Origin: Synechococcales cyanobacterium S06
Lineage (GTDB): Bacteria > Cyanobacteriota > Cyanobacteriia > Cyanobacteriales > JAABRE01
Length of the DNA stretch: 64,000 bases
Direction: 5' to 3'
Assembly: GCA_011391125.1 (NCBI GenBank)
Contig: JAABRE010000015.1
Span: forward strand, 3,700-67,699
Under the pieces are notes generated by a model. It searched no databases, was not told the origin of the DNA, and worked only from the letters and a program-made list of their open reading frames with translations. Shown here piece by piece: positions 1 through 64,000 of this stretch; the first letter of the stretch is position 1, and every line of letters starts with the position of its first letter. A program made the translations under genes and the position numbers.

Positions 1-1
1 C

Positions 2-2488
2 TTGATACAAGTTTTACCCACCTTGATCGAACACCATTGCTCCCCCGGCCATCGAGGAGGCTTTTTAGAACGGGTACAAAAAGGCACCATGATGGGCCAT
101 ATCATCGAACACATCGCCCTAGAATTGCAAGAATTAGCGGGAATGCCCGTGGGTTTTGGCCGCACCCGAGAAACTGCCACCCCCGGAATTTATAACGTCG
201 TCTTTGAATACGTCGAAGAACAAGCTGGACGTTATGCTGGTCGAGCAGCGGTACGATTATGTACCTCCTTAGTGGAAACCGGAACTTATCCCGCCGAGGA
301 GCTAGAACATGACATCAATGACATCAAGGAATTGTATGCAACCGCGGCCCTGGGACCGAGTACCGATACCATTCTTAAAGAAGTCGAAGCTCGTCGCATT
401 CCTTGGCTGCCCCTCAACGCCAGAGTCATGATTCAACTTGGCTACGGCATCCATCAAAAAAGGATTCAAGCAACCCTCAGCAGTCATTCAGGAATTTTAG
501 GAGTAGAATTAGCCTGCGATAAAGAAGGCACAAAAAACATCCTCAAAGATGCAGGAATACCCGTTCCCCGAGGCACAGTAATCCAATATTTAGACGACTT
601 AGAAGAAGCAATCAGGGAAGTTGGCGGCTACCCCATCGTAATCAAACCTTTGGATGGCAACCACGGCCGAGGAATTACCATTGACATTAATAGCTGGGTA
701 GAAGCTGAAGAAGCATACGATTTAGCCAGTGCCGCCTCCAAAACCCGTTTCGTGATCATCGAACGTTATTATAAAGGCAGTGATCACCGAGTTTTAGTCA
801 TCAATGGTAAACTTGTAGCCGTAGCGCAACGAATTCCCGCCCATGTGGAAGGAGACGGCCGCTCTACCATCGAACAATTAATCGAGATTACCAATAAAGA
901 CCCCAACCGTGGTGACGGCCATGATAATATTCTCACAAAAATCACCGTGGACCGCACTTCCAGCTCCGTTTTGTCACGCCAAGGGTATAAGTTGGACAGC
1001 ATCTTAGACAAAGGCCAAATCGCCTATTTACGCGCCACAGCTAACCTTAGCACCGGCGGCATTGCTGTCGATCGCACTGACGACATTCACCCGGAAAACA
1101 TTTGGCTCTGTCAAAGGGTAGCGAAAATCATCGGTTTAGACATTTGCGGCATTGACGTAGTTTCTCCTGATATTACCAAACCGCTGCGGGAAGTTGACGG
1201 TGTAATTGTGGAAGTAAACGCTGCCCCCGGGTTCAGAATGCACGCAGCGCCAAGTAAGGGACTGCCCCGCAATATTGCCGCTCCCGTCTTAGATATGTTG
1301 TTCCCACCAGGTACACCCACGCGAATCCCCATTATCGCCATTACCGGAACTAATGGGAAAACCACCACCACCCGTTTAACCGCCCATATTTGTCGCCAAA
1401 CCGGCAAAACCGTAGGTTACACCACCACCGATGGTATTTACATTCAGGAATATCTCGTGGAAAAAGGCGATAATACCGGTCCTGTCAGCGCCGCAGTTAT
1501 TCTCAAGGACCCCACCGTGGAAATGGCGGTTTTAGAATGTGCTAGGGGCGGAATCCTGCGCTCTGGACTCGCTTTTGATACCTGTGATATTGGCATTGTC
1601 CTTAATGTGGCCGCCGATCACCTGGACCTTGGCGATATTAATACCGTTGAACAAATGGCTCAGGTTAAGAGTGTTGTCGCTGAAACTGTCAATGGCGATG
1701 GTTACGCTATTTTAAACGCCGATGATCCCTTAGTCGCTGCCATGGCAGCTAAGGTTAAGGGAAAAGTAGCCTATTTTGCCATGAATCCGGATAATCCTCT
1801 GATTATTGAGCATATTCGTCGTGGAGGCTTGGCCGCAGTCTATGAAGGGGGCTATCTCTCCATTTTGGAAGGTGAATGGACCCTCAGATTAGAGGAAGCT
1901 GTCCATATTCCCGTCACCATGGGAGGTCTGGCCCCCTTTATGATTGCCAATGCTTTAGCCTCTAGTTTGGCCTGTTTCGCCCAAGGTATTGATATTGAGC
2001 TTATTCGTCAGGGTTTGCGCACTTTTAAACCAGGTGCTGACCAAACTCCCGGCCGCATGAATCTCTTTGACCTCGGTGGTTATCATGCCCTTGTCGATTA
2101 CGCTCACAACCCCCACGGCTATGAAGCTGTTGGCGGTTTTGTGAAAAATTGGCAGGGTCAGAAAATTGGCGTAGTTGGAGGTCCTGGCGATCGCCGTGAT
2201 GAAGACCTCATCCTGTTGGGTAAGCTTTCTGCGCAATTCTTTGACTACATTCTTGTTAAGGAAGATCAAGATCGACGAGGCCGAGAATCGGGAGAAGTGG
2301 CGGATTTGATTGCCAAAGGCATTGTTTCCGAAAATCCCGAAGCTCAGTACCAGATTATTTTAGATGAAACTGTGGCCGTGAATTTGGCTCTGGAACAGGC
2401 TAGTCAGTCTCATGGTAGTCTGATGGTGGTTTTCCCTGAAAGTGTCGATCAAACCATCGCTCTTATTCAACAACGTCAAGGTAGTTGA
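2..2488 (+). CDS. cphA: cyanophycin synthetase, 5'-truncated by the window edge
   Basis: The 828-aa ORF is open to the window start. An ATP-grasp region is followed by a Mur-ligase-like P-loop ITGTNGKTTT. The N-terminus lies upstream of the window. The stop TGA (2486-2488) sits in the first unit of a heptamer array. Confidence 0.9.
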   Translation: MIQVLPTLIEHHCSPGHRGGFLERVQKGTMMGHIIEHIALELQELAGMPVGFGRTRETATPGIYNVVFEYVEEQAGRYAGRAAVRLCTSLVETGTYPAEELEHDINDIKELYATAALGPSTDTILKEVEARRIPWLPLNARVMIQLGYGIHQKRIQATLSSHSGILGVELACDKEGTKNILKDAGIPVPRGTVIQYLDDLEEAIREVGGYPIVIKPLDGNHGRGITIDINSWVEAEEAYDLASAASKTRFVIIERYYKGSDHRVLVINGKLVAVAQRIPAHVEGDGRSTIEQLIEITNKDPNRGDGHDNILTKITVDRTSSSVLSRQGYKLDSILDKGQIAYLRATANLSTGGIAVDRTDDIHPENIWLCQRVAKIIGLDICGIDVVSPDITKPLREVDGVIVEVNAAPGFRMHAAPSKGLPRNIAAPVLDMLFPPGTPTRIPIIAITGTNGKTTTTRLTAHICRQTGKTVGYTTTDGIYIQEYLVEKGDNTGPVSAAVILKDPTVEMAVLECARGGILRSGLAFDTCDIGIVLNVAADHLDLGDINTVEQMAQVKSVVAETVNGDGYAILNADDPLVAAMAAKVKGKVAYFAMNPDNPLIIEHIRRGGLAAVYEGGYLSILEGEWTLRLEEAVHIPVTMGGLAPFMIANALASSLACFAQGIDIELIRQGLRTFKPGADQTPGRMNLFDLGGYHALVDYAHNPHGYEAVGGFVKNWQGQKIGVVGGPGDRRDEDLILLGKLSAQFFDYILVKEDQDRRGRESGEVADLIAKGIVSENPEAQYQIILDETVAVNLALEQASQSHGSLMVVFPESVDQTIALIQQRQGS

Positions 2489-2549
2489 TAGTTGACAGTT
2501 GATAGTTGATAGTTGATAGTTGACAGTTGATAGTTGATAGTTGATAGTT
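2483..2549. repeat. heptamer tandem array (AGTTGAT/AGTTGAC)n
   Basis: Direct reading shows 7-nt periodicity. The cphA stop codon is embedded in the array. Confidence 0.9.
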
Positions 2550-2911
2550 TTTCTGTCAACTATCTCTCTTGGCAGCCTAATCTTTTGTTTCTTCCTCACG
2601 CAAAAAGGTTCGTTGTTGCGCTTTAGCGCTTTTTTATTATCCTATTTTCTCGTAATTTTCTGTATATTTCGCTACAAAATAAAATGTTTTAATCGGATTT
2701 TTCTTCTTATTCTTAATAAAAAATCAGTGATCGGGTGGGCTATTAATCAAAATCCATCTTTTAAGCTTTATTATTTCGGTAATTTTCCACCAGACAACAC
2801 TGGAGCAAAGCAGTCAACTAATTCCCACTGATTGATCTTTAAGTGTATTTTTTAAGTCCCTTTAATCGAGAAATTTTATTTGATTGAGATACCGTTAGGC
2901 GATCGCTTAAA

Positions 2912-3126
2912 TAGGGTTTGCTGAATAAATGGCTGGTGAGGGCGAGTTGATAGTTGATAGTTGATAGTTGATAGTTTGACCGCGTCTTTTGACGAGCAAA
3001 AATCTTGATTAATCCCCGTAAATGTAAGGTTTTTTACTATTATTTGTTGAAATCCTTGCACTTAATTCAAGTCCAACCAACCTAAAAGTATTGATCTACA
3101 TAGCTTTCAGCTTTTTTCCGTAAACC
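2912..3126. repeat. about 215-bp dispersed intergenic repeat, copy 1 (inverted relative to 50857..51214); unoccupied MITE target at about 3027-3034
   Basis: By hand alignment, its reverse complement matches 50857-50956 plus 51091-51214 almost base for base. It includes an internal (CTATCAA)4 block. Confidence 0.85.
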
Positions 3127-3309
3127 ATAAATATAGCCAAATTCCCGAATTAGATTTACTCGCTAAAACTCCCTCTAATTTACCGATAACATTGGCGAAT
3201 ATTTAATCAAATTTAATCAGATTTATTGCTTTTCATTCCCTTAAAGTCACCCTTGTTTGTATTGAGATATATTAGATATTATAAAATCAAAATTTAACTA
3301 TATAATGCG

Positions 3310-3669
3310 ATGAAAAAACTGATTATTCTTCCTTTTGTTCTTCTTTTTTCTTTAATTAATCCTGTCGTTCTTGCAGTCCCTTCAGTTTCACCCGAAAAAG
3401 AAGCTGATTTTATCTCGGGTCTTTTACAATTTTGGGGAGAATCTGTACCTGATAATTCCCTGTTAAACCAGATTAATGATCCTGATACCAGAGAATTGGT
3501 TAATTTTGGTTATGAAATCTGCGATATGTTAATTGAAGTTACTAATGGAGAAGATTTTTTGCCTTCAGAATTGATACAAACTATGTTGGATGATGAAGAT
3601 CAAGAACTTAAAGAATATGCAGAAATTAGTCGAATTGCTGTTACTAATCTCTGTCCGAATTTACCCTAA
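3310..3669 (+). CDS. hypothetical small secreted protein
   Basis: 119-aa ORF with an N-terminal hydrophobic signal-like segment (KKLIILPFVLLFSLINPVVLA). It sits alone in AT-rich intergenic DNA. No recognisable domain. Confidence 0.5.
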   Translation: MKKLIILPFVLLFSLINPVVLAVPSVSPEKEADFISGLLQFWGESVPDNSLLNQINDPDTRELVNFGYEICDMLIEVTNGEDFLPSELIQTMLDDEDQELKEYAEISRIAVTNLCPNLP

Positions 3670-3910
3670 AATTGAGGGACTTTTTTGCTTCCTAAATATT
3701 AACATTCATACCTGATTGAGTTCTCATTTAGATAACCTTAATCATTTATCTACGAAAACCCAATCAATTTTTAAACATTATTTTACGTCAAACCTTGACA
3801 AATAATATTTTTTGTGCTATACGAACATAGAAAAACTGTTTTCAAATTTTAAACTAACATTAAGATATAAAATAGTAGTTATTACTCATTAAACTAATCA
3901 CAAATAACCA

Positions 3911-4972
3911 ATGATTGACAGTAAAGCCGTTTTAGAAGTTTTAAAACCAGTTCAAGATCCCGAACTGCAAAAAAGTTTGGTGGAATTGAACATGATTAGA
4001 AATGTTGCTATTGAAGGTAGTAAAGTAAGTTTTACCTTGGTTTTAACCACCCCTGCTTGTCCATTACGAGAATTTATTGTCGAAGACTGCCAAAAAGCTG
4101 TCAAAACTTTACCCGGTGTGGAAACGGTGGAAGTGGAAGTAACCGCCGAAACTCCCCAACAAAAAGAATTACCCGATCGCCAAGGAGTCCCCGGTATTAA
4201 AAATATTATCGCCATTTCTAGCGGTAAAGGTGGTGTTGGCAAAAGCACCGTGGCCGTGAATGTCGCAGTTGCTTTAGCACAACTAGGGTCAAAAGTGGGG
4301 TTATTAGACGCAGATATCTATGGCCCTAATACCCCCACCATGCTAGGGTTAGCAAGTGCCAAGGTGATGGTAAAACAAGCCCCTCAAGGCGAAGTTTTAG
4401 ACCCTGTCTTTAACTATGGTGTGAAATTAGTTTCCATGGCCTTTTTGATCGATCCCGATCAACCCGTGGTTTGGCGCGGTCCCATGTTAAACGGTATTAT
4501 TCGCCAATTCCTCTACCAAGTGGATTGGGGAGAGTTAGATTATTTAATCGTGGATATGCCCCCCGGAACGGGTGATGCCCAATTAACCATGGCTCAAGCT
4601 GTACCCATGGCCGGAGCAGTAATTGTAACGACTCCTCAAACTGTGTCTTTACTTGACTCCCGTCGTGGTTTAAAAATGTTCCAACAAATGGGGGTCAATG
4701 TGTTAGGAATTGTGGAAAACATGAGTTATTTTATCCCCCCGGATATGCCCGAAAAAAGTTATGATTTATTTGGTTCTGGAGGTGGAGAAAAAGCCTCGAA
4801 AGAGTTAGGTATTCCTTTACTTGGTTGTATTCCTTTGGAAATTGCTCTTCGCGAAGGTGGAGATTCTGGTATTCCCATTGTGATCTCAGATCCTGATAGC
4901 GTTTCCGCTCAATCTTTAAAAGCGATCGCCTCCCAAATTGCCGCTAAAGTCTCAATCGCAGCCTTAAGATAG
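3911..4972 (+). CDS. apbC: Mrp/ApbC/NBP35-type iron-sulfur cluster carrier ATPase with an N-terminal DUF59-like domain
   Basis: Deviant Walker A SGKGGVGKST. The N-terminal domain is MIP18/DUF59-like. Length of 353 aa is typical for the family. The stop TAG lies inside a heptamer array. Confidence 0.85.
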   Translation: MIDSKAVLEVLKPVQDPELQKSLVELNMIRNVAIEGSKVSFTLVLTTPACPLREFIVEDCQKAVKTLPGVETVEVEVTAETPQQKELPDRQGVPGIKNIIAISSGKGGVGKSTVAVNVAVALAQLGSKVGLLDADIYGPNTPTMLGLASAKVMVKQAPQGEVLDPVFNYGVKLVSMAFLIDPDQPVVWRGPMLNGIIRQFLYQVDWGELDYLIVDMPPGTGDAQLTMAQAVPMAGAVIVTTPQTVSLLDSRRGLKMFQQMGVNVLGIVENMSYFIPPDMPEKSYDLFGSGGGEKASKELGIPLLGCIPLEIALREGGDSGIPIVISDPDSVSAQSLKAIASQIAAKVSIAALR

Positions 4973-5006
4973 TTGACAGTTGATAGTTGATAGTTGACAG
5001 TTGACA
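4971..5006. repeat. heptamer tandem array (AGTTGAC/AGTTGAT)n
   Basis: 7-nt periodicity, abutting the mrp/apbC stop codon. Confidence 0.85.
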
Positions 5007-5034
5007 ATTAAATGATAGTAAACTCTATTACAGT

Positions 5035-5161
5035 TATAGTAATTCCAAATAAAAATTAAACAAAAGTTTTTAGTTTGTTGTTGGCTTTAGTCCTAAAAAG
5101 CCCGAAAGCGCAACTACCATCCTATTTTTCAACTGTTCTAATCTTAATTGAAATTACTATA
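5035..5161. mobile_element. MITE, TATAGTAATTCCAA-terminus family, carrying an internal nested hairpin-tag repeat
   Basis: Terminal inverted repeats are TATAGTAATTCCAA (5035-5048) and TTGAAATTACTATA (5148-5161, one mismatch). A shorter 81-bp copy lies at 59663..59743. The extra internal segment of about 46 bp carries the GCGCAACTAC tag. Confidence 0.75.
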
Positions 5162-5236
5162 ACTGTTAACTGTTAACTGTTAACTGATAACTGTTAACTG
5201 ATAACTGATAACTGTTAACTGATAACTAATAACTGA
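5161..5236. repeat. heptamer tandem array (AACTGTT/AACTGAT)n
   Basis: 7-nt periodicity. The array ends 4 nt before the ATG at 5241. Confidence 0.85.
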
Positions 5237-5240
5237 ATAT

Positions 5241-6503
5241 ATGTTAAGAAGTTTGGCTCCTAATCCGTGGAAATCCTTAAAAAAAATCGTAAAAGCTTGG
5301 GAAAAATTTGATTGGTTCTTATTTTTATTAATCGTCGGCTTGACTAATTTTGCAGGGGTAATGATTCAAAGTATCCAACTAGGCCAAGAAGGTAGAAGTG
5401 AATGGTTATTACACTTTATTTTCGCCGGAGTAGGAACTTTTCTCGTTTTAATTATGGCCCGTTTTCGCTATGAATTTCTGCTCCAATGGCATTGGGTCAT
5501 TTATGCGATCGCCAATATCTTATTAATTGGCGTATTTTTCTTGGGGGTAACAGTTAACGGAGCGCAAAACTGGCTTAGTTTAGGTGGTTTAACCATACAA
5601 CCATCAGAATTTGCCAAATTAGCGCTAATTATTAGCTTATCCGCCATTTTACACGAACATCCGGCCTCTAATCTTGGTTCTGTGTTTCGAGCTTTCGGTG
5701 TCACCATTATTCCTTGGATATTAGTCTTATTACAACCAGACTTGGGGACATCCTTGGCATTTGGGGCAATTACCTTGGGAATGCTTTATTGGGCCAATGC
5801 TAACCCTGGTTGGCTTATTTTAATCGTGTCTCCCCTAGTTTCGATTATTTTATTTACCCTATTTTTCCCTGCTTGGGTAATTTGGACGGTTTTAATGGGT
5901 ATAATCGCTTGGTTAACCCTTCCTTTACGGTTTTTCACCACCATCCTCACTGTAGCAATGAATTTGGTTGCTGGTGAATTGGGTAGTCTCCTTTGGGGTG
6001 TCTTAAAACCCTATCAAAAAGACCGTTTAACCCTGTTTCTGAATCCCGAAAAAGACCCTTTAGGGGGAGGTTATCACTTAATTCAATCCCGCATTGCCAT
6101 CGGTTCAGGGGAAATTTGGGGTAAAGGTCTTCATCACGGCACACAAACTCAGTTAAATTTTGTTCCCGAACAACATACGGATTTTATTTTTTCGGCAGTT
6201 GGAGAAGAATATGGCTTTATTGGCGCAATTTTAGTCTTATTGGTCTTTTGGTTAATTTGTTTCCGTTTAATTTATATTGCTTCCACCGCCAAGGAAAATT
6301 TTGGTTCTCTAATTTGTGTTGGTATTCTCTCGATGGTTATCTTTCAGGTAATTGTTAATATTGGCATGACTATTGGTGTAGCACCGATTACGGGTATTCC
6401 CTTACCTTGGATGAGTTATGGTGGTTCTTCCCTTCTAACTAATTTTCTCGCTCTTGGTATCGTCGAATCCATTGCTAGTTATCGACAGAAGAAACGTTTG
6501 TAA
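5241..6503 (+). CDS. SEDS family (FtsW/RodA/SpoVE) peptidoglycan polymerase, probably RodA
   Basis: 420-aa polytopic membrane protein with conserved SEDS blocks QPSEFAKLALII and PLPWMSYGGSS. Confidence 0.8.
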   Translation: MLRSLAPNPWKSLKKIVKAWEKFDWFLFLLIVGLTNFAGVMIQSIQLGQEGRSEWLLHFIFAGVGTFLVLIMARFRYEFLLQWHWVIYAIANILLIGVFFLGVTVNGAQNWLSLGGLTIQPSEFAKLALIISLSAILHEHPASNLGSVFRAFGVTIIPWILVLLQPDLGTSLAFGAITLGMLYWANANPGWLILIVSPLVSIILFTLFFPAWVIWTVLMGIIAWLTLPLRFFTTILTVAMNLVAGELGSLLWGVLKPYQKDRLTLFLNPEKDPLGGGYHLIQSRIAIGSGEIWGKGLHHGTQTQLNFVPEQHTDFIFSAVGEEYGFIGAILVLLVFWLICFRLIYIASTAKENFGSLICVGILSMVIFQVIVNIGMTIGVAPITGIPLPWMSYGGSSLLTNFLALGIVESIASYRQKKRL

Positions 6504-6572
6504 ATAGTCAATTGTCAATTGTCCATGGTTTAGATTAGATTATACTTGGTTTAGTTAATTTATCGAATTTCT

Positions 6573-7751
6573 ATGAAACTATTACAAACTTTCAAATTAG
6601 CTGCACTTTTAAGTGCCACGGTTGTTGCTTTCAACCCGATTATTCCGGTTTCGGCACAGGTTGTTTATAGCGAAAAAGCTGTTGAACAAGACAAGTTTGT
6701 TCCGGTAGCTTTACCTTTAAGTGGTGGTACTCGTTATAATCTACTTCTGATCGAACAAATCCCAGGTAAACAAAAATGTTGGGGTGAAATTGGTTCTAGC
6801 CCAGTTAAAATTGACCTACTACTGAATAATTTTGACTATACAGGTATTTGCAAAACCTTTAAAGATTCTAATGGTTATTCCATCCGTATTGATGGCACTG
6901 ATTACGGTTTAGATTATCGCCTTGATATTGAAAAAACTGACCAGGAATTACAACTGGTTGGCACACCAATCGGTGGTAGTAATAAATCAAAAATGGTCAT
7001 CGGTAGAACAAATGGTTTAGCTGATGGTAGTTTAAAATTTGAACTCGAACCGGGCTGGAGTTTTGCCCAACGTACCTACGAAAATAGAGCCCTTGGCCAC
7101 ATTTATTTAACAGGTGATTCCGTTGCTTTTGGTACTCCAGGAGGACCTGCTCCTGCTTTCCGTGATATTGGCAGGGATCTTTACCGCAATGAAATTGAAC
7201 AAGCAGTCGCCAGTGGTTTTATTAGTGGTTTTGAAGATAAAACCTTTAAACCCCAAGACCCTCTGACTCGGGCTCAAATTGTGTCCATGATTTTTGATTC
7301 CCTTAACTCCATCAAAGGTATCACTTTACCCGATGTCACCACGAAACCTAACGCTGCTCCTTTCCCCGATGTTCCTACTAGCCATTGGGCTGCGGCTAAA
7401 ATTAAATGGGCTCAAGATAACGAGATTGTTACTGGTTATAAAGATGGCTCTTTTAAACCCAATGAATCGGTCAAACGGGGTGAATTAATGGCTATTCTCA
7501 AGAAAACCACTTTATTTGCGCAAAAAAGCCGAAATCAAACCCCCGACATTTTAGCTGTTAATCCACCAGCTAATTTTAGCGATCTTAGTGGTCATTGGTC
7601 AGCTCCCATCGTGACTGAAATGTCCGGTTTCTGTAAAGTTGCTTCTCCCTTAAATGAGTCGGGTACTGCTTTCTTCCCCAATAATCCCGCTCAACGTAAC
7701 TACGCAGCCGCAGCTACTTTGCGGATGCTCAAATGTGTTAATCCTTCTTAA
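6573..7751 (+). CDS. S-layer homology (SLH) domain protein with an N-terminal signal peptide
   Basis: Signal-like N-terminus. Three C-terminal SLH-like repeats (FRDIGRDLYRNEIE..., FPDVPTSHWAAAKIKWA..., FSDLSGHWSAPIV...). Confidence 0.75.
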   Translation: MKLLQTFKLAALLSATVVAFNPIIPVSAQVVYSEKAVEQDKFVPVALPLSGGTRYNLLLIEQIPGKQKCWGEIGSSPVKIDLLLNNFDYTGICKTFKDSNGYSIRIDGTDYGLDYRLDIEKTDQELQLVGTPIGGSNKSKMVIGRTNGLADGSLKFELEPGWSFAQRTYENRALGHIYLTGDSVAFGTPGGPAPAFRDIGRDLYRNEIEQAVASGFISGFEDKTFKPQDPLTRAQIVSMIFDSLNSIKGITLPDVTTKPNAAPFPDVPTSHWAAAKIKWAQDNEIVTGYKDGSFKPNESVKRGELMAILKKTTLFAQKSRNQTPDILAVNPPANFSDLSGHWSAPIVTEMSGFCKVASPLNESGTAFFPNNPAQRNYAAAATLRMLKCVNPS

Positions 7752-7780
7752 TCGTTAATTGGGGCGGGAAAACCGCGCCC

Positions 7781-8083
7781 CTACACCGTTTTCTTTTTTT
7801 GAAACAGAACTTGAATACCAAGCGCAAATAAACCGAGGGCAATTAAACTACAAACGCAGGTTGCTAAAGCCATCATGCCCACCACTAAAGTCCTGACCGC
7901 CACACCGATCTTTAAAGCTGTTATGTTAGTGGTAGAAAGGGGTGAGTTGGCAAAAGCGTTGGCGATCGCATTCATCAAGAAGTAAGCTCCGACGGCCAAA
8001 CTGGCCGAAATAGATGAACCTAACCAACAACGCCAAGGGGTAAGATTTACTGGAATTGGTTTTTGCTCAGGGGAATTTGTCAT
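7781..8083 (-). CDS. small integral membrane protein (DUF3082-like)
   Basis: 100-aa ORF with two long hydrophobic segments. The family assignment is from memory only. Confidence 0.45.
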   Translation of the reverse strand: MTNSPEQKPIPVNLTPWRCWLGSSISASLAVGAYFLMNAIANAFANSPLSTTNITALKIGVAVRTLVVGMMALATCVCSLIALGLFALGIQVLFQKKKTV

Positions 8084-8229
8084 AATTATTAATTAAATTA
8101 AGAGTTAATTTTAACCGAACTGATCAAAGGGGGGTTTTTACTCTGATCTTGTTTGTAACATTTCGTTACAATATTTTTAACAAGGGAAACAATTTAAACC
8201 CTTAGTAAATTATAAAGGAGTAGTTCCTA

Positions 8230-9342
8230 ATGAATAATAATATTCGGGTTGGTAGCTTATTTGGAATTCCATTTTATTTGAATCCTTCTTGGTTTTTAGT
8301 CTTAGGATTAGTGACTTTAAGTTATGGTTCAGAATTAGCTAATTTGTTTCCCCAATTAGGTCCCATTGTACCTTGGTTTTTAGGTTTTATTGTTGCTATT
8401 GCCTTATTTAGTTCGGTTTTGGCCCATGAATTGGGCCATAGTTTTGCCGCGATGCAACAAGGAATTGAAGTTAAATCTATTACCTTGTTTTTATTTGGTG
8501 GTTTAGCGACTTTAGACAGGGAATCAGAAACACCATTACAAGCATTTTTAATTGCGATCGCCGGACCATTAGTTAGTATTTTAATTTTCGGTATCTTAAC
8601 AATAATTGGTGCAAATCTTAGTTTAGCAGCACCTTTAATGTTCATGTTATCTTTATTGGCATTAATTAACTTATATTTGGGATTATTTAACTTAATTCCG
8701 GGCTTACCTTTAGATGGTGGTAACATTTTAAAAGCACTTGTTTGGCAAATTACAGGTAATACAAATAAAGGCGTAATTTTTGCCAGTCGCGTTGGTCAAG
8801 CATTTGGTTGGTTAGCCGTCATTATTGGTGGTTTAGGAGTCGCAGGAATAACTCAATTTGGTAGTTTTTGGACCTTATTAGTAGGCTGGTTTTTGTTACA
8901 AAATGCCGGAGCTTCAGCCCAATCAGCCCAATTACAAGAAACCCTGAGCAAATTAACAGCAAAAGATGCCATTTTATCAGATAATCCGATTATTACTGGT
9001 GATTTAACCCTGAGAGAATTTGTTAATAATTATGTGATAGGTAAAGATAAATGGCGTAAATTTTTAGTTGTAAATTCCGAATCACAACTATTAGGAAATA
9101 TCGCCATAGATGATCTGAAAATTATCCCAACTTCCGACTGGAATCACGTATTAGTAAGCGATTTAACCAAAGAGATTGATAGTTATAGAATTATCAAATC
9201 TAATTTATCCTTATTAGAAGTTGCACAAATTTTAGAGAAAAATAAAATAAAAGAATTAACAGTCATTGGCGAAAATGGAACAGTGTTAGGATTATTAGAA
9301 AACACTTCAATTATCAGTTTATTACAGGAAAAATACAGTTAA
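8230..9342 (+). CDS. site-2 protease family (M50) zinc metalloprotease with a C-terminal CBS pair
   Basis: HELGH zinc motif in a membrane context, a second conserved block NLIPGLPLDGG, and CBS-like C-terminal repeats. Confidence 0.85.
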   Translation: MNNNIRVGSLFGIPFYLNPSWFLVLGLVTLSYGSELANLFPQLGPIVPWFLGFIVAIALFSSVLAHELGHSFAAMQQGIEVKSITLFLFGGLATLDRESETPLQAFLIAIAGPLVSILIFGILTIIGANLSLAAPLMFMLSLLALINLYLGLFNLIPGLPLDGGNILKALVWQITGNTNKGVIFASRVGQAFGWLAVIIGGLGVAGITQFGSFWTLLVGWFLLQNAGASAQSAQLQETLSKLTAKDAILSDNPIITGDLTLREFVNNYVIGKDKWRKFLVVNSESQLLGNIAIDDLKIIPTSDWNHVLVSDLTKEIDSYRIIKSNLSLLEVAQILEKNKIKELTVIGENGTVLGLLENTSIISLLQEKYS

Positions 9343-9373
9343 AATAAAAGTTTTAGTTTCTTAATTGAAAGTA

Positions 9374-9583
9374 GGTAGGGTGGGTAAAACGGCGAAAAAT
9401 TAAAATAAAAAACTTTGATTTATTATCCGTTTTGCCCACCAAGAATAGGTGGGCAAAACGGCAAATTATGTGTTTAATAATCATTGATTTATTATCCGTT
9501 CTGCACGGCAAGAATAGGTGGGCAATGGTGAAAATAATTGAAAATTTATTCCCTTAATTAATCCCACCATTACCCACCCTACC
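9374..9583. repeat. composite inverted-repeat element with internal tandem hairpin units
   Basis: Perfect 14-bp termini GGTAGGGTGGGTAA (9374-9387) and TTACCCACCCTACC (9570-9583). Inside are two copies of about 60 bp. The first forms a perfect 14-bp stem: CCGTTTTGCCCACC (9427-9440), 7-nt loop, GGTGGGCAAAACGG (9448-9461). The element lies between convergent gene ends. Confidence 0.8.
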
Positions 9584-9589
9584 AATTGA

Positions 9590-11869
9590 TTAAAGTGATC
9601 GCCACAATTTCGCAGTATTATTATTTAAAGTAGCAAAGGTCTGACCATCTGAACTAAAAGACATTACCCTTACTTCTTCGTTAATACTGTGTAATTCTTC
9701 TCCTGTGGGAATGTACCAAAATTTAACGGTTTTGTCTCCATAACTGCAGGCTAAAATTTTGCCTTCGGGATGAATGGCGATCGTGATAATATTACTTTTA
9801 TGGTCTGAAAATGTCCTGATTTCTTCTTTGGTATTAATGTCCCATTGTATAATTAAATATTCTTTTACTCCAAATAATGTTTTACTATCTGGACTAAAAA
9901 TCCGAGAATTACCTTGATTTATGTTAGGAAAATATTTATCCACTGATTCATTAAAAGATGCTAAAACTTCACTTAAGTTAATATCTTCAGTAAATTTTCC
10001 AGAATTAAAATCATAAGTTTGAGTACATAAACATGGGGAAGGTTTTTTAAACAAAGGCCTCAGATAAAATCCTTTAAATTGTACTACGAAATATTTATGA
10101 TCCGAAGAAATAGTTGTTTCGCGACTTCTTATTACACTCATATTAATGTTTATTGGTGAGCTAATTCCCAATTTTCTAATAACATTTAAACCCTCTAAAT
10201 ATGGAATAATAATTTCCTTGTCTATTTCTTCCTGAGATTTAGGAGGAATTTCCTCTACTTCTTCCTCAATTTCTAATTCCTCAATGATTACAGGTTCAGA
10301 AACATTGAAAGTAACTTTCATACTATCTTCATAACCAAGAATTGTTAAGAGTTGATTTAATTTATTGATATATTCCTGATCACTGAAAATTAAATTATCT
10401 TCAATCATTGACAAAAGGTCATTTATGCTCACATCGCTGGTTACTTCATTGTCTAAAAGGTAACGTTGTTTTAGCCATAATTTCAGGGAATTAATGACTT
10501 GGGATTTTGCCCAATCTGCTTGGGAAATTTGCGCTAAATTTAAGGCAAAATCTAACAGTAAATCTGGTAATAAAACGCCGTAAATTTCCGCTAAACTTTC
10601 ATATAATTGGTCATAATAAACCTTAACAGATTCCATAATTTCCGTTAGTAAATCACCTTCCTTAATCTCCTTAATTAAATCAGGGATAAAAGTTGGTAAT
10701 AAAGGAGTTAATTGATATTCGCGAATAAAATATTCATCAGCAACCAAACCAGTAAAAATACTGTGATAAATGATCAGAAATTGTGCCAAATTTTCGTAAT
10801 CTTTTTTATTAACAAGATAAGTTAAATTAACCGTATTAATCCCAGCTAATTTAAACTTTTCCGCCTTCTTTAAAGTCGCTAAATTCTGTACATTATCACC
10901 ACCATAAACCAGATCAACGTCTGCGGGAGTTTCCCCTAATTCTATTAATTGATTTCTCGTTTTTTCCCATTCTAAAGCTCTTTCCTTAGCGGAATTAAAC
11001 AGTATTTCTTGATAGGATAAACGGGAAATAATCGGCCGATAATTATAATTTGCACCATTTTTAAACCATTGGGCAATCCTGAAATTGAGATAATCGCCAT
11101 CTATTTCTGATTCTAAAACCAAAGTTGGCTCAGTTTTTAACACACTAAATAAAGACTTGATACTGGCCTCACTGTGAAAAGATTTACTCGTCCACGCACC
11201 CGCTAAAAAGTCAATTTGTTGCTCATAAGTGGTATAATTTTGTAAAAATTGCCTTAAACCTTCCGCAATAGTTAACTCCAAATTTGGTAAATTATCATGG
11301 GGATTATTTTTATTTTGTAAACTTTCAAACTGCAATTTTGGCGGCGCAAAAAAGATGCGTAAAGGAGTAATTTTGCTCGGATTAGTATTAGTAATAATGT
11401 CAGAAGTTACCAACCAAATAGGAGAATTGTCTAATTTTTTCTGCTCCTCTAAAACCTTTAAAGAAGTTTGTCTTTGATAACTTAAAACCTGAGTTTGTAA
11501 CCTGTGATTTAATTCTAAAACCTGTAATTGTAGAGCTTTTTCCTCTTGAAAACGCCATTTTTCAAAATCTAATTTTTTCTCTAACCTAGCATTTTCAGCA
11601 GATTGAATATAATGTTGAATTTCCTTAGCTTTCTCGTGATTTACTTGTGCTAACTGAGATTGTAACTTAATATTATCTTGATGTTGCAAATATTGTAACT
11701 TCATTTGAGCAATTTGTAAATCTTCATAATCATCAGCCACATCCTCATTTTGACTTCTCATATCAAACGCCGTACTAGCAACATGAACTATTGCTCCAGC
11801 AGGACCACCAATAAAAGATTTAGCAGAATTAACAATCGCCTTACCAATACCACCAATCATATCCCACAT
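9590..11869 (-). CDS. orphan multidomain protein: Gly-rich N-terminus, coiled coil, unknown central region, acidic linker, partial WD40 C-terminus
   Basis: 759-aa uninterrupted ORF. The C-terminus carries WD-like blades (GDKTVKFWYIPTGEE, NNTAKLWRSL). The N-terminus is GGIGKAIVNSAKSFIGGPAGAIV, followed by a Q/L/E/K-rich heptad-like stretch. Confidence 0.75.
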   Translation of the reverse strand: MWDMIGGIGKAIVNSAKSFIGGPAGAIVHVASTAFDMRSQNEDVADDYEDLQIAQMKLQYLQHQDNIKLQSQLAQVNHEKAKEIQHYIQSAENARLEKKLDFEKWRFQEEKALQLQVLELNHRLQTQVLSYQRQTSLKVLEEQKKLDNSPIWLVTSDIITNTNPSKITPLRIFFAPPKLQFESLQNKNNPHDNLPNLELTIAEGLRQFLQNYTTYEQQIDFLAGAWTSKSFHSEASIKSLFSVLKTEPTLVLESEIDGDYLNFRIAQWFKNGANYNYRPIISRLSYQEILFNSAKERALEWEKTRNQLIELGETPADVDLVYGGDNVQNLATLKKAEKFKLAGINTVNLTYLVNKKDYENLAQFLIIYHSIFTGLVADEYFIREYQLTPLLPTFIPDLIKEIKEGDLLTEIMESVKVYYDQLYESLAEIYGVLLPDLLLDFALNLAQISQADWAKSQVINSLKLWLKQRYLLDNEVTSDVSINDLLSMIEDNLIFSDQEYINKLNQLLTILGYEDSMKVTFNVSEPVIIEELEIEEEVEEIPPKSQEEIDKEIIIPYLEGLNVIRKLGISSPININMSVIRSRETTISSDHKYFVVQFKGFYLRPLFKKPSPCLCTQTYDFNSGKFTEDINLSEVLASFNESVDKYFPNINQGNSRIFSPDSKTLFGVKEYLIIQWDINTKEEIRTFSDHKSNIITIAIHPEGKILACSYGDKTVKFWYIPTGEELHSINEEVRVMSFSSDGQTFATLNNNTAKLWRSL

Positions 11870-11968
11870 AAAAATTAGGCCCTTTTTATTAAAATTAAAT
11901 ATTTAATATTTAATGATTGATTATACACTGTTAATTATATTTAAGCGCTAAAATATTTATTAAGCAAC

Positions 11969-12086
11969 TTTGCGTGAGACAAAACCCCTGGCCTATGATA
12001 CCAACAGAAAACCCCCTTAGCGCCTTTGCGTCTTTGCGTGAGACAAAACCCCTGGCCTATGATACCAACAGAAAACCCCCTTAGCG
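11969..12086. repeat. two direct copies of a 54-bp unit (11969-12022 and 12033-12086) joined by CTTTGCG-type short repeats
   Basis: Direct reading. The related CTTTGCG run recurs at about 49722-49750. Confidence 0.8.
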
Positions 12087-12230
12087 TGAGACACCAACCC
12101 AGGCTTATATGAAAAAAATCAATAAACATAATTATAATTTATCCCCTTACAATTGGAGATTAATTAAGTAGAAATAGATTGGGGTTAGAAAGCGGATTTT
12201 TTAAAAAAATCCGCTTTCTGGATGTTATAT

Positions 12231-12512
12231 TTAATTAGATTGACGACACTTTTTAACCATGTTAATTAAAGTTTGGTGTGCATCTTCAGAATCTTGTAAA
12301 ACGTGGTCAAAAGTAATTCTAATCTGCCTATTTTCGCCCTTAATAATAGTAGTTAAATCCATTCCTTCGGGGTCAATAAAAAGCATTTTCGCCGACTCAG
12401 AATCGGGGGAATTACCGAATATTTTAGCATAAAGTAAGACAGCTTCGCCGTGATCATCATTCATGTGTTTACAAATGCGATCGCTAATAGCGGGAGTAAT
12501 TAAATCAGCCAT
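12231..12512 (-). CDS. DUF2470-like small protein (haem-utilisation / GluTR-binding-protein-like fold)
   Basis: 93-aa ORF with N-terminal ...ICKHMNDDHGEAVLLYAK..., which resembles DUF2470. Recognition by eye only. Confidence 0.6.
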   Translation of the reverse strand: MADLITPAISDRICKHMNDDHGEAVLLYAKIFGNSPDSESAKMLFIDPEGMDLTTIIKGENRQIRITFDHVLQDSEDAHQTLINMVKKCRQSN

Positions 12513-12515
12513 ATT

Positions 12516-13289
12516 TCAACCTAAATTATCAAGAAAATAACGACAAAATGATAGCACCTTTTGGGGATCATTTGTTTGGTTTGGATAAGTAATTTTAGGA
12601 CGAGCAATAATAATCAAAGTAACCCCTAATTCTTGAGCTAAAATAGCCTTAATTTCCTCACCTCCTGCTTTACCTGAAGCTTTCGTCACAACCGTGTTAA
12701 TTTGCCATTGTTGCCATAAAGCGCGTTCTAAATTAAGATTAAGAGGAGGCCGAAAAGCAATCAGGCGATCGTTGGTAAAACCGCTATCTAAAGCAACCTG
12801 TAAAGAGTTAAGATTTGGTAAAATACGAGCAAATAAAGAAGCTTGTGAATGATAAGTTTTAAATAAGGGTAAATTTTGGTAACCAATTGTTAATAAAACT
12901 CGTTGTTTTAAGAGATAATTACTATTAATTAAACTAGAAAAACTATCTAACTCAAAAATTTTTGGGTGATCAAATTGCTCATAAATTGGACGTTCAAAAC
13001 GCAGATAAGGAAGATGATTAGAAGTAGTAAAATTAATTACATTTTGGGAAATTTCCACCGCAAAAGGATGACTGGCATCAATAATAACCCCAATCTGATA
13101 TAATTGTAAAAAATTAGCAATTTGTGAAGCTTGTATTTTTCCTGATTTAACTTCCAAAAAAGGTGTTTTTGGATAAAGTAATTGAGCTTCTGGGGTGGTA
13201 ACAGTTACCAAACAGGGTAACTTAGCTTGAACTAATAAAGTAGCCAAAATCACACTGTCTGAAGTACCACCAATTAACCAGATTTTCAC
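12516..13289 (-). CDS. cobK: precorrin-6A / cobalt-precorrin-6A reductase
   Basis: 257 aa. The N-terminal MKIWLIGGTSDS motif and the overall length are typical of CobK/CbiJ. Confidence 0.8.
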   Translation of the reverse strand: MKIWLIGGTSDSVILATLLVQAKLPCLVTVTTPEAQLLYPKTPFLEVKSGKIQASQIANFLQLYQIGVIIDASHPFAVEISQNVINFTTSNHLPYLRFERPIYEQFDHPKIFELDSFSSLINSNYLLKQRVLLTIGYQNLPLFKTYHSQASLFARILPNLNSLQVALDSGFTNDRLIAFRPPLNLNLERALWQQWQINTVVTKASGKAGGEEIKAILAQELGVTLIIIARPKITYPNQTNDPQKVLSFCRYFLDNLG

Positions 13290-13293
13290 CGTT

Positions 13294-13488
13294 TTATCTA
13301 CCTTTTAAAGCTTTCTGAAAATTATCACGATAGCTGGGATTTATGACAAATAAAACCGGCCAGAGAAGAGATAATTTAAGACGATTAGGTAATTCACGAT
13401 TGAAATTAGTACAGTTAAAACCCTGCCAAAATTTCCAAATTCCCACAATGTAAACAACAAACAGAACAACAGGCAATAATTTGATCAT
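13294..13488 (-). CDS. hypothetical small membrane protein
   Basis: 64-aa ORF with one hydrophobic helix, lying 4 nt upstream of cobK on the same strand. Confidence 0.4.
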   Translation of the reverse strand: MIKLLPVVLFVVYIVGIWKFWQGFNCTNFNRELPNRLKLSLLWPVLFVINPSYRDNFQKALKGR

Positions 13489-13608
13489 AATGAAAGTAAC
13501 CGAATTGATAATTGATAGTTGATAGTTAATCTATGTTCTCCTGACTGCTTTCTATTATGCAATATTAGAAAAGATTATCTAAAATAAACTTAAATTTAAG
13601 GAGAAATT

Positions 13609-16131
13609 ATGCGCGCAGTGTTGATGGCTGGAGGATCAGGGACTAGATTACGTCCTCTAACTTGTGATTTACCGAAACCCATGGTTCCGATTTTAAACAA
13701 ACCGATCGCCGAACATATTATCAACTTACTCAAACGCCACGATATTACCGAGGTAATTGCTACTTTACACTATTTACCCGATGTGATGCGGGATTATTTC
13801 CAAAATGGTGGGCAATTTGGGGTACAAATGACCTATGCAGTGGAAGAAGAACAACCTTTAGGAACAGCTGGTTGTGTAAAAAACATTGAAGAATTGCTTG
13901 ATGACACATTTTTGGTGATTAGTGGTGATAGTATCACGGATTTTGACTTGACGGCGGCGATCGCCTTTCACAAAGAAAAACAGGCCAAAGCCACCTTAGT
14001 GCTAACGAGAGTACCGAATCCCGTGGATTTTGGGGTGGTGATCACGGATTCCGAGCAACGAATTACCCGATTCTTGGAGAAACCTTCCACCAGCGAAATT
14101 TTTTCGGACACAGTTAATACAGGTATTTATATTCTCGAACCAGAAGTTTTAGCCTATCTCCCTGCCAACGAAGAAAAGGACTTTTCCCAAGATTTATTCC
14201 CCTTATTATTAGCGAAAAAAGAGCCCCTCTATGGTTTTATCGCCGAAGGATACTGGTGTGATGTGGGTCATTTAGATGCTTACCGAGAAGCGCAATATGA
14301 CGCATTAGAAGGCAAAGTAATCACGGATTTTCCCGATGAAGAAAAATGGCCCAGAATTTGGGTGGGTAAAAACACTTATATTGATCCGAGTGTCAAAATT
14401 GAAGCACCGGTGTTAATTGGTACTAATTCCCGTATCGGTCCGCGAACCAACATTGAAAGAGGCACGGTCATTGGTGATAATGTCACCATTGGTGCAGATG
14501 CCGACTTAAAACGGCCGATTATCTGGAATGGTGCGATGATTGGAGACGATACCCATTTAGAGGCCTGTGTGATTGCGAGGGGGACCAGAGTTGATCGTCG
14601 CGCCCATGTAATGGAAGGGGCGATTATTGGTCCGTTATCCACAGTAGGGGAAGAAGCACAAATTAGTCCCAACGTCAGGGTTTGGCCGAGTAAACGCATT
14701 GAATCCGGGGCAATTTTAAACATCAATTTAATTTGGGGAAATACTGCTCAAAGAAATTTATTCGGTCAAAGGGGAGTCACGGGTTTAGCCAATATTGACA
14801 TTACCCCCGAATTTGCCGTTAAATTAGGAGCGGCCTACGGTTCAACATTAAAACCAGGGGTGCAAGTTTTAGTATCAAGGGATCAACGCAGCGTGTCTCG
14901 GATGGTTAGTCGTTCGTTGATTGCCGGTTTAATGTCAGCAGGGATCAACATTCAAAATCTTGATTCCACGGCCATTCCCATTGCTCGAAGTATGGCTGCT
15001 AGTTTAGATGTCGCAGGTGGTATTCATGTTAGATTACATCCAGATCGCCCGGATTACATTTTAATTGAATTTTTGGATAAACAGGGAATTAATATTTCCA
15101 AGGCCAAAGAGAAAAAAATTGAGGGAACATATTTTAAAGAAGATCTGCGTCGAGTTTCCGTTAGTGAAATAGGTAACGTTTCCTACGCTTCAGGGGTGAT
15201 GGATCTTTACAGCGAAAGCTTTGAAAAGCACCTCAACGTAGAAGCATTGCGCAGAAGTGCGGCGAAAATTGTGATCGATTATGTGTATGCGGTATCAGGT
15301 GCAGTTTTACCCCAACTTTTGGCCAAATTTGATTGTGATGCGGTAGTATTAAATGCTAGTCTCAATCAAAATTCCCTTTCCACGGACCAAAGAGAACACC
15401 TGTTAACTCAATTAGGGCACGTAGTGGAAGCGTTAAAAGCGAACATGGGAGTACAAGTTTCAGCCAACGGGGAACAACTAATCCTTGTTGATGAATCTGG
15501 TTGGGCTATTCGGGATGAACAATTAACCGCTTTAATGGTGAATACCATTCTCACTTCTTACCCCAGAAGTACGGTGGTTGTACCAGTTCACGCTTCTTCG
15601 GCCGTCGAACAAATAGCCCGTCGTCATGACTCGCGAGTCATTCGGACAAAAGCGAATCCGACGGCCTTGATGGAAGCAACACAACATTATGATGTGGTAT
15701 TGGGAGGTAGTGGAGAAATGGGCTTTATTTTCCCCCAACTTCACCCCGGTTTTGACGCGATGTTTACCATCGCCAAATTAATCGAAATGTTGACTATCCA
15801 GGGGAGATCCCTCGCCGAAATTAGAAATGATTTGCCCAAAGTCTATCATAAATCCCATACCATGCGTTGTCCTTGGAGTGTCAAAGGTTCTTTAATGCGT
15901 CATTTAGTGGAAACCCATCCCACGGAAAATCTGGAATTAATTGACGGTGTAAAAATTATTGATCATCATAGCGACAATTGGCTTTTGATTCTGCCGGATG
16001 GAGGCGATCCCTTTGTGCATATTTACGCCAATAGTAATGACCGAGATTGGGTGGAACAGGCACTTTGGGATTACCGTCAACGTGTTCAAGATTTCATTGA
16101 TCAAGAACTCGAAGTTTCCAACAAAAGTTAG
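13609..16131 (+). CDS. bifunctional-type sugar-phosphate nucleotidyltransferase / phosphohexomutase-like protein
   Basis: N-terminal [11 protein letters not shown] nucleotidyltransferase motif, a left-handed beta-helix hexapeptide region, and a C-terminal PGM/PMM-like half. 840 aa. Confidence 0.85.
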
Positions 16132-16204
16132 GCAAAAATATTTGTCAATTGTCACAATCCTGATCTATCATTGTTTTATAAAGCAAAAAGGAGACTCAAT
16201 CAAG

Positions 16205-16669
16205 ATGAATAGTTGTATTTTAATGGCCAAAATAGTGACTAATCCGGAGTTGCGTTATACCCCAGATCAGTTAGCTTTAGCGAGTATGTTGGTGGAATTT
16301 TCCGGTGTTGGTCCTAATGATCCACCTGGAACGATGAAAGCAGTGGGTTTTGGCAATTTGGCCACAGAAATTCAGCAAAATTACCATGAAGGTGAACAGG
16401 TAATTATTCAAGGCCGATTAAGAATGAATACCATTGATAGACAAGAAGGTTTTAAGGAAAAAAAAGCGGAATTGACCATTTCCCATCTTTATAAAGTTGG
16501 TTCTCTTCATGAAAATTCTCCCTCATCTAATCCCGTGTCTTCGGGAAGTCCGAATAATGTTGTACCAATTAACCGTACAAGTTCACCGTCTTATGGTGAC
16601 AACAATAGTTATGATGATGAATTTCATGAAGAAGGAACTAAGGGTAATTTAGATGATATTCCCTTTTAA
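16205..16669 (+). CDS. ssb: single-stranded DNA-binding protein
   Basis: OB-fold N-terminus MNSCILMAKIVTNPELRYTP, a low-complexity tail and the canonical acidic tip DDIPF. AAGGAG lies upstream of the ATG at 16205. The longer ORF from 15998 overlaps the preceding gene and is rejected. Confidence 0.85.
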   Translation: MNSCILMAKIVTNPELRYTPDQLALASMLVEFSGVGPNDPPGTMKAVGFGNLATEIQQNYHEGEQVIIQGRLRMNTIDRQEGFKEKKAELTISHLYKVGSLHENSPSSNPVSSGSPNNVVPINRTSSPSYGDNNSYDDEFHEEGTKGNLDDIPF

Positions 16670-16704
16670 TATAGGGCATTTTCATTCTCGTTGGTGAAAA
16701 CGGT

Positions 16705-16875
16705 GGGGAATTAGGGTATTGGGGGATTGGGGAACTAAAGTGGGGGTGTTAGGGTTTTGGGGAATTGGGGAGAACTGGAATGAAAGCTAACTCCCGCGCC
16801 TCCCTATTCTTCTAACTCCCTAACTCCCTAACTCCCTAAATCCCTAGAAAAGTAGGGTATTGGGGGATTGGGGAG
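16705..16875. repeat. G-tract block / C-tract block / G-tract block
   Basis: 16705-16770 has nine runs of 3 or more G separated by 2-9 nt (GGGGAATTAGGGTATTGGGGGATTGGGG...). 16791-16846 is its C-rich counterpart, including (TAACTCCC)3. 16852-16875 repeats AGGGTATTGGGGGATTGGGGA. Confidence 0.85.
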
Positions 16876-17022
16876 ATTTTTCACTCTCGGATTTTCAATC
16901 ATAATTAAAAGTCATAAAATTCTCAATTTGTGGCTATAAATTCTCAAAAAAGATTGCTTATTGACTGTTTATCGTTCCTTGTTCAAAATAAAAAATTCAG
17001 AATGAAAACACCAGGCTTTTAA

Positions 17023-17125
17023 TATAGCAATCCTATTGAAATTGTGGGCCAGACGTTGCATGCAACGTCTCTACCGTAAAAGGTTAGTGAAAACAATTTT
17101 TTACAACCTATTTAGGATTGCTATA
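17023..17125. mobile_element. MITE, TATAGCAATCCTA-terminus family, containing a palindromic core
   Basis: Termini are TATAGCAATCCTA (17023-17035) and TAGGATTGCTATA (17113-17125). The core is AGACGTTGCATGCAACGTCTCTAC. It is an inverted copy of the element at 40405..40506 and ends 2 nt from the stop of the adjacent gene. Confidence 0.8.
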
Positions 17126-17126
17126 G

Positions 17127-18626
17127 TTAATTCTCTGGTTTTTTCTCCTCAGAAACTGGAGTTAAATCTGGTTTTTTCTCCTCAGAAACTGGAGTTAAAT
17201 CTGGTTTTTTCTCCTCAGAAACGGTGGAATTAACAGGGTTTAAATCTGGTTTTTTCTCCTCAGAAACGGTGGAATTAACAGGGTTTAAATCTGGTTTTTT
17301 CTCCTCAGAAACGGTGGAATTAACAGGGTTTAAATCTGGTTTTTTCTCCTCAGAAGGTTTAACCGATTGAGGAATATTATCAAGGAGGGGAGGAGTCGTA
17401 TTATTATTAGTTGACTGGGAATGTTTTTGATTAGCAGGTGGTAGTTGTTCAGGACAAATATTCTGATTATAAGCAAAATCAACGGTCACTAAATAGGGTT
17501 TAGGATTATCTTTTTTAAACTCATAAAAAGATATCTCAAATCGGGCATTTTCGTTAAAAATGGGGTATTCTGCACTTTTTATTAATTGTAAACTGGTTGG
17601 TTCACCCTGGCCGTTGACCAATACTCCATAGGTTGTACTACCTTCCAACTTTTGTAAACAAGCATCTTTGGGATACTTCCCTTTCAAGGTTAATTTTTCT
17701 GGTTCAACCTGATTAATCGTAATCAACCAATTGAGATAATTGGTGGTTGCTTCCTTGTCTGAAGTATTATTCGTATTTTTTGCCAATGCAGCGGCTCGTT
17801 GTTGAAGTTCCGTTCGGGCATTTTCCTGAGCCATGGCTAATAAATCCTGTTCCGAAGGGGGATTAATGTCTTGTTTCCCCGTGGGTGGTAAAAGGGGAAA
17901 TTCCCTGACATTAACGGGGTTTGGGGGGATTTCTGGGTCTTTTGGGGGTAATTTGGTTTCGGGATTCGGATTTTGATTAACTGGAGCATTGGAAAATTCC
18001 CTCAAAATATCGTTGGTACTACGAAGGGGAATTGAGTTAAGATCAACATTCATCTCGGTTTCGATTTCCTGTTGAGTTTCTAATTGTCTTTTTAATTCTT
18101 GTAAATCATCTTTCTGTGGTAGCGCTGGACTATTGTCAGATGGTTCATCAAAAGGCGGATTATTCAAAAGAGGAGGGGGAATGGGTACAGTTTTCGCAAC
18201 CGGTAACTCTTTAATCGCAGGAATTTCGGGGATTTCTGAGATTTCTGGTTTTTGATTGGTTTTATCAGCCAAGTCAGGAGGCAAAAATAAGGAAGTCGTG
18301 GGAAGAGGAGGAAGAGGAGTGGGAGTCGCCGGAAAAGGCAAAGCAAGCGCCGTTTCTAAGATGGGTGTGTTAGGGAGAGGTGTATTGGGAAATTCTGGCA
18401 CTTGAGTTGGTTTGGGCGACAAGTCCGGTAACCGTGCGACTTCTGTGTCGTTTAATTGTACAATGGGGACTGGATTTGTTTTAATATTTTTGTTTTCTAC
18501 CGAAAAGAGGGGCAAATTTGGGACAGCAAATAAAGCTCCATGACCAACCAAGGAAGCGATAATTCCTAGAATTGTACTAATAGGAATCTGATTAGAAAAA
18601 GAGGATTTTAAAGATAAATCAGACAT
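17127..18626 (-). CDS. proline-rich membrane-anchored protein, TonB-like architecture, with a tandem-repeat C-terminal tail
   Basis: One N-terminal TM helix, a long Pro-rich spacer, and a globular C-terminal-like region. The extreme C-terminus has three copies of a 15-aa unit and two of an 11-aa unit (SEEKKPDL...). The TonB assignment is architectural only. Confidence 0.6.
   Translation of the reverse strand: MSDLSLKSSFSNQIPISTILGIIASLVGHGALFAVPNLPLFSVENKNIKTNPVPIVQLNDTEVARLPDLSPKPTQVPEFPNTPLPNTPILETALALPFPATPTPLPPLPTTSLFLPPDLADKTNQKPEISEIPEIPAIKELPVAKTVPIPPPLLNNPPFDEPSDNSPALPQKDDLQELKRQLETQQEIETEMNVDLNSIPLRSTNDILREFSNAPVNQNPNPETKLPPKDPEIPPNPVNVREFPLLPPTGKQDINPPSEQDLLAMAQENARTELQQRAAALAKNTNNTSDKEATTNYLNWLITINQVEPEKLTLKGKYPKDACLQKLEGSTTYGVLVNGQGEPTSLQLIKSAEYPIFNENARFEISFYEFKKDNPKPYLVTVDFAYNQNICPEQLPPANQKHSQSTNNNTTPPLLDNIPQSVKPSEEKKPDLNPVNSTVSEEKKPDLNPVNSTVSEEKKPDLNPVNSTVSEEKKPDLTPVSEEKKPDLTPVSEEKKPEN
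17134..17356. repeat. perfect coding tandem repeats (2 x 33 nt, then 3 x 45 nt, plus a partial unit)
   Basis: Direct reading of TCTGGTTTTTTCTCCTCAGAAAC... units. All unit lengths are multiples of 3. Confidence 0.9.
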
Positions 18627-18721
18627 AAGGAATAGTTGATAGTTAACCTAAAATAGTTGATAGTTTTTTATAATTATTAATTATTGATGATCCATGATCA
18701 AGGATAAACTTTATTTTGGAT

Positions 18722-19195
18722 TTATGAGTTACCAGGATTGAGCCAAATCATTTCCCATGTGACATAAGTTCCGATGGGACTCCATAATAGATAGGGTAAC
18801 AGAAATAAGCTGCTCGTCGCCGATTGTTTGAACACCATTATAGCTAAAATTAATCCGAAGATAAATCCTGCTCCGCCGATGATTGTACCAACGGTTAAAC
18901 TACGCATTTTACACATGACGGGAGTATAAGCCAAGATGGCAAATTCAAGTAGTAAATAAAATACCATGAATCGCCAAGTTTCCCACGTATTTGGTTTAAT
19001 TTTCCAGATTAAATAGGCCGAGTATGAACCACAAGTAAAAATGAAGATCCAAATGAAAGGAATTAATATTTCAAATGTTAGCCATTTTGGTCTTTTTAAG
19101 CGAAAAAACCAGTTTCTTTCTTCGGGGGAAAGTCGATTAGTAATAAAGACAATTGAGAAGGAAATTACGAAGATAATTAGCCAAGAAGGTATCAT
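18722..19195 (-). CDS. TspO/MBR (tryptophan-rich sensory protein) family membrane protein
   Basis: 157 aa with five hydrophobic segments. The W..LKRPKW motif and the C-terminal PYLLWSPIGTYVTWEMIWLN resemble TspO. Confidence 0.55.
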   Translation of the reverse strand: MIPSWLIIFVISFSIVFITNRLSPEERNWFFRLKRPKWLTFEILIPFIWIFIFTCGSYSAYLIWKIKPNTWETWRFMVFYLLLEFAILAYTPVMCKMRSLTVGTIIGGAGFIFGLILAIMVFKQSATSSLFLLPYLLWSPIGTYVTWEMIWLNPGNS

Positions 19196-19428
19196 ATTTT
19201 ATTTTCTCACGCCAAGGTGCTCCAGAAGCAAAGGGGTTTTTGGGGGTTTGTTTCCTAACTTATTTTAAGAAAGGAGATTTTTTGCTAATTTGTTTGCTCT
19301 TTTAATGATTTTATCAATTATTTGATAAATATCGTATCCTATTTTAAACTAGATTCAAAAGTTAAATTTAAGAACAGATAAACTTGGTAAAAGTACAGAA
19401 ATTATTTAAACAATGAGGACATTAAATT

Positions 19429-20229
19429 ATGACCAATTTAGCCTCCAAACAACCGCAACCTAGTTGGTATGAGCCGATTTTTTCCCCGGAACATGGGGTT
19501 TATGTCATGCTATTGAGCTCTTTTCTCATTGGTGGAGCAGCCGCTCAACACTGGAATTTAAACACAACTTTAGCCCTGGTTGCTGCTTTCGCCGCTTTTC
19601 AAGCTGAACATCCTTTCATTTTGCAAATCAAACAACGTCGCCGTGTTAAACCCCGTTTGCTTTTTTGGGCAGGACTTTATGGTGCGATCGCCTTCGGTAT
19701 TGGTATTTATCTCTACTTAAGCACTCCCGTTTTAATTTGGCTTTATCTCGGTGCTGTTTCCGCTTTGATGGTGGATGCCATTGCTGTATTTTATCGACAA
19801 CAAAGGGCGATCGCTAATGAAATCTTGACATTTGGGGCAGTCTGTTTAGCAACCCCCTTGGCATACGGATCAACAACTGGCGCAATCACCCTGGGGGTAT
19901 TAGCCCTCTGGTTATTCAACACCCTATTTTTTGCCAGTGCGATTTTTCGGGTGAAATTAAGAAAACCAAAAACAAGTTCATGGGGACCAGGATTAATTTA
20001 CCATTTACTTGCCAGCTTAATCATTACAGGATTGTGGGCAACTAGCGGCTTAAGTACAACAACGGCGATCGCCTTTGGGGTAGCATTACTAACATTTGGC
20101 GTAATAAGCTGGCAACTAAAATGGTACAAAAGTACAGAAATCAAACATATTGCCTTAATCGAAACTTTAGTTGCACTGATTTTTTTAGGGATTACCGCAG
20201 TTTCCCTCTTACCAGTGCATCCTCTTTAA
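19429..20229 (+). CDS. YwiC-like polytopic membrane protein
   Basis: 266 aa and multi-TM. The N-terminal SPEHGVYVMLL matches the P-x-HGAW-x-ML signature I recall for YwiC-like proteins. Its stop overlaps the stop of the convergent gene (TTAA, 20226-20229). Confidence 0.55.
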   Translation: MTNLASKQPQPSWYEPIFSPEHGVYVMLLSSFLIGGAAAQHWNLNTTLALVAAFAAFQAEHPFILQIKQRRRVKPRLLFWAGLYGAIAFGIGIYLYLSTPVLIWLYLGAVSALMVDAIAVFYRQQRAIANEILTFGAVCLATPLAYGSTTGAITLGVLALWLFNTLFFASAIFRVKLRKPKTSSWGPGLIYHLLASLIITGLWATSGLSTTTAIAFGVALLTFGVISWQLKWYKSTEIKHIALIETLVALIFLGITAVSLLPVHPL

Positions 20230-20705
20230 CTCAACCCGCCAACCCGAATCCCTGCACCAACAATGACGAATAAAACCGCCAAAGTAGTAACACCGATAAT
20301 ATGGTAGGCGAGGGAATTTAAAGTTTCTTTGGTCAAATTGGGGATAATAAAAAAGCGAGCATGAATCGCCAAAGCAAGAGTAGCCAAAAGCAAACCCAAC
20401 TTAATGGCAATATAAACAGACAAAAAAGACTCAAATTGAAAGAAATTTTGCCACCCCGGAAAATAAATCCAAGTCAAAGAAAGACCAGTGATCACCTGTA
20501 ATAATAAACAAACAAGGCCAAAATTCTCAAAATTTTCCTCAAAATTGTGGATTAAATCAGGGTCACGATTTTTCAAGGCCTTGGGTAGAACTGTTACCGC
20601 AAGGACTAAATGACCACCAGTCCAAACCGTCGCGCCTAAAGTATGTAAAATGATCAAAATTTTAAACAGCATATAAAATCCGATTTTGAAAAAGCTGGTT
20701 ATCAA
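20226..20705 (-). CDS. small 4-TM membrane protein, CopD/HemJ-like
   Basis: The LHTLGATVWTGGHLVL motif in the first helix resembles the CopD-type family. It is the last gene of the co-directional nar array, 46 nt after narG. The true start may be the Met at 20672. Confidence 0.5.
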   Translation of the reverse strand: MITSFFKIGFYMLFKILIILHTLGATVWTGGHLVLAVTVLPKALKNRDPDLIHNFEENFENFGLVCLLLQVITGLSLTWIYFPGWQNFFQFESFLSVYIAIKLGLLLATLALAIHARFFIIPNLTKETLNSLAYHIIGVTTLAVLFVIVGAGIRVGGLS

Positions 20706-20706
20706 T

Positions 20707-20745
20707 GCTTTAGCACTATTTTAAGGCTAAAGCGCAACAACCAAC
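20707..20745. repeat. hairpin-plus-tag short repeat (GCTTTAGC...GCTAAAGC + GCAACAACCAAC)
   Basis: 8-bp inverted repeat (20707-20714 / 20726-20733) followed by the GCGCAAC[A/T]AC tag. Related copies lie at 2606-2632 (inverted), 5083-5117, 28739-28798 and 35121-35141. Confidence 0.7.
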
Positions 20746-20751
20746 AAAGCT

Positions 20752-23700
20752 TTAAAATTGAGGTTTACCCTCTAATTTGCGGACTAAGACAAAGGTATCA
20801 CGATTAACCCCCGTCGGTCCCCAATAATTGAAAGCGTAGGAAAATTGACCATAGCCGCCCATCATCAACACTGGTTTGAGTCGAATTCTGGTTAAACTAT
20901 TGTGCATTCCGCCACGTCGATTATTGCGTAAAGGAGATTTCGGAATACCCAAAGTGCGTTCCATCGCATGGTATAAAATACAGATACTGCGGGGAATGCG
21001 AGCACTGACAACAGCGCGGGTGACGACCACACCATGATCGTTATAGACTTCAACCCAATCATTATCCACAATGCCTAAATCCACAGCATCTTGATCATTC
21101 ATCCACAAAGGATCAATACCCCTAGACAAAGTTTGCATCCGCAAAGTATCGCCATAAGTTGAGTGAATGTGCCACTTGCCATGGGGAGTGAGATAATTCA
21201 TCACCAAAGATTTACCACCTTGATGACTTTCTAATAGATCGGTAGTAATCTGATAGTCAGGTTTGGGTTTATAGGTTGGTAAATTTTCCCCATAAGCGAT
21301 ATAACCTTCATGGTCTAAATAAAGGTGTTGACGGCCAGTTAAGGTGCGCCAAGGAACTAAATATTCCACATTCAAACAAAAAGCAGAATAAGCGCGACCA
21401 TTATTAGTTAAACCGCTCCAACAAGGTGTTGTTAATAAACGACGAGGTTGGGTCACTAAATCATTGAAATTATACCGAATTGCGCGGGTAGCTTCGGCCA
21501 ATTCAGTTAAAGGAAGACCGACCTTTTTTTCCTCCTCTTTAAAAGCACGATAGGCGATTTCCCCATTTGTTTCTGGAGCTAAATGTAAAACCACATTGGC
21601 CGCATCTTTAGCATCCATAAGAGAGGGATATTTCTGATTATTCCAAGTATAAGTTGGGTTATTTTCTACTAACTCTTGATAAAAATCTTCCACCGACCAA
21701 TTTAAACCGTGCATGCCGAGATTTTTGCCATTTTCACCAAAAGCGCAAAAACGATTATAAAGATTAGGATAATCTCTTTCTACTACGACAAAATTAGGCA
21801 TAGTTTTCCCCGGAATGGGATCACATTCTCCCTTACTCCAATCGAGAATATTTCTCTGAGCAATTTCCCCTGGAGTATCGTGTTGTAAAGGAACAGCGAC
21901 GACATCTCGTAATTTTTCTGGTAAATGTTTCTCGGATAATTCAGATACTTTTTTGGACAAAGTTTTGAAAATATCCCAATCACTTTTTGACTCCCAACAA
22001 GGAGGTACAGCAGCACTTAAAGGTTGGATATAGGAGTGCATATCGGTACTATTCAGATCATTTTTTTCGTACCAAGTTGCTGTGGGTAAAACAATGTCAG
22101 AATAGAGGGCAGAAGTATCCATGCGGAAGTTAATATCCACCACCAAATCTAATTTTCCGATGGGTGCATCTTCTCGCCATAAAACCTCATTAATGCCTTC
22201 TCCCGTACCTTCTTTAGCGATAATATTGTTGTGAGTTCCTAAATAGTTTTTCAGGAAATATTCGTGACCTTTTGCACTGGAAGCGAGCGCATTTCCCCGC
22301 CAAATTAAGAGAATTTTCGGTGAATTATTCGGAGCATCTGGGTCTTCGATCGCAAATTTCAAATCACCAGATTGCAAATTTTTCACAATCCAATCTTTAA
22401 TTTCCTGCTCCGTTTTTGCGCCATCAGCTTCCGCTTTTTTAACCACTTCTACGGGGTTATAATTAAAATGAGGGTGGAAAGGAAGCCAACCCATTCTAAC
22501 AGCTTTAACCGCTAAATCGATGGTATGAGTTGCTTTAAGATCGTCTCGATCTACCGTTTCCAATAATGTTTGTTCATATCGCCATTGGCCAGAATGAACA
22601 TAGTGAAAATTAGGGGTATTTTGTAATCTTGGCGGTTTTTGCCAATCCAACGCAAATGCAAGGGTGCTCCAAGAAGAATTCGGCGCTAGTTTTTCTTGAC
22701 CAACATAGTGGTTTAAACCGCCACCATTTTTCCCGACGCAACCACAGAGGATTAAACTGACAATGGGCGCTCGATACATCAAGTTATTGTGATACCAGTG
22801 ATTGATACCCGCACCAATAATGACGCTACATTTACCTTGTGTTGTTTCTGCGGTGTTGGCCCATTCCCGCGCCAATTGCAAGACGGTTTTTCTGTCAATA
22901 CCGGTGAATTTTTCCTGCCAAGCGGGCGTGTAGGCTCTATTTTCATCATCATAATTTTCGGGATATTCGCCCTCCAAACCACGTTTTACCCCAAATTGAG
23001 CCATTAAGAGGTCAAAAACCGTGGTAACAGCGATTTTTCCACTGCTGGTGTCCAAATATTTGATGGGTACACCCCTCTCAGAAACCCGCTCATTGTCGGC
23101 AAAATCCGTGAACCCAACTTGTAAATTTTCGTCAGCGTTGTCTAAAAAGCTTAACACAGGGTCAATGTCACTGTTGTCTAAGCCGTCTTTCATTTCTAAA
23201 TTCCATTGGCCTTTTTCCTCTTGCCAACGGAAACCGATTGTACCTTTCGGCATTTTGGGACTGTTGCTAGTTTTATCAAAAACCAGGAATTTCCAGTCAG
23301 CTTTTTCTACATCCTGATAAGATTGCAACTGACTCGCAGTTAACATTCGTCCGGGGTAGTATTTGCCCTCTTTTTCCTCTAATATTACCAAAAATGGCGA
23401 ATCACTGTATTTTTTGACGTAATTTTGGAAGTATTCGACTTGGCGATCGACATAATATTCCTGCAAAATCACATGGTTGATGGCCATCCACAATGCCCCA
23501 TCTTGACCAGCATTGACGGGAACCCACCAGTCGCCAAAGCGGGAAACTTGGCTAAAATCCGGGGATAAAACCACGAATTTTGAACCGTTATGCCTTGCTT
23601 CGGCGATGAAATGCACGTCAGGTGTGCGGGTCATGTTCAAGTTTGCCCCCATACAGACGATGTATTTGGAGTTGTACCAGTCGGCACTCTCAGCAACGTC

Positions 23701-24357
23701 CGTTTGTTCCCCCCAAACTTCGGGGGAAGCGTTAGGCAAGTCGCTGTACCAGTCATAAAAGCTGAGGTTTACTGCTCCCAATAGTTGCAAAAATCGTGAC
23801 CCAGCAGCATAACTCAACATGGACATGGCGGGAATGGGCGAAAAACCAATGATGCGATCGCCACCTTCTTTTTTGATGGTATGAATCAAGGAAGCGGAAA
23901 TAATCTCCAAAACTTCATCCCAATTACTGCGACGAAAACCACCTTTACCCCGCGCTTGTTGATATTCGCTACGTTTGGCTGGGTTATTCATTAAGGAAGT
24001 CCAAGCTTCGACGGGATCAGCATATTGTCGTTTAGCTTCCCGCCATAAATCGAGCAATTTTCCTCGAATATAGGGATATTTAACCCGTAACGGGCTATAA
24101 AGATACCATGAATAGGATATTCCCCGTTGACAACCCCTTGGCTCATAGGGCGGCAAACCCGCTTCTAAACAGGGATAATCGGTTTTTTGCATTTCCCAAG
24201 TGACAATGCCGTCCTTGACGTAAATTTCCCACGAACAGCCGCCGGTACAATTGACACCGTGGGTACTGCGGACTACTTTGTCATGTTGCCAACGATTGCG
24301 ATAAAATTCTTCCCATTGACGCAATTCGGGGTTTACGATATCTTTGATCCAACTCAT
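20752..24357 (-). CDS. narG: respiratory (membrane-bound type) nitrate reductase alpha subunit
   Basis: 1201 aa. The N-terminal FS0 motif is [11 protein letters not shown] (H-x3-C-x3-C), followed by EPRGCQRG. There is no twin-arginine leader. Length and conserved blocks are typical of NarG. Confidence 0.93.
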
Positions 24358-24477
24358 AATAATTACCTCTTGTTGTGTTCACTTTATTTGACTAATATTT
24401 TTCTGGTAAGATGGGCAAATTTCTTAACATTTATTAGGAGAATAATTGTCTTTGATAATTTACCCATTCTAGTTAAG

Positions 24478-25347
24478 TTAACTTATGTGATAAAGTTTTC
24501 TGACTTCTTCTAAAGAGGATAAATCAGGTAAACTATTCGCAATTTTTTCCAGTAATTCTAAATTTTTAATTTCGCTAATTGCTGGAAATAAAGTTAATCC
24601 ATTTTCTCCAAATTTTAAGCGTAATCCTAACTGGATTGCTAGTAAAAGTCCTTCGGCTTTACCTTCAATTTTGCCTTTTTCTTGTTCACGTTTGGCCATT
24701 TCTTGATACCAAGGAGATTGTTCTAAGATTGCCATATCCCACCTCATAATTTGTTGTACTAATGATGTTTTTAAGACAAAAGATGCGAAAAAAGCTAATA
24801 ATGTTTCTAATTCTTTTAAGTCTTCATCTTGACGTAATTCCGCTAAAGCTTTTCTAACTATTGTTTCTTCGTTTCCTCCTTTTAATATGGGAACAAAGGG
24901 TAATAAAGAGTTAATTTTGTCTCTAAAAACTAGGTTAACATCTACGGACCATAGATTAATAACTCGATAATCTTGATAGGCTTTTATTCCTAATTGATTC
25001 GATTCATAACAAGTCGGAATTACCGTATTATTACTAGGTTGTAAAATATTAACAACTAGGGGATAAACAAAACGTTTGTATTTTTCTTCTGCTAAAGCTG
25101 CGTAGGCTCTAATTCGACGGGGTATTTCTTCATCGTGTCTCAATTGTATTTCATTTAGCAACAAAAATTCGCCGGTTTCTGGAGAGGAAACTCTCATTAA
25201 GACATCCCCTTGACGACTTACCCATTGAAAATCAGAATTTATTATTTCTTGAGCTTTTAAATTGGGAATTTGTGTCACCCATTGTACCCAAGGATCAGGT
25301 GATAAACTGATTAATCTTTTGCTACCAATATCAGCGGTTTTTGCCAT
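24478..25347 (-). CDS. Rpn/YhgA-like PD-(D/E)XK putative transposase-nuclease with a DUF4351-like C-terminus
   Basis: 289 aa. The N-terminal MAKTADIGSKRLISLSPDPWVQWVTQ resembles the multi-copy cyanobacterial Rpn-family proteins. It sits between cytochrome c and narG on the same strand. Confidence 0.6.
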   Translation of the reverse strand: MAKTADIGSKRLISLSPDPWVQWVTQIPNLKAQEIINSDFQWVSRQGDVLMRVSSPETGEFLLLNEIQLRHDEEIPRRIRAYAALAEEKYKRFVYPLVVNILQPSNNTVIPTCYESNQLGIKAYQDYRVINLWSVDVNLVFRDKINSLLPFVPILKGGNEETIVRKALAELRQDEDLKELETLLAFFASFVLKTSLVQQIMRWDMAILEQSPWYQEMAKREQEKGKIEGKAEGLLLAIQLGLRLKFGENGLTLFPAISEIKNLELLEKIANSLPDLSSLEEVRKLYHIS

Positions 25348-25392
25348 ATTTAAGTCTCCTAACTTCCCTTAACTAAGAGAAAAATTAGATAA

Positions 25393-26364
25393 TTAATTTT
25401 CACCTTCCACCATTTTTTGACGTACTCCTGTGAAGCGATCAGCCCATGTCCAATTACTAACAATTAACAGGAATAAACAGCCTCCTAAAGCAATCAAAAC
25501 TAACTTAATTGTTGGGGTTAGGTTGGTTAACAAATTATCGGTTTTTACCGGTTCATTACTAACAGAATCCTGCTGTTTTAAGAAGGCTAAAAGTGCAGTT
25601 TGTTCGTCGTCGGTGAGGGGTTTATTTTGATAAATACCCTGCATACTTGGATAGGGCAAGGTTTTTAAAACACTACCTAATCCCATTTCACCATAACGAC
25701 CGAAAACATGGGTTAAATTTGGTCCTAATGTTCCTCCATTTAATGCGCCAATTCCGGCACTATGACAAGAATTGCAAGCTGGAGCTTTATTAGCAAAACG
25801 GGTTTTACCTAGAAATAAATCTTCCCCCTTTTTTTTTTGAGAATTATTAACCATAGCCACGTTATTTTGGTCAATTTCTGTTGTCTGATTGTCCAGATTA
25901 ACCTGATGGGAGTTATCAATTTGTTGGGCAATATTCTGGTCAGAATTGGCTAAAGCTTGGTCATTATTTCCGGCTAAATAATCGACAATTGCCTGACTTT
26001 GTTCTGTGGTTAAACCCATATTTGGCATCGGTACTCCGTTATATTTGGCCACAATTTCTTGAGCAATTGGATCACCATTTTCGATCATTTTATCCGGTGC
26101 AGCAATCCAGTTTACTAACCAATTTTTTTCCCGTCTTTCTGTGACTCCTTTTAAGTCCGGTGCAAATCCTTTTCCTGTACCATCTAAGGTGTGACAACCT
26201 GCGCAGTTTTGCTCGAATAAGACCTGTCCATTTTCGGCAGCTATTGCTGATGGTATGGGGGTCATTATTAATATTAGTAAACTAATTAGTCCCATTATTA
26301 GTAGTTTACGATTTCTCCCTTGAATTGATTTATTTTTTTTGATTACATTCAGCTTTGATAACAT
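25393..26364 (-). CDS. membrane-anchored dihaem c-type cytochrome
   Basis: Two CxxCH motifs (CAGCH, CNSCH), an N-terminal signal/anchor, a Q/N-rich linker and a C-terminal TM helix. Confidence 0.8.
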   Translation of the reverse strand: MLSKLNVIKKNKSIQGRNRKLLIMGLISLLILIMTPIPSAIAAENGQVLFEQNCAGCHTLDGTGKGFAPDLKGVTERREKNWLVNWIAAPDKMIENGDPIAQEIVAKYNGVPMPNMGLTTEQSQAIVDYLAGNNDQALANSDQNIAQQIDNSHQVNLDNQTTEIDQNNVAMVNNSQKKKGEDLFLGKTRFANKAPACNSCHSAGIGALNGGTLGPNLTHVFGRYGEMGLGSVLKTLPYPSMQGIYQNKPLTDDEQTALLAFLKQQDSVSNEPVKTDNLLTNLTPTIKLVLIALGGCLFLLIVSNWTWADRFTGVRQKMVEGEN

Positions 26365-26427
26365 TACTTTTTCTCCTTTTTTCCTGATTAAAAACTTTTT
26401 TTACCCTCCACAAGAGAGGAAAAAATA

Positions 26428-26766
26428 TTACGACTGAGGATTCTGGTTTTCTTTGTTGAGGACTTCATGAACCCAACTAAAAACAGCAACCGTTGAAGAC
26501 ATACCCAGTGTGCCGGGAGTTAAGGCGATGATTTGTTCGATTTCGGCGGCCGGAATCCCCATGGCCAAAGCTTTGCGGACTCCCGCCGAAATTGCTCCTT
26601 GTTTCATTGCTCCCATGGCGATCGCCAATTTGAGCAATCTTATGGTTTTCTCATCAAAACAGCCTTCTTGCCCAGCTTCGTTAATCAATTCCCAGGCTGT
26701 TTCTAACTTGGGATAACGTTCGACAAATTGTTGATAGGTTTTTGGTGGTTTTGGTAATTCGGTCAT
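26428..26766 (-). CDS. carboxymuconolactone decarboxylase (AhpD-like) family protein
   Basis: 112-aa all-helical small protein with a CMD-like pattern. Recognition by eye only. Confidence 0.6.
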   Translation of the reverse strand: MTELPKPPKTYQQFVERYPKLETAWELINEAGQEGCFDEKTIRLLKLAIAMGAMKQGAISAGVRKALAMGIPAAEIEQIIALTPGTLGMSSTVAVFSWVHEVLNKENQNPQS

Positions 26767-26796
26767 GGCTTTTTTTCAAAATAATTAGATATTGAC

Positions 26797-27987
26797 TTAA
26801 TTCGGATTCTGATTAGGTTTTACGGTGCGTAAAAGTGTCCAATTTAAGACTAACAAACACACTAAACCAAAGAGACTAAAAAGAATAAAAGAAGGAGTAT
26901 AATTGCCAAAATTCTTTTTAACAATTCCTAAGAGAATCGGTGGGAAAAAACCGCCGATTCCCCCTGCTGCTCCGACTAATCCCGTTACAGTTCCCGTATT
27001 TTGGGCAAAATATTGGGGAACTAATTTAAAGACTCCGCCATTTCCTAAACCTAATAAAATGGCACAAGCAAAGCAGCCTAAATTAAATAAAAGTAGGGAT
27101 GGTAAAGCTAATGTCCAACCGAGGATAAAAATGCCTCCAAAAATGAATAATAGTAGTTGTTCTCCACCTATGTGATCACTCAACCAACCGCCAAAGGGAC
27201 GACTTACTGTAGCAATAATGACGAATAAAGCTGTTAAACCTCCTCCTTGGGCGGGATTTAGTTGAAAAATATCGCTATAGAGGCTGGGGAGGGTGATACT
27301 CAAAGCAACAAAACCGCCGAATGTCAGACTATAAAAGAAACTCAGTATCCAAGAGACTTTTTCGGTTTTTAATACTTGCAGATTTTCTTCTAGTGTTCGT
27401 GGTTTGCCTTTTGTTTCAGCATTGCGCGCAAAGAGCCAGAAAACCACTCCCCAAATGAGAGAAATTAGACCAAATACCAGTAAAACTCCTGAAATTCCGA
27501 TGTATTTTGCTAACACTGGTCCGCCAAATACGGCGACGGATTGACCAATATTGCCCATGCCGTAAACTCCTAAAGCTGTTCCTTGAACTTCTGGGGGAAA
27601 CCACTTGGAGACAAAACCGACTCCGATGGCAAAGGATGACCCAGCCAACCCTAGTAAAAAGCCCCAAAAAAGCAGACTAGGATAGCTGTGATTGAGTGAT
27701 AAAGCCACAGTTGGCACGATTGAGAAGGCGAGCAGGAAGGAAAAAATCAGACGGCCACCATAGCGATCAGTTAAAATACCCATGGGGATACGGCCAACAG
27801 AGCCTAAAAGCACGGGAATCGCAATCATAAGGAATTTTTGCGAGTCAGAGAGAGCCAATTCCTTTTTTAAAATGGGTGCTAATCCGGCAATGCTTCCCCA
27901 ACAAGCAAAACCGACGGCAAAAGCAAGGGTTGCTAAGGCCAAATTACGATTTGCTTCTAAATTTTTTCCCTCATTACTGATAGTCAT
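26797..27987 (-). CDS. narK: MFS nitrate/nitrite transporter, NarK/NasA type
   Basis: 396 aa and about 12 TM segments. Gly-rich nitrate-signature-like blocks are present (GFVSKWFP, GAAGGIGGFFPP). The gene lies 11 nt after narI. Confidence 0.85.
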   Translation of the reverse strand: MTISNEGKNLEANRNLALATLAFAVGFACWGSIAGLAPILKKELALSDSQKFLMIAIPVLLGSVGRIPMGILTDRYGGRLIFSFLLAFSIVPTVALSLNHSYPSLLFWGFLLGLAGSSFAIGVGFVSKWFPPEVQGTALGVYGMGNIGQSVAVFGGPVLAKYIGISGVLLVFGLISLIWGVVFWLFARNAETKGKPRTLEENLQVLKTEKVSWILSFFYSLTFGGFVALSITLPSLYSDIFQLNPAQGGGLTALFVIIATVSRPFGGWLSDHIGGEQLLLFIFGGIFILGWTLALPSLLLFNLGCFACAILLGLGNGGVFKLVPQYFAQNTGTVTGLVGAAGGIGGFFPPILLGIVKKNFGNYTPSFILFSLFGLVCLLVLNWTLLRTVKPNQNPN

Positions 27988-27998
27988 AATTCCAATTG

Positions 27999-28700
27999 TT
28001 AACCTTTAATTTGAGAATTTGTTACCGCTCCCACTGACTGATTCCAAACCACAACTTGGGGCGATCTCCAGATATATTGAAGGGGTAAAGAGAGGAAGTG
28101 AACTAAACGAGAGAATGGCAATAAACTAACTAAGAAAAAGGCATCGATAATGTGAATTTTCACCATTAAAGGTAAATTTTCAACCAAGGAAATATTGGGA
28201 TTAAAGCTAAAAATTGACCATAAATAAGGAGCCGCTGCGGCTGCATACCATGATGAACCCCAACGATAGAAAATAGCTGTCCAAATTCCGGCGAATACCT
28301 GCACAAATAAAGCCAATAAAATAACCACATCCATGACAGAAGTTACCGCCCTAATTCTGGGTTGAACTGCCCTTCTGACCATTAACATTATTAAGCCAAA
28401 AATAGTTAAAAATGCTAAGGATAAACCAGTTCCTTCTAAGACATATAATCGCCAAGGAACGCCATTCCAAGCGAGGACAGATTGAGGAATTATTAACCCT
28501 AATAAATGCCCTCCTAATATTAGTATAATTCCATAATGCCATGGTACTGATCCCCAAAATAGTTGTTTATTTTCGAGGAATTGAGATGACAAACTAGAAT
28601 AGGAAAAACGCTTGACAAAATATCTAATTGGTGTCACCACTAAGGCAATAATTATTGTTACATAAGGGAAAACACTAAACATAAATTCATTGCTGGTCAT
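27999..28700 (-). CDS. narI: respiratory nitrate reductase gamma subunit (dihaem b, quinol-oxidising)
   Basis: 233 aa and five TM segments, with conserved His in helices II and V (WHYGIILILGH..., KIHII..., LVHFLSLP). Confidence 0.85.
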   Translation of the reverse strand: MTSNEFMFSVFPYVTIIIALVVTPIRYFVKRFSYSSLSSQFLENKQLFWGSVPWHYGIILILGGHLLGLIIPQSVLAWNGVPWRLYVLEGTGLSLAFLTIFGLIMLMVRRAVQPRIRAVTSVMDVVILLALFVQVFAGIWTAIFYRWGSSWYAAAAAPYLWSIFSFNPNISLVENLPLMVKIHIIDAFFLVSLLPFSRLVHFLSLPLQYIWRSPQVVVWNQSVGAVTNSQIKG

Positions 28701-28738
28701 AATTAATTCTCCTTTTATTATGGGAGTTTGTTGTCGAT

Positions 28739-28798
28739 GCTCTCGCCCTTTTTAAGGGCTAAAGTGCGATTACGGGGAGAGCGCTTTAGCGCAACTAC
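28739..28798. repeat. structured hairpin-plus-tag repeat in the narJ-narI intercistronic gap
   Basis: Outer stem GCTCTC (28739-28744) / GAGAGC (28777-28782), inner stem GCCCTT/AAGGGC, then GCGCTTTAGCGCAACTAC. Confidence 0.7.
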
Positions 28799-28802
28799 AA
28801 AC

Positions 28803-29336
28803 TTAACATTTGAGAGTTTCTTGGGGGATTTCCTGTTTAATTATTAACAATAATCCCTCTAATAATTGTCCATAATTATTAGAATCAGTAAAACCTTCTT
28901 TGATTTTTTCTAAAGTGGGAATTAAACCGTCTATGATTAATTCTTGACCTAAGATTTCTGAGGAATTTAAGGTTGCTAAAAATTCGAGGATAATTGTTAG
29001 ATGATCTGCTAATTCTTTGGAGTCTGAATTAAACCCAGTTTCCACATATTTTGCTTTTAATTTTACTAAGAATTCGCCTCTTTGATAGCCGTCGCCAAAT
29101 AGTTGATAACCGACATAGGGGTAACAAGTGGGATTTAGATCAAAGGTACTGGTATAAATTTCCTCTAGTCTATCTATTGAACTATTTTGATAAAAGTTAA
29201 CGAAGTCATTAATTAAGGGTTCAATTTCTGGATAATTTTCCTTAATTAATTCACTATTCTCCCCACTTTTTAACTTTACTTTTTCGGTGGGATAATTTAA
29301 CCAATCTGACATTATTTGATATACTTTTTGTTTCAT
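28803..29336 (-). CDS. narJ: nitrate reductase molybdenum-cofactor assembly chaperone
   Basis: 177-aa acidic helical protein between narH and narI. The position and size are those of NarJ/TorD-type chaperones. Confidence 0.8.
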   Translation of the reverse strand: MKQKVYQIMSDWLNYPTEKVKLKSGENSELIKENYPEIEPLINDFVNFYQNSSIDRLEEIYTSTFDLNPTCYPYVGYQLFGDGYQRGEFLVKLKAKYVETGFNSDSKELADHLTIILEFLATLNSSEILGQELIIDGLIPTLEKIKEGFTDSNNYGQLLEGLLLIIKQEIPQETLKC

Positions 29337-29375
29337 TTATTTAACCCCTTAATTTCTCTCTAAATTGTCTATTAT

Positions 29376-30872
29376 TTAAAGTCCTCTTTCTGGTTTTTCT
29401 GAAAATCCGACTCCCACTTCTCCTTTATGTTGTTGGGTGTCTTCTAACATGGAAATTGCATATTCCCGATGACTTGGTGGAATAACGAACCTGTCTTCAA
29501 GGGTTGGTAAGGAGGTTAAACGGAAAATCGCGTCGCAGGTTTCTTTCGTCAAGCCTGCTGTGGCGATCGCCTCTTCCACTTTGACTTCATCTAAGTCGCC
29601 CACTTCTTCTAATCGTTTCGATAAACGTACGGAAATCAATTTACGGTAGGTGTCTTTGATTATTTCTTGATTTCCAGCGCTAAACATTTTTGCTAAATAT
29701 TCAACAGGAACTCGCGCTTGTTCTAAACTGGTGAAAAATGTGTCACTGTTGCTTTCATAAGTACCGTTTTCCACTCTTCCTAAAACGGGCAGTAAGGGGG
29801 GAACATAAAATAACATGGGTAAGGTGCGGAATTCCGGATGCAGTGGTAAAGCTAATTTCCACTCTTTGACAAATTTGTAAACAGGCGATTTTTGCGCCGA
29901 TTCGATTACTGAGGCATGGATGCCGTCTTTTTCAGCTTGGGCAATTACTTTTGGGTCAAAGGGATCGAGGATCAATTCTCTCTGTTTTTCCACCAATTCT
30001 GATTCGTCACAGGAGGCAATTTCTTCAATGCGATCGGCATCGTACAGCAACATTCCTAAGTAGCGGATTCTACCAACACAGGAATGGAAACAAGCAGGAG
30101 GTTGACCTGTTTCTAAACGCGGGTAACAAAGAATACATTTTTCCGATTTCCCTGATTTCCAGTTGTAGTAAACTTTTTTATAGGGACAAGCTGTGACGCA
30201 AAAACGCCATCCTCGACACACGTTTTGATTTACTAATACAATGCCGTCTTCTCCCCTTTTATATATTGCACCTGAAGGACAAGAAGCGACGCAACTGGGA
30301 TTGGCGCAATGATTGCATATACGTGGTAAGTAAAAGAAGACTAGGCGATCAATTTCAAATAAGGTTTCTCGATCTTTTTCGCTGATTGCGCCTAAATTCG
30401 GGTCATTACTGGCATAAATGGGTGAGCCGCCTAAATCATCATCCCAATTGGGACCAGCTTTAATATCAATATCATCCCCGGTAATTAAAGAAATGGGTTT
30501 AGCGGTGGGTTGATCATCACCGGCGGGAGCATCAAATAAGTCACTATATTTATAAGTCCACGGTTCGTAATAATCGTCAATGGTGGGTAAATGGGGTTGG
30601 TGGAATAAGTTGGCTATTCCTTTGACCTTATTAGTCGAACGCAATTCGATTTTTTCTTTTTCTTCATCTTTTTTCCAACCACCCTTGTATTTGTCTTGAT
30701 CTTCCCATTTGGTGGGATAACCAGTCCCCGGTTTGGTTTCGACATTATTCCACCACATATATTCTGTACCTTGACGGTCTGTCCAAATGTTCTTACAAGC
30801 GACACTGCAAGTATGACAACCAATGCATTTGTCGAGGTGAAACATCATGGAAACTTGAGCTCTAATATTCAT
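29376..30872 (-). CDS. narH: respiratory nitrate reductase beta subunit (4 Fe-S clusters)
   Basis: 498 aa. Ferredoxin-type Cys groups are CIGCHTCSVACK, CNHCANPSCVASC, CRGWRFCVTACP and CILCYPR. Confidence 0.93.
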   Translation of the reverse strand: MNIRAQVSMMFHLDKCIGCHTCSVACKNIWTDRQGTEYMWWNNVETKPGTGYPTKWEDQDKYKGGWKKDEEKEKIELRSTNKVKGIANLFHQPHLPTIDDYYEPWTYKYSDLFDAPAGDDQPTAKPISLITGDDIDIKAGPNWDDDLGGSPIYASNDPNLGAISEKDRETLFEIDRLVFFYLPRICNHCANPSCVASCPSGAIYKRGEDGIVLVNQNVCRGWRFCVTACPYKKVYYNWKSGKSEKCILCYPRLETGQPPACFHSCVGRIRYLGMLLYDADRIEEIASCDESELVEKQRELILDPFDPKVIAQAEKDGIHASVIESAQKSPVYKFVKEWKLALPLHPEFRTLPMLFYVPPLLPVLGRVENGTYESNSDTFFTSLEQARVPVEYLAKMFSAGNQEIIKDTYRKLISVRLSKRLEEVGDLDEVKVEEAIATAGLTKETCDAIFRLTSLPTLEDRFVIPPSHREYAISMLEDTQQHKGEVGVGFSEKPERGL

Positions 30873-30990
30873 TTTATTTAAGTCCTTGAAGAATCTTAAA
30901 GAGACAATTAATTATGGGGGGACGATTATGTTACATAAATCTCATTAAATTTGAATTTGTTGTTCAAATAAATCGCCTTTTCAGTTTCTA

Positions 30991-31019
30991 TTGTTACAGA
31001 ATCATCATTTAAGAGTCAA
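30991..31019 (-). promoter_or_regulatory. putative sigma70-type promoter of the narH operon (copy A of the duplicated module)
   Basis: The minus strand reads TTGACT (31019-31014), 17 nt, TAACAA (30996-30991), about 110 nt upstream of the narH ATG. It is part of a 56-bp block repeated at 31667-31722. Confidence 0.45.
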
Positions 31020-31285
31020 GAATTCCTCACATATCTTCATATTATGACTTAACATTTCTTAAACAAAACTAATCGCTATTTTACTAGAAATCAATTGAGT
31101 AATTATACTTGAAAAGTAGCTTAAACTTAATCTCTATAAGTATCTGAACTGAAAAATTAGCACGATGTAGAGGCCGATTAGCTAAGTTTTTCTCATCAGG
31201 AAATATTAAAAAAATATTAAATTGACCTAAGCTTTTGTGAAAATCAATTTTAAAAATTTAATAACCTAAATTTAAACTTTTAAGA

Positions 31286-31311
31286 CCTTAGAATTCTCGT
31301 TAATTCTAAGG
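31286..31311 (-). terminator. stem-loop downstream of the small ORF 31349..31627
   Basis: Perfect 10-bp inverted repeat CCTTAGAATT / AATTCTAAGG with a 6-nt loop. The trailing sequence is only moderately U-rich. Confidence 0.4.
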
Positions 31312-31348
31312 CCTTAAATTTGGACTTATCAAAAAGTATTTCATCAAT

Positions 31349-31627
31349 TTATCGAGAAGGAATTACACAAAACTGTTGTACAGGGATAACTTGTTGACCA
31401 CAATCAGGATTCCACACCACCCATTCCGTATCAGAATAGGAACATAATAATAAAACATCCTGCTCAGAGCTAAGTAAATGTACCCAAGTATTATCTAAAG
31501 GAGGTAAAGAAACCACTTCTTGTTGAGCTTTATTAACGGAAATCCAACACCATTGAAGATTATTGACGGAATAGTTATTATTACTTAGATTATTTGAACG
31601 GGGGCGATTTAATAATGCAGTACCCAT
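31349..31627 (-). CDS. hypothetical 92-aa protein
   Basis: The start is chosen at MGTALL (31627) because the promoter-like -10 element lies at 31671-31676, inside the longer ORF-track model. No recognisable domain. Confidence 0.45.
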   Translation of the reverse strand: MGTALLNRPRSNNLSNNNYSVNNLQWCWISVNKAQQEVVSLPPLDNTWVHLLSSEQDVLLLCSYSDTEWVVWNPDCGQQVIPVQQFCVIPSR

Positions 31628-31670
31628 AACACTTCGACTCCTAAAATTTATTTTTTTAATTCTGTATTCA

Positions 31671-31699
31671 TTGTTACAGAATCCTCGATTAATAATCAA
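31671..31699 (-). promoter_or_regulatory. putative sigma70-type promoter (copy B of the duplicated module)
   Basis: The minus strand reads TTGATT (31699-31694), 17 nt, TAACAA (31676-31671). The spacing is the same as in copy A. Confidence 0.45.
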
Positions 31700-31829
31700 G
31701 AAAACTTAACATATTTTTACATAAAAATTTTTTTGAGTCTTATGACGCGTTGCCCAAAGTTGAAAGTTAACAGAATAATGCAAAATAAGTATCTCAAAAA
31801 TGCGTCTATTGCATTAACTGTTAAAAAAT

Positions 31830-31843
31830 GTAACAAAAGATAC
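31830..31843. promoter_or_regulatory. candidate NtcA-binding site (GTA-N8-TAC)
   Basis: GTAACAAAAGATAC matches the canonical palindromic NtcA consensus. It lies in the divergent gap between the small ORF (minus) and narB (plus). No -10 box at the ideal 22-nt spacing was found. Confidence 0.3.
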
Positions 31844-32219
31844 GAAGTTTTGAAGAAATTAATGTGATGCTAAGAATCAAGCAAACCATCTAGCAATCAG
31901 CTAAAGTTTGTTCCCTGTGAATTAGTTATTTAAAATTCAGTAAATGACCATGAAATTAAATCAAAAATTACCCGATATCCAAAGTGGAACTTGTCAAGAT
32001 CATTAACAAATTCCCATAAAAAAGGTTTAATCTGTCTCTAAATTGTCTTTTTATCGTTTGATTATTATTTTCAAAGTCTGCTCTCAAAACAGTAATAAAT
32101 TTTTCATTTGATTTTTGGAACTGATAAATTTTCCCTATTTAAACTTTTTTAACTTTCTGATTTGGCCGTTGTTATCATTTAGCAAAAATAGCCCCTATTA
32201 ATTAATTAATTCAAATATT

Positions 32220-34514
32220 ATGACTCATAAAACTGTTTGTCCTTATTGTGGTGTGGGTTGTGGGTTGCAAGTATCTCCTCCAGCCGAGTTGGGTAAAGCA
32301 ACGAATAGAGATAAAGACGGCAATCCCATGTGGAAGGTGATGGGCGATCGCACCCACCCCTCAAGTCAAGGTAAAGTATGTGTTAAGGGTGCTACCATCG
32401 CCGAATCATTAGACAAAAATCGCCTTAAATATCCCATGATTCGGGAATCATTGTCCGAGCCGTTTCGCCAAGCAACGTGGGATGAAGCTTATGACAAAAT
32501 TGTCGCCAGAATCAGAGAAGTTCTCGCCACCCAAGGACCAGACGGTATTTGTATGTATGGCTCCGGGCAGTTTCAAACCGAAGATTATTACATTGCCCAA
32601 AAATTACTCAAAGGCTGTTTAGGTACAAATAATTTTGATGCCAATTCTCGTTTGTGTATGTCCTCAGCAGTTGCTGGATATAGCCAAAGTTTCGGCACCG
32701 ATGGTCCACCTTGTTGCTATGAAGACTTGGATTTAACCGATTGTGCCTTTATTATCGGTAGTAACACCGCAGAATGTCACCCGATTATTTTTAATCGTTT
32801 GCATCAAAATATTAAACGCAATCGTCAAGCGAAAATGATTGTCGTTGATCCCCGACGCACGAAAACCGCCGAAGTTGCGGATTTACACCTGGCAATTAAA
32901 CCAGGTACAGACATTGATTTGCTCAACGGAATGGCCTATTTATTAATGCGTTGGGGTTACCTTGACACCTTTTTTATCGACGAATGTACGAAGGATTTTC
33001 CCGCTTATGCTGAAGTAATTCAACATTATCCCCCGGAATTGGTGGCCCGCAAATGTGGTATTAGAATTGACCATTTAGAGCAGGCTGCCCGTTATTGGGG
33101 AGAAGCAAAAAACGTCTTATCCCTGTGGTCCATGGGAATTAACCAATCCTCTGAAGGTACAGCCAAAGTGCGCACTATCATTAATCTGCACTTAATGACA
33201 GGAGAAATCGGTAAACCGGGGGCCGGTCCGTTTTCCTTGACGGGGCAACCAAATGCCATGGGAGGTCGAGAAGCTGGCGGTTTGTGCCATATTTTACCCG
33301 GTTATCGCTTAGTGGCAAATGCTCAACATCGCGCCGAATTGGAACAAGCTTGGAAATTGCCTGCGGGGTCAATGTCCGCCGTGCCGGGGAGAGATGCGTG
33401 GAGTCAAATCACGGGTTTAGAAAGCGCAAACGTTGGTCTATACTGGGTTGCGGCCACTAATCCGGCTGTTAGTATGCCCGATTTAAACCGCACTAAAGCA
33501 GCTTTGTTGAAGTCACCCTTCACTGTTTATCAGGATGCCTATTATCCCACCGAAACCTCTGAATTTGCCCATATTTTGTTACCTGCGGCGCAATGGGGCG
33601 AAAAAGCGGGAACAATGACCAATTCTGAGCGTACTGTTAGTTATTGCCCAGAATTTCGCCATCGGCCAGGAGTTGCTAAAGCTGATTGGGAAATTTTTGC
33701 CGAAGTTGGCCGTCGTTTGGGCTTTGAAAAGCAGTTCAGTTTTGCTAATTCGGCGCAAGTTTATGCGGAATTTGTACAACTTACCCAAGGAAGACCTTGC
33801 GATGTTTCTGGTTTAAGTCATCAAAAATTACAGGAATTAGGTCCCCAAGCTTGGCCCTATCCTGAACAAGAGTCAGAAATTCGCCAAAATGAACCGGAAA
33901 AGGCTAAAAATGGTCTGTTTGCTGGACTTTTTGCCGGTAAGGAGCCACACAAGTTACAGGGAAAACGCCTTTATACTGATGGCAAATTTAACACACCTGA
34001 CGGTAGAGCTAGGTTTGGGGCTTTTCATTCTCATGGGTTGGCTGAACCAACCGACAATGATTATCCCTTTGTGATTACGGTGGGTAGGCTTTATGGTCAT
34101 TGGCACACCATGACTCGCACAGGTCGAATAGATAAGCTAATGAAGATGCACCCGACTCCTTTTATTGAAATCCACCCCAAGGATGCGGAAAAGTTGGGTA
34201 TTGAGACTGATTCTTTGGTGGAAGTGCGCTCTCGTCGTGGAATGGCGCGTTTTCCGGCTTTGGTCACCAAGGCGATCGCCCCGGGTACAGTATTTGTACC
34301 TATGCACTGGGGCGCATTATGGGGCAAAGATACGGAAGCGAATATGTTGACTCATCCTGAAGCTTGCCCCATTTCCAAAGAGCCCGAATTGAAAGCTGCT
34401 GCGGTACAATTAATATTAGTTAACAGTAATAACTTAACTGTTAAAACTGAGCAATTAACTGTTAAAACTGAGCAATTAACAGCTAATACTAAACAATTAA
34501 CAGCCAACATTTAA
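32220..34514 (+). CDS. narB: assimilatory ferredoxin-dependent nitrate reductase, with a repeat-encoded C-terminal tail
   Basis: N-terminal CPYCGVGCG 4Fe-4S motif and a molybdopterin oxidoreductase body. The last 30 aa or so ([26 protein letters not shown]) are encoded by 21-nt tandem repeats. Confidence 0.9.
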
Positions 34515-34522
34515 TTGTTAAC

Positions 34523-34627
34523 TATAGCACTTGCCAAATTTATGGGGACTCTTTTCCCCCTCTCCCTTTGGGATGAGGGGGGTAGGGGGGTGAGGGGTTG
34601 TATCTCATTTAATCTGAAAATGCTATA
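34523..34627. mobile_element. MITE, TATAGCA-terminus family with a G-rich hairpin core
   Basis: Termini are TATAGCACTTG (34523-) and AAAATGCTATA (-34627). The core is CCCCCTCTCCCTTTGGGATGAGGGGGGTAGGGGGGTGAGGGG. A second copy lies at 59740..59845. Confidence 0.75.
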
Positions 34628-34628
34628 T

Positions 34629-34665
34629 TAACTATCAACTATCAACTATCAACTATCAACTATTA
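34629..34665. repeat. heptamer tandem array (CTATCAA)n
   Basis: 7-nt periodicity. The array ends 2 nt before the ATG at 34668. Confidence 0.85.
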
Positions 34666-34667
34666 AC

Positions 34668-35120
34668 ATGACTTTTTTTCAATTTGAAGCGGCTTTTATC
34701 GAGTCTTTGCGGTGCATTCCCATGCAGATTAGAATCAATTTAGATACCTGTGGAGTTAAACTTAAATTAGCTCATTGGAATAAGTTTGATGAACAGGAAA
34801 AACAGGCTTTAGTTAATCTTCCTTGCACATCTAAAGAAGAAAGTCAAGCCTATCAAAACTTTTTGCAAAGTTTGCTTGTTAAACAAACTGGCAAACCTGC
34901 CCAAATGCTAGAAATAGATGAGTTTCCTGACTGGTTAAATGATAGTAATATTCCCGTCAATGTTAAAGAAAAAGCCGCTGAATTTGGTTTAGAAATTAGT
35001 TTACAGCAATGGGAAAATTTGACTCCTTTACAACGTTTTACTTTAATAAAATTGAGCAGAAAAGGTCACGAAAATCTTAATTTTTACCCAGCTTTAAAAG
35101 AGTTTAATTTGATCAATTAA
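34668..35120 (+). CDS. nitrate reductase-associated protein (small cyanobacterial family found next to narB)
   Basis: 150 aa. The N-terminal FQFEAAFIESLRCIPMQIRINLDTCGVKLKL matches my recollection of the narB-associated family. It lies immediately downstream of narB. Confidence 0.65.
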   Translation: MTFFQFEAAFIESLRCIPMQIRINLDTCGVKLKLAHWNKFDEQEKQALVNLPCTSKEESQAYQNFLQSLLVKQTGKPAQMLEIDEFPDWLNDSNIPVNVKEKAAEFGLEISLQQWENLTPLQRFTLIKLSRKGHENLNFYPALKEFNLIN

Positions 35121-35137
35121 GTAGCGCTTAAGCGCAA

Positions 35138-37141
35138 CTACGAACCTTTTTGTTGTTGTTTGGGAATTTCGATGATAAATTCTGTTCCTGCTCCCATGGT
35201 AGAATTACAATAAAGTTTACCTTTATGATTTTCTACTATTAGTTGATAACTAATTGATAAGCCTAAACCTGTTCCTTTTCCTACTGGTTTGGTGGTAAAA
35301 AAGGGGTCAAATAAACGGTTTTTCACTTCTTCTTTGATTCCTTTTCCATTATCAATTATTTTAATTGCTATATGGTTATCTGGTAATTCTTGAATAATAA
35401 TTTCGATTTTTGGTGGTTTAGTTAGGGTGTTTTCTAGGGCTATTTGCTCAAGAGTTGATTCTTTAAGTGCATCAATTGCATTGGTAAGAATATTCATAAT
35501 TACTTGGGTAATTTGTCCGGGATAACATTCCATGGCTTCTAATTCAGCAAAATTTTTTATGACTTCAATTTGATAAGGAGTACCTTTAATTTTTAACTGA
35601 TTTTGCAAAATTAAGAGACTATTTTCAATGGGATCATTAATATTAATCCAACGTAAATCTGCTTGATCTAAATGGGAAAAGTTACGCAAAGAAATAACGA
35701 GATTTCTAATTCTTTCTGTACCTGATTTCATTGATTCTAATAATTTTTTCATATCAGTTATTATAAAATCTAAATCAATATCTTCCCTTTTTTCTCTAAT
35801 TTCAGGAGTAGCATTGGGATAAGATTTATCATATAATTCCAATAAATTTAGTAAATCTGTTATATACTCTTCAGCATAATTAATGTTACCATAAATGAAA
35901 TTAATTGGGTTATTAATTTCATGGGCAATTCCCGCAATTAACTGACCTAAACTGGACATTTTTTCAGTTTGGATTAATTGCATTTGGGTATTTTGTAAGC
36001 TATTTAAGGCTGTTTGAAGTTGCTTGGTTTGTTGTTGTAATTCATGTTCTACTTCTTGGCGTTGAATAATATCTTGTTCTAACTTTTGATTAGTTTCTGT
36101 TAGTTGAGCCGTTTTTTCTTCTACTAAGAGAAGTAACTTTTCTTGGACATTTTTTAACGCTATTTCTGCTTCTTGTTTCTGTTTAATTTCTGCTTTTAAT
36201 TGTAAGTTGCTTTCTTCTAATTCCCGAGTTCTTTCAGCCACTAAATCCTGTAAAATTTCAATAGTTCCATACATATAAGTAGGATTAAGAATTCGCAAAA
36301 TGCTAGTTTGAGAAACTAAACCCAATAATTCATTATTATCCCCTAAAACTACTAATCTTCTGACTCGTTTTTCTTCCATTTGTTCATTGGCAAATAAAAC
36401 AGAATCTTGAGGTTTAATGGATAATAAAGGATAACTCATTACTTGAGAAGCAATAGTTTTAGATAAGTCGAATTCTAACGCTTGAAACTGTACAATATCC
36501 CGCTCAGTAACTATTCCTAAAGGGGTTAAATATTCCCTAGTTAACTGCTCACAAATAACGACACAACTAACCTGATTTTCTGTCATCAATTTAGCGAGAG
36601 TTAAGACAGAATCTGTTAAATTAGCCCAAATTACTTCCTTTGACATAATATCTTGAACGTAACGTAATTTGGTAATAAAATTACTCGGTAAAAGCGATCT
36701 CCTTATGGTATTAGTGGTGATAATTCCCACTGGTTTTCCTTGGTTATTTATCACGGGTAAATGACGAATTTTGGATTGATTAAAGATAGCTAAAACCGTG
36801 AAAATATCTTTAAATTCTGATTCTTTTAAAGTAATGATTGGCTGTTTAATAACTTCTTTTAAAGTGATTTTTTTAATTGAAATACCATTAGCAGTAAGTT
36901 TAAGAATATCTCTCTGAGTAAAAATACCGATTAAGTCATCATTTTCCTTGACTAAAACGCAAGTTTGTCCCCATTCTTGAGGTAAAATAGCGTTATCACA
37001 ATCGTTAAAATCAAGGGAACAACTTCTCCATAAACGACTCATCATGGCTAAAATTTCACTAATTCTGGTGTGAATATCCACAACCATAAAGTTAGTATCA
37101 ATGGCCTTAATTAGAGATGGTGACAAATTAGATAAAGACAT
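35138..37141 (-). CDS. sensor histidine kinase with N-terminal tandem CBS domains and a long coiled coil
   Basis: Four CBS-like repeats, a coiled coil, the H-box GIAHEINNP, the N-box, and G-boxes DNGKGI / GTGLGLS. Confidence 0.85.
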   Translation of the reverse strand: MSLSNLSPSLIKAIDTNFMVVDIHTRISEILAMMSRLWRSCSLDFNDCDNAILPQEWGQTCVLVKENDDLIGIFTQRDILKLTANGISIKKITLKEVIKQPIITLKESEFKDIFTVLAIFNQSKIRHLPVINNQGKPVGIITTNTIRRSLLPSNFITKLRYVQDIMSKEVIWANLTDSVLTLAKLMTENQVSCVVICEQLTREYLTPLGIVTERDIVQFQALEFDLSKTIASQVMSYPLLSIKPQDSVLFANEQMEEKRVRRLVVLGDNNELLGLVSQTSILRILNPTYMYGTIEILQDLVAERTRELEESNLQLKAEIKQKQEAEIALKNVQEKLLLLVEEKTAQLTETNQKLEQDIIQRQEVEHELQQQTKQLQTALNSLQNTQMQLIQTEKMSSLGQLIAGIAHEINNPINFIYGNINYAEEYITDLLNLLELYDKSYPNATPEIREKREDIDLDFIITDMKKLLESMKSGTERIRNLVISLRNFSHLDQADLRWININDPIENSLLILQNQLKIKGTPYQIEVIKNFAELEAMECYPGQITQVIMNILTNAIDALKESTLEQIALENTLTKPPKIEIIIQELPDNHIAIKIIDNGKGIKEEVKNRLFDPFFTTKPVGKGTGLGLSISYQLIVENHKGKLYCNSTMGAGTEFIIEIPKQQQKGS

Positions 37142-37528
37142 AAAAATAACATTAGTAATTTAGAAAAAACTCTAATTAATTTTAAATCATTAATCTAGTC
37201 TTGAATAATAAATTGCAACAAATATTAAAAATAATTATCTTTTGTATTTCGGTTCTTAGTTGTAATTTATGGCTAAATAGAATGTGCATTTCCCTTACAA
37301 ACCTTTGCGTAAAAAAGGCAAAAATTAACCGAATTAATCTGAAATTAATTACAATAGACTTGGTGCAAAAAGTCTAATAGACAACTTCCAAAACTGCTGA
37401 TTTTTATTTCTTGATTTTGACTAAACCAATACATAGCTTGATAAAAAAGTCACAATTAGACGAAATGATTAAGTCCTTTTCAGTTAATCATTGATTTTTA
37501 TAAAGGTATAGCTTTATTCTCTTATCTG

Positions 37529-37537
37529 TGGTATAAT
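37529..37537 (+). promoter_or_regulatory. extended -10 promoter element (TGgTATAAT)
   Basis: TGGTATAAT lies about 250 nt upstream of the FBP/SBPase start and is followed by a CCCCAA...TTGGGG hairpin. There is no good -35 element. Confidence 0.3.
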
Positions 37538-37786
37538 AGCGCTCTTTGAGATGATTGACCCCAAGTTCCCGTTTTCCATTGGGGTGTATTCCCAATATCT
37601 TGCTTTGATTTAAGATTAAGAATGTCGTCAGAATAATAATCGCCCTAGAATAAGCAAAATTACCTGAATCTAAAAATTACTGATTTGAGTGTTAATTAAT
37701 TGTTAAATTTGATCCCCTCTTTCTGATAGTATGTCTGATTAGATTAGACAAAATAAATTTAACAGCTGTTCGGAGGCTCAAAAAAC

Positions 37787-38824
37787 GTGGATAATACTTT
37801 AGGTTTAGAAATTATTGAAGTAGTAGAATTAGCGGCGATCGCATCTTCAAAATGGATGGGTAAAGGCGAAAAAAACATCGCTGACGAAGTAGCTGTAGAA
37901 GCCATGCGCGAACGCATGAACAAAATCCACATGAGAGGTCGTATTGTCATTGGTGAAGGTGAAAGAGACGAAGCTCCCATGTTATACATTGGTGAAGAAG
38001 TCGGAATCTGTACCCGTGAAGATGCCAAAGCTTACTGTAACCCCGACGAATTAGTCGAAATCGACATCGCTGTTGACCCCTGCGAAGGTACTAACCTAGT
38101 AGCTTACGGTCAAAACGGTTCCATGGCAGTTTTGGCAATTTCCGAAAAAGGCGGTTTATTCGCAGCTCCTGATTTCTACATGAAAAAATTAGCCGCTCCT
38201 GCTGCTGCTAAAGGTCATGTTGATATTAACAAATCAGCTACCGAAAACCTCAAAATCTTATCTGACTGCTTAAATCGTTCCGTTGAAGAATTGGTTGTGG
38301 TAGTAATGGATCGCGAACGTCACACCGATTTAATCAAAGAAATCCGCGAAGCAGGTGCAAGAGTTCGTTTAATCAGCGATGGTGACGTTTCCGCCGCCAT
38401 TTCCTGTGCTTTCTCTGGTACAAATATTCATGCTCTTATGGGTATTGGTGCAGCTCCCGAAGGTGTTATTTCCGCAGCAGCCATGCGTTGTTTAGACGGT
38501 CACTTCCAAGGTCAATTAATCTATGATCCTGCTGTTGTTCAAACCGGTTTAATTGGCGAAAGCAGAGAAGGAAACCTCGCACGTTTAGCCGAAATGGGCA
38601 TCACTGACCCTGACAAAGTTTACAACGCTGATGAATTAGCTTCCGGTGAAACCGTACTTTTCGCAGCTTGTGGTATTACCCCCGGAACCTTAATGAACGG
38701 TGTTCGTTTCTTCCACGGTGGTGCAAGAACTCAAAGTCTGATCATTTCTTCCCAGTCAAAAACTGCTCGCTTTGTTGACACTGTCCACTTGCTTGATAAA
38801 CCCAAAGTTATTCAATTACATTAA
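37787..38824 (+). CDS. glpX: class II (GlpX-type) fructose-1,6-/sedoheptulose-1,7-bisphosphatase
   Basis: 345 aa. The GTG start gives [14 protein letters not shown]..., typical of the cyanobacterial dual FBP/SBPase. Confidence 0.9.
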
Positions 38825-38840
38825 GTAAGAGGTAAGATTT

Positions 38841-38867
38841 GGGTAGGGTGGGCCATGTCCACCCTAC
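38841..38867 (+). terminator. stem-loop downstream of glpX
   Basis: GGTAGGGTGG / CCACCCTACC form a 10-bp stem 17 nt after the stop, followed by ATTTCTT. Confidence 0.5.
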
Positions 38868-39019
38868 CATTTCTTAACAAAAGTTAAATAAGTTTAAAGA
38901 TTCTTTTCAAATTCTTTATTATTAATTAAGCACAAATCTTAGCCTTTATATATATATGTCACGGACAGCCCAGTGCTAGTCATCATTTAACATTCACCTT
39001 GGGAGAACACAGAAACAAA

Positions 39020-40306
39020 ATGAATATTGTAGTTGTTGGTCTATCTCACAAAACAGCACCAGTAGGAATTCGGGAAAAATTAAGCATTCCCGAAGGGAAA
39101 ATAGAAGCAGCGATTACTCAATTAAAAAGCTATCCTCATCTTGATGAAGTGGCGATCATTAGCACTTGTAACCGTCTGGAAATTTACGCTGTAGCCAAGG
39201 AAACCGAAACTGGAGTTCAGGCCATTGCCCAATTTCTCGCCGAATACGGCCACATTTACCTCCATGAATTGAGACGCTATTTGTTTGTCTTATTACGTCA
39301 AGATGCCCTACGTCATTTGATGCGCGTATCAGCAGGTTTAGAAAGCTTGGTTTTAGGAGAAGGTCAAATTTTGGCTCAGGTCAAAACTACCCACAAATTA
39401 GCACAAAAATATAAGGGTTTGGGGCGTTTATTGGATCGTCTCTTTAAGCAAGCGATGACGGCCGGTAAACGGGTTCGTACCGAGACTAATATTGGTACAG
39501 GAGCAGTGTCGATTAGTTCGGCGGCGGTGGAATTGGCTGACGCAAAAGTCGAGCATTTGGAAAATTATCGGATTAGCATTATTGGAGCGGGCAAAATGTC
39601 TCGCTTACTTGTGCAACATTTGGCCGCTAAAGGTTGTCAAAATATTGCCCTAGTCAATAGATCTCACACTAGGGCGCAGGAATTGGCCGATAAATTCCCC
39701 GAAGCAAAGTTGCAAATTCATCTGTTACCAGAAATGATGAATGTAATCGCCAATTCTGACTTGGTTTTTACTAGCACGGGAGCAACTGAACCGATTTTAA
39801 CTAAGGGCAATTTAGAAGCTGTTTTAAAACCCGATCAGGAATTAATGCTGATTGATATTTCTGTCCCCCTCAATGTAGCCACGGATGTTGCTACTATGCC
39901 CAATGTGGCTTCCTATAACGTCGATGACTTAAAAGCCGTGGTTGCTCAAAACCATGCTACCCGTCGCCAAATGGCCCAAGAAGCAGAAGCCTTGTTAGAA
40001 GAAGAGGTTGAAGCTTATGTCGTGTGGTGGCGATCGCTGGAAACTGTACCAACCATTAGCTCTTTACGCAATAAAATTGAGGACATTCGCGAACAGGAAT
40101 TGGAAAAAGCCTTATCCCGTTTAGGTTCGGAGTTTGCGGAAAAGCACCAAGAAGTAATCGAGGCTTTAACCAGAGGTATTGTCAACAAAATTTTACATGA
40201 ACCTATGGTACAATTAAGGGCGCAACAAGATATTGAAGCACGTCACCGTTGTCTGCAATCTTTGCAAATGTTGTTTGATTTAGAGATCGAAGAACAATAC
40301 AGTTAA
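39020..40306 (+). CDS. hemA: glutamyl-tRNA reductase
   Basis: [15 protein letters not shown], the catalytic-Cys context STCNRLEIY, and the NADPH motif IGAGKM. The ATG at 39020 is preferred over the TTG at 38999. Confidence 0.9.
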
Positions 40307-40404
40307 TAGTTGATAGTTGATAGTTGATAGTTGACAGTTGATAGTTGATAGTTGATAGTTGATAGTTGACAGTTGATAGTTGACAGTTGATAGTTGACAG
40401 TTGA
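40301..40404. repeat. heptamer tandem array (AGTTGAT/AGTTGAC)n, about 15 units
   Basis: 7-nt periodicity. The hemA stop TAA (40304-40306) lies in the first unit. Confidence 0.9.
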
Positions 40405-40506
40405 TATAGCAATCCTAAATTAGTTGTAAAAAATTGTTTTCACCAAACCCTTACTGTAGAGACGTTGCATGCAACGTCTCTACACAACGAACATAGAACT
40501 GCTATA
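40405..40506. mobile_element. MITE, TATAGCAATCCTA-terminus family, inserted into the heptamer array
   Basis: The left terminus is TATAGCAATCCTA; the right terminus is degenerate (...AACTGCTATA). It contains the perfect 28-bp palindrome GTAGAGACGTTGCATGCAACGTCTCTAC (40456-40483). Removing the element plus one TA restores ...AGTTGATAGTTGATAG. Confidence 0.8.
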
Positions 40507-40627
40507 GTTGATAGTAAAAAAATTAATATCTAGTTACTAACTTCTATTAACTATTATTCATTATATTTCAGGTAAAATGTATTATAATTAATGACAAGAA
40601 AAGCTGTCTAAGGCCTCCTTCCCCCTC

Positions 40628-40682
40628 AGTTACCAGTTATCAATTGTTAACTGTTAACTGTTAACTGTTAACTGATAACTGA
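40628..40682. repeat. heptamer tandem array (AACTGTT/CAGTTAC variants)
   Basis: 7-nt periodicity. The array ends 1 nt before the ATG at 40684. Confidence 0.8.
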
Positions 40683-40683
40683 A

Positions 40684-43623
40684 ATGACACAATCTTTATT
40701 CTTTAAATTCGTTAAATTTATTTTAATTTTATTAGCTTTGTGGGTGGGTTTTACCATTATCACTAGGTTGATAGTTGAGAGTTTTTGGTTTCAAGAAGTT
40801 GGTTATTTTGATACTTTTTTATTACGTTTACAAACCAAAGTTGGCCTAGGGGCGATCGCTTCAATTATTTCCTTATTATTATTACTAATTAACCTAAATA
40901 TTGCGGATCAAAATAAGTGGAATTATCTCCCACAAAATCAACCAAAATCTAACCAACTTTTACCGCAAACACCTGTTTTAAAATTACCTTTATTATTATT
41001 AATAATTACAGTTTTTTCCTTTTTAAGTGGGTTAATGTTACTTTATTATGGTGAAATTGCCAGCGAATTAAAGCAGGTTGATTTTACTTTACCTAATATT
41101 ATCCCACCCCTACCTTCACCCTTTAAAGTAATTGCTTATTTTAGTAAAATTGCTCCCCAATTTTCTGAGAATATCTTTCATTTATCAGTATTAATAGCTA
41201 CCACAGTCTTTATTATTACTCAAGTTAAACTTACTACAAAAATTATTGCTGGAATTTTAAGTCTGCTTTCTGGTTTTATCTTATCAGCGAATTGGACCAG
41301 ATTTTTAGAATATTTTGCACCCACAGAATTTAATCAAACTGATCCTATTTTTGCCAAAGATATTAGTTTTTATATCTTTAAATTACCTTTTTGGCAATTA
41401 TTAGATTTCTGGTTAAGTGGTTTGTTTTTATCTGGTTTAATCTCCTGTTGTTTAATTTATTTATTATCAGCAAATAGCCTATCTGAAGGAAGATTTCCCG
41501 GATTTTCTACCCCACAATTGCGCCATATTTATATCTTAAGTGGTTTATTTATCTTAACCCTTTCCTTACGTCATTGGTTAACACGTTATGAATTGCTTAA
41601 TTCCCAACGAGGTGTGACTTATGGAGCAGGTTTTACCGATATCAAGATCGAATTACCCATCCAAACTAACTTAGCAATTATTGCTTTAATCATTGCAATT
41701 TGGTTAATTTTGAAAGCCATATTTCATGGTAAAAATAGATTTAGATTATTCCTTAAACAAGATAAATTAGTCCAAAAAACAACCCCTTTAATTGCCGGGG
41801 TTATGGTAATCTATTTATTCCTAACAATTATTGGTTTTTTCTCAAGTCTGCTCATTCAAAGAATTAGCGTTCAACCCAATGAATTGGCCAGGGAAAAACC
41901 CTATATTGAACGAAGTATCGCATATACTAGAAAAGCATTTGGTTTAGATAATATAGACGCAAAAACCTTTGATCCAGAAGATAAATTAACCATTGAAGAT
42001 ATACAAAAAAATTATCTTACTATTGAAAATATCCGTCTTTGGGATACCCGACCAATTTTACAAACTAATCGTCAATTGCAACAAATTAGACTTTATTATA
42101 AGTTTAATGATGCCGATATTGATCGTTATAATTTAACCCTGAAAAAACAGCAAAAGATCGTTACTGAGAAACAACAAATTATTATTGCAGCTCGAGAATT
42201 AGATTATACTGCTGTTCCTAAAGAAGCACAAACTTGGGTTAATGAACATTTAGTCTACACCCATGGTTATGGTTTTACCATGTCTCCAGTTAATCAAGTT
42301 GCTGAAGCCGGCTTGCCTGACTATTATGTTAAAGATATTGGTACAGATACCATAGCAGATCAAGAAGGAAGTTTAAACATTTCTAATAAGTTAATTTCTA
42401 ATACTATTCCCATAGGAAAACCCCGTATTTATTATGGTGAATTAACGAATAATTATATTTTAACAGGGACAAATACTTTGGAATTTGACTTTCCTAGCGG
42501 GGAAGAAAATGTTTATAATACCTATGATGGGAAAGGAGGAATTTCTATTAAAAATATTGGGCAAAGATTATTATTTGGAAGCTATTTGAGGGATTGGCGC
42601 ATTCTTTTTGCTCAAAATATTACTCCGGAAACTAAACTTTTATTCCGTCGTAATATTAACATGAGAATAAGGGCGATCGCTCCTTTTTTGCATTACGATA
42701 AAAACCCTTATTTAGTAATTGCTGATGGAAACGATACTAATATAAATGGCGAAAAAAATTATTTATATTGGGTGATTGATGCTTACACCACAACAGATCA
42801 TTATCCCTACTCTGATCCCGGAAATAACAGTTTTAATTATATTAGAAACTCCGTTAAAGTTGTTATTAATGCCTATAATGGTGACATAAATTTTTATATT
42901 TCTGATCAGAATGATCCCATTCTACAAACATGGGAAAAGTTATTTCCTAACCTATTTAAACCCATTGAAAAAATGCCTGCAAATATTTTCGCTCATATTC
43001 GTTATCCCACGGATTTATTTACCATCCAATCCGAACGTTTATTGTCTTATCACATGACAGACCCCCAAGTATTTTATAATCGCGAAGATCAATGGGAAAT
43101 TCCCCAAGAAATTTATGCCAATCAGTCTCAACCCATTGATCCCTATTATTTGATCATGAAATTACCCACTGCAAAATCCGAGGAATTTATCCTACTTCAC
43201 CCCTACACTCCCCGAAGTCGACCTAATTTAATTGCCTGGTTGGCGGGACGTTCAGATGGCGAAGAATATGGTAAATTACTGTTATATCAATTCCCGAAAC
43301 AAAAATTAATTTATGGTCCTGATCAAATTGAAGCTTTAATTAATCAAGACCCCGTTATTTCCCAACAAATATCCCTCTGGAATCGGGAAGGTAGTAGAGC
43401 AATTCAAGGTAATTTATTAGTCATTCCCATTGAACAATCTTTATTATATGTGGAACCTTTATATTTAGAAGCAGAAAGAAATAGTTTGCCTACTTTAGCT
43501 AGAGTTATTGTAGTATATGAAAATAAAATTATTATGGCCGATAATTTATCCGATGCTTTAACAGCAGTTTTTACTCCCAAAAAACAGGAAAATACTGCCA
43601 TTATTCGACCACTTGGTAGTTGA
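40684..43623 (+). CDS. UPF0182 family large membrane protein
   Basis: 979 aa. The N-terminal third is multi-TM, followed by a large soluble region. The VYTHGYGF and WLAGRSDG-type blocks resemble UPF0182. Confidence 0.75.
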   Translation: MTQSLFFKFVKFILILLALWVGFTIITRLIVESFWFQEVGYFDTFLLRLQTKVGLGAIASIISLLLLLINLNIADQNKWNYLPQNQPKSNQLLPQTPVLKLPLLLLIITVFSFLSGLMLLYYGEIASELKQVDFTLPNIIPPLPSPFKVIAYFSKIAPQFSENIFHLSVLIATTVFIITQVKLTTKIIAGILSLLSGFILSANWTRFLEYFAPTEFNQTDPIFAKDISFYIFKLPFWQLLDFWLSGLFLSGLISCCLIYLLSANSLSEGRFPGFSTPQLRHIYILSGLFILTLSLRHWLTRYELLNSQRGVTYGAGFTDIKIELPIQTNLAIIALIIAIWLILKAIFHGKNRFRLFLKQDKLVQKTTPLIAGVMVIYLFLTIIGFFSSLLIQRISVQPNELAREKPYIERSIAYTRKAFGLDNIDAKTFDPEDKLTIEDIQKNYLTIENIRLWDTRPILQTNRQLQQIRLYYKFNDADIDRYNLTLKKQQKIVTEKQQIIIAARELDYTAVPKEAQTWVNEHLVYTHGYGFTMSPVNQVAEAGLPDYYVKDIGTDTIADQEGSLNISNKLISNTIPIGKPRIYYGELTNNYILTGTNTLEFDFPSGEENVYNTYDGKGGISIKNIGQRLLFGSYLRDWRILFAQNITPETKLLFRRNINMRIRAIAPFLHYDKNPYLVIADGNDTNINGEKNYLYWVIDAYTTTDHYPYSDPGNNSFNYIRNSVKVVINAYNGDINFYISDQNDPILQTWEKLFPNLFKPIEKMPANIFAHIRYPTDLFTIQSERLLSYHMTDPQVFYNREDQWEIPQEIYANQSQPIDPYYLIMKLPTAKSEEFILLHPYTPRSRPNLIAWLAGRSDGEEYGKLLLYQFPKQKLIYGPDQIEALINQDPVISQQISLWNREGSRAIQGNLLVIPIEQSLLYVEPLYLEAERNSLPTLARVIVVYENKIIMADNLSDALTAVFTPKKQENTAIIRPLGS

Positions 43624-43667
43624 TAGTTGATAGTTGATAGTTGACAGTTGATAGTTGACAGTTGATC
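43618..43667. repeat. heptamer tandem array (AGTTGAT/AGTTGAC)n
   Basis: 7-nt periodicity. The stop TGA (43621-43623) of the upstream gene lies in the first unit. Confidence 0.9.
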
Positions 43668-43704
43668 AGTCTTTTCTTATTTATTACTTCCTACTTTTTA
43701 CTTC

Positions 43705-44361
43705 TTACTTCCTACTCCTTACTTCTTTTAAAGCTTCATCTCTAATCCTACAAGAATCACATAAACCACAAGGTTCTTCCCCTCCTTGATAACATGACCA
43801 AGTTAAATCAATGGGTACATTTAAGGCAATGGCTTTTTTAACAATCGCTACTTTAGAATCATGTATTAAAGGAGCAATTAATTGCGGGGTTTTACCTTCA
43901 ATTCCTATTTTGGATGACAAATTCGCGAGATTTTGATATGCTTGTAAATATTCTGGCCGACAGTCTGGATAACCCGAATAATCCACCGCATTTATTCCTA
44001 AATAGATCGCTTCCGCATTTTTTGCTTCTGCTAAAGAAAGGGCGATCGCCATAAAAACTGTGTTCCTTCCTGGAACATAAGTAGAAGGAATTTCGTTCGG
44101 TTTTACACCATCTTTGGGGAGATTTAAAGACAAGTCTGTTAAGGATGATCCCCCCCATTGCGCTAAATTTATATCTGTGATAAAATGCTCCGAAATTCCT
44201 AACATTTTCCCTATTTTTTGCGCTATTTCTAACTCTTTCGCGTGTCTCTGTCCATAACGAAATGATAAACCGATTACTTCATAACCCTCTTTTAGGGCGA
44301 TCGCCGCCACGGTTGAAGAATCAAGTCCGCCTGACATTAAAACTACTGCTTTTTTTCCCAT
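43705..44361 (-). CDS. queC: 7-cyano-7-deazaguanine synthase
   Basis: PP-loop [12 protein letters not shown] and the C-terminal zinc Cys cluster [15 protein letters not shown]. Confidence 0.9.
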
Positions 44362-44730
44362 AATTTTTATTAGTTAATTGTTAAGAATTGTTACAAACAC
44401 TTGACCCAGTCCCCCCAAATACTTTATCATATCATTAATTACAATAAGGGGTAAAAAAAATTGCGCAAAATTCCCAGCGCCGAGGTTAGCCGCAACTTTT
44501 TTAGGTCAGATGCTCGCTAATCATCTAGGCAGCGCCAAAATAATTTTTGTATCAAATTATACCATTTTCTGAAAATCGCCAAATAACCGCATTATAAACG
44601 AGATTTGAGAAATAACATTTGAGACCAAAAATAACTTTTAACCGCGATTAAACCCTATTTAAACTGCGTTTATCAAGAAATTTAATCTGTGTTAATCTTT
44701 TTTTTTAAGTCAGTAATTGATAATTATTAA

Positions 44731-45357
44731 TTATCTTACTCCTAGTAGTTTATGAGTTTGTAAACTAATTCGCCATTGGGGATTTTTTAACACATATTGA
44801 AAAATAATATTTTCACTTTCTTTGGTATTCCATTCTGGTTGCAAATATTTAATTGTTTCCGAAGGTACTAAAGCAGCTTGTTGTTCTGCCCAAATTAAAT
44901 CCTGCTCATTTTTAATCACAATTTTTAACTCATTTACCTGATCATAAATACTTTCATGGGGTATTTTAAACTGTTTAGGCGAAAAAGTCACCCAATCAAA
45001 AATACCCGTAAAAGGATGACTTCCAGATGTTTCTAAATGTAGTCTTTTTCCTAGTTTTTTAATCCCCTTAGTTAAGGGGTTTAAATTGTGCATTAAAGGT
45101 TCTCCCCCTGTGATAATAATTATCGCAGGATTCGCTATTTTTACCTGATTTACTAACTCTTTGATCTCAATTTGTGGGTGTCTTTTTACATTCCATGATT
45201 GTTTAGTGTCACACCAAGGACAACCCACATCACAACCTCCCAATCTGATAAAAAAAGCATTGACTCCGAACCAATATCCTTCCCCTTGAACGGAATGGAA
45301 TGTCTCTACGATGGGATAAGTTTGGGTTTCTGACCTAATTTGTGTTGCTTGTAACAT
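44731..45357 (-). CDS. queE: 7-carboxy-7-deazaguanine synthase (radical SAM)
   Basis: N-terminal FHSVQGEG and the radical-SAM cluster CDVGCPWC. 208 aa. Confidence 0.85.
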   Translation of the reverse strand: MLQATQIRSETQTYPIVETFHSVQGEGYWFGVNAFFIRLGGCDVGCPWCDTKQSWNVKRHPQIEIKELVNQVKIANPAIIIITGGEPLMHNLNPLTKGIKKLGKRLHLETSGSHPFTGIFDWVTFSPKQFKIPHESIYDQVNELKIVIKNEQDLIWAEQQAALVPSETIKYLQPEWNTKESENIIFQYVLKNPQWRISLQTHKLLGVR

Positions 45358-45521
45358 CTTTTTCTTTTGGCGATCGCAGTTAAGGTTTTATTTTACCATT
45401 TATTCGTCAATTATAAAGTTTTGTAACGTAAATCACACACTTTTTTTTTTACTGATCTACAATTAAGGTAAAGAAAAGGTTAACAAATAATTAACACGAT
45501 TTAATAAAAGAGGTTTTAACC

Positions 45522-45686
45522 ATGTTAGGATTAATTTTTCATCGAAAAGGCAGAAAAGATCAGGATCAACTCCTAGTTAAAGATACTGACAATACTTTTA
45601 ACTTTAAACCCGATCGACCACAATTAGTAGCACACTGGATCAAAAATGAACAAAATCAACTAAGTTGCGAATGGGTTTATGATTGA
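45522..45686 (+). CDS. possible 54-aa small ORF (below the ORF-track cutoff)
   Basis: ATG preceded by AGAGG. Translates to MLGLIFHRKGRKDQDQLLVKDTDNTFNFKPDRPQLVAHWIKNEQNQLSCEWVYD. No known family recognised. Confidence 0.25.
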   Translation: MLGLIFHRKGRKDQDQLLVKDTDNTFNFKPDRPQLVAHWIKNEQNQLSCEWVYD

Positions 45687-45698
45687 CTGATTCAATAC

Positions 45699-45729
45699 AA
45701 AAAAGTAGGCGTGAACAGCAATTCACGCC
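45699..45729 (-). terminator. Rho-independent terminator downstream of the IscB remnant
   Basis: Stem GGCGTGAA (45708-45715) / TTCACGCC (45722-45729). On the minus strand the hairpin is followed, after 3 nt (TAC), by a T6 run (plus-strand A6 at 45699-45704). Confidence 0.6.
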
Positions 45730-45766
45730 GTATCATCTGATCGCCAATAATAGGAGTTAAACAGAG

Positions 45767-46855
45767 TTAAATGGAGTTAAATTCATAGATATAACCATCT
45801 TGTTGATGTATGCAAGCAAACAAGGAGAGTTTTCCACCAATACGTTTCCCATTAACTCTAACTTCTAATCTTGTAGCTGATTGAATGACCATTTTTCCTG
45901 TATAAGAAACACCATCTTTAATAATAGTTGCTATATCTCCTGTTTTCCAACCCATGTTATATTTTTGACGTGGTTTTGAGATAGGAAATCCATATTTATT
46001 AATTCGACATAATCTCCTTGTACCTTGTCCTTTTGCTGTTATTATTAAGGGATTTTTTGTTAATAATTTTAAGGTAGTAATATCTCCCACACAAGCAGCA
46101 TCAATCCAATGAGTTTTTGGGAAGTTTAATTTAATACGATTAAATTTGGTTTTACCTCCACTACTGGTAATAAGTGGTAATCCCATTTCTTTTCAAGAAT
46201 TAAACAGTTGCCAACGAGTTGTATTAACCGCAGTAGCGTCTTTTAATGGTTGTTTTGCTTGTGTTTTAATTTGTTGTAGTAATTGTGGTTGATCACTTAA
46301 AAAGTGATCAATTAATTGACTACCTTTTTTCTGATTACAACCTTTACAAGCAAGGGTTAAATTAGAAATGCGATTACTACCTCCAAGGGATTTGGGTTTA
46401 ATATGTTCAATTTCTAAAGGAACATCTTTTTTACCACAATAAACGCAATTTCTACCCCATTTTTCTAATAAATATTCTCGAATTTCATAACCTTGTAATT
46501 CACCTCTTTCAGTTACCAGTGAACAGTTACCAGTGAACAGATAATTAATAGTTAATAACTGATAACTGATAACTGATAACTGATAACTGAAATGACCACG
46601 ATGTTTTAATTCTGCTCCCCAAATTACTTGATTATTAGAAACTAAAGCAACTCCTGTAGTTTTTGAACCAGGGTCGAGTTTTAATTCTATAGGTTGACTA
46701 ACAACATTGAGTTTTACTTCCTTGAGAATAATTGTAAATGGATAACGTCTAAAAACCGATGCTTTCCTTTGTTTTAATAGCTTTCGAGCTACACTAGGGT
46801 GAGTGGGTTGTAAAGGTGTTTTGTTGGCATCTAAAACAAAAACATAATTGCTCAT
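45767..46855 (-). pseudogene. iscB: decayed IscB-type RNA-guided nuclease (RuvC-HNH, IS200/IS605-associated OMEGA family)
   Basis: The N-terminus is PLMP-like (VFVLDANKTPLQPTHPSVARKLLKQRKA). RuvC-I is LDPGSKTTGVAL, HNH is CVYCGKKDVPLEIEHIKPKSLGGSNRISNLTLACKGCNQKKG, and RuvC-III is THWIDAACVG. An in-frame TGA lies at 46193-46195 (LFNS*KEMGLP). The segment between RuvC-I and HNH is replaced by heptamer-repeat-encoded SYQLSVISYQLLTINYLFTGNCSLV. Confidence 0.75.
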
Positions 46856-47080
46856 TTCTAAGAACTCCTAAAATAGGGTAAAGTTGGCCTCAACCATGTT
46901 ATCGAAGCTTGTTAGGTCAAAGACACTATCCTTGCGGACTGTTTAATCAGTGACGACAGAGCTTAAAGCTGGCAAAACTTTAAGGTGTCTTGACGAGCGA
47001 TAACTGCTCCCCTTTTTTGGGGGGTCTGGTTCACACCAATTGATTACGAATTACTCCGTTTCTTGGTGATCCCTACTTTT
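46856..47080 (-). ncRNA. candidate omega RNA / HEARO-type structured RNA upstream of iscB (5' boundary uncertain)
   Basis: Position and orientation are as expected for IscB omega RNAs. Hand-found pairings include a long-range stem between 46916-46926 and 46985-46994 (one bulge), a CCCC-T6-GGGG hairpin at 47009-47024, ACCAA...TTGGT at about 47036-47070, and nested AAAG...CTTT and CTGT...ACAG stems. Confidence 0.45.
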
Positions 47081-47155
47081 TTACATCAGAATTAAAAACT
47101 TAGTAAATCAATTCTTGTCCAGAAAATATCAATTTCTTTACTTTTTACCTGTTAG

Positions 47156-48022
47156 TTAAATGATTTTCATGCTTAAATCTAACCAAGGTGATCTAGTTAT
47201 GGGTGCACTGCTGGAAATATAGTCCACTCCGGTTTCGGCCACTTGACGAATATTTTCTAAAGTAATATTACCAGATGCTTCAATTTTGAGGTTTGGTTTT
47301 TTGTTTCTAATTAATTCCACAGCTTGAATCATCTCAGAAATACCCATATTATCTAACATAATAATATCCGCACCATTTTCTAAGGCCTGCAATACTTCGG
47401 CCAGATTACTGGTTTCGACTTCGATGGTTAAAGGATAGGGACTATGTTTTTTTATTCTGGCGATCGCCTCAGCAATACTACCCGCAGCTTTGATATGATT
47501 ATCTTTAATCATCACACCATCATCTAAACCGTAACGATGATTAATTGCACCTCCTACGTGAGTGGCATATTTTTCTAAGATTCTTAATCCAGGAGTAGTT
47601 TTGCGGGTATCAACTAATTTGCAGGGTAAATCAGCGATCGCCTGCACAAATTCAGCGGTAAGTGTGGCAATTCCCGATAAACTCATAGTTAGGTTTAATG
47701 CTACCCTTTCACCCATGAGTAAACTATTTAACGGTCCATGAAGATGGGCAATTACTGATCCTTTTTGACAAAATTGACCTTCCAAACCGAGGGTTTCAAA
47801 TTTAACTTGGTCGTCTAACATAGTAAAGACTCTTTGAGCAAGGGGAAGTCCAGCAATTACTCCTGATTCCTTGACAATCCAATCTGCTTCACCGTGATTT
47901 ACTTCAAAATCAGCAAAAAGATTTTGGGTAGTGCGATCGCCTCTTCCTAAATCTTCAAGTAACCAACTATGTAAAAGAGGATCAACTAAAATCCAGTGAG
48001 GAATTGTTCCAGTAATATTCAC
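47156..48022 (-). CDS. nadC: nicotinate-nucleotide pyrophosphorylase (quinolinate phosphoribosyltransferase)
   Basis: 288 aa with typical NadC blocks (TRKTTPGLR, HRYGLDDGVMIKDNH, IMLDNM). Confidence 0.9.
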   Translation of the reverse strand: MNITGTIPHWILVDPLLHSWLLEDLGRGDRTTQNLFADFEVNHGEADWIVKESGVIAGLPLAQRVFTMLDDQVKFETLGLEGQFCQKGSVIAHLHGPLNSLLMGERVALNLTMSLSGIATLTAEFVQAIADLPCKLVDTRKTTPGLRILEKYATHVGGAINHRYGLDDGVMIKDNHIKAAGSIAEAIARIKKHSPYPLTIEVETSNLAEVLQALENGADIIMLDNMGISEMIQAVELIRNKKPNLKIEASGNITLENIRQVAETGVDYISSSAPITRSPWLDLSMKII

Positions 48023-48186
48023 AAAAAAGCTCCTAAGATAGTTGGTAGTTGAGAGTGAATAATGAGCCGTTTTTATAACAACAATTAATTATCCACTGTC
48101 AACTAAAATAATTGTTAATTGTTAATTGTTAATTGTCAATTATTAACCGCTATCTTAAAGAAATCCTTTCGTTATGTATATGTATT

Positions 48187-48888
48187 ATGGAAGAAAAATC
48201 CGACCAACAAATATCTGACTTAAAAAATCTACTAAACTGTGTGCCTTTTTTTCAAGGACTTCCTGATCAAAGTTTTTTGAAAGCAACGGGTCATGTTGTA
48301 ACCAGAATTCATCCTCCCAATCAAGTAATTTTGTTGGAAAATGATTGGGGAGGAGCAGTGTATTTTGTCCTAGAAGGATGGGTAAAAATCAGAACTTACA
48401 ACGTCGAAGGCAAAGAAATCACCTTAAATATTTTAGGAAAAGGGGAATTATTTGGCGAAATGGCCGCACTTGAAGATGTCCCCCGTTCCACCGATGTGAT
48501 TACTTTAACCGATACCAAAATTGGCAGTATTCCCGCAGCGGATTTTGTCGATTTAATCCATACAGAACCCATGGCCGGATTAAGTTTAACAAAATTAATG
48601 GCCAAAAGATTGCGTCAAGTAAATCGCAAATTAAGACTAAGGGAAGCTGATGCTATGTCTAGGGTAGCAGATACCCTAATGTTTTTAGCCGAAGGCCAAG
48701 GGAAAAAAGGAACTCAAGGTACAGAAATCCCCAATTTACCCCATCGAGAATTAAGTAGTTTATGTGGTTTGGCCAGGGAAACCGTAACCAGGACCTTAAC
48801 AAAATTAGAAAAGAAAAACGTGATTAAACGGGAACAAGATTATATTTGTATTCCCAATTTATCAGCTTTAGAACATCTCATTGGTTAA
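48187..48888 (+). CDS. Crp/Fnr family transcriptional regulator (not NtcA)
   Basis: A cNMP-binding beta-barrel (GELFGEMA...RSTDV) plus the C-terminal HTH ELSSLCGLARETVTRTLTKL. The ATG at 48187 is preferred over the TTG at 48133. There is no N-terminal Cys cluster of the Fnr type. Confidence 0.85.
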   Translation: MEEKSDQQISDLKNLLNCVPFFQGLPDQSFLKATGHVVTRIHPPNQVILLENDWGGAVYFVLEGWVKIRTYNVEGKEITLNILGKGELFGEMAALEDVPRSTDVITLTDTKIGSIPAADFVDLIHTEPMAGLSLTKLMAKRLRQVNRKLRLREADAMSRVADTLMFLAEGQGKKGTQGTEIPNLPHRELSSLCGLARETVTRTLTKLEKKNVIKREQDYICIPNLSALEHLIG

Positions 48889-48938
48889 TTAATAAGGATT
48901 AATTAGCTTCCCATTTAATCTTAAAGGAGATAAATCTT

Positions 48939-49655
48939 TTGATTGAGGATGACAACAATTGGGTTGATAGTGATCCCGAAATTACAACTTCACCCATTTT
49001 AACCAACGAAAAACCGGCCAACTCCCCACCCATAACCCCAAATCAAACCTTAATCTTAGTGGAAACTGCTTTTTTAGCCAGTGCAGCTAGTTTAATTTGG
49101 TTAATCAACTACTATTTTCCCCTAGGACCATTATTAAGGTTATTATTTCCCCTACCGATCGCCCTAATATATTTAAGATGGGGAAATCGTGCTTCATGGA
49201 TGACTGCTTTAGTATCAGGATTATTAATCACCATTTTAATGGGACCGGCAAGAAGCATCGTTTTTGTTATACCCTATGGAATCATGGGAGTACAACTAGG
49301 AGCATTATGGCACCGAAACGCCAACTGGAACTTATCCCTATTCATGGGAACAATCCTAGGTACATTTGGCTTTTTCTTCCGAATTTGGTTATTTTCCCTG
49401 CTATTAGGCGAAGATTTATGGCAATATGTCATTAATCAAATGACCGTATTCGCCGATTTGTTATTCATTAAACTAGGCATCTTAGCCGAACCAAGTTTCG
49501 GATTAATTTCCCTATTAGCCTTTATTTTAGTCGTAATTAATAGCTTATTTTATATCTTTGCCGTGCATTTAGTCGCTCTCTTAATACTAGATCGATTAGG
49601 AAACCCCATTCCTCGGCCACCAGAATGGTTAAAAATAATACTAGATTACGAATAA
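48939..49655 (+). CDS. DUF2232-like polytopic membrane protein
   Basis: 238 aa. The TTG start has AAGGAG 8 nt upstream. Several TM helices. The family call is from memory. Confidence 0.55.
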   Translation: MIEDDNNWVDSDPEITTSPILTNEKPANSPPITPNQTLILVETAFLASAASLIWLINYYFPLGPLLRLLFPLPIALIYLRWGNRASWMTALVSGLLITILMGPARSIVFVIPYGIMGVQLGALWHRNANWNLSLFMGTILGTFGFFFRIWLFSLLLGEDLWQYVINQMTVFADLLFIKLGILAEPSFGLISLLAFILVVINSLFYIFAVHLVALLILDRLGNPIPRPPEWLKIILDYE

Positions 49656-49772
49656 ATCGGTTTGTAAGGGGACTTTAAACAAGTAACTTAACTATTGCTC
49701 AAACCAGGACTTTGCGTTCTTCTTTGCGTCTTTGCGCCTTTGCGTGAGAAAAAAGCTAAAATTAAATTAACA

Positions 49773-50852
49773 ATGATCAAGATTTATACAGAACCGGAAA
49801 AAGCCTCCCACTGGTTAGCCAAATATCGGGCTAAAAAGCCAGTTTTTGCCTGTATTTTAGGCTTTACCGACACCGGTTTAATCACTGGTATCTCCGCCGC
49901 CGGATCAACCCCAGAAGACCGTAAATATACGGCTATAGCCGATGCAGAATATTTAATCGAGGGACAAAAACCAAACCCCAAATATCCCTTACCACCCTTA
50001 ACCCACGGAGCATCTCCGGTGTTAATTTCTCGTGCGGTGGTAAAATCTTTATCCATACCGGTTTATTTATTTAATGCTGGTCTTCCCCTCCCTCCAGCAG
50101 TACCTTATCTTAATTTAAACGGTAAACCAGCTAATTGTCTTACTTCTGGTCAAGCTTTACCCTTAGACCTAGTCAAACAATTATTTGAACAGGGGTTAAC
50201 TTGGGGAGAAAAATTAGCGCAGGAAACTGACTATTTAGTTATTGGTGAATGTGTTGTCGGTGGCACTACCACAGCTTTAGCCATTTTAACAGGTTTAGGA
50301 ATTAATGCCAAGGATAAGGTTAATAGTAGTCATCCCCAATGTAACCATCAGCAAAAATGGGACATCGTCGAAACTGGTTTAAGAAAGGCGAATTTATATC
50401 CAGTAGTAAGTCAACCTGACCCCTTTGAATTAGTCGCTGCTGTTGGCGATCCCATGCAGGTTGTAGCAGCGGGTATGGCGATTAGTGCTAGTCGTCACTC
50501 CGGGGTAATGTTGGCCGGAGGTACGCAAATGTTAGCTGTTTATAGTTTATTACTGGCGATCGTTAATTATCATAATTTATCAGTTATTTTAGATGAAATT
50601 GTCGTCGGAACTACCCGTTGGGTGGCCGAAGATTCCACCGGTGATACAATTGGTTTAGCTGAGGCGATCGGCAATGTCCCTTTATTCGCCACACAATTGA
50701 ACTTTACCGAGTCACCTTACCCAGTATTGCAAGTATATGAGCAGGGTTTCGTCAAGGAAGGTGTGGGAGCAGGGGGGTTGGCGATCGCCGCTAGTCTCTA
50801 CCAAGGGTGGACAAATGAACAGCTTTTAGCTCAAATTCATCAATTAATCTAA
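49773..50852 (+). CDS. CobT-like nicotinate-mononucleotide phosphoribosyltransferase homologue (UPF0284/TIGR00303-type)
   Basis: Typical blocks are FACILGFTDTGLITGISAAG and GECVVGGTTTA. The start is set at MIKIYTEPE because the upstream extension reads through a CTTTGCG repeat. Confidence 0.7.
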   Translation: MIKIYTEPEKASHWLAKYRAKKPVFACILGFTDTGLITGISAAGSTPEDRKYTAIADAEYLIEGQKPNPKYPLPPLTHGASPVLISRAVVKSLSIPVYLFNAGLPLPPAVPYLNLNGKPANCLTSGQALPLDLVKQLFEQGLTWGEKLAQETDYLVIGECVVGGTTTALAILTGLGINAKDKVNSSHPQCNHQQKWDIVETGLRKANLYPVVSQPDPFELVAAVGDPMQVVAAGMAISASRHSGVMLAGGTQMLAVYSLLLAIVNYHNLSVILDEIVVGTTRWVAEDSTGDTIGLAEAIGNVPLFATQLNFTESPYPVLQVYEQGFVKEGVGAGGLAIAASLYQGWTNEQLLAQIHQLI

Positions 50853-50856
50853 TTAG

Positions 50857-51214
50857 GGTTTACGGAAAAAAGCTGACAGCTATGTAGATCAAGACTTTTA
50901 AGTTGGTGGGACTTGAATTAAGGGCAAGGATTTCAACAAATAATAGTAAAAAACCTGGCGTTGCATGACTCTGAGATGAAATTGTAGGGGCAATCCCTTG
51001 TGGTTGCCCCCGAAACGCTGATAGGGTAGGGACAAGCCCTACCCCTACATTGAAAATAAATATCAAATCATCTTGCATAGGTGCAACGCCAAAAACCTTA
51101 CATTTACGGGGATTAATCAAGATTTTTGCTCGTCAAAAGACCCGGTCAAACTATCAACTATCAACTATCAACTATCAACTCGCCCTCACCAGCCATTTAT
51201 TCAGCAAGCCCTAA
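50857..51214. repeat. about 215-bp dispersed intergenic repeat, copy 2, interrupted by a 134-bp MITE
   Basis: Matches the reverse complement of 2912..3126 on both sides of 50957-51090. It fills the gap between convergent genes. Confidence 0.85.
50957..51090. mobile_element. 134-bp MITE with 9-bp terminal inverted repeats and an 8-bp target-site duplication
   Basis: TIRs are GGCGTTGCA (50957-) and TGCAACGCC (-51090), flanked by AAAAACCT at 50949-50956 and 51091-51098. Two internal hairpins are present: GGGGCAA/TTGCCCC (50987-51010) and GGGTAGGG/CCCTACCC (51024-51044). The paralogous site at 3027-3034 is empty. Confidence 0.85.
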
Positions 51215-51850
51215 TTACCTTTTCCTTTCTTCTAATTTGCGATAAACATCCCGCAAACTCACCTTATGATAAGCTAAGGCCACCAAAGTATGATAGAATA
51301 AATCCGCTACCTCCCCCGCAATCTCCTCTTTTACATCATCTTTGCAGGCCATAACAACTTCGGCGGATTCTTCACCAATTTTCTTTAAAATTTTGTTATC
51401 CCCTCCAGCCAATAACTTACAAGTGTAGGAAGTTTCGTTTGGGTGATCCCGACGATGTTCAATTACTGCAAATAAATCCGATAAGGTGTCGGCAGGAGGG
51501 GCAATTTTTCCCTCTTCTAATTGGTGGAAACAACTTCTTTCACCGGTGTGACAGGCAATATCACCAACTTGTTCAACGGTAACTAAAAGTGCATCACTAT
51601 CACAATCATAACGAATACTGCGCACTTTTTGAATATACCCTGATGTTTCCCCTTTATGCCAGAATTCTTGACGTGACCGACTCCAATACCAAGTTTCCCC
51701 AGTTGCTAAGGTTTTCTCTAGGGATTCTCGATTCATCCAGGCCAGCATTAACACTGTACCATCTAAATGATCTTGGGCGATCGCCGGTACTAAACCCTGT
51801 TCATTATAACGAATTTTATCTAAAGGGATTGCGTTACTAAAATTAGACAT
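51215..51850 (-). CDS. hisIE: bifunctional phosphoribosyl-AMP cyclohydrolase / phosphoribosyl-ATP pyrophosphatase
   Basis: 211 aa. The HisI block is [15 protein letters not shown]...DCD. The HisE half is the C-terminal helical NTP-pyrophosphatase. Confidence 0.9.
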
Positions 51851-51887
51851 AATTGAATTATTAATTTTTGACAGGATCTATTATCTG

Positions 51888-52280
51888 TTAGTTGCTACTA
51901 TTTTGTTCCTCTGCTTTCAAGACCCAAAAATGGTTTAAACCAGCTAAAGTTTCAAAATGGTAACTCGGTAAAGGTGTTGGGAGGGTTAAATCAGTAACAT
52001 AAATACTAAACAAGAGAAAATTCTTTCGTTGGGTATTTTTCTCAATTAGTCCTTGTAATTCCGGATTCATTTGTTCAATTAATAGTTTACATTGAGTTTG
52101 CAAAAAATTCCCGAAACTTTGAGGTATTTTTTCACAACCTTTTTCTTGAAGTTCTTGGCTAAGTTGAGCCGCGCCATATTTCTGATATTCTTCTTTATTA
52201 GGGTTAGTGATCCCAAAAGCGATCGTCCCAATCGTTACCAGCAAGACACTGACTATTAATGCTAATTGTGAATTTTTCAT
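51888..52280 (-). CDS. DUF4359-like small protein with an N-terminal membrane anchor
   Basis: 130 aa with an N-terminal hydrophobic helix followed by TNPNKEEYQKYGA. The family call is from memory. Confidence 0.45.
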   Translation of the reverse strand: MKNSQLALIVSVLLVTIGTIAFGITNPNKEEYQKYGAAQLSQELQEKGCEKIPQSFGNFLQTQCKLLIEQMNPELQGLIEKNTQRKNFLLFSIYVTDLTLPTPLPSYHFETLAGLNHFWVLKAEEQNSSN

Positions 52281-52326
52281 TTTGCTTTTTTGTCATAAAT
52301 TGACTTAAATTTAGCATAAAAAATAC

Positions 52327-52356
52327 TTGATCATTTTTAGGTGAGTGTGTTATATT
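52327..52356 (+). promoter_or_regulatory. putative promoter of tRNA-His
   Basis: TTGATC (52327-52332), 18 nt, TATATT (52351-52356), lying 12 nt before the tRNA 5' end. Confidence 0.3.
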
Positions 52357-52368
52357 ATAAATTGTCAT

Positions 52369-52442
52369 GGCGAGCGTGGCCAAGTGGTTAAGGCAGAGGT
52401 TTGTGGTACCTCCATGCGTGGGTTCAAGTCCCATCGTTCGCC
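52369..52442 (+). tRNA. tRNA-His (anticodon GUG) with encoded G-1
   Basis: Hand-folded cloverleaf. G-1 pairs with C73. The acceptor is GCGAGCG/CGTTCGC (one G-U). The anticodon stem is GAGGT/ACCTC with loop TTGTGGT. The T arm is GTGGG-TTCAAGT-CCCAT. CCA is not encoded. A T-run follows. Confidence 0.85.
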
Positions 52443-52635
52443 CTTATTTTTTTTCCTAATATTACTGATTGGTAAAATCAGTTTTCTACTCAGATTTTAC
52501 TCAACTGTTGATATTTTGATGCTTTTTGACCCAGCAAAGGGGTTAATTTATTTATTCAAAATATTGCTAATGCTATTAAAATTAGTTGACAATAAGTCTT
52601 ATAATTAGGAATTATTTTTATTTCTATTAATAATT

Positions 52636-55600
52636 ATGTCAATTACTCTTATTAATCAATATCGTCGGGATTTAGAAGCTAAAATTCGTTTTGGTGGTTC
52701 TCGTAACGAAAATTCTGTCAGATTTGCTTTCGGTAATTTGCTAAATTCCTATTGTAAAGCGCGGGATTTTGTCTTGGTTGATGAGTTAACTATTTCTAGT
52801 CGTTTTAATACTCAGATTCGCCTTGATGGCATTGTTAAAGATGCTTTAAGACTGGATTGGGGGTATTGGGAGGCTAAAGATGAAAAAGATAATTTAGATG
52901 AGGAAATTGAGTTAAAAATTAATCAGAAAGGTTATCCCACTGATAATATTTTATTTGAGGATACTAAGACTGCTGTTTTAATCCAAAATGGCCGAGAAAC
53001 CCTACGGATTAAGATGGAAAATGACACCGATTTAGATAAGATTATTAATCTATTTTTAGACTACGAAAGAGGAGAAGTTAAAGATTTTCGACAAGCAATT
53101 TCCTCTTTTAAGGAAGATTTACCCACGATTTTAACTACTCTGAGAAATCTAATTGATCAGCAACTTGTAGAGACGTACCATGGTACGTCTCTACAAACAT
53201 TTAAAGATAAATTTAACGTTTTTTTAAAAGTTTGTCAAGATTCCATCAATCCTAATCTTAATGAAGCTGATATTCGGGAGATGATTATTCAGCATATTTT
53301 AACTGAGGATATTTTTACTAATATCTTTAGTGAGGGACAATTTCACCAAGAAAATAATGTTGCTTGTCAGTTACAAGAACTAATTAAAACCTTTTTTACA
53401 GGTAGTCTTAAACGCCAGACTTTAAAAACTATTGAAAGTTATTATCAAGTAATTATTAGAACCGCTGCTAATATTGTCAATCATCAGGAAAAACAGAAGT
53501 TTTTAAAAGTAGTTTATGAGAATTTCTATCAGGCCTATAATCCTTTGGCGGCCGATCGCCTCGGAATCGTTTATACTCCGAATGAAATCGTTAAATTCAT
53601 GGTGGAAAGTACCGATTATTTATTAACCAAATACTTTCAAAAAACCTTGGGCGATCGGGGAGTTGAAATCTTAGATCCAGCCACGGGTACAGGTACTTTT
53701 ATCACCGAAATTTTAGAGTATTTATTAACCAGAGATATTACCTATAAATATCAGCATGAAATCCACTGTAATGAGGTTTCTATTTTGCCCTATTATATCG
53801 CAAATCTTAATATTGAATACAGTTATCAGCAAAAAACTGGACAATATTTAGAGTTTAATAATATCTGTTTAGTTGATACTTTGGAGCATAGTTCCTTTAG
53901 TGGTAAACAGATGGATATATTCGCCATGAGTCAGGAAAATACGGAGCGAATTAAGCGACAAAATGAACGAAAAATATCAGTCATTATTGGCAATCCTCCC
54001 TATAATGCTAAACAAGAAAACTTTAATCAAAATAATGCAAATCGTGGTTATCAAAGTATAGATAAACGTATCAAAGATACTTATGTAAAAGAAGGAAATG
54101 CACAAAATCAAATAGTATTGTATGATATGTACACTAGGTTTATAAGATGGGCAACAGACAGATTAAATGATAACGGAATTATTGCATTTATTACAAATTC
54201 CTCTTTTATTGATGCACTAACTTTTGATGGTTTTAGAAAGGTTATTTCCTCTGAATTTAGTCAGATTTATGTCATTGATTTAGGAGGTAATATTAGAGCA
54301 GGGGATAAAACAGGAAATGTGTTTAATATTATGGTGGGAGTTGCCATTACTTTCTTAGTGAAAAAATCCGACTCCCCTCACCATCTGGGAGAGGAGTCGG
54401 GAGTGAAGAAAAATTGTCAAATTTACTATCAAAAATTAGCTCAAAATAATAGCAAAGATAAGTTAAATTATTTAGCACAAACTCAATTTAAAGATATTCC
54501 TTTTGAACACCTTACCCCTGATAAAAAGCATAACTGGATTAATCAAGTAGATAATAATTTCGATGAATTACTACCTTTAATTGATAAAAATGTTAAGTCA
54601 GGAAAATCTGAGCAAGCAATTTTTAAGTTATTTTCGAGGGGAATTGGTACTTATCGAGATGATTGGGTTTATGATTTTTCTGAGGAAAATTTAACTAAAA
54701 AAGTAGCGTTTTTTATTGAAACTTATCAAAAAACCTTACAAGATAACGACTTTAAAGACAAAAATAACATAAAATGGGATCGGGAATTAACTAATTATTT
54801 AAAGAGAAGAATTCATAAAGAATTTAATCAAGAGCAGATTATTTCAAGTTTATATCGGCCATTTATTAAACAATATTTGTATTTTGATAAACATCTTAAT
54901 GGGATGACTTATCAATGGTTTGATATTTACAGAAAAAAAGATCAAGATAATAAATATATTGCATTTTTAACATTAGGAAATAGTAAATCTTTTCATTGTT
55001 TAGCAACAAATTTAATGGTTGATTTACACTTAACCGGTGATTCTCAATGTCTTCCCTTATCTAGTTATGATGAAAATGGCGAAAAAATTGATAATATAAC
55101 GGATTGGGGATTAGAACAGTTTAGGGAATATTATCAACCCTCACCCCCCCAACCCCCCTCTCTCTCAGAGAGAGGGGGGAGAAGACTTTCAGATAATTCT
55201 AGCTCCCCTCACCCTGTGGGAGAGGGGTTGGGGGTGAGGGCTAATCCGCCTACAGGAGAAAAGTTGGGGGTGAGGAAAATAACTAAACTAGACATATTCC
55301 ATTATATTTATGCAGTTTTACATAATCCGAAATACAGGGAAAAATACGAGCAGAATTTGAAACGAGATTTCCCAAGAATACCTTTTTATCCTAATTTTAA
55401 TCAGTGGAAAAATTGGGGTGAAAAATTAATGGAATTACATCTAAATTATGAGAGTATTTCACCTTATCCTTTGAAAAATGTAGAGACGTTGCATGCAACG
55501 TCTCTACATTCAATCCCAAAACCCAAATTAAAAGTAGATAAAACCAAGGGTCAAATAATCATTGATGAGATTACCATTTTAGAAAATGTCCCCGAAATTG

Positions 55601-55812
55601 CCTGGGAATATAAATTAGGCAATCGTAGTGCGATTGAGTGGATTTTAGACCAATATAAAGAGAAGAAAATTAAAGATGAAACCATTTCCAAACATTTTAA
55701 TAATTACCGTTTTTCTGATTATAAAGAGGAGGTGATCGACTTATTAATGCGTGTTACTACTGTTAGTGTGGAAACCATGAATATTATTAATCAAATGGAT
55801 AATCTCGACTAA
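52636..55812 (+). CDS. Type IIG-like fused restriction endonuclease / N6-adenine DNA methyltransferase with a C-terminal specificity region; carries in-frame repeat insertions
   Basis: The N-terminal PD-(D/E)XK-like motif is RLDG...WEAKD (D64, E79-x-K81). The SAM motif is LDPATGTGTF and the catalytic motif is IGNPPYN. 1058 aa, uninterrupted. Confidence 0.8.
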   Translation: MSITLINQYRRDLEAKIRFGGSRNENSVRFAFGNLLNSYCKARDFVLVDELTISSRFNTQIRLDGIVKDALRLDWGYWEAKDEKDNLDEEIELKINQKGYPTDNILFEDTKTAVLIQNGRETLRIKMENDTDLDKIINLFLDYERGEVKDFRQAISSFKEDLPTILTTLRNLIDQQLVETYHGTSLQTFKDKFNVFLKVCQDSINPNLNEADIREMIIQHILTEDIFTNIFSEGQFHQENNVACQLQELIKTFFTGSLKRQTLKTIESYYQVIIRTAANIVNHQEKQKFLKVVYENFYQAYNPLAADRLGIVYTPNEIVKFMVESTDYLLTKYFQKTLGDRGVEILDPATGTGTFITEILEYLLTRDITYKYQHEIHCNEVSILPYYIANLNIEYSYQQKTGQYLEFNNICLVDTLEHSSFSGKQMDIFAMSQENTERIKRQNERKISVIIGNPPYNAKQENFNQNNANRGYQSIDKRIKDTYVKEGNAQNQIVLYDMYTRFIRWATDRLNDNGIIAFITNSSFIDALTFDGFRKVISSEFSQIYVIDLGGNIRAGDKTGNVFNIMVGVAITFLVKKSDSPHHLGEESGVKKNCQIYYQKLAQNNSKDKLNYLAQTQFKDIPFEHLTPDKKHNWINQVDNNFDELLPLIDKNVKSGKSEQAIFKLFSRGIGTYRDDWVYDFSEENLTKKVAFFIETYQKTLQDNDFKDKNNIKWDRELTNYLKRRIHKEFNQEQIISSLYRPFIKQYLYFDKHLNGMTYQWFDIYRKKDQDNKYIAFLTLGNSKSFHCLATNLMVDLHLTGDSQCLPLSSYDENGEKIDNITDWGLEQFREYYQPSPPQPPSLSERGGRRLSDNSSSPHPVGEGLGVRANPPTGEKLGVRKITKLDIFHYIYAVLHNPKYREKYEQNLKRDFPRIPFYPNFNQWKNWGEKLMELHLNYESISPYPLKNVETLHATSLHSIPKPKLKVDKTKGQIIIDEITILENVPEIAWEYKLGNRSAIEWILDQYKEKKIKDETISKHFNNYRFSDYKEEVIDLLMRVTTVSVETMNIINQMDNLD

Positions 55813-55834
55813 ATTACCACTAAGAAATATAACC

Positions 55835-56509
55835 TTAAAAATCCAATTGAGCGATCCTTTGTTGTAACATTTGCGGGAATTTTGAGTAATATTTTATGTT
55901 TAATGGTGATGGGTGAGGTAAGGGTAATAATGTTATTAATTTTTCGTGTTTTTCTCCATTTTCGTCTATTGTAGTTAAGTTTATCTCAATTTTAGCCTCG
56001 TATCGATCGCCCCTTTGCCAAAAATTTTGGAGATTTTCCTTGTCATAAATGGTAAACCAAGTAAAGGCTTCTGTACCAAGAGTTATTATTTGATTCCCTT
56101 TCCAATGTAACACTAAAAAACGTTCAATAAAAGGCCGAAAACGTTTTTTTACTTTCTGGGAATAGGCTTTATTTTCTGGCGGTTTATAGGGTACAGTATT
56201 AGTAAGTAAAAGATGAGTACAAATAGTTTCTAAAAGTTTTTTATCAGTGGTATTTTGTCGATGAATAGCATAATAAAAACCTTGACGAACTAATGTACCT
56301 GCGGCTCCGTATAAAGGTTGACGAGCGAATACTTCATCTCGACCTAAATCACGGCCAAAAATACACAATTGACTGTTTAAGTTACCGGTATAAAGAATGG
56401 GTTGAGTCGGGGTGAGGCCAGCTTCGTGGTAAACTGGAATGTCAAGGGGAAAGTCGGCTTGTTCAGCTTCTTGTTTAATTTGCTCAATTAAAGTGATAAT
56501 TTCAGACAT
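55835..56509 (-). CDS. uracil-DNA glycosylase superfamily protein
   Basis: Motif A-like FGRDLGRDE...GAAG and motif B-like LPHPSPLN. 224 aa. Confidence 0.65.
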   Translation of the reverse strand: MSEIITLIEQIKQEAEQADFPLDIPVYHEAGLTPTQPILYTGNLNSQLCIFGRDLGRDEVFARQPLYGAAGTLVRQGFYYAIHRQNTTDKKLLETICTHLLLTNTVPYKPPENKAYSQKVKKRFRPFIERFLVLHWKGNQIITLGTEAFTWFTIYDKENLQNFWQRGDRYEAKIEINLTTIDENGEKHEKLITLLPLPHPSPLNIKYYSKFPQMLQQRIAQLDF

Positions 56510-56532
56510 TTTAACATTTATACCTAAAAAAT

Positions 56533-57021
56533 ATGAAAGAAAATAACCTAAATATTACTCAAGTTATCAAGGTAATTATCCAAGTGTTAATTTTCGGAAT
56601 CAGTAGTAGTTTAGCAGTAATTTTAGGAATTTTACTGGCTAATTTTTCACCGAAGTTGGACATAAATAAGCCTTTTTTAATTAAAGCTTATCAATCCCTA
56701 ATTCGTCAAGATATAGAGGAAATAAAAGAGGAAAAGAGTATTAAAAATAGTTTTTTATTTACGGAGGATGAGACAGAAATCTCAAAATTAGGAGCTGAGG
56801 TTTTAAATGATCTCATTTTGCAAATACAAACTAAACAAATTTCAATTATTAAAATAATAAGTTATACACAAAAAACCGAATCTTCCTCTTTAAAATTAGC
56901 TAATTTAGTTAAACAATATTTAGAAAAAAGTTTAACTAAAAACTATCATTGGGTAATTATTGGTTACAGTTTACCAGAAGATGACCAACTTAATTCTCGG
57001 GTCGAAATTAGGTTAGATTAA
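56533..57021 (+). CDS. hypothetical membrane-anchored protein
   Basis: 162-aa ORF with one N-terminal TM helix. No recognised domain. Confidence 0.4.
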   Translation: MKENNLNITQVIKVIIQVLIFGISSSLAVILGILLANFSPKLDINKPFLIKAYQSLIRQDIEEIKEEKSIKNSFLFTEDETEISKLGAEVLNDLILQIQTKQISIIKIISYTQKTESSSLKLANLVKQYLEKSLTKNYHWVIIGYSLPEDDQLNSRVEIRLD

Positions 57022-57511
57022 GGAAAAAAAGACCACCAAAAATAATTATAATTACTACAAAACCCACCAAAACAAAGTGATTATCTTTGCTATTAACCTG
57101 ACTTAAATCTATATCTTCTAAGGGTTTTTTAATCGGTGTCACCGATATTTTTTTCGCTGGAATTTTCGTCTCACTTTCCGATACTTTAGAAAGGTCCGGA
57201 ATTTCCGTTAACCATTCTTTAGGACGTTCTAAACGAGGAGCTTTCATAATATATAATAGGTCTCCTGCTTGTTTTTTTACCTTAAAAGAAGGATGCCTAA
57301 TTAACTCTTGACAAAGGGCGATCGCCTCCTCTATCATTCCATTAGCCTGATAAGCTGACACTAACCAAATTTGCGCTTCACCTCCCTTTTTAGAGAGGGG
57401 AGAAACGAGATCAATTGCATTTTTTAAATGTGCAATACTTAGTTGATATTGACCTCTTTCAATGGCTAATTTTCCTAAATTAAATTCCTGATCAAATTTT
57501 TCTAAATTCAT
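57008..57511 (-). CDS. TPR-like repeat protein with a C-terminal TM anchor
   Basis: Two or three TPR-like helical pairs and a C-terminal hydrophobic helix. Its 3' end overlaps the convergent ORF by 14 nt. Confidence 0.5.
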   Translation of the reverse strand: MNLEKFDQEFNLGKLAIERGQYQLSIAHLKNAIDLVSPLSKKGGEAQIWLVSAYQANGMIEEAIALCQELIRHPSFKVKKQAGDLLYIMKAPRLERPKEWLTEIPDLSKVSESETKIPAKKISVTPIKKPLEDIDLSQVNSKDNHFVLVGFVVIIIIFGGLFFLNLT

Positions 57512-57587
57512 ATTAATTGTGATTATTTATTTAGAATAAGTAAAAAGTCCGCAATTACTTACTTATTACTTATTACTTATTACTTCC

Positions 57588-58466
57588 CTAGGGTGTAATC
57601 ATTGAACCAATACCATCATTAGTAAATATTTCTAATAATAAAGCATGGGGAATACGACCGTCAATAATATGGGCAGCTTTGACTCCTTGGGCAAGTGATC
57701 GCACGCAACAGGTAACTTTAGGGATCATACCACCGCTAACAATTCCTTCTTCAATCAATTCCCGCGCTTTTTGAATCGATAACCGAGTTAATAAGGTGGA
57801 AGGATCGTGATAATCTTCTAAAATACCGGGAGTATCAGTTAAAAGGATCATTTTTTCAGCACCTAAAGCTGCCGCCAATTCACCGGCCACTGTGTCAGCA
57901 TTAATATTATAGGCCTGTCCATTTTCATCCGCTGCAACACTAGAAATAATCGGAACATAACCTTTATCTACCAAAGATTCAATTAATCTTGGATCCACTG
58001 AAGTTATCTCGCCGACAAAACCAACGCCTTCTTGATCCACGGGACGAGCTTGAATCATATTACCATCTTTGCCACAAAGACCGACAGCTAAACCACCTGC
58101 GCTATTGATTAAAGATACAAGCTCCTTATTAACTCGGCCAACTAAGACCATTTCAACGACATCCATGGTGGGAGCATCTGTGACACGAAGACCATCTTTA
58201 AATTGGGGTTCAATGTTTAATTTAGCTAACCAACTATTGATTTCTGGTCCTCCTCCGTGAACAACAACTGGCCTCATACCAACACAGGAAAGGAAGACAA
58301 TATCACGAATTACCTTATCTTTAAGATTACTATTTTTCATGGCTGCTCCACCATATTTAATCACAATGGTGCGGCCGCTAAATTGTTGAATATAAGGGAG
58401 GGCTTCACTTAAAATTCTCACACGAGTTGCTTCTTCTTGACGGAAATATTCGCTTTCACTGCTCAT
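57588..58466 (-). CDS. argB: acetylglutamate kinase
   Basis: [18 protein letters not shown] and [12 protein letters not shown] blocks. 292 aa. Confidence 0.92.
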
Positions 58467-58542
58467 GAATTTTACTAAATTATTTAGGATATTTAAACTC
58501 TATTTAATAATACTGGTTTAGGTTTTAAAGTAAAAAGCATAA

Positions 58543-59604
58543 TTACTTAGATTTCAGGGAATCTTGATAATTGATGAAGCGATCGCGTCCTTTTTTTTTC
58601 GCTTTATAAAGGGCTTTGTCAGCAAATTTGATCAACCATTGATGAGATTGTCTCGAATCTGGGATCAGACTAGCAATACCTAAACTAACGCTAACATAAG
58701 AGCTAATTTTTGATCCTTGATGGGGTATTTTTAAATCTTTAATTATTTGACGAATTATTTCAGCGACCTTAATTGCACCATTATTATCCGTATGGGGGAG
58801 AATAATCGCAAATTCTTCCCCCCCATAACGAGTTACTAAATCTTTTGGTCTTTTAACTGTTTTTTTCAAACTAGCGGCTATTTGCTTTAAACAGTCATCA
58901 CCAGCTTGATGTCCATAACTATCGTTATAGGATTTAAAATAATCCACATCACACATAATTAAGGAAATCCACTGTTTTTCCCTGGCCATTTGTTTCCATT
59001 CTCGTGATAAATATTCATCAAAATGACGTCGATTGGCAATTTGTGTTAAACCATCTAAAGTCGCTAAATTTTCTAATTCTTTGTTCTTAAGTTCTAATTG
59101 TTGATAAAGTTCTGTTACTAATTGGGTGGTTAATTGATGAATTTTTGATTGAGTAATTAATAATTGATGAATGTCTAAGATGCGATAAATTTTCGGCTCT
59201 ATTGCTACTATAATCGGCTCATCTAATAAATCTGGACTTCGTTGTAAAGCAATATTGGCAGTTTCTACTACTGAGGTCTGACTAGGTAAAATTAACATAT
59301 CAGTTTGTACAAAAGGATAAAGCACTTTTAAAGGCCTTTGTACAAATAAATCCAAACTATAGGGTTTGCTCATCTGTTCTAAAAACCGACGACGGGAAAT
59401 TATCCCCACTAAAAGGTTGTTTTCTGTCACGATTACTCCTGGTAATCTTGGCTCACTCTGAAATCTTTGATGGATTTTAGTTCCCGTGTCTGTTAGTTCA
59501 ATCTGAAAGTCATAAAGACACAATTCACCAATGGTTAACTCCACATTATAATTAGAATTACCATCAGACCAGGACCAGTTATCGAATAAATTATTAAAAT
59601 TCAC
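58543..59604 (-). CDS. diguanylate cyclase (GGDEF) with an N-terminal uncharacterised sensor region
   Basis: Active-site RYGGEEFAIIL, an upstream coiled-coil linker, and an inhibitory-site-like RPKD. Confidence 0.85.
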   Translation of the reverse strand: MNFNNLFDNWSWSDGNSNYNVELTIGELCLYDFQIELTDTGTKIHQRFQSEPRLPGVIVTENNLLVGIISRRRFLEQMSKPYSLDLFVQRPLKVLYPFVQTDMLILPSQTSVVETANIALQRSPDLLDEPIIVAIEPKIYRILDIHQLLITQSKIHQLTTQLVTELYQQLELKNKELENLATLDGLTQIANRRHFDEYLSREWKQMAREKQWISLIMCDVDYFKSYNDSYGHQAGDDCLKQIAASLKKTVKRPKDLVTRYGGEEFAIILPHTDNNGAIKVAEIIRQIIKDLKIPHQGSKISSYVSVSLGIASLIPDSRQSHQWLIKFADKALYKAKKKGRDRFINYQDSLKSK

Positions 59605-59662
59605 ACCGTCTAAAATAGACTTTCTCCATTTTGATTGGGGTTTTCACCTAGATAAACCATAT

Positions 59663-59743
59663 TTATAGTAATTCCAAATACAAATTAAACAATATAAAAC
59701 AAACCTATTTTTCAACTGTTCTAATCTTAATTGGAATTACTAT
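59663..59743. mobile_element. MITE, TATAGTAATTCCAA-terminus family (81-bp copy)
   Basis: Perfect 14-bp TIRs TATAGTAATTCCAA (59663-59676) and TTGGAATTACTATA (59730-59743). Confidence 0.8.
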
Positions 59744-59845
59744 AGCATTTTTAGTTGATATTTTGCCCTTTTCCCCCCTCTCCCTTTGGGATGAGGGGGG
59801 TTGGGGGGTGAGGGGGTATATAACACTTAATCAGAAAATGCTATA
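59740..59845. mobile_element. MITE, TATAGCATTTT-terminus family with a G-rich hairpin core, inserted at the terminal TA of the preceding MITE
   Basis: TIRs are TATAGCATTTT (59740-59750) and AAAATGCTATA (59835-59845). The core is CCCCCCTCTCCCTTTGGGATGAGGGGGGTTGGGGGGTGAGGGGG. Confidence 0.8.
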
Positions 59846-60053
59846 TAAAACTTTGAAACCCTTTTCTCTTAAACTTTTGACAAGAGCTCAAGGCCCTCTA
59901 AATTCCAGTTTATAACTGATTTATTGATCTGTGTGTGTGGTAAAATACCTAAACCCAGAAATCCCATTTCTTTCATTTTTGTTGTATCAAAATTTACTAA
60001 ACTAAAAATACAAATAGATTATTCTATATCAGTAAAGAAATAGTCTCTTAACC

Positions 60054-60998
60054 ATGCGAATTGAGCAGTTACAGTCTTTTTTAGCAGTCGCAGAAATGGG
60101 GAATTTTGGACAAGTCGCCCAAAAATTTCAAGTTACCCAATCAACTATTAGTCGTCAAATTCAAGCTTTGGAACAGGAGCTAGGACTCCCTTTATTTCAT
60201 CGCAGTAACCACGCTAAATTAACCGTCGGGGGGGAAAGATTATTATCGAGGGCCAAAAAAATTGTCGCCGAATGGGATACTGTAACTGCGGAATTTAACG
60301 ATTTAAAAGCGGGAAAACAGCCGGAATTATGCGTTGCTGCGATTCATTCCGTGTGTGCTTATTATTTGCCCCCGATTCTGCCCCAATTTTGCCGCGATTA
60401 CCCCGAAATTGAGCTACGAGTGACGGCCTTGGGGAGCGATCGCGCCTTAAAAGTTCTCCGAGATGGCTTGATTGATATCGCTATTGTCATGAATAATCGC
60501 TTTTTAACCACAAGTCCAGAAATGGTGGTTAAGGTGCTCTATGAAGAAACCATCGAAGTGTTGATGGCGGCATCTCATCCTTTGTCGCAATATCCGGAAG
60601 TTCCTTGGTCTGAGTTGGCAAATTATCCCCAAATTGTCTTTAAGGATGGCTACGGAATGCAACGTTTGGTCCAAGATTTATTTGCTCGTTACAACAAACC
60701 CCTGAAAATTGTCATGGAATTGAATACTTTGGACGCTTTCCGAGGTGTTGTCAGACAGGGCGAAATTATTGCTTTATTACCCCATGCAGCCCTAATTGAG
60801 GCTCGTTTTGACCCCACTTTGGCCGTTAGAAAAATTATTCCTCCTGAACATTTGCACAATGGCCAGACTAGCCCTGATTCTATTTTTACTCGTGAAGTGG
60901 TTTTGGTCACCACTGGCGATCGCCTCCAAATTCCTCCCATTGCCCATTTTTGTGATCTGGTTAAACAAATTGCCACCATGAGAGATAATAAGCTGTGA
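60054..60998 (+). CDS. LysR family transcriptional regulator
   Basis: N-terminal wHTH (FQVTQSTISRQIQALEQELGLPLF) plus a LysR substrate-binding domain. 314 aa. The subfamily (NtcB/CmpR/NdhR/RbcR) cannot be assigned by eye. Confidence 0.85.
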   Translation: MRIEQLQSFLAVAEMGNFGQVAQKFQVTQSTISRQIQALEQELGLPLFHRSNHAKLTVGGERLLSRAKKIVAEWDTVTAEFNDLKAGKQPELCVAAIHSVCAYYLPPILPQFCRDYPEIELRVTALGSDRALKVLRDGLIDIAIVMNNRFLTTSPEMVVKVLYEETIEVLMAASHPLSQYPEVPWSELANYPQIVFKDGYGMQRLVQDLFARYNKPLKIVMELNTLDAFRGVVRQGEIIALLPHAALIEARFDPTLAVRKIIPPEHLHNGQTSPDSIFTREVVLVTTGDRLQIPPIAHFCDLVKQIATMRDNKL

Positions 60999-61107
60999 GG
61001 CATTTAATTTTTACGGCTTGTGTTCTTAATCGCAATCACAAAAAGTAATTGATTTGTGTCGGAAATAAAGATAAATTCTTAGTCATTAATTTCCTTAACA
61101 ATTTATT

Positions 61108-62160
61108 ATGAGTAATCATTTTCGAGAATTATTAAAAAAAATAGGCAGTGGTCTCCATACGGGAAAAAATTTAAGTCGAGAAGAAGCCAAAGAAGCGACT
61201 AAAATGATGCTATTACAAGAAGCTACTCCTGCTCAAATTGGCGCTTTTATGATGGCTCATCGCATTAAAAGACCAACACCAGTGGAGTTGGCCGGAATGC
61301 TTGATGCATATCAGGAATTAGGACCTAAATTACTAACAGAAAATCTACCATTTGATCGCCCTATTGTGGTGTTTGGTAATCCCTACGATGGCCGAAATCG
61401 AACTTCGTCAGTTATGCCAATTACTGCTTTAATTTTAGCCTGTGCTGGTGTCCCAGTGCTAATGCACGGTGGCGATTCTATGCCTACAAAACATGGTATT
61501 CCTTTAATTAGAATGTGGCAAGAATTAGGAGTTAATTTTACCCATTTATCCCTCATTCAAACTAACAATTTAATCGCTAAAAGTGGGTTAGGATTTATCT
61601 ATTTACGACATAATTTTACCCTAGCTCAAAATTTAGTTCCCTATCGGGAAGAAATTGGGAAACGTCCTCCCTTTGCGACTTTAGAGTTAATTTGGTCACC
61701 CTGTTTGAGTAATTTTCATCTGGTTTCTGGGTTTGTTCATCCCCCCACAGAAGAGCGTTTTCTTGAAACATTTTCCCTGAGAAATGTTACCCAATTTACT
61801 ACTATTAAAGGATTGGAAGGAAGTTGCGATTTACCCCTAGGTCGTACCGCAATAATTGGTTTAGGTAAGGATGATTTTTCCCTAGAAAGATTACATTTAC
61901 ATCCCCAAGATTATGGTTTTCCTAACCATGATATTCCTTTAGAATCGGAAGAAAAACTGATAGAAAATCTGGCAAATATTATCAAAGGAAATACATCAGA
62001 ATTAACACCATTAGCTATTTATAACGCAGGTTTTTATCTCTGGAGGTTTGGTGTTTGTTCTGATTTAAAAACAGCTTTTACTCACGCTGAAACCATCATA
62101 AAAGAAGGGAAATTAAAAGATAAATTATTGAAAATACAAGCATTAATTAATAATCATTAA
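61108..62160 (+). CDS. anthranilate phosphoribosyltransferase-like (glycosyl transferase family 3, TrpD2-type) protein
   Basis: An N-terminal helical GT3 domain (LSREEAKEATKMMLLQEATPAQIGAFMMAHRIK) and a nucleoside phosphorylase-like body. Confidence 0.7.
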   Translation: MSNHFRELLKKIGSGLHTGKNLSREEAKEATKMMLLQEATPAQIGAFMMAHRIKRPTPVELAGMLDAYQELGPKLLTENLPFDRPIVVFGNPYDGRNRTSSVMPITALILACAGVPVLMHGGDSMPTKHGIPLIRMWQELGVNFTHLSLIQTNNLIAKSGLGFIYLRHNFTLAQNLVPYREEIGKRPPFATLELIWSPCLSNFHLVSGFVHPPTEERFLETFSLRNVTQFTTIKGLEGSCDLPLGRTAIIGLGKDDFSLERLHLHPQDYGFPNHDIPLESEEKLIENLANIIKGNTSELTPLAIYNAGFYLWRFGVCSDLKTAFTHAETIIKEGKLKDKLLKIQALINNH

Positions 62161-62307
62161 TGAAATAGACAAATAGGCTTTAATGATGATATTATTCTTG
62201 AATAAGTATTTTTTTTATTGCTCTAAATTGCCTAATATTCATCATTGATAGATGAATAAAATCCCACTAAAGACAACGTTGAATAATCTAAATAACAGGT
62301 AAAAAAC

Positions 62308-62625
62308 ATGAGTAAAGAAGTTCTCGATTTATTTTTTGAATCCTTAATGATGGATACAGCATTACAACAAACATTAATGAAAATAGATACCTTTGAGAAA
62401 TTCTCTGAATTGGCCCAAAAAGTAGGTGCAGAAAGAGGCTATATTTTTTCCGTTGAGGAAATGGAAGTTTATATTAAACGGGAAATGTTCCCAACTTCCA
62501 TGGTTGAAAAAGAAGCTGATTCAGAAAGTTGGTTAGAAACAGCCAAACCTTGGTTACAATTTATTAGTAAGTTAAAATGGGCTAGAGGAAAGAATAGTCA
62601 AGTCTGGGCAAGGTTTATTAATTAA
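62308..62625 (+). CDS. Nif11-like domain protein
   Basis: The N-terminal 60 aa or so resemble the Nif11 fold pattern (...ALQQTLMKIDTFEKFSELAQKVGAERGYIFSVEEME). There is no Gly-Gly leader cleavage motif. Confidence 0.5.
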   Translation: MSKEVLDLFFESLMMDTALQQTLMKIDTFEKFSELAQKVGAERGYIFSVEEMEVYIKREMFPTSMVEKEADSESWLETAKPWLQFISKLKWARGKNSQVWARFIN

Positions 62626-62715
62626 CATTAATAATCGTTATTTGTTGTTATTTTGAAGGAGTAAAAAGATAATAACTATGATTTGAATTATCTTTTTATT
62701 CCTTCATTTTTTCAC

Positions 62716-63036
62716 CTAATTACTACTTATTTTTTTCTCTAATTTTTCCCTCAATTGTTGAGATTGAAAGTTTTTTCTTCGAGAAGCTAAAATTAATTTA
62801 TAACTTGGCTCATCCTCATCTTGTGCTATTTCAACAATTCCCAACTGAACTAACTCCTCCAGAATTTTTACTATTTGGTCTTCTTCTTCTCCCATCTCGG
62901 TTTTAATTTGTCTTAATTTGCAAATAGATTGGCGACGCATCCAATTAGCTAATTTGCGTTGTTTCTCAGATAGATTGAGAAAACCAGCAAGACTTAATCC
63001 CTTGGTAGAAGAATCACATCTGTTGTCAGGAGTCAT
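62716..63036 (-). CDS. small predicted winged-helix protein, translationally coupled to the ParA/MinD-like gene
   Basis: 106 aa. Its ATG overlaps the upstream stop (TAATG). The central QIVKILEELVQLGIVEI segment is wHTH-like. Confidence 0.5.
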   Translation of the reverse strand: MTPDNRCDSSTKGLSLAGFLNLSEKQRKLANWMRRQSICKLRQIKTEMGEEEDQIVKILEELVQLGIVEIAQDEDEPSYKLILASRRKNFQSQQLREKLEKKISSN

Positions 63037-63812
63037 TATTCTCCTTGAAGACTAAGCGCAATTTTTTCCAATTCCTTAGTAAAAGGATGATCAGGGTAAC
63101 GTAAAGAGAAAATACCTTGACTTGCTAAACGAATCATCTCATTACAAATGGGAAGAATGGCTGTCACAGAAGCATTGTAAGTAAGTTCTACATTTTCTTT
63201 TAAAGCGTCAAAATCAAGATCAGGTAATACTTTATTAACCACTAACATTAATTTCGGAACGTCTAATTCTTTGGCAACTTCCACCGTTACAGCAGTTCCT
63301 TGATAGTCTTGATAATCGGGACGTAAAATAATTACAGTTACATCAGATAGACCAATGGAAATAATGGTTTCTTCATTTAATCCGGGGTGAGTATCAATTA
63401 ATAAATAATCTAACTTTAATTCCTTATTTAATTGTTGAAAACCTTGGTTAAGTAACTCTACATCATAGCCTTCACTAAGAATTTGCGCAATTTCATTTAC
63501 TTTAATACTCGAAGGAATTAAATAAACTTTACCTTCAATTTTTCCCTTTTCTCCTAACTCTTTTTGTAAGGTTTCTGTACAGTCATAAGCTGTTTTTTCG
63601 ATGTCACATTTACCCCATAAATAATCATTGAGAGTATAGGGCAATTTGCCTTCTTCCAGACCAAATAAAACATGAATACCGGGAGATTGAATATCAGTGT
63701 CAATGACTCCGACTCTTTGGCCATTTAAAGATAACAAAGCAGCCACATTTGCTGTTAAATTAGATTTACCTGTACCACCTCTAAACGAGTGAATTGAAAT
63801 AATTTTAGTCAT
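63036..63812 (-). CDS. ParA/MinD-family P-loop ATPase with a variant Walker A
   Basis: The deviant Walker A is SFRGGTGKSN (R in place of the usual signature K). Walker B is LLIDTHPG. 258 aa. Confidence 0.8.
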   Translation of the reverse strand: MTKIISIHSFRGGTGKSNLTANVAALLSLNGQRVGVIDTDIQSPGIHVLFGLEEGKLPYTLNDYLWGKCDIEKTAYDCTETLQKELGEKGKIEGKVYLIPSSIKVNEIAQILSEGYDVELLNQGFQQLNKELKLDYLLIDTHPGLNEETIISIGLSDVTVIILRPDYQDYQGTAVTVEVAKELDVPKLMLVVNKVLPDLDFDALKENVELTYNASVTAILPICNEMIRLASQGIFSLRYPDHPFTKELEKIALSLQGE

Positions 63813-64000
63813 GATTCATTTCCTTGGTAAAAATTAGATTTTTGATTAGTATTCTTTAAAGATTTTACCTTTTTTCTGATTCTTTGAAAAAAGGGCGTTG
63901 TCGTAATTTCCTCTACTTGACGAGCTTTTTTTACCTCATCAATGGAAATAGAAAGTTTTTCTTTAATTTTTATTTGACTTACTTTTAAAGCTTCAGCTTT
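63809..64000 (-). CDS. 3' end of an unidentified upstream gene (open to the window edge)
   Basis: The minus-strand frame is open from 64000 (...KAEALKVSQIKIKEKLSISIDEVKKARQVEEITTTPFF...). It ends in a TGA that overlaps the ParA-like ATG (ATGA). It is absent from the ORF track because it has no start in the window. Confidence 0.4.
   Translation of the reverse strand, partial: KAEALKVSQIKIKEKLSISIDEVKKARQVEEITTTPFFQRIRKKVKSLKNTNQKSNFYQGNES

Follow-up and report, generated by a model that had tools for sequence, protein, structure and literature searches.

Type I MITEs of bacteria are defined by terminal inverted repeats that they have in common with an insertion sequence (IS), as is the case for Nezha and an ISNpu3-like element, and in Microcystis MITEs co-occur with the IS1-family element ISMae1 (PMC3184786, PMC2779907, PMC3542288). 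IS1-family elements measure 740-1180 bp, carry two reading frames, have ends of the form GGnnnTG and are flanked by direct repeats of 8-9 bp (PMC10425158, Table 8; ISfinder-derived). A second kind of small repeat, the GTAG-tagged REP dimer, occurs in Anabaena, Nostoc and Cyanothece, where some dimers are large-looped or lie within longer palindromes, and in A. variabilis REP dimers are embedded in longer palindromic repeats (PMC3733652).

Here we describe a 134-bp unit in a contig of Synechococcales cyanobacterium S06, within a stretch of 64,000 nucleotides (hereafter the window) for which a preliminary description had been made from the letters alone. The unit shares with type I bacterial MITEs (PMC3184786, PMC2779907, PMC3542288) its small size, non-coding character, multiple copies, terminal inverted repeats, target duplication, strong folding and intergenic position. 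We conclude that it is very probably a type I MITE of an IS1-family clade, with IS1 ends of ~26 nt, that was moved in trans by an IS1-family transposase.

Results

A filled and an empty site in one window

The preliminary description had equated a repeat of ~215 bp at 2912-3126 with 50857-51214. The match itself holds, while the borders have to be moved to those given in Table 1, making the host repeat ~226 bp in size: alignment and the repeat finder both pair an uninterrupted copy A on the minus strand with a copy B that is split by exactly 134 bp, the same extra segment that had originally been delimited. The first pair of arms (2908-3034 versus 51091-51217) spans 127 nt and is 98% complementary, the second (3027-3133 versus 50850-50956) spans 107 nt and is 93% complementary, and both pairs were recovered by the two approaches. 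The arms of copy A share exactly 8 nt (AGGTTTTT on the plus strand), whereas those of copy B are kept apart by the 134 bp. As the overlap in copy A is 8 nt, adding 134 bp and one more AAAAACCT to copy A yields copy B. The 8-bp duplication that had been noted on either side of the insert, and as a single occurrence in copy A, is thereby confirmed, because the arms overlap by precisely those 8 nt.

A deletion between 8-bp direct repeats would give exactly the observed arrangement, and the direction of change is unreadable from the window alone. The preliminary description had named, as the alternative to insertion, a deletion in copy A between direct repeats; the 134 bp would then be ancestral to the host repeat, and copy A would have lost them by recombination or slippage between the AAAAACCT repeats. 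We reject this scenario as extremely improbable, because the unit is also found at no fewer than eight further loci, where the flanking sequence has no relation to the host repeat (see below), and because its borders are perfect inverted repeats of the IS1-family end type; moreover, elements with those ends produce 8-bp duplications. With its filled and empty sites, its further copies and its IS1-type ends, the unit is instead a non-autonomous insertion with an 8-bp target site duplication (TSD) into another repeat, as first proposed.

Table 1. Position of the insertion, its flanking genes and other repeats in the window
Feature	Position	Strand	Remarks
134-bp MITE, non-autonomous, IS1-type ends	50957-51090	.	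extra segment relative to copy A
Target site duplication, left copy, AAAAACCT	50949-50956	+	sequence, alignment, repeat finder
Target site duplication, right copy, AAAAACCT	51091-51098	+	sequence, alignment, repeat finder
Paralogous empty site, single AAAAACCT	3027-3034	-	inverted-pair arms I1/I2 overlap by these 8 nt
Host repeat copy A, uninterrupted	2908-3133	-	alignment, repeat finder
Host repeat copy B, interrupted by the MITE	50850-51217	+	occupies the whole convergent-gene spacer; alignment, repeat finder
Left terminal inverted repeat	50957-50982	+	9-nt core GGCGTTGCA at 50957-50965, imperfect extension, AGATGA box at 50974-50979; end comparison
Right terminal inverted repeat	51065-51090	-	perfect 9-nt core at 51082-51090, TCATCT box at 51068-51073; end comparison
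Hairpin 1 with GTAG tag	50984-51010	+	GTAG GGGCAA ... TTGCCCC, 7-bp stem, 10-nt loop; folding
Hairpin 2 with GTAG tag	51024-51048	-	GTAG GGGTAGGG CTTGT CCCTACCC, 8-bp stem; folding
CobT-like phosphoribosyltransferase (DBI_PRT) gene	49695-50852	+	flanking gene, start codon uncertain
hisIE	51215-51850	-	flanking gene, convergent with the CobT-like gene
Heptamer arrays	2454-2577, 4935-5044, 5149-5242, 34625-34676		
Heptamer arrays	40279-40430, 40623-40702, 43589-43698, 46521-46596		
Direct repeat, 55 nt, perfect	11968-12022 and 12032-12086		64-nt spacing
Tandem pair, 69 nt	9379-9516		
Tandem array, 45 nt	17154-17355		
Inverted pair, 75 nt	17051-17125 with 40405-40479		23 kb apart, 91% complementary
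Dispersed pair, 46 nt	5116-5161 with 59699-59744		93% identical

Two successive insertions between cobT-like and hisIE

At site B, the 362-bp spacer between the convergent CobT-like and hisIE genes is wholly filled by the host repeat and the insert. An Rfam scan of 50600-51500 (E <= 1) returned no match, and a scan of the site B region for promoters and terminators found nothing exceeding background. The nearest named organism by HisIE sequence is Gloeothece citriformis PCC 7424 (83% identity), while the closest metagenomic relatives reach 88-95%, indicating that the source lineage is poorly sampled. The HIP1 octamer GCGATCGC is present 32 times in the window (0.19 expected), which, like the many heptamer arrays, marks the DNA as cyanobacterial.

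The host repeat possesses its own imperfect terminal inverted repeat of ~26 nt (TAATTAGGGYTTRC.GAA.AAA..GCTG; matched in score by 1 of 500 shuffles), is flanked by TA in both copies and contains an (ACTATCA)4 array. It is absent from the hisIE/cobT-like spacer of two relatives: in L067, a metagenome contig with the same gene order and a HisIE that is 88% identical, this spacer measures 9 bp (10636-10646), and in L065, the closest relative (HisIE 95% identical), unrelated sequence lies downstream of hisIE (1444-1519). BLASTN of the host repeat against 72,556 plasmids gave only chance matches to the heptamer array. The host repeat, too, is MITE-like and was inserted; given its absence from the same spacer in the relatives, the site records two successive insertions, that of the host repeat and then that of the IS1-type MITE inside it.

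Several other repeats were seen in the window (Table 1). The intergenic tandem arrays of heptamers (GTTGATA/GTTGACA and CTGTTAA/CTGATAA) resemble STRR repeats, and Logan contigs of the same organism (run SRR29699977), the only ones with proteins identical to those of the window, are short and broken at heptamer repeats. A repeat rich in G/C runs (CCCTCACCCCCC.A.CCCCCCTC...) occurs three times, at 34552-34631, 55138-55184 and 59770-59849; the copy at 55138-55184 lies in frame within a 1058-aa ORF (52636-55812), where it encodes ...PSPPQPPSLSERGG... and looks like a small repeat inserted into coding sequence with the frame unbroken.

Termini and fold of the 134-bp unit

The insert begins with GGCGTTGCA and finishes with TGCAACGCC, in line with the 9-bp terminal inverted repeats described before. 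The two ends, in opposite orientations, are the only occurrences of GGCGTTGCA in the 64-kb window (0.16 expected), and none of 100 shuffles contained two or more matches to it. Beyond this core the inverted repeat is imperfect: over ~26 nt the two ends agree at 17 of 26 positions, and an AGATGA box occupies positions 18-23 counted inwards from either end. GGCGTTG, present at both ends, fits the GGnnnTG of the IS1 family. At 134 bp and without a transposase gene, the unit lies within the size range of MITEs (under ~600 bp). Its interior consists of AT-rich filler and two GC-rich hairpins, both of which had been recognized earlier from their 7-bp and 8-bp stems; the stem of hairpin 1 (GGGGCAA/TTGCCCC) spans 50987-51010 and that of hairpin 2 (GGGTAGGG/CCCTACCC) spans 51024-51044. 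The unit folds to -28.8 kcal/mol as DNA (z = -5.3) and to -54.7 kcal/mol as RNA (z = -5.5), with none of 200 shuffles folding as well. Its minus strand is one open frame from end to end (45 codons, GVAPMQDD...SHATP), and the ORF spanning the unit has no Pfam match.

The core of the unit, two GC-rich palindromes in inverted orientation with a GTAG tag outward on each, one of them large-looped, is reminiscent of the GTAG-12, GTAG-15 and GTAG-16 REP dimers (Di Nocera et al. 2013, PMC3733652). The unit might accordingly be a REP/REPIN-type pair of GTAG-tagged palindromes served by a RAYT (Y1) transposase, its IS1-like ends being incidental. We deem this highly improbable: the two hairpin stems differ from each other and thus form no REPIN doublet, both hairpin types are confined to the MITE in the 64 kb, where free-standing GTAG-tagged copies are absent, and the 26-nt terminal inverted repeats and 8-bp duplication set the unit apart from RAYT-moved elements and typify the behaviour of a DDE-type transposon. 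To our knowledge, RAYT or IS200/IS605-type mobile elements have neither 26-nt terminal inverted repeats nor 8-bp target duplications. A compromise between the two, in which IS1-type ends captured a GTAG-tagged REP-like palindrome pair, strikes us as distinctly unlikely; such a chimera could be recognised by two mobilisation systems that are unrelated to each other, with a DDE IS1 transposase acting on the ends and either a RAYT or an IS1111-type enzyme acting on the GTAG hairpins.

IS1-family elements of other cyanobacteria share the ends of the unit

The reading of the unit as an IS1-type MITE draws on longer elements with the same termini. A degenerate 23-nt pattern built to match both insert ends (GGCGTTGCAYSWMTSYRAGATGA) had eight matches in 596 Gb of representative genomes, all of them in cyanobacteria, and one in the metagenome collection, and six of these nine mark the termini of elements coding for IS1-type proteins. 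Four complete copies of 766-770 bp in Waterburya sp. and one copy of 867 bp in Hydrococcus sp. are bounded by GGCGTTGCA...TGCAACGCC; a fifth Waterburya match has the same left part without a matching right end, and the match in the metagenome contig comprises a left end and an InsA-like reading frame. The remaining two matches, in Stigonema and Aerosakkonema, are lone ends. Scanning the genomes and metagenomes with GGCGTTGCAYSWMTSYRAGATGA revealed no further MITE copies in these collections, which do not contain the source species.

In the complete elements, a zinc finger and a helix-turn-helix are encoded upstream of a DDE domain, which Pfam identifies as PF03400 DDE_Tnp_IS1 (E = 3.5e-16 and 6.9e-16), and the two frames are separated by an A-run, where a programmed frameshift would occur. 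TBLASTN of this IS1-type protein against the plasmids led to four 755-bp elements of Nostocales (Nostoc C052, Nostoc C057, Calothrix 336/3 and Cylindrospermopsis), annotated in RefSeq as 'IS1 family transposase'. All four begin with GGCGTTGCAT; three finish in its exact complement, and the Nostoc C052 element has a degenerate right end. Perfect 8-bp duplications flank the four plasmid elements (CAATTTAA, CAATTGTT, GAAAATCT and AGTTATTC) and one Waterburya copy (AAGTGTTT); a clean duplication is missing at the other three complete Waterburya copies and at the Hydrococcus copy. The preliminary description had proposed a search for longer elements that share the termini and encode a transposase, and these IS1-family elements of 755-870 bp from Nostoc, Calothrix, Cylindrospermopsis, Waterburya and Hydrococcus are what such a search yields.

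Overall, the MITE ends match intact IS ends at 16-23 of 26 positions. The left end agrees at 17-21 of 26 positions with intact cyanobacterial IS1-family ends (11 of 26 with the degenerate right end of Nostoc C052), and the right end has its best matches, 23 of 26, in the right end of the Waterburya IS1 element and in a lone end from Stigonema. The elements of Nostoc sp. C057, Calothrix sp. 336/3, Cylindrospermopsis curvispora and Waterburya sp. OZ244627 have the same terminal 9-10 nt as the unit (GGCGTTGCA[T]), and cyanobacterial IS1 elements also share with it a G/AGATGA box at equal distance from the end, 8-bp duplications and AT-rich targets. They differ from it in having ~755-870 bp with insA/insB, whereas the unit has 134 bp, lacks insA/insB and is unrelated in its interior. 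As the interior shows no detectable IS1 homology and likeness to ISs is limited to the ~26-nt ends, an origin by internal deletion of an IS remains a conjecture.

Lone IS1-type ends (GGCGTTGCATCAAT.C.AGATGAT) were noticed in Stigonema (L057, 6521-6543) and Aerosakkonema (L058, 1684-1706), neither of which has a matching second end within the 8-kb stretch around it; the Stigonema end immediately precedes a reading frame starting with MTTATKKLTLEEYLAYDDG. Both probably represent relics of IS1 elements or MITEs.

The expected autonomous partner that makes 8-bp duplications is thus represented by IS1-family elements in other cyanobacteria; in the source genome, of which the 64-kb window was searched, no IS1-family transposase or other IS1 homology was found. 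Two partner candidates selected from 1,225 cyanobacterial IS1 transposases (P0157 and P0145) were dismissed, as they come from unrelated metagenome assemblies. The bare ends proved too unspecific as a search pattern, since GGCGTTGCA N{105,135} TGCAACGCC had 49 matches in viral contigs, none of them internally alike. A literature search for the end sequence returned only primer sequences.

Further copies of the unit

Neither a second copy in the 64-kb window nor a BLASTN match in 72,556 plasmids was found for the 134-bp unit. We took advantage of its open minus strand and searched protein collections with the 45-aa peptide, so that the multicopy status, the ends and the duplications of other copies were assessed at the protein level, on translated ORFs. 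Eight ORFs on NCBI contigs of 9.9-78 kb carry the peptide with 100% identity, and a ninth, P0010, falls into a cluster with P0005. Leaving out P0007, which is the window's own copy, the remaining ORFs (P0001-P0006, P0008 and P0010) contain 41-45 aa of the element translation, 100% identical, between differing flanks; as the flanking residues differ among these eight ORFs, they mark separate loci, giving at least eight loci besides the one in the window. In P0001, 14 aa (42 bp) between the hairpins are additionally duplicated in tandem, and this copy would be ~176 bp long.

The preliminary description had called for other copies with the flanking duplication, and at least two of the other loci agree with this. 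Back-translation of the flanks, with which random flanks are compatible in 1.75% of cases, correctly recovered the duplication of the window's own copy as a positive control (AGGTTTT[T/C]). P0003 and P0010 each fit a single 8-mer (AAGAAATT and ACATTTTT, respectively, on the coding strand of the ORF) and P0002 is weakly compatible with an 8-bp duplication, while P0004 is incompatible with a perfect one, failing at one of three checkable positions.

An exhaustive HMMER search of 1.84 billion representative proteins with the 45-aa translation returned only near-identical copies and no divergent relatives. One weak match that we examined, P0131, is an FG-GAP protein and spurious. As far as the searched collections show, the family seems lineage-restricted, very homogeneous and confined to one genome, which fits a recent amplification, and the apparent identity of the translated copies points to a recent burst. 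The recent mobility that had been suggested is consistent with a target duplication and terminal repeats that are both perfect, and with translated copies that are 100% identical in amino-acid sequence. The predicted proteins P0001-P0010 themselves (55-95 aa, at least nine copies) are best regarded as gene-calling artefacts; those checked contain no Pfam domain.

These searches also bear on the named cyanobacterial MITE Nezha (130-170 bp, with an ISNpu3-like element as its proposed partner), of which the unit might be a copy, being alike in size range, host phylum, terminal inverted repeats, direct repeats and stable folds (PMC3184786). We consider this identity very unlikely. A Nezha template (NC_007413:2978180-2978317, 138 bp) has a 10-bp direct repeat, CATTATCTAC (PMC6042816), versus 8 bp here, the two being compared by description; in addition, the 134-bp unit has no BLASTN match in the 72,556 plasmids, and its translation has no relatives beyond near-identical copies among the 1.84 billion proteins.

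Discussion

The anatomy of the insertion, the multiple copies, the IS1-type ends and the 8-bp duplications of IS1 elements together describe a MITE of the IS1-family clade, and we infer that the unit is mobilised in trans by an IS1-family transposase and that such a transposase is present in this genome, or was so recently. In the proposed course of events, the unit would have kept only the ~26-nt ends of a cyanobacterial IS1-family insertion sequence, without the transposase. Acting in trans, a DDE transposase of the IS1 family would bind the terminal GGCGTTGCA and the subterminal AGATGA box, cut an AT-rich target with an 8-bp stagger and insert the unit, and repair of the stagger would then create the AAAAACCT duplication. 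The target in this instance would have been another small mobile repeat between the convergent cobT-like and hisIE genes, and the uninterrupted paralogue at 2908-3133 would preserve the pre-insertion sequence. Known and inferred targets of the unit are AAAAACCT, AAGAAATT and ACATTTTT.

As part of the unlikely chimeric reading, the unit could, between convergent genes, act as a portable two-way transcription terminator or as an RNA-stabilising module. On the same reading, as its minus strand is open over 45 codons, insertion into genes could add an in-frame peptide rather than truncate the product. On the practical side, copies of the MITE account for contig breaks in the draft assembly, ORFs called across the unit (P0001-P0010) merit a flag as gene-calling artefacts, and the seeming identity of the copies makes them useful markers for strain typing.

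The unit is a clean but ordinary case of a known kind of element, and it leaves the understanding of MITEs unchanged. The site is a natural record of transposition, with a filled and a paralogous empty site in one window and the insertion nested in a second mobile repeat. The ends alone suffice to identify IS1 as the partner family. An IS1-derived MITE is added to the repertoire of cyanobacterial mobile elements, and in Nostocales and Pleurocapsales alike the IS1 clade in question keeps its GGCGTTGCA ends together with 8-bp duplications.

What the first reader, a model, noticed from the sequence alone, without database searches (positions are those of the whole stretch)
52636..55812. Type IIG-like restriction-methyltransferase ORF riddled with in-frame palindromes and G-rich hairpin repeats
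Seen, the 1058-aa ORF is intact yet contains:
- (a) A perfect 28-bp palindrome GTAGAGACGTACCATGGTACGTCTCTAC at 53167-53194, encoding VETYHGTSLQ.
- (b) The variant GTAGAGACGTTGCATGCAACGTCTCTAC at 55480-55507, encoding VETLHATSLH. It is identical to the core of the MITEs at 40456-40483 and about 17047-17074.
- (c) A G-rich hairpin unit at 54370-54407, encoding SPHHLGEESGVK.
- (d) A 135-bp block at 55141-55275 made of two to three units of the same G-rich family in both orientations, encoding PSPPQPPSLSERGGRRLSDNSSSPHPVGEGLGVRANPPTGEKLGVR. These match the cores of the intergenic MITEs at 34541-34600 and 59765-59820.

Known: small dispersed repeats inserted in frame within cyanobacterial genes have been described.

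Inference: four independent frame-preserving insertions in one defence gene is striking. One possibility is that the insertions sit in tolerated surface loops and selection has filtered out frame-breaking events. The other is that the gene is drifting toward pseudogenisation. The palindromic core appears to move independently of its MITE shell. Inserts in the C-terminal specificity region could alter target recognition.
Basis: partly seen in the sequence, partly recalled or inferred. Interest (0 to 1): 0.6.

Follow-up and report, generated by a model that had tools for sequence, protein, structure and literature searches.

The report
Restriction enzyme gene peppered with translated repeats
An intact cyanobacterial restriction-modification enzyme gene carries four in-frame copies of two kinds of small hairpin-forming mobile DNA; this kind of event is known, but here it shows which loops of the enzyme tolerate such DNA and links one repeat family to a nuclease-carrying element.

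Summary
The 1058-aa ORF at 52636-55812 is intact and full-length homologous to DrdV, a solved Type IIL (IIG-class) restriction-modification enzyme. All nuclease and methyltransferase catalytic residues are present, and the gene shows purifying selection, so it is not decaying.

The two palindromes are "double-foot" GTAG...CTAC REPs. This REP type is already described for RAYT/TnpA_REP subclass 2.4 of cyanobacteria and Bacteroidetes, including in-frame intragenic copies.

The G-rich units are copies of a roughly 40-nt hairpin. In other cyanobacteria this hairpin forms the inverted ends of a cassette encoding a DUF559 (Vsr-like) nuclease. The 135-bp block in this gene is the two cassette ends without the nuclease, sharing its left junction with Cyanobacterium-clade orthologues that carry the full cassette.

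All four inserts lie where DrdV and insert-free orthologues have gaps or variable loops. The same sites hold other repeats, and even whole domains, in related orthologues. Inserts b, c and d are inherited; insert a is lineage-specific.

The best reading is selfish repeats tolerated in permissive linkers of a dispensable, mobile defence gene. That is a new member of a known kind. The DUF559 cassette and its apparent habit of sitting inside defence methyltransferase genes is the part that may be new.

The parts
52636..55812 (+). Intact ORF for a DrdV-type Type IIL (IIG-class) single-chain restriction-modification enzyme. It has an N-terminal PD-ExK nuclease (about aa 1-155), a helical connector (about aa 160-290), a gamma-class N6-adenine methyltransferase (about aa 290-640) and a target recognition domain (about aa 641-1058).
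   Evidence: ORF open. Pfam ISP_coupler, N6_Mtase/Eco57I and Type_ISP_C. PADLOC REase_MTase_IIG, E = 3.5e-268. PDB 7LO5 DrdV, E = 2e-297, full length, 43% identity; the DrdV active-site residues E25, D64, E79, K81 and K94, and the NPPY motif, are all present.
53166..53195 (.). Insert a. A 30-bp perfect palindrome, a double-foot GTAG...CTAC REP with centre ACCATGGT, read as VETYHGTSLQ. It lies at the junction between the nuclease and the helical connector.
   Evidence: I6. DNA hairpin -13.6 kcal/mol, z = -7.8; it coincides with a 7-residue gap in DrdV; the closest orthologue P0002 lacks it; 25 orthologues carry other repeats at this site.
55479..55508 (.). Insert b. A 30-bp perfect palindrome, the same REP family with centre TGCATGCA, read as VETLHATSLH. 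It lies in a variable loop of the target recognition domain between two predicted strands.
   Evidence: I5.: -15.2 kcal/mol, z = -9.5; shared with P0002, P0003 and P0006; no secondary structure predicted at 951-960; about 50 orthologues vary in length here.
54370..54408 (+). Insert c. A single, partly decayed G-rich hairpin unit read as DSPHHLGEESGVK, near the end of the methyltransferase domain.
   Evidence: D1, D2.; relatives have the better preserved SPHPLGEGLGVR; 7-residue gap in DrdV; pLDDT below 50 at residues 582-591.
55138..55183 (-). Insert d, left unit. A G-rich hairpin unit in inverted orientation, read as PSPPQPPSLSERGGR. It is equivalent to the left terminal inverted repeat of the DUF559 cassette.
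   Evidence: the junction TATTAyCAA|CCCTCACCCCCCCAACCCCCCTCTC is the same as in L207 and L208, where a DUF559 domain follows.: -14.8 kcal/mol.
55203..55240 (+). Insert d, right unit. A G-rich hairpin unit in forward orientation, read as SSPHPVGEGLGVR. It is equivalent to the right terminal inverted repeat of the DUF559 cassette.
   Evidence: (I2): it forms a 38-nt inverted repeat with the left unit, 13 nt apart.
55246..55275 (+). Insert d, third unit. A partial, decayed forward unit read as NPPTGEKLGVR.
   Evidence: (D2): 86% identical to 55219-55239; this unit is tandemly expanded in orthologue P0006.
40405..40506 (+). Intergenic MITE-like shell (TATAGCAATCC...TGCTATA) with an exact REP copy at its centre (40456-40483).
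17023..17125 (-). Second copy of the same shell, in the opposite orientation, with a REP copy (17047-17074) decayed at one end.
34522..34628 (+). Intergenic MITE-like shell (CTATAGCA...TGCTATA) with one G-rich hairpin unit at its centre (34556-34596).
   Evidence: (D9).
59740..59846 (+). Second copy of the G-rich MITE-like shell (unit at 59773-59820).
   Evidence: (D9).
52370..52443 (+). tRNA-His gene 192 bp upstream of the restriction-modification ORF. It is a likely integration landmark for this single-gene island.
   Evidence: the gene has lower G+C (about 0.30) than the window (0.37); orthologues sit in unrelated neighbourhoods.

Best explanation
**What it is.** The ORF encodes a functional-looking DrdV-type Type IIL restriction-modification enzyme, carried as a single-gene island next to tRNA-His. 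Four of its inter-domain linkers or surface loops contain translated copies of two families of selfish, hairpin-forming mobile DNA.

**The two families**
- The 28-30 bp palindromes are "double-foot" GTAG...CTAC REPs. These are the cognate repeats of the TnpA_REP (RAYT) subclass 2.4 Y1/HUH transposases, which are thought to move REPs as single-stranded hairpins.
- The G-rich units are copies of a roughly 40-nt hairpin, CCTCACCCC-nn-CCCCTCTCC-nnnn-GGAGAGGGG. In other cyanobacteria this unit forms both inverted ends of a cassette that encodes a DUF559 (Vsr-like PD-(D/E)xK) nuclease. Block d is the two cassette ends without the nuclease. Insert c and the intergenic cores are solo units.

**Why they persist.** The elements read without stops in most phases. 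They landed in segments whose length is unconstrained. The host gene is dispensable enough for slightly burdened alleles to survive. Selection then kept the enzyme working around them.

**Shown here**
- The inserts are insertions.
- They share identity with the intergenic repeats.
- The same sites are hot spots in orthologues.
- Inserts b, c and d are inherited.
- Catalytic motifs are intact and the gene is under purifying selection.
- The REP family sits beside and inside RAYT-like genes elsewhere.
- The G-rich unit forms the ends of DUF559 cassettes elsewhere.

**Inferred**
- The enzymes that moved the repeats.
- That the inserts are neutral for enzyme activity.
For: **Enzyme identity and integrity**
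-. DrdV residues E25, D64, E79, K81 and K94, the NPPY motif and motif I are conserved.
- Against P0002 (88% identical), only 8 of 464 conserved columns differ, compared with 110 of 591 other columns.

**The segments are insertions**
- Inserts a, c and d fall in gaps of DrdV, and b falls in a variable loop.
- Typical orthologues are 996-1004 aa.

**Hot spots**
- Among about 194 orthologues, length insertions cluster at reference positions ~175, ~577, ~822 and ~895-901.
- The inserted peptides there are translations of assorted GC-rich repeats.

**REP identity**
- The sequence has a GTAG foot at the 5' end and CTAC at the 3' end. This matches the "double foot" REP of subclass 2.4 described in PMC6006769. 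GTAG-tagged cyanobacterial and intragenic REPs are described in PMC3733652.
- Ten of the 120 metagenome contigs chosen only for carrying the palindrome encode a RAYT-like protein. NCBIfam REP_Tyr_transpos scores E about 1e-16.
- REPs lie beside and inside that gene. One such contig is cyanobacterial.
- Copies elsewhere are mostly non-coding. 18% lie in long open frames, against 66% of random positions. Coding copies use only the two stop-free phases, 20:6:0.

**G-rich family**
- The left junction is the same in the window and in L207/L208. Unit d2 matches their right end units, though the flank beyond it differs.
- Both ends of DUF559 cassettes in four host genes are inverted copies of the unit found in the window.
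- AlphaFold2 gives low-confidence coil at inserts c and d.
Against: - No RAYT-like gene and no DUF559 gene lies in the 64-kb window. The rest of the genome could not be searched, so mobilisation in this host is unproven.
- Net length changes at sites a and b are only +3 to +4 residues against insert-free orthologues. The events were therefore not clean 30-bp insertions, or they were followed by deletions.
- Insert b is still a perfect 34-bp palindrome even though it is shared with orthologues down to 63% identity. Simple neutral decay does not predict this.
- Enzyme activity, and neutrality of the inserts, are untested.
- The AlphaFold2 model is of modest quality (mean pLDDT 67, pTM 0.38).
Confidence: 0.75

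Rival explanations
1. **Targeted parasitism of defence genes.** The DUF559 cassette, and perhaps its solo units, preferentially lands in DNA methyltransferase genes of defence systems, either by homing or as an anti-defence strategy. Block d would then be the scar of such an event rather than a random tolerated insertion. This partly overlaps with the best explanation.
For: - DUF559 cassettes with the same inverted ends lie in several defence methyltransferase genes:
  - the DrdV-like gene at the same site in Cyanobacterium-clade genomes, Spirulina subsalsa and the filamentous strain ESFC-1;
  - a DUF1156 methyltransferase gene and a BREX PglX gene in Synechocystis sp. B12;
  - in frame in a 1621-aa PglX of Pseudanabaena galeata.
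- Among the cyanobacterial plasmid hits to the unit that fall under a named CDS product, six are methyltransferases or the cassette's own nuclease CDS, and one is cas10d.
- A 1580-aa Pseudanabaena DNA methyltransferase carries at least 8 units in frame.
- In this window the only gene hit is the restriction-modification gene.
- DUF559 belongs to the Vsr/EDxHD clan, which includes a proven homing endonuclease.
Against: - Insertion points differ between host families. In PglX they lie next to motif I, and in the DrdV-like genes they lie in the target recognition domain. No common target motif was found.
- Cyanobacterial plasmids are rich in defence genes, so the sample is biased.
- Large, dispensable, multi-domain proteins would accumulate such inserts without any targeting.
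- No enrichment test against whole genomes was possible.
Confidence: 0.35
2. **Exaptation.** The inserts now serve the host. They could act as mRNA or DNA hairpins that tune expression of a toxic enzyme, as flexible linkers, or as shared homology patches that let paralogous restriction-modification genes swap nuclease, methyltransferase and target recognition modules.
For: - The inserts sit at or near domain boundaries: nuclease to connector, end of the methyltransferase domain, and within the target recognition domain.
- Insert b has stayed a perfect palindrome in a lineage that has otherwise diverged to 63-88% identity.
- Cyanobacterium-clade genomes hold several paralogues with the same units at the same sites.
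- Specificity-loop variants are distributed in a mosaic pattern among orthologues.
Against: - Content at each site is highly variable between close relatives, and the sites are often empty.
- Insert c and the third unit of d are decaying.
- Most REP copies elsewhere are intergenic and depleted from coding DNA.
Confidence: 0.12
3. **Pseudogenisation.** The gene is drifting toward loss, and the inserts are early signs of decay.
For: - Four foreign segments lie in one gene.
- The relative P0004 is truncated at its C-terminus.
- In Synechocystis sp. B12 the same cassette splits its host genes.
Against: - The frame is open for 1058 aa.
- All catalytic residues are kept.
- Only 1 of 234 columns that are invariant in the other orthologues is changed.
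- Substitutions against P0002 are about 11-fold rarer in conserved columns.
- Inserts b, c and d have been carried through speciation in intact genes.
Confidence: 0.05
4. **Native linkers or artefact.** The segments are native low-complexity linkers that merely resemble repeats, or they are assembly artefacts.
For: Proline- and glycine-rich linkers are common in multi-domain proteins.
Against: - The DNA is identical or near-identical to intergenic repeats.
- The same palindrome is translated in two different phases in different proteins.
- The same inserts appear in independently assembled orthologues and in finished RefSeq plasmids.
Confidence: 0.02

Closest known systems
[quoted passage not shown]
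   Same: - Full-length homology: E = 2e-297, 43% identity.
- Same domain order: PD-ExK nuclease, helical connector, N6-adenine methyltransferase, target recognition domain.
- Same nuclease residues (E25, D64, E79, K81, K94) at the same residue numbers, and the same NPPY motif.
   Different: - DrdV lacks inserts a, c and d, and has a different sequence in loop b.
- The residues aligned to its base contacts D803 and K807 are H798 and D802 here, so the recognition sequence is probably not CATGNAC.
- Activity of the window enzyme is untested.
Double-foot GTAG REPs of TnpA_REP subclass 2.4 / RAYT group 4 (Quentin et al. 2018, PMC6006769; Di Nocera et al. 2013, PMC3733652)
   Same: - A 5' GTAG foot with its complement CTAC at the 3' end, and a long stem.
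- Found in cyanobacteria and Bacteroidetes.
[quoted passage not shown]
- Occasional in-frame copies occur in unrelated genes.
   Different: - In the window no transposase gene is in view.
- Two copies lie in one defence gene.
- The exact 28-mer is shared across contigs with G+C from 0.29 to 0.67. I did not find this cross-phylum identity stated in the papers I read.
Rickettsia palindromic elements and other intragenic MITEs (from my own knowledge: Ogata et al. 2000; the intragenic repeats RPE-1, -4 and -6 are cited in PMC3733652)
   Same: Palindromic selfish repeats inserted in frame into functional protein genes and translated as extra surface peptides.
   Different: Unrelated sequences and hosts. 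The Rickettsia elements are longer (about 100-150 bp). No link to a nuclease cassette is known.
Small dispersed repeats of cyanobacteria
   Same: Very small repeats (about 20-30 nt) that occur alone, nested in MITE-like shells, and inside genes without breaking the frame.
   Different: They were described for Nostocales. Sequence identity with the two families here could not be checked.
Homing endonuclease genes and inteins, including Vsr-like EDxHD enzymes such as I-Bth0305I (cited)
   Same: For the full DUF559 cassette in relatives: a nuclease gene lodged inside a host gene, recurring at the same site in diverged orthologues.
   Different: - There is no intein or intron to splice it out. The nuclease is simply translated through as a nested domain, or it splits the host gene.
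- It is bracketed by hairpin inverted repeats, like a transposon.
- The window holds only the ends.

Membership tests
Type IIL / IIG single-chain restriction-modification enzymes (DrdV family) | N-terminal PD-ExK nuclease with the DrdV active-site residues | tested here: met
   E25, D64, E79, K81 and K94 are present at the same residue numbers as in DrdV.
Type IIL / IIG single-chain restriction-modification enzymes (DrdV family) | Helical connector, gamma-class N6-adenine methyltransferase (motif I and NPPY) and C-terminal target recognition domain in one chain | tested here: met
   Pfam ISP_coupler at 160-284, N6_Mtase/Eco57I at 290-550 and Type_ISP_C at 661-1036. DPATGTGTF and GNPPYN are invariant. 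Full-length match to 7LO5.
Type IIL / IIG single-chain restriction-modification enzymes (DrdV family) | No RecA-like ATPase or translocase, which separates this family from Type ISP (LlaGI, LlaBIII) | tested here: met
   No helicase domain in Pfam. Residues 1-834 align colinearly with DrdV 1-839. Type ISP enzymes match only from query residue 152 or 185 onward.
Type IIL / IIG single-chain restriction-modification enzymes (DrdV family) | One-strand m6A methylation of an asymmetric site and cleavage at a fixed distance | not testable with these tools
   This needs methylome data or biochemistry.
GTAG-tagged REP, double-foot type, of TnpA_REP subclass 2.4 | A 20-40 bp palindrome with 5' GT[AG]G and 3' C[TC]AC | tested here: met
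   GTAG...CTAC, 28 nt, perfect stem. Definition taken from PMC6006769.
GTAG-tagged REP, double-foot type, of TnpA_REP subclass 2.4 | Dispersed multi-copy repeats that are mainly extragenic | tested here: met
   Four copies in the window, two of them intergenic. Of 143 copies in sampled metagenome and viral contigs, only 18% lie in long open frames.
GTAG-tagged REP, double-foot type, of TnpA_REP subclass 2.4 | Copies flank, and in this subclass also lie inside, a tnpA_REP gene with NH[IFV]H, WQ and YIxNNP motifs | tested here: met
   Met in other loci: L082, L106, L126 and L188. The proteins score below the NCBIfam cut-off (46-59 bits against 80, E about 1e-16), but the motifs match Table 1 of PMC6006769.
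GTAG-tagged REP, double-foot type, of TnpA_REP subclass 2.4 | A cognate tnpA_REP gene in the same genome | not testable with these tools
   None in the 64-kb window. The source genome could not be retrieved.
MITE (for the ~100-bp TATAGCA...TGCTATA shells) | Short, non-coding, with terminal inverted repeats and several copies | tested here: met
   Two copies of each shell with inverted TATAGCA/TGCTATA ends.
MITE (for the ~100-bp TATAGCA...TGCTATA shells) | Target-site duplication and a related autonomous element | not tested
   Flanks were not compared with empty sites.
DUF559 cassette with G-rich hairpin inverted ends (provisional family defined here) | Both ends are inverted copies of CCTCACCCC-nn-CCCCTCTCC-nnnn-GGAGAGGGG | tested here: met
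   Window units at 55138-55183 (inverted) and 55203-55240 (forward) align with the ends in L207, L208, L212 and L213.
DUF559 cassette with G-rich hairpin inverted ends (provisional family defined here) | An internal DUF559 nuclease ORF | tested here: not met
   Only 13-21 nt separate the two ends in the window. tblastn finds no DUF559 in the window. Block d is therefore at most a non-autonomous derivative.
Intein or homing-endonuclease insertion | Self-splicing protein or RNA element around the nuclease | tested here: not met
   No intein or intron signature was seen. In L207, L208 and L214 the nuclease is read straight through in the host frame.

The most novel reading that the evidence does not exclude
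The G-rich hairpin unit is the terminal inverted repeat of a previously undescribed cyanobacterial mobile element whose autonomous form encodes a DUF559 (Vsr-like) nuclease. This element preferentially resides inside DNA methyltransferase genes of defence systems: DrdV-type Type IIL, BREX PglX, DUF1156 and large plasmid-borne DNA methyltransferase genes. It survives there by being translated through in frame as a nested domain, that is, parasitism of defence genes without an intein. The 135-bp block in this window would be its non-autonomous, two-ends-only derivative, and solo units would be its MITE-like progeny.
Probability: 0.35. Interest if true: 0.7.

Novelty: new member of a known kind. 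Interest (0 to 1): 0.5.

Why it matters
- **A natural insertion-tolerance map.** The gene shows four positions where a DrdV-type enzyme accepts anything from 10 residues to whole nuclease or transposase domains. DrdV is solved and biochemically characterised. This is useful for engineering Type IIL enzymes and for annotating over-long orthologues correctly.
- **A cleaner picture of "in-frame MITEs".** Here two unrelated repeat families are involved, and their sequences read open in most phases.
- **A link between a common peptide and a nuclease cassette.** The GEGLGVR/PSPxGEG-type peptide is common in cyanobacterial proteins. It is tied here to the ends of a nuclease-bearing cassette that repeatedly sits in defence methyltransferase genes. 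If targeting is real, this would be a new kind of interplay between selfish DNA and anti-phage systems.

Tried and rejected
**Searches that led nowhere**
- I tried to fetch DNA of the closest orthologues (P0001, P0002, P0003, P0006) for exact boundaries and dN/dS. None is on record, and the cluster look-up gave no names.
It did not return the source genome, so a genome-wide REP census was impossible.
- The Elhai 2008 paper is not held.
- Literature searches for the exact palindrome, its peptides and the G-rich unit found nothing relevant.
- A plasmid search with the RAYT-like protein gave only non-cyanobacterial hits.
- No repeat of the tRNA-His 3' end was found downstream of the gene, so the island borders are undefined.

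**Ideas considered and dropped**
- I first took the REP inside RAYT-like genes, just after the HUH motif, to be new. I dropped that on finding it described for subclass 2.4 in PMC6006769.
- I first read the PF04480 and PF01797 hits in long orthologues as N-terminal fusions. The sequences show they are nested at site d.
- I considered that the palindrome might be a sequencing adaptor because it occurs in contigs of G+C 0.29-0.67. I rejected this because symmetric centre variants exist, it is translated in two phases, and it is present in finished plasmids.
- I checked whether the palindrome centre matches the DrdV site CATGNAC. By eye against the sequence it does not, and the specificity residues differ anyway.

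**Limits of what was obtained**
- The AlphaFold2 model has modest global quality (pTM 0.38). I used it only for local disorder and relied on the sequence alignment to DrdV.

Full report
**1.

The ORF at 52636-55812 (+) is open for 1058 codons.

- Insert a is perfectly symmetric over 32 bp (53165-53196).
- Insert b is perfectly symmetric over 34 bp (55477-55510).
- The pattern GTAGAGACGTnnCATGnnACGTCTCTAC occurs four times in the window and never in 100 shuffles.
- The intergenic copies at 40456 and 17047 sit in the middle of the same ~100-bp TATAGCA...TGCTATA shell, in opposite orientations. The 17047 copy is decayed at one end. The two gene copies share only the core.

The G-rich segments are also real.
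- Insert c (54370-54408) is 86% identical to the unit at 55203-55237.
- Block d consists of an inverted unit, a forward unit and a partial forward unit.
- Single units form the cores of two further shells at about 34.5 kb and 59.8 kb.
- Both palindromes fold as strong DNA hairpins (-13.6 and -15.2 kcal/mol, z = -7.8 and -9.5). The G-rich units fold more weakly.

All other copies in the window are intergenic. The gene covers 5% of the window yet holds half of the copies of each family.

**2. The host gene**

Pfam finds ISP_coupler, N6_Mtase/Eco57I and Type_ISP_C domains. PADLOC calls the protein a Type IIG restriction-methyltransferase.

The decisive match is to DrdV, a Type IIL enzyme with cryo-EM structures. 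The match is E = 2e-297, colinear over the whole length, at 43% identity.

The DrdV paper names the nuclease residues E25, D64, E79, K81 and K94. All five are present at the same residue numbers here. Motif I and NPPY are also present. There is no helicase module, so this is not a Type ISP enzyme.

Thousands of homologues exist. Typical cyanobacterial orthologues are 996-1004 aa and about 60% identical.

The gene lies 192 bp downstream of tRNA-His. Its G+C is lower than that of the window. Its orthologues sit in unrelated neighbourhoods. I therefore read it as a mobile single-gene island.

It is not decaying. Against the closest orthologue (88% identical), 8 of 464 conserved columns differ, compared with 110 of 591 other columns. 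Only 1 of 234 columns that are invariant in the other 76 sequences is changed.

**3. The segments are insertions in permissive places**

| Insert | Position relative to DrdV |
|---|---|
| a | A 7-residue gap at the start of the helical connector |
| c | A 7-residue gap near the end of the methyltransferase domain |
| d | 46 residues between DrdV residues 839 and 842 |
| b | A loop that is variable in DrdV too |

The AlphaFold2 model is of modest quality. It shows low-confidence coil at c and d and no secondary structure at b.

I scored about 194 orthologues against an insert-free reference. Length insertions pile up at the same four sites, plus two others. The inserted peptides are translations of many different GC-rich repeats, mainly in the Cyanobacterium/Geminocystis clade.

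- Inserts b, c and d are shared with orthologues at 63-88% identity, so they are inherited.
- Insert a is absent from the closest orthologue. A more distant relative, P0004, has a REP with a different centre at the same site.

**4. What the palindrome is**

It begins with GTAG and ends with CTAC. Quentin et al. 2018 describe exactly this "double foot" REP for TnpA_REP subclass 2.4, which equals RAYT group 4. [quoted passage not shown] Di Nocera et al. 2013 had already listed GTAG REPs in cyanobacteria and in-frame intragenic REPs.

My data agree with both papers.
- Ten of those contigs encode a RAYT-like protein, with the REP beside and inside the gene.
- One such contig is cyanobacterial.
- In 240 homologues, the loop after the HUH motif mostly reads RDVACNVST, VETxHAxSLQ or VETLQCNVST. 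These are the same DNA read in different phases.
- In the sample, 139 of 143 copies have a symmetric centre. Only 18% lie in open frames of at least 170 aa, against 66% of random positions. Coding copies use the two stop-free phases 20:6:0.
- Exact copies also lie in finished Anabaena and Planktothrix plasmids, one of them inside an annotated polyketide synthase gene.

This half of the finding is therefore a new instance of something already described.

**5. What the G-rich unit is**

Longer orthologues of 1213-1284 aa carry a DUF559 domain. It is nested in the target recognition domain at site d, not fused at the N-terminus.

At the DNA level the window and L207/L208 share the same left junction, TATTAyCAA|CCCTCACCCCCCCAACCCCCCTCTC. 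Unit d2 of the window matches their right-hand end units. The window lacks only the roughly 130-codon nuclease between the two ends.

The same cassette occurs in other host genes.
- In Synechocystis sp. B12 plasmids it lies inside a DUF1156 methyltransferase gene and inside a BREX PglX gene, and splits both.
- In Pseudanabaena galeata it lies in frame in a 1621-aa PglX.

In every case the two ends are inverted copies of one unit, CCTCACCCC-nn-CCCCTCTCC-nnnn-GGAGAGGGG. Insert c, block d and the two intergenic cores of the window belong to that unit family.

A plasmid search with the unit gave these cyanobacterial hits under a named CDS product:
- "DNA methyltransferase" twice;
- "DUF1156" twice;
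- "DUF559";
- "endonuclease domain-containing protein";
- cas10d once.

One 1580-aa Pseudanabaena methyltransferase carries at least eight units in frame.

DUF559 belongs to the Vsr clan, which includes a proven homing endonuclease. I found no paper describing this cassette, but my literature access is limited.

**6. Mechanism**

*Shown:* the points in sections 1-5.

*Inferred:*
- The REPs were copied in by a subclass 2.4 Y1 transposase acting on single-stranded hairpins.
- The G-rich units derive from, and may be moved by, DUF559 cassettes.
- The inserts persist because they read open in most phases (2 of 3 for the REP, 4 of 6 for unit d2), because they lie in linkers of unconstrained length, and because the host gene is dispensable.

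*Unexplained:*
- Net length gains at sites a and b are only 3-4 residues.
- Insert b is still a perfect 34-bp palindrome despite its apparent age.
- The symmetry of both palindromes extends into the flanks.

These points hint at re-insertion, homogenisation or a symmetrising copying mechanism.

**7. Verdict**

Tolerated loops and an independently occurring core are right. Pseudogenisation is not. An effect on specificity cannot be judged.
- The kind of event is known. The instance is new and informative.
- The DUF559 cassette, and its apparent preference for defence methyltransferase genes, is the lead worth following.

Noticed in passing
L209:4446-5189 (orthologue P0035, Cyanobacterium aponinum FACHB-4101): A complete IS200-like Y1 transposase (LPDHVHLII ... 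IEYIENNH) is inserted in frame at the same site as window insert d. It is flanked by ~45-nt direct repeats that contain the 18-bp palindrome AAGGGGCTTAAGCCCCTT.
   Followed up: partly
L214:2036-6044, L215:28-4770, L212, L213, L216 (Pseudanabaena, Synechocystis and Planktothrix plasmids): BREX PglX, DUF1156 and other large defence methyltransferase genes carry the same G-rich units in frame, up to eight or more per gene. In three cases they carry a whole DUF559 cassette, either in frame or splitting the gene.
   Followed up: partly
L211:3001-3029; L114:1011-1038; L082:9073-9100; L191:6132-6159: The same REP lies in long open frames that look like real genes. These are an annotated type I polyketide synthase, a D-Ala-D-Ala ligase (with the same ACCATGGT centre as window insert a), an MmeI-like Type IIG enzyme next to a RAYT-like gene, and a 1344-aa ORF that I took by eye to be a magnesium or cobalt chelatase large subunit.
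   Followed up: partly
L189:2075-2629; L130:1189-1355: REP copies occur in regular arrays, four at ~176-bp spacing in L189 and three at 63-76 bp spacing in L130. These look like clustered REPs or tandem duplications.
   Followed up: no
window 53165-53196 and 55477-55510: Perfect symmetry extends 2-3 nt beyond the 28-bp REP on both sides (TT...AA and AAT...ATT). In the metagenome and viral sample 34% of copies have T at -1 and A at +1. This suggests insertion into short AT palindromes or a symmetrising copy mechanism.
   Followed up: partly
window 38843-38867: A second type of GTAG...CTAC palindrome, GTAGGGTGGGCCATGTCCACCCTAC, lies just downstream of the ORF 37787-38824.
   Followed up: no
window 2454-2577, 2909-3011, 4935-5242, 34616-34675, 40279-40430, 40623-40702, 43589-43698, 46521-46596, 51149-51194: Many intergenic arrays of tandem heptamers (AGTTGAT/AGTTGAC and their complement) are present. 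They often abut the MITE-like shells.
   Followed up: no
window 17134-17367: Tandem 33- and 45-bp repeats lie inside the C-terminal part of the ORF 17127-18626 (-), so they are translated as a repeated peptide.
   Followed up: no
window 11968-12086 and 9379-9516: There is an exact 55-bp direct duplication at 64-bp spacing, with a related motif at 49722. There is also a 69-bp tandem pair with hairpin-like GGTGGGYAAAACGG...CCGTTTTGCCCACC ends.
   Followed up: no
Orthologues P0003 and P0004 (alignment A1, columns 81-96): A 12-14-residue repeat-derived insert (IKWMYPPTPPLKGG) sits inside the nuclease ExK motif region. Depending on alignment it may still leave an E-x-K triplet.
   Followed up: no
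window 55835-56509 (-) and 52370-52443 (+): The restriction-modification gene is bracketed by a uracil-DNA-glycosylase-superfamily gene and a tRNA-His gene. No separate methyltransferase or specificity gene lies nearby.
   Followed up: partly
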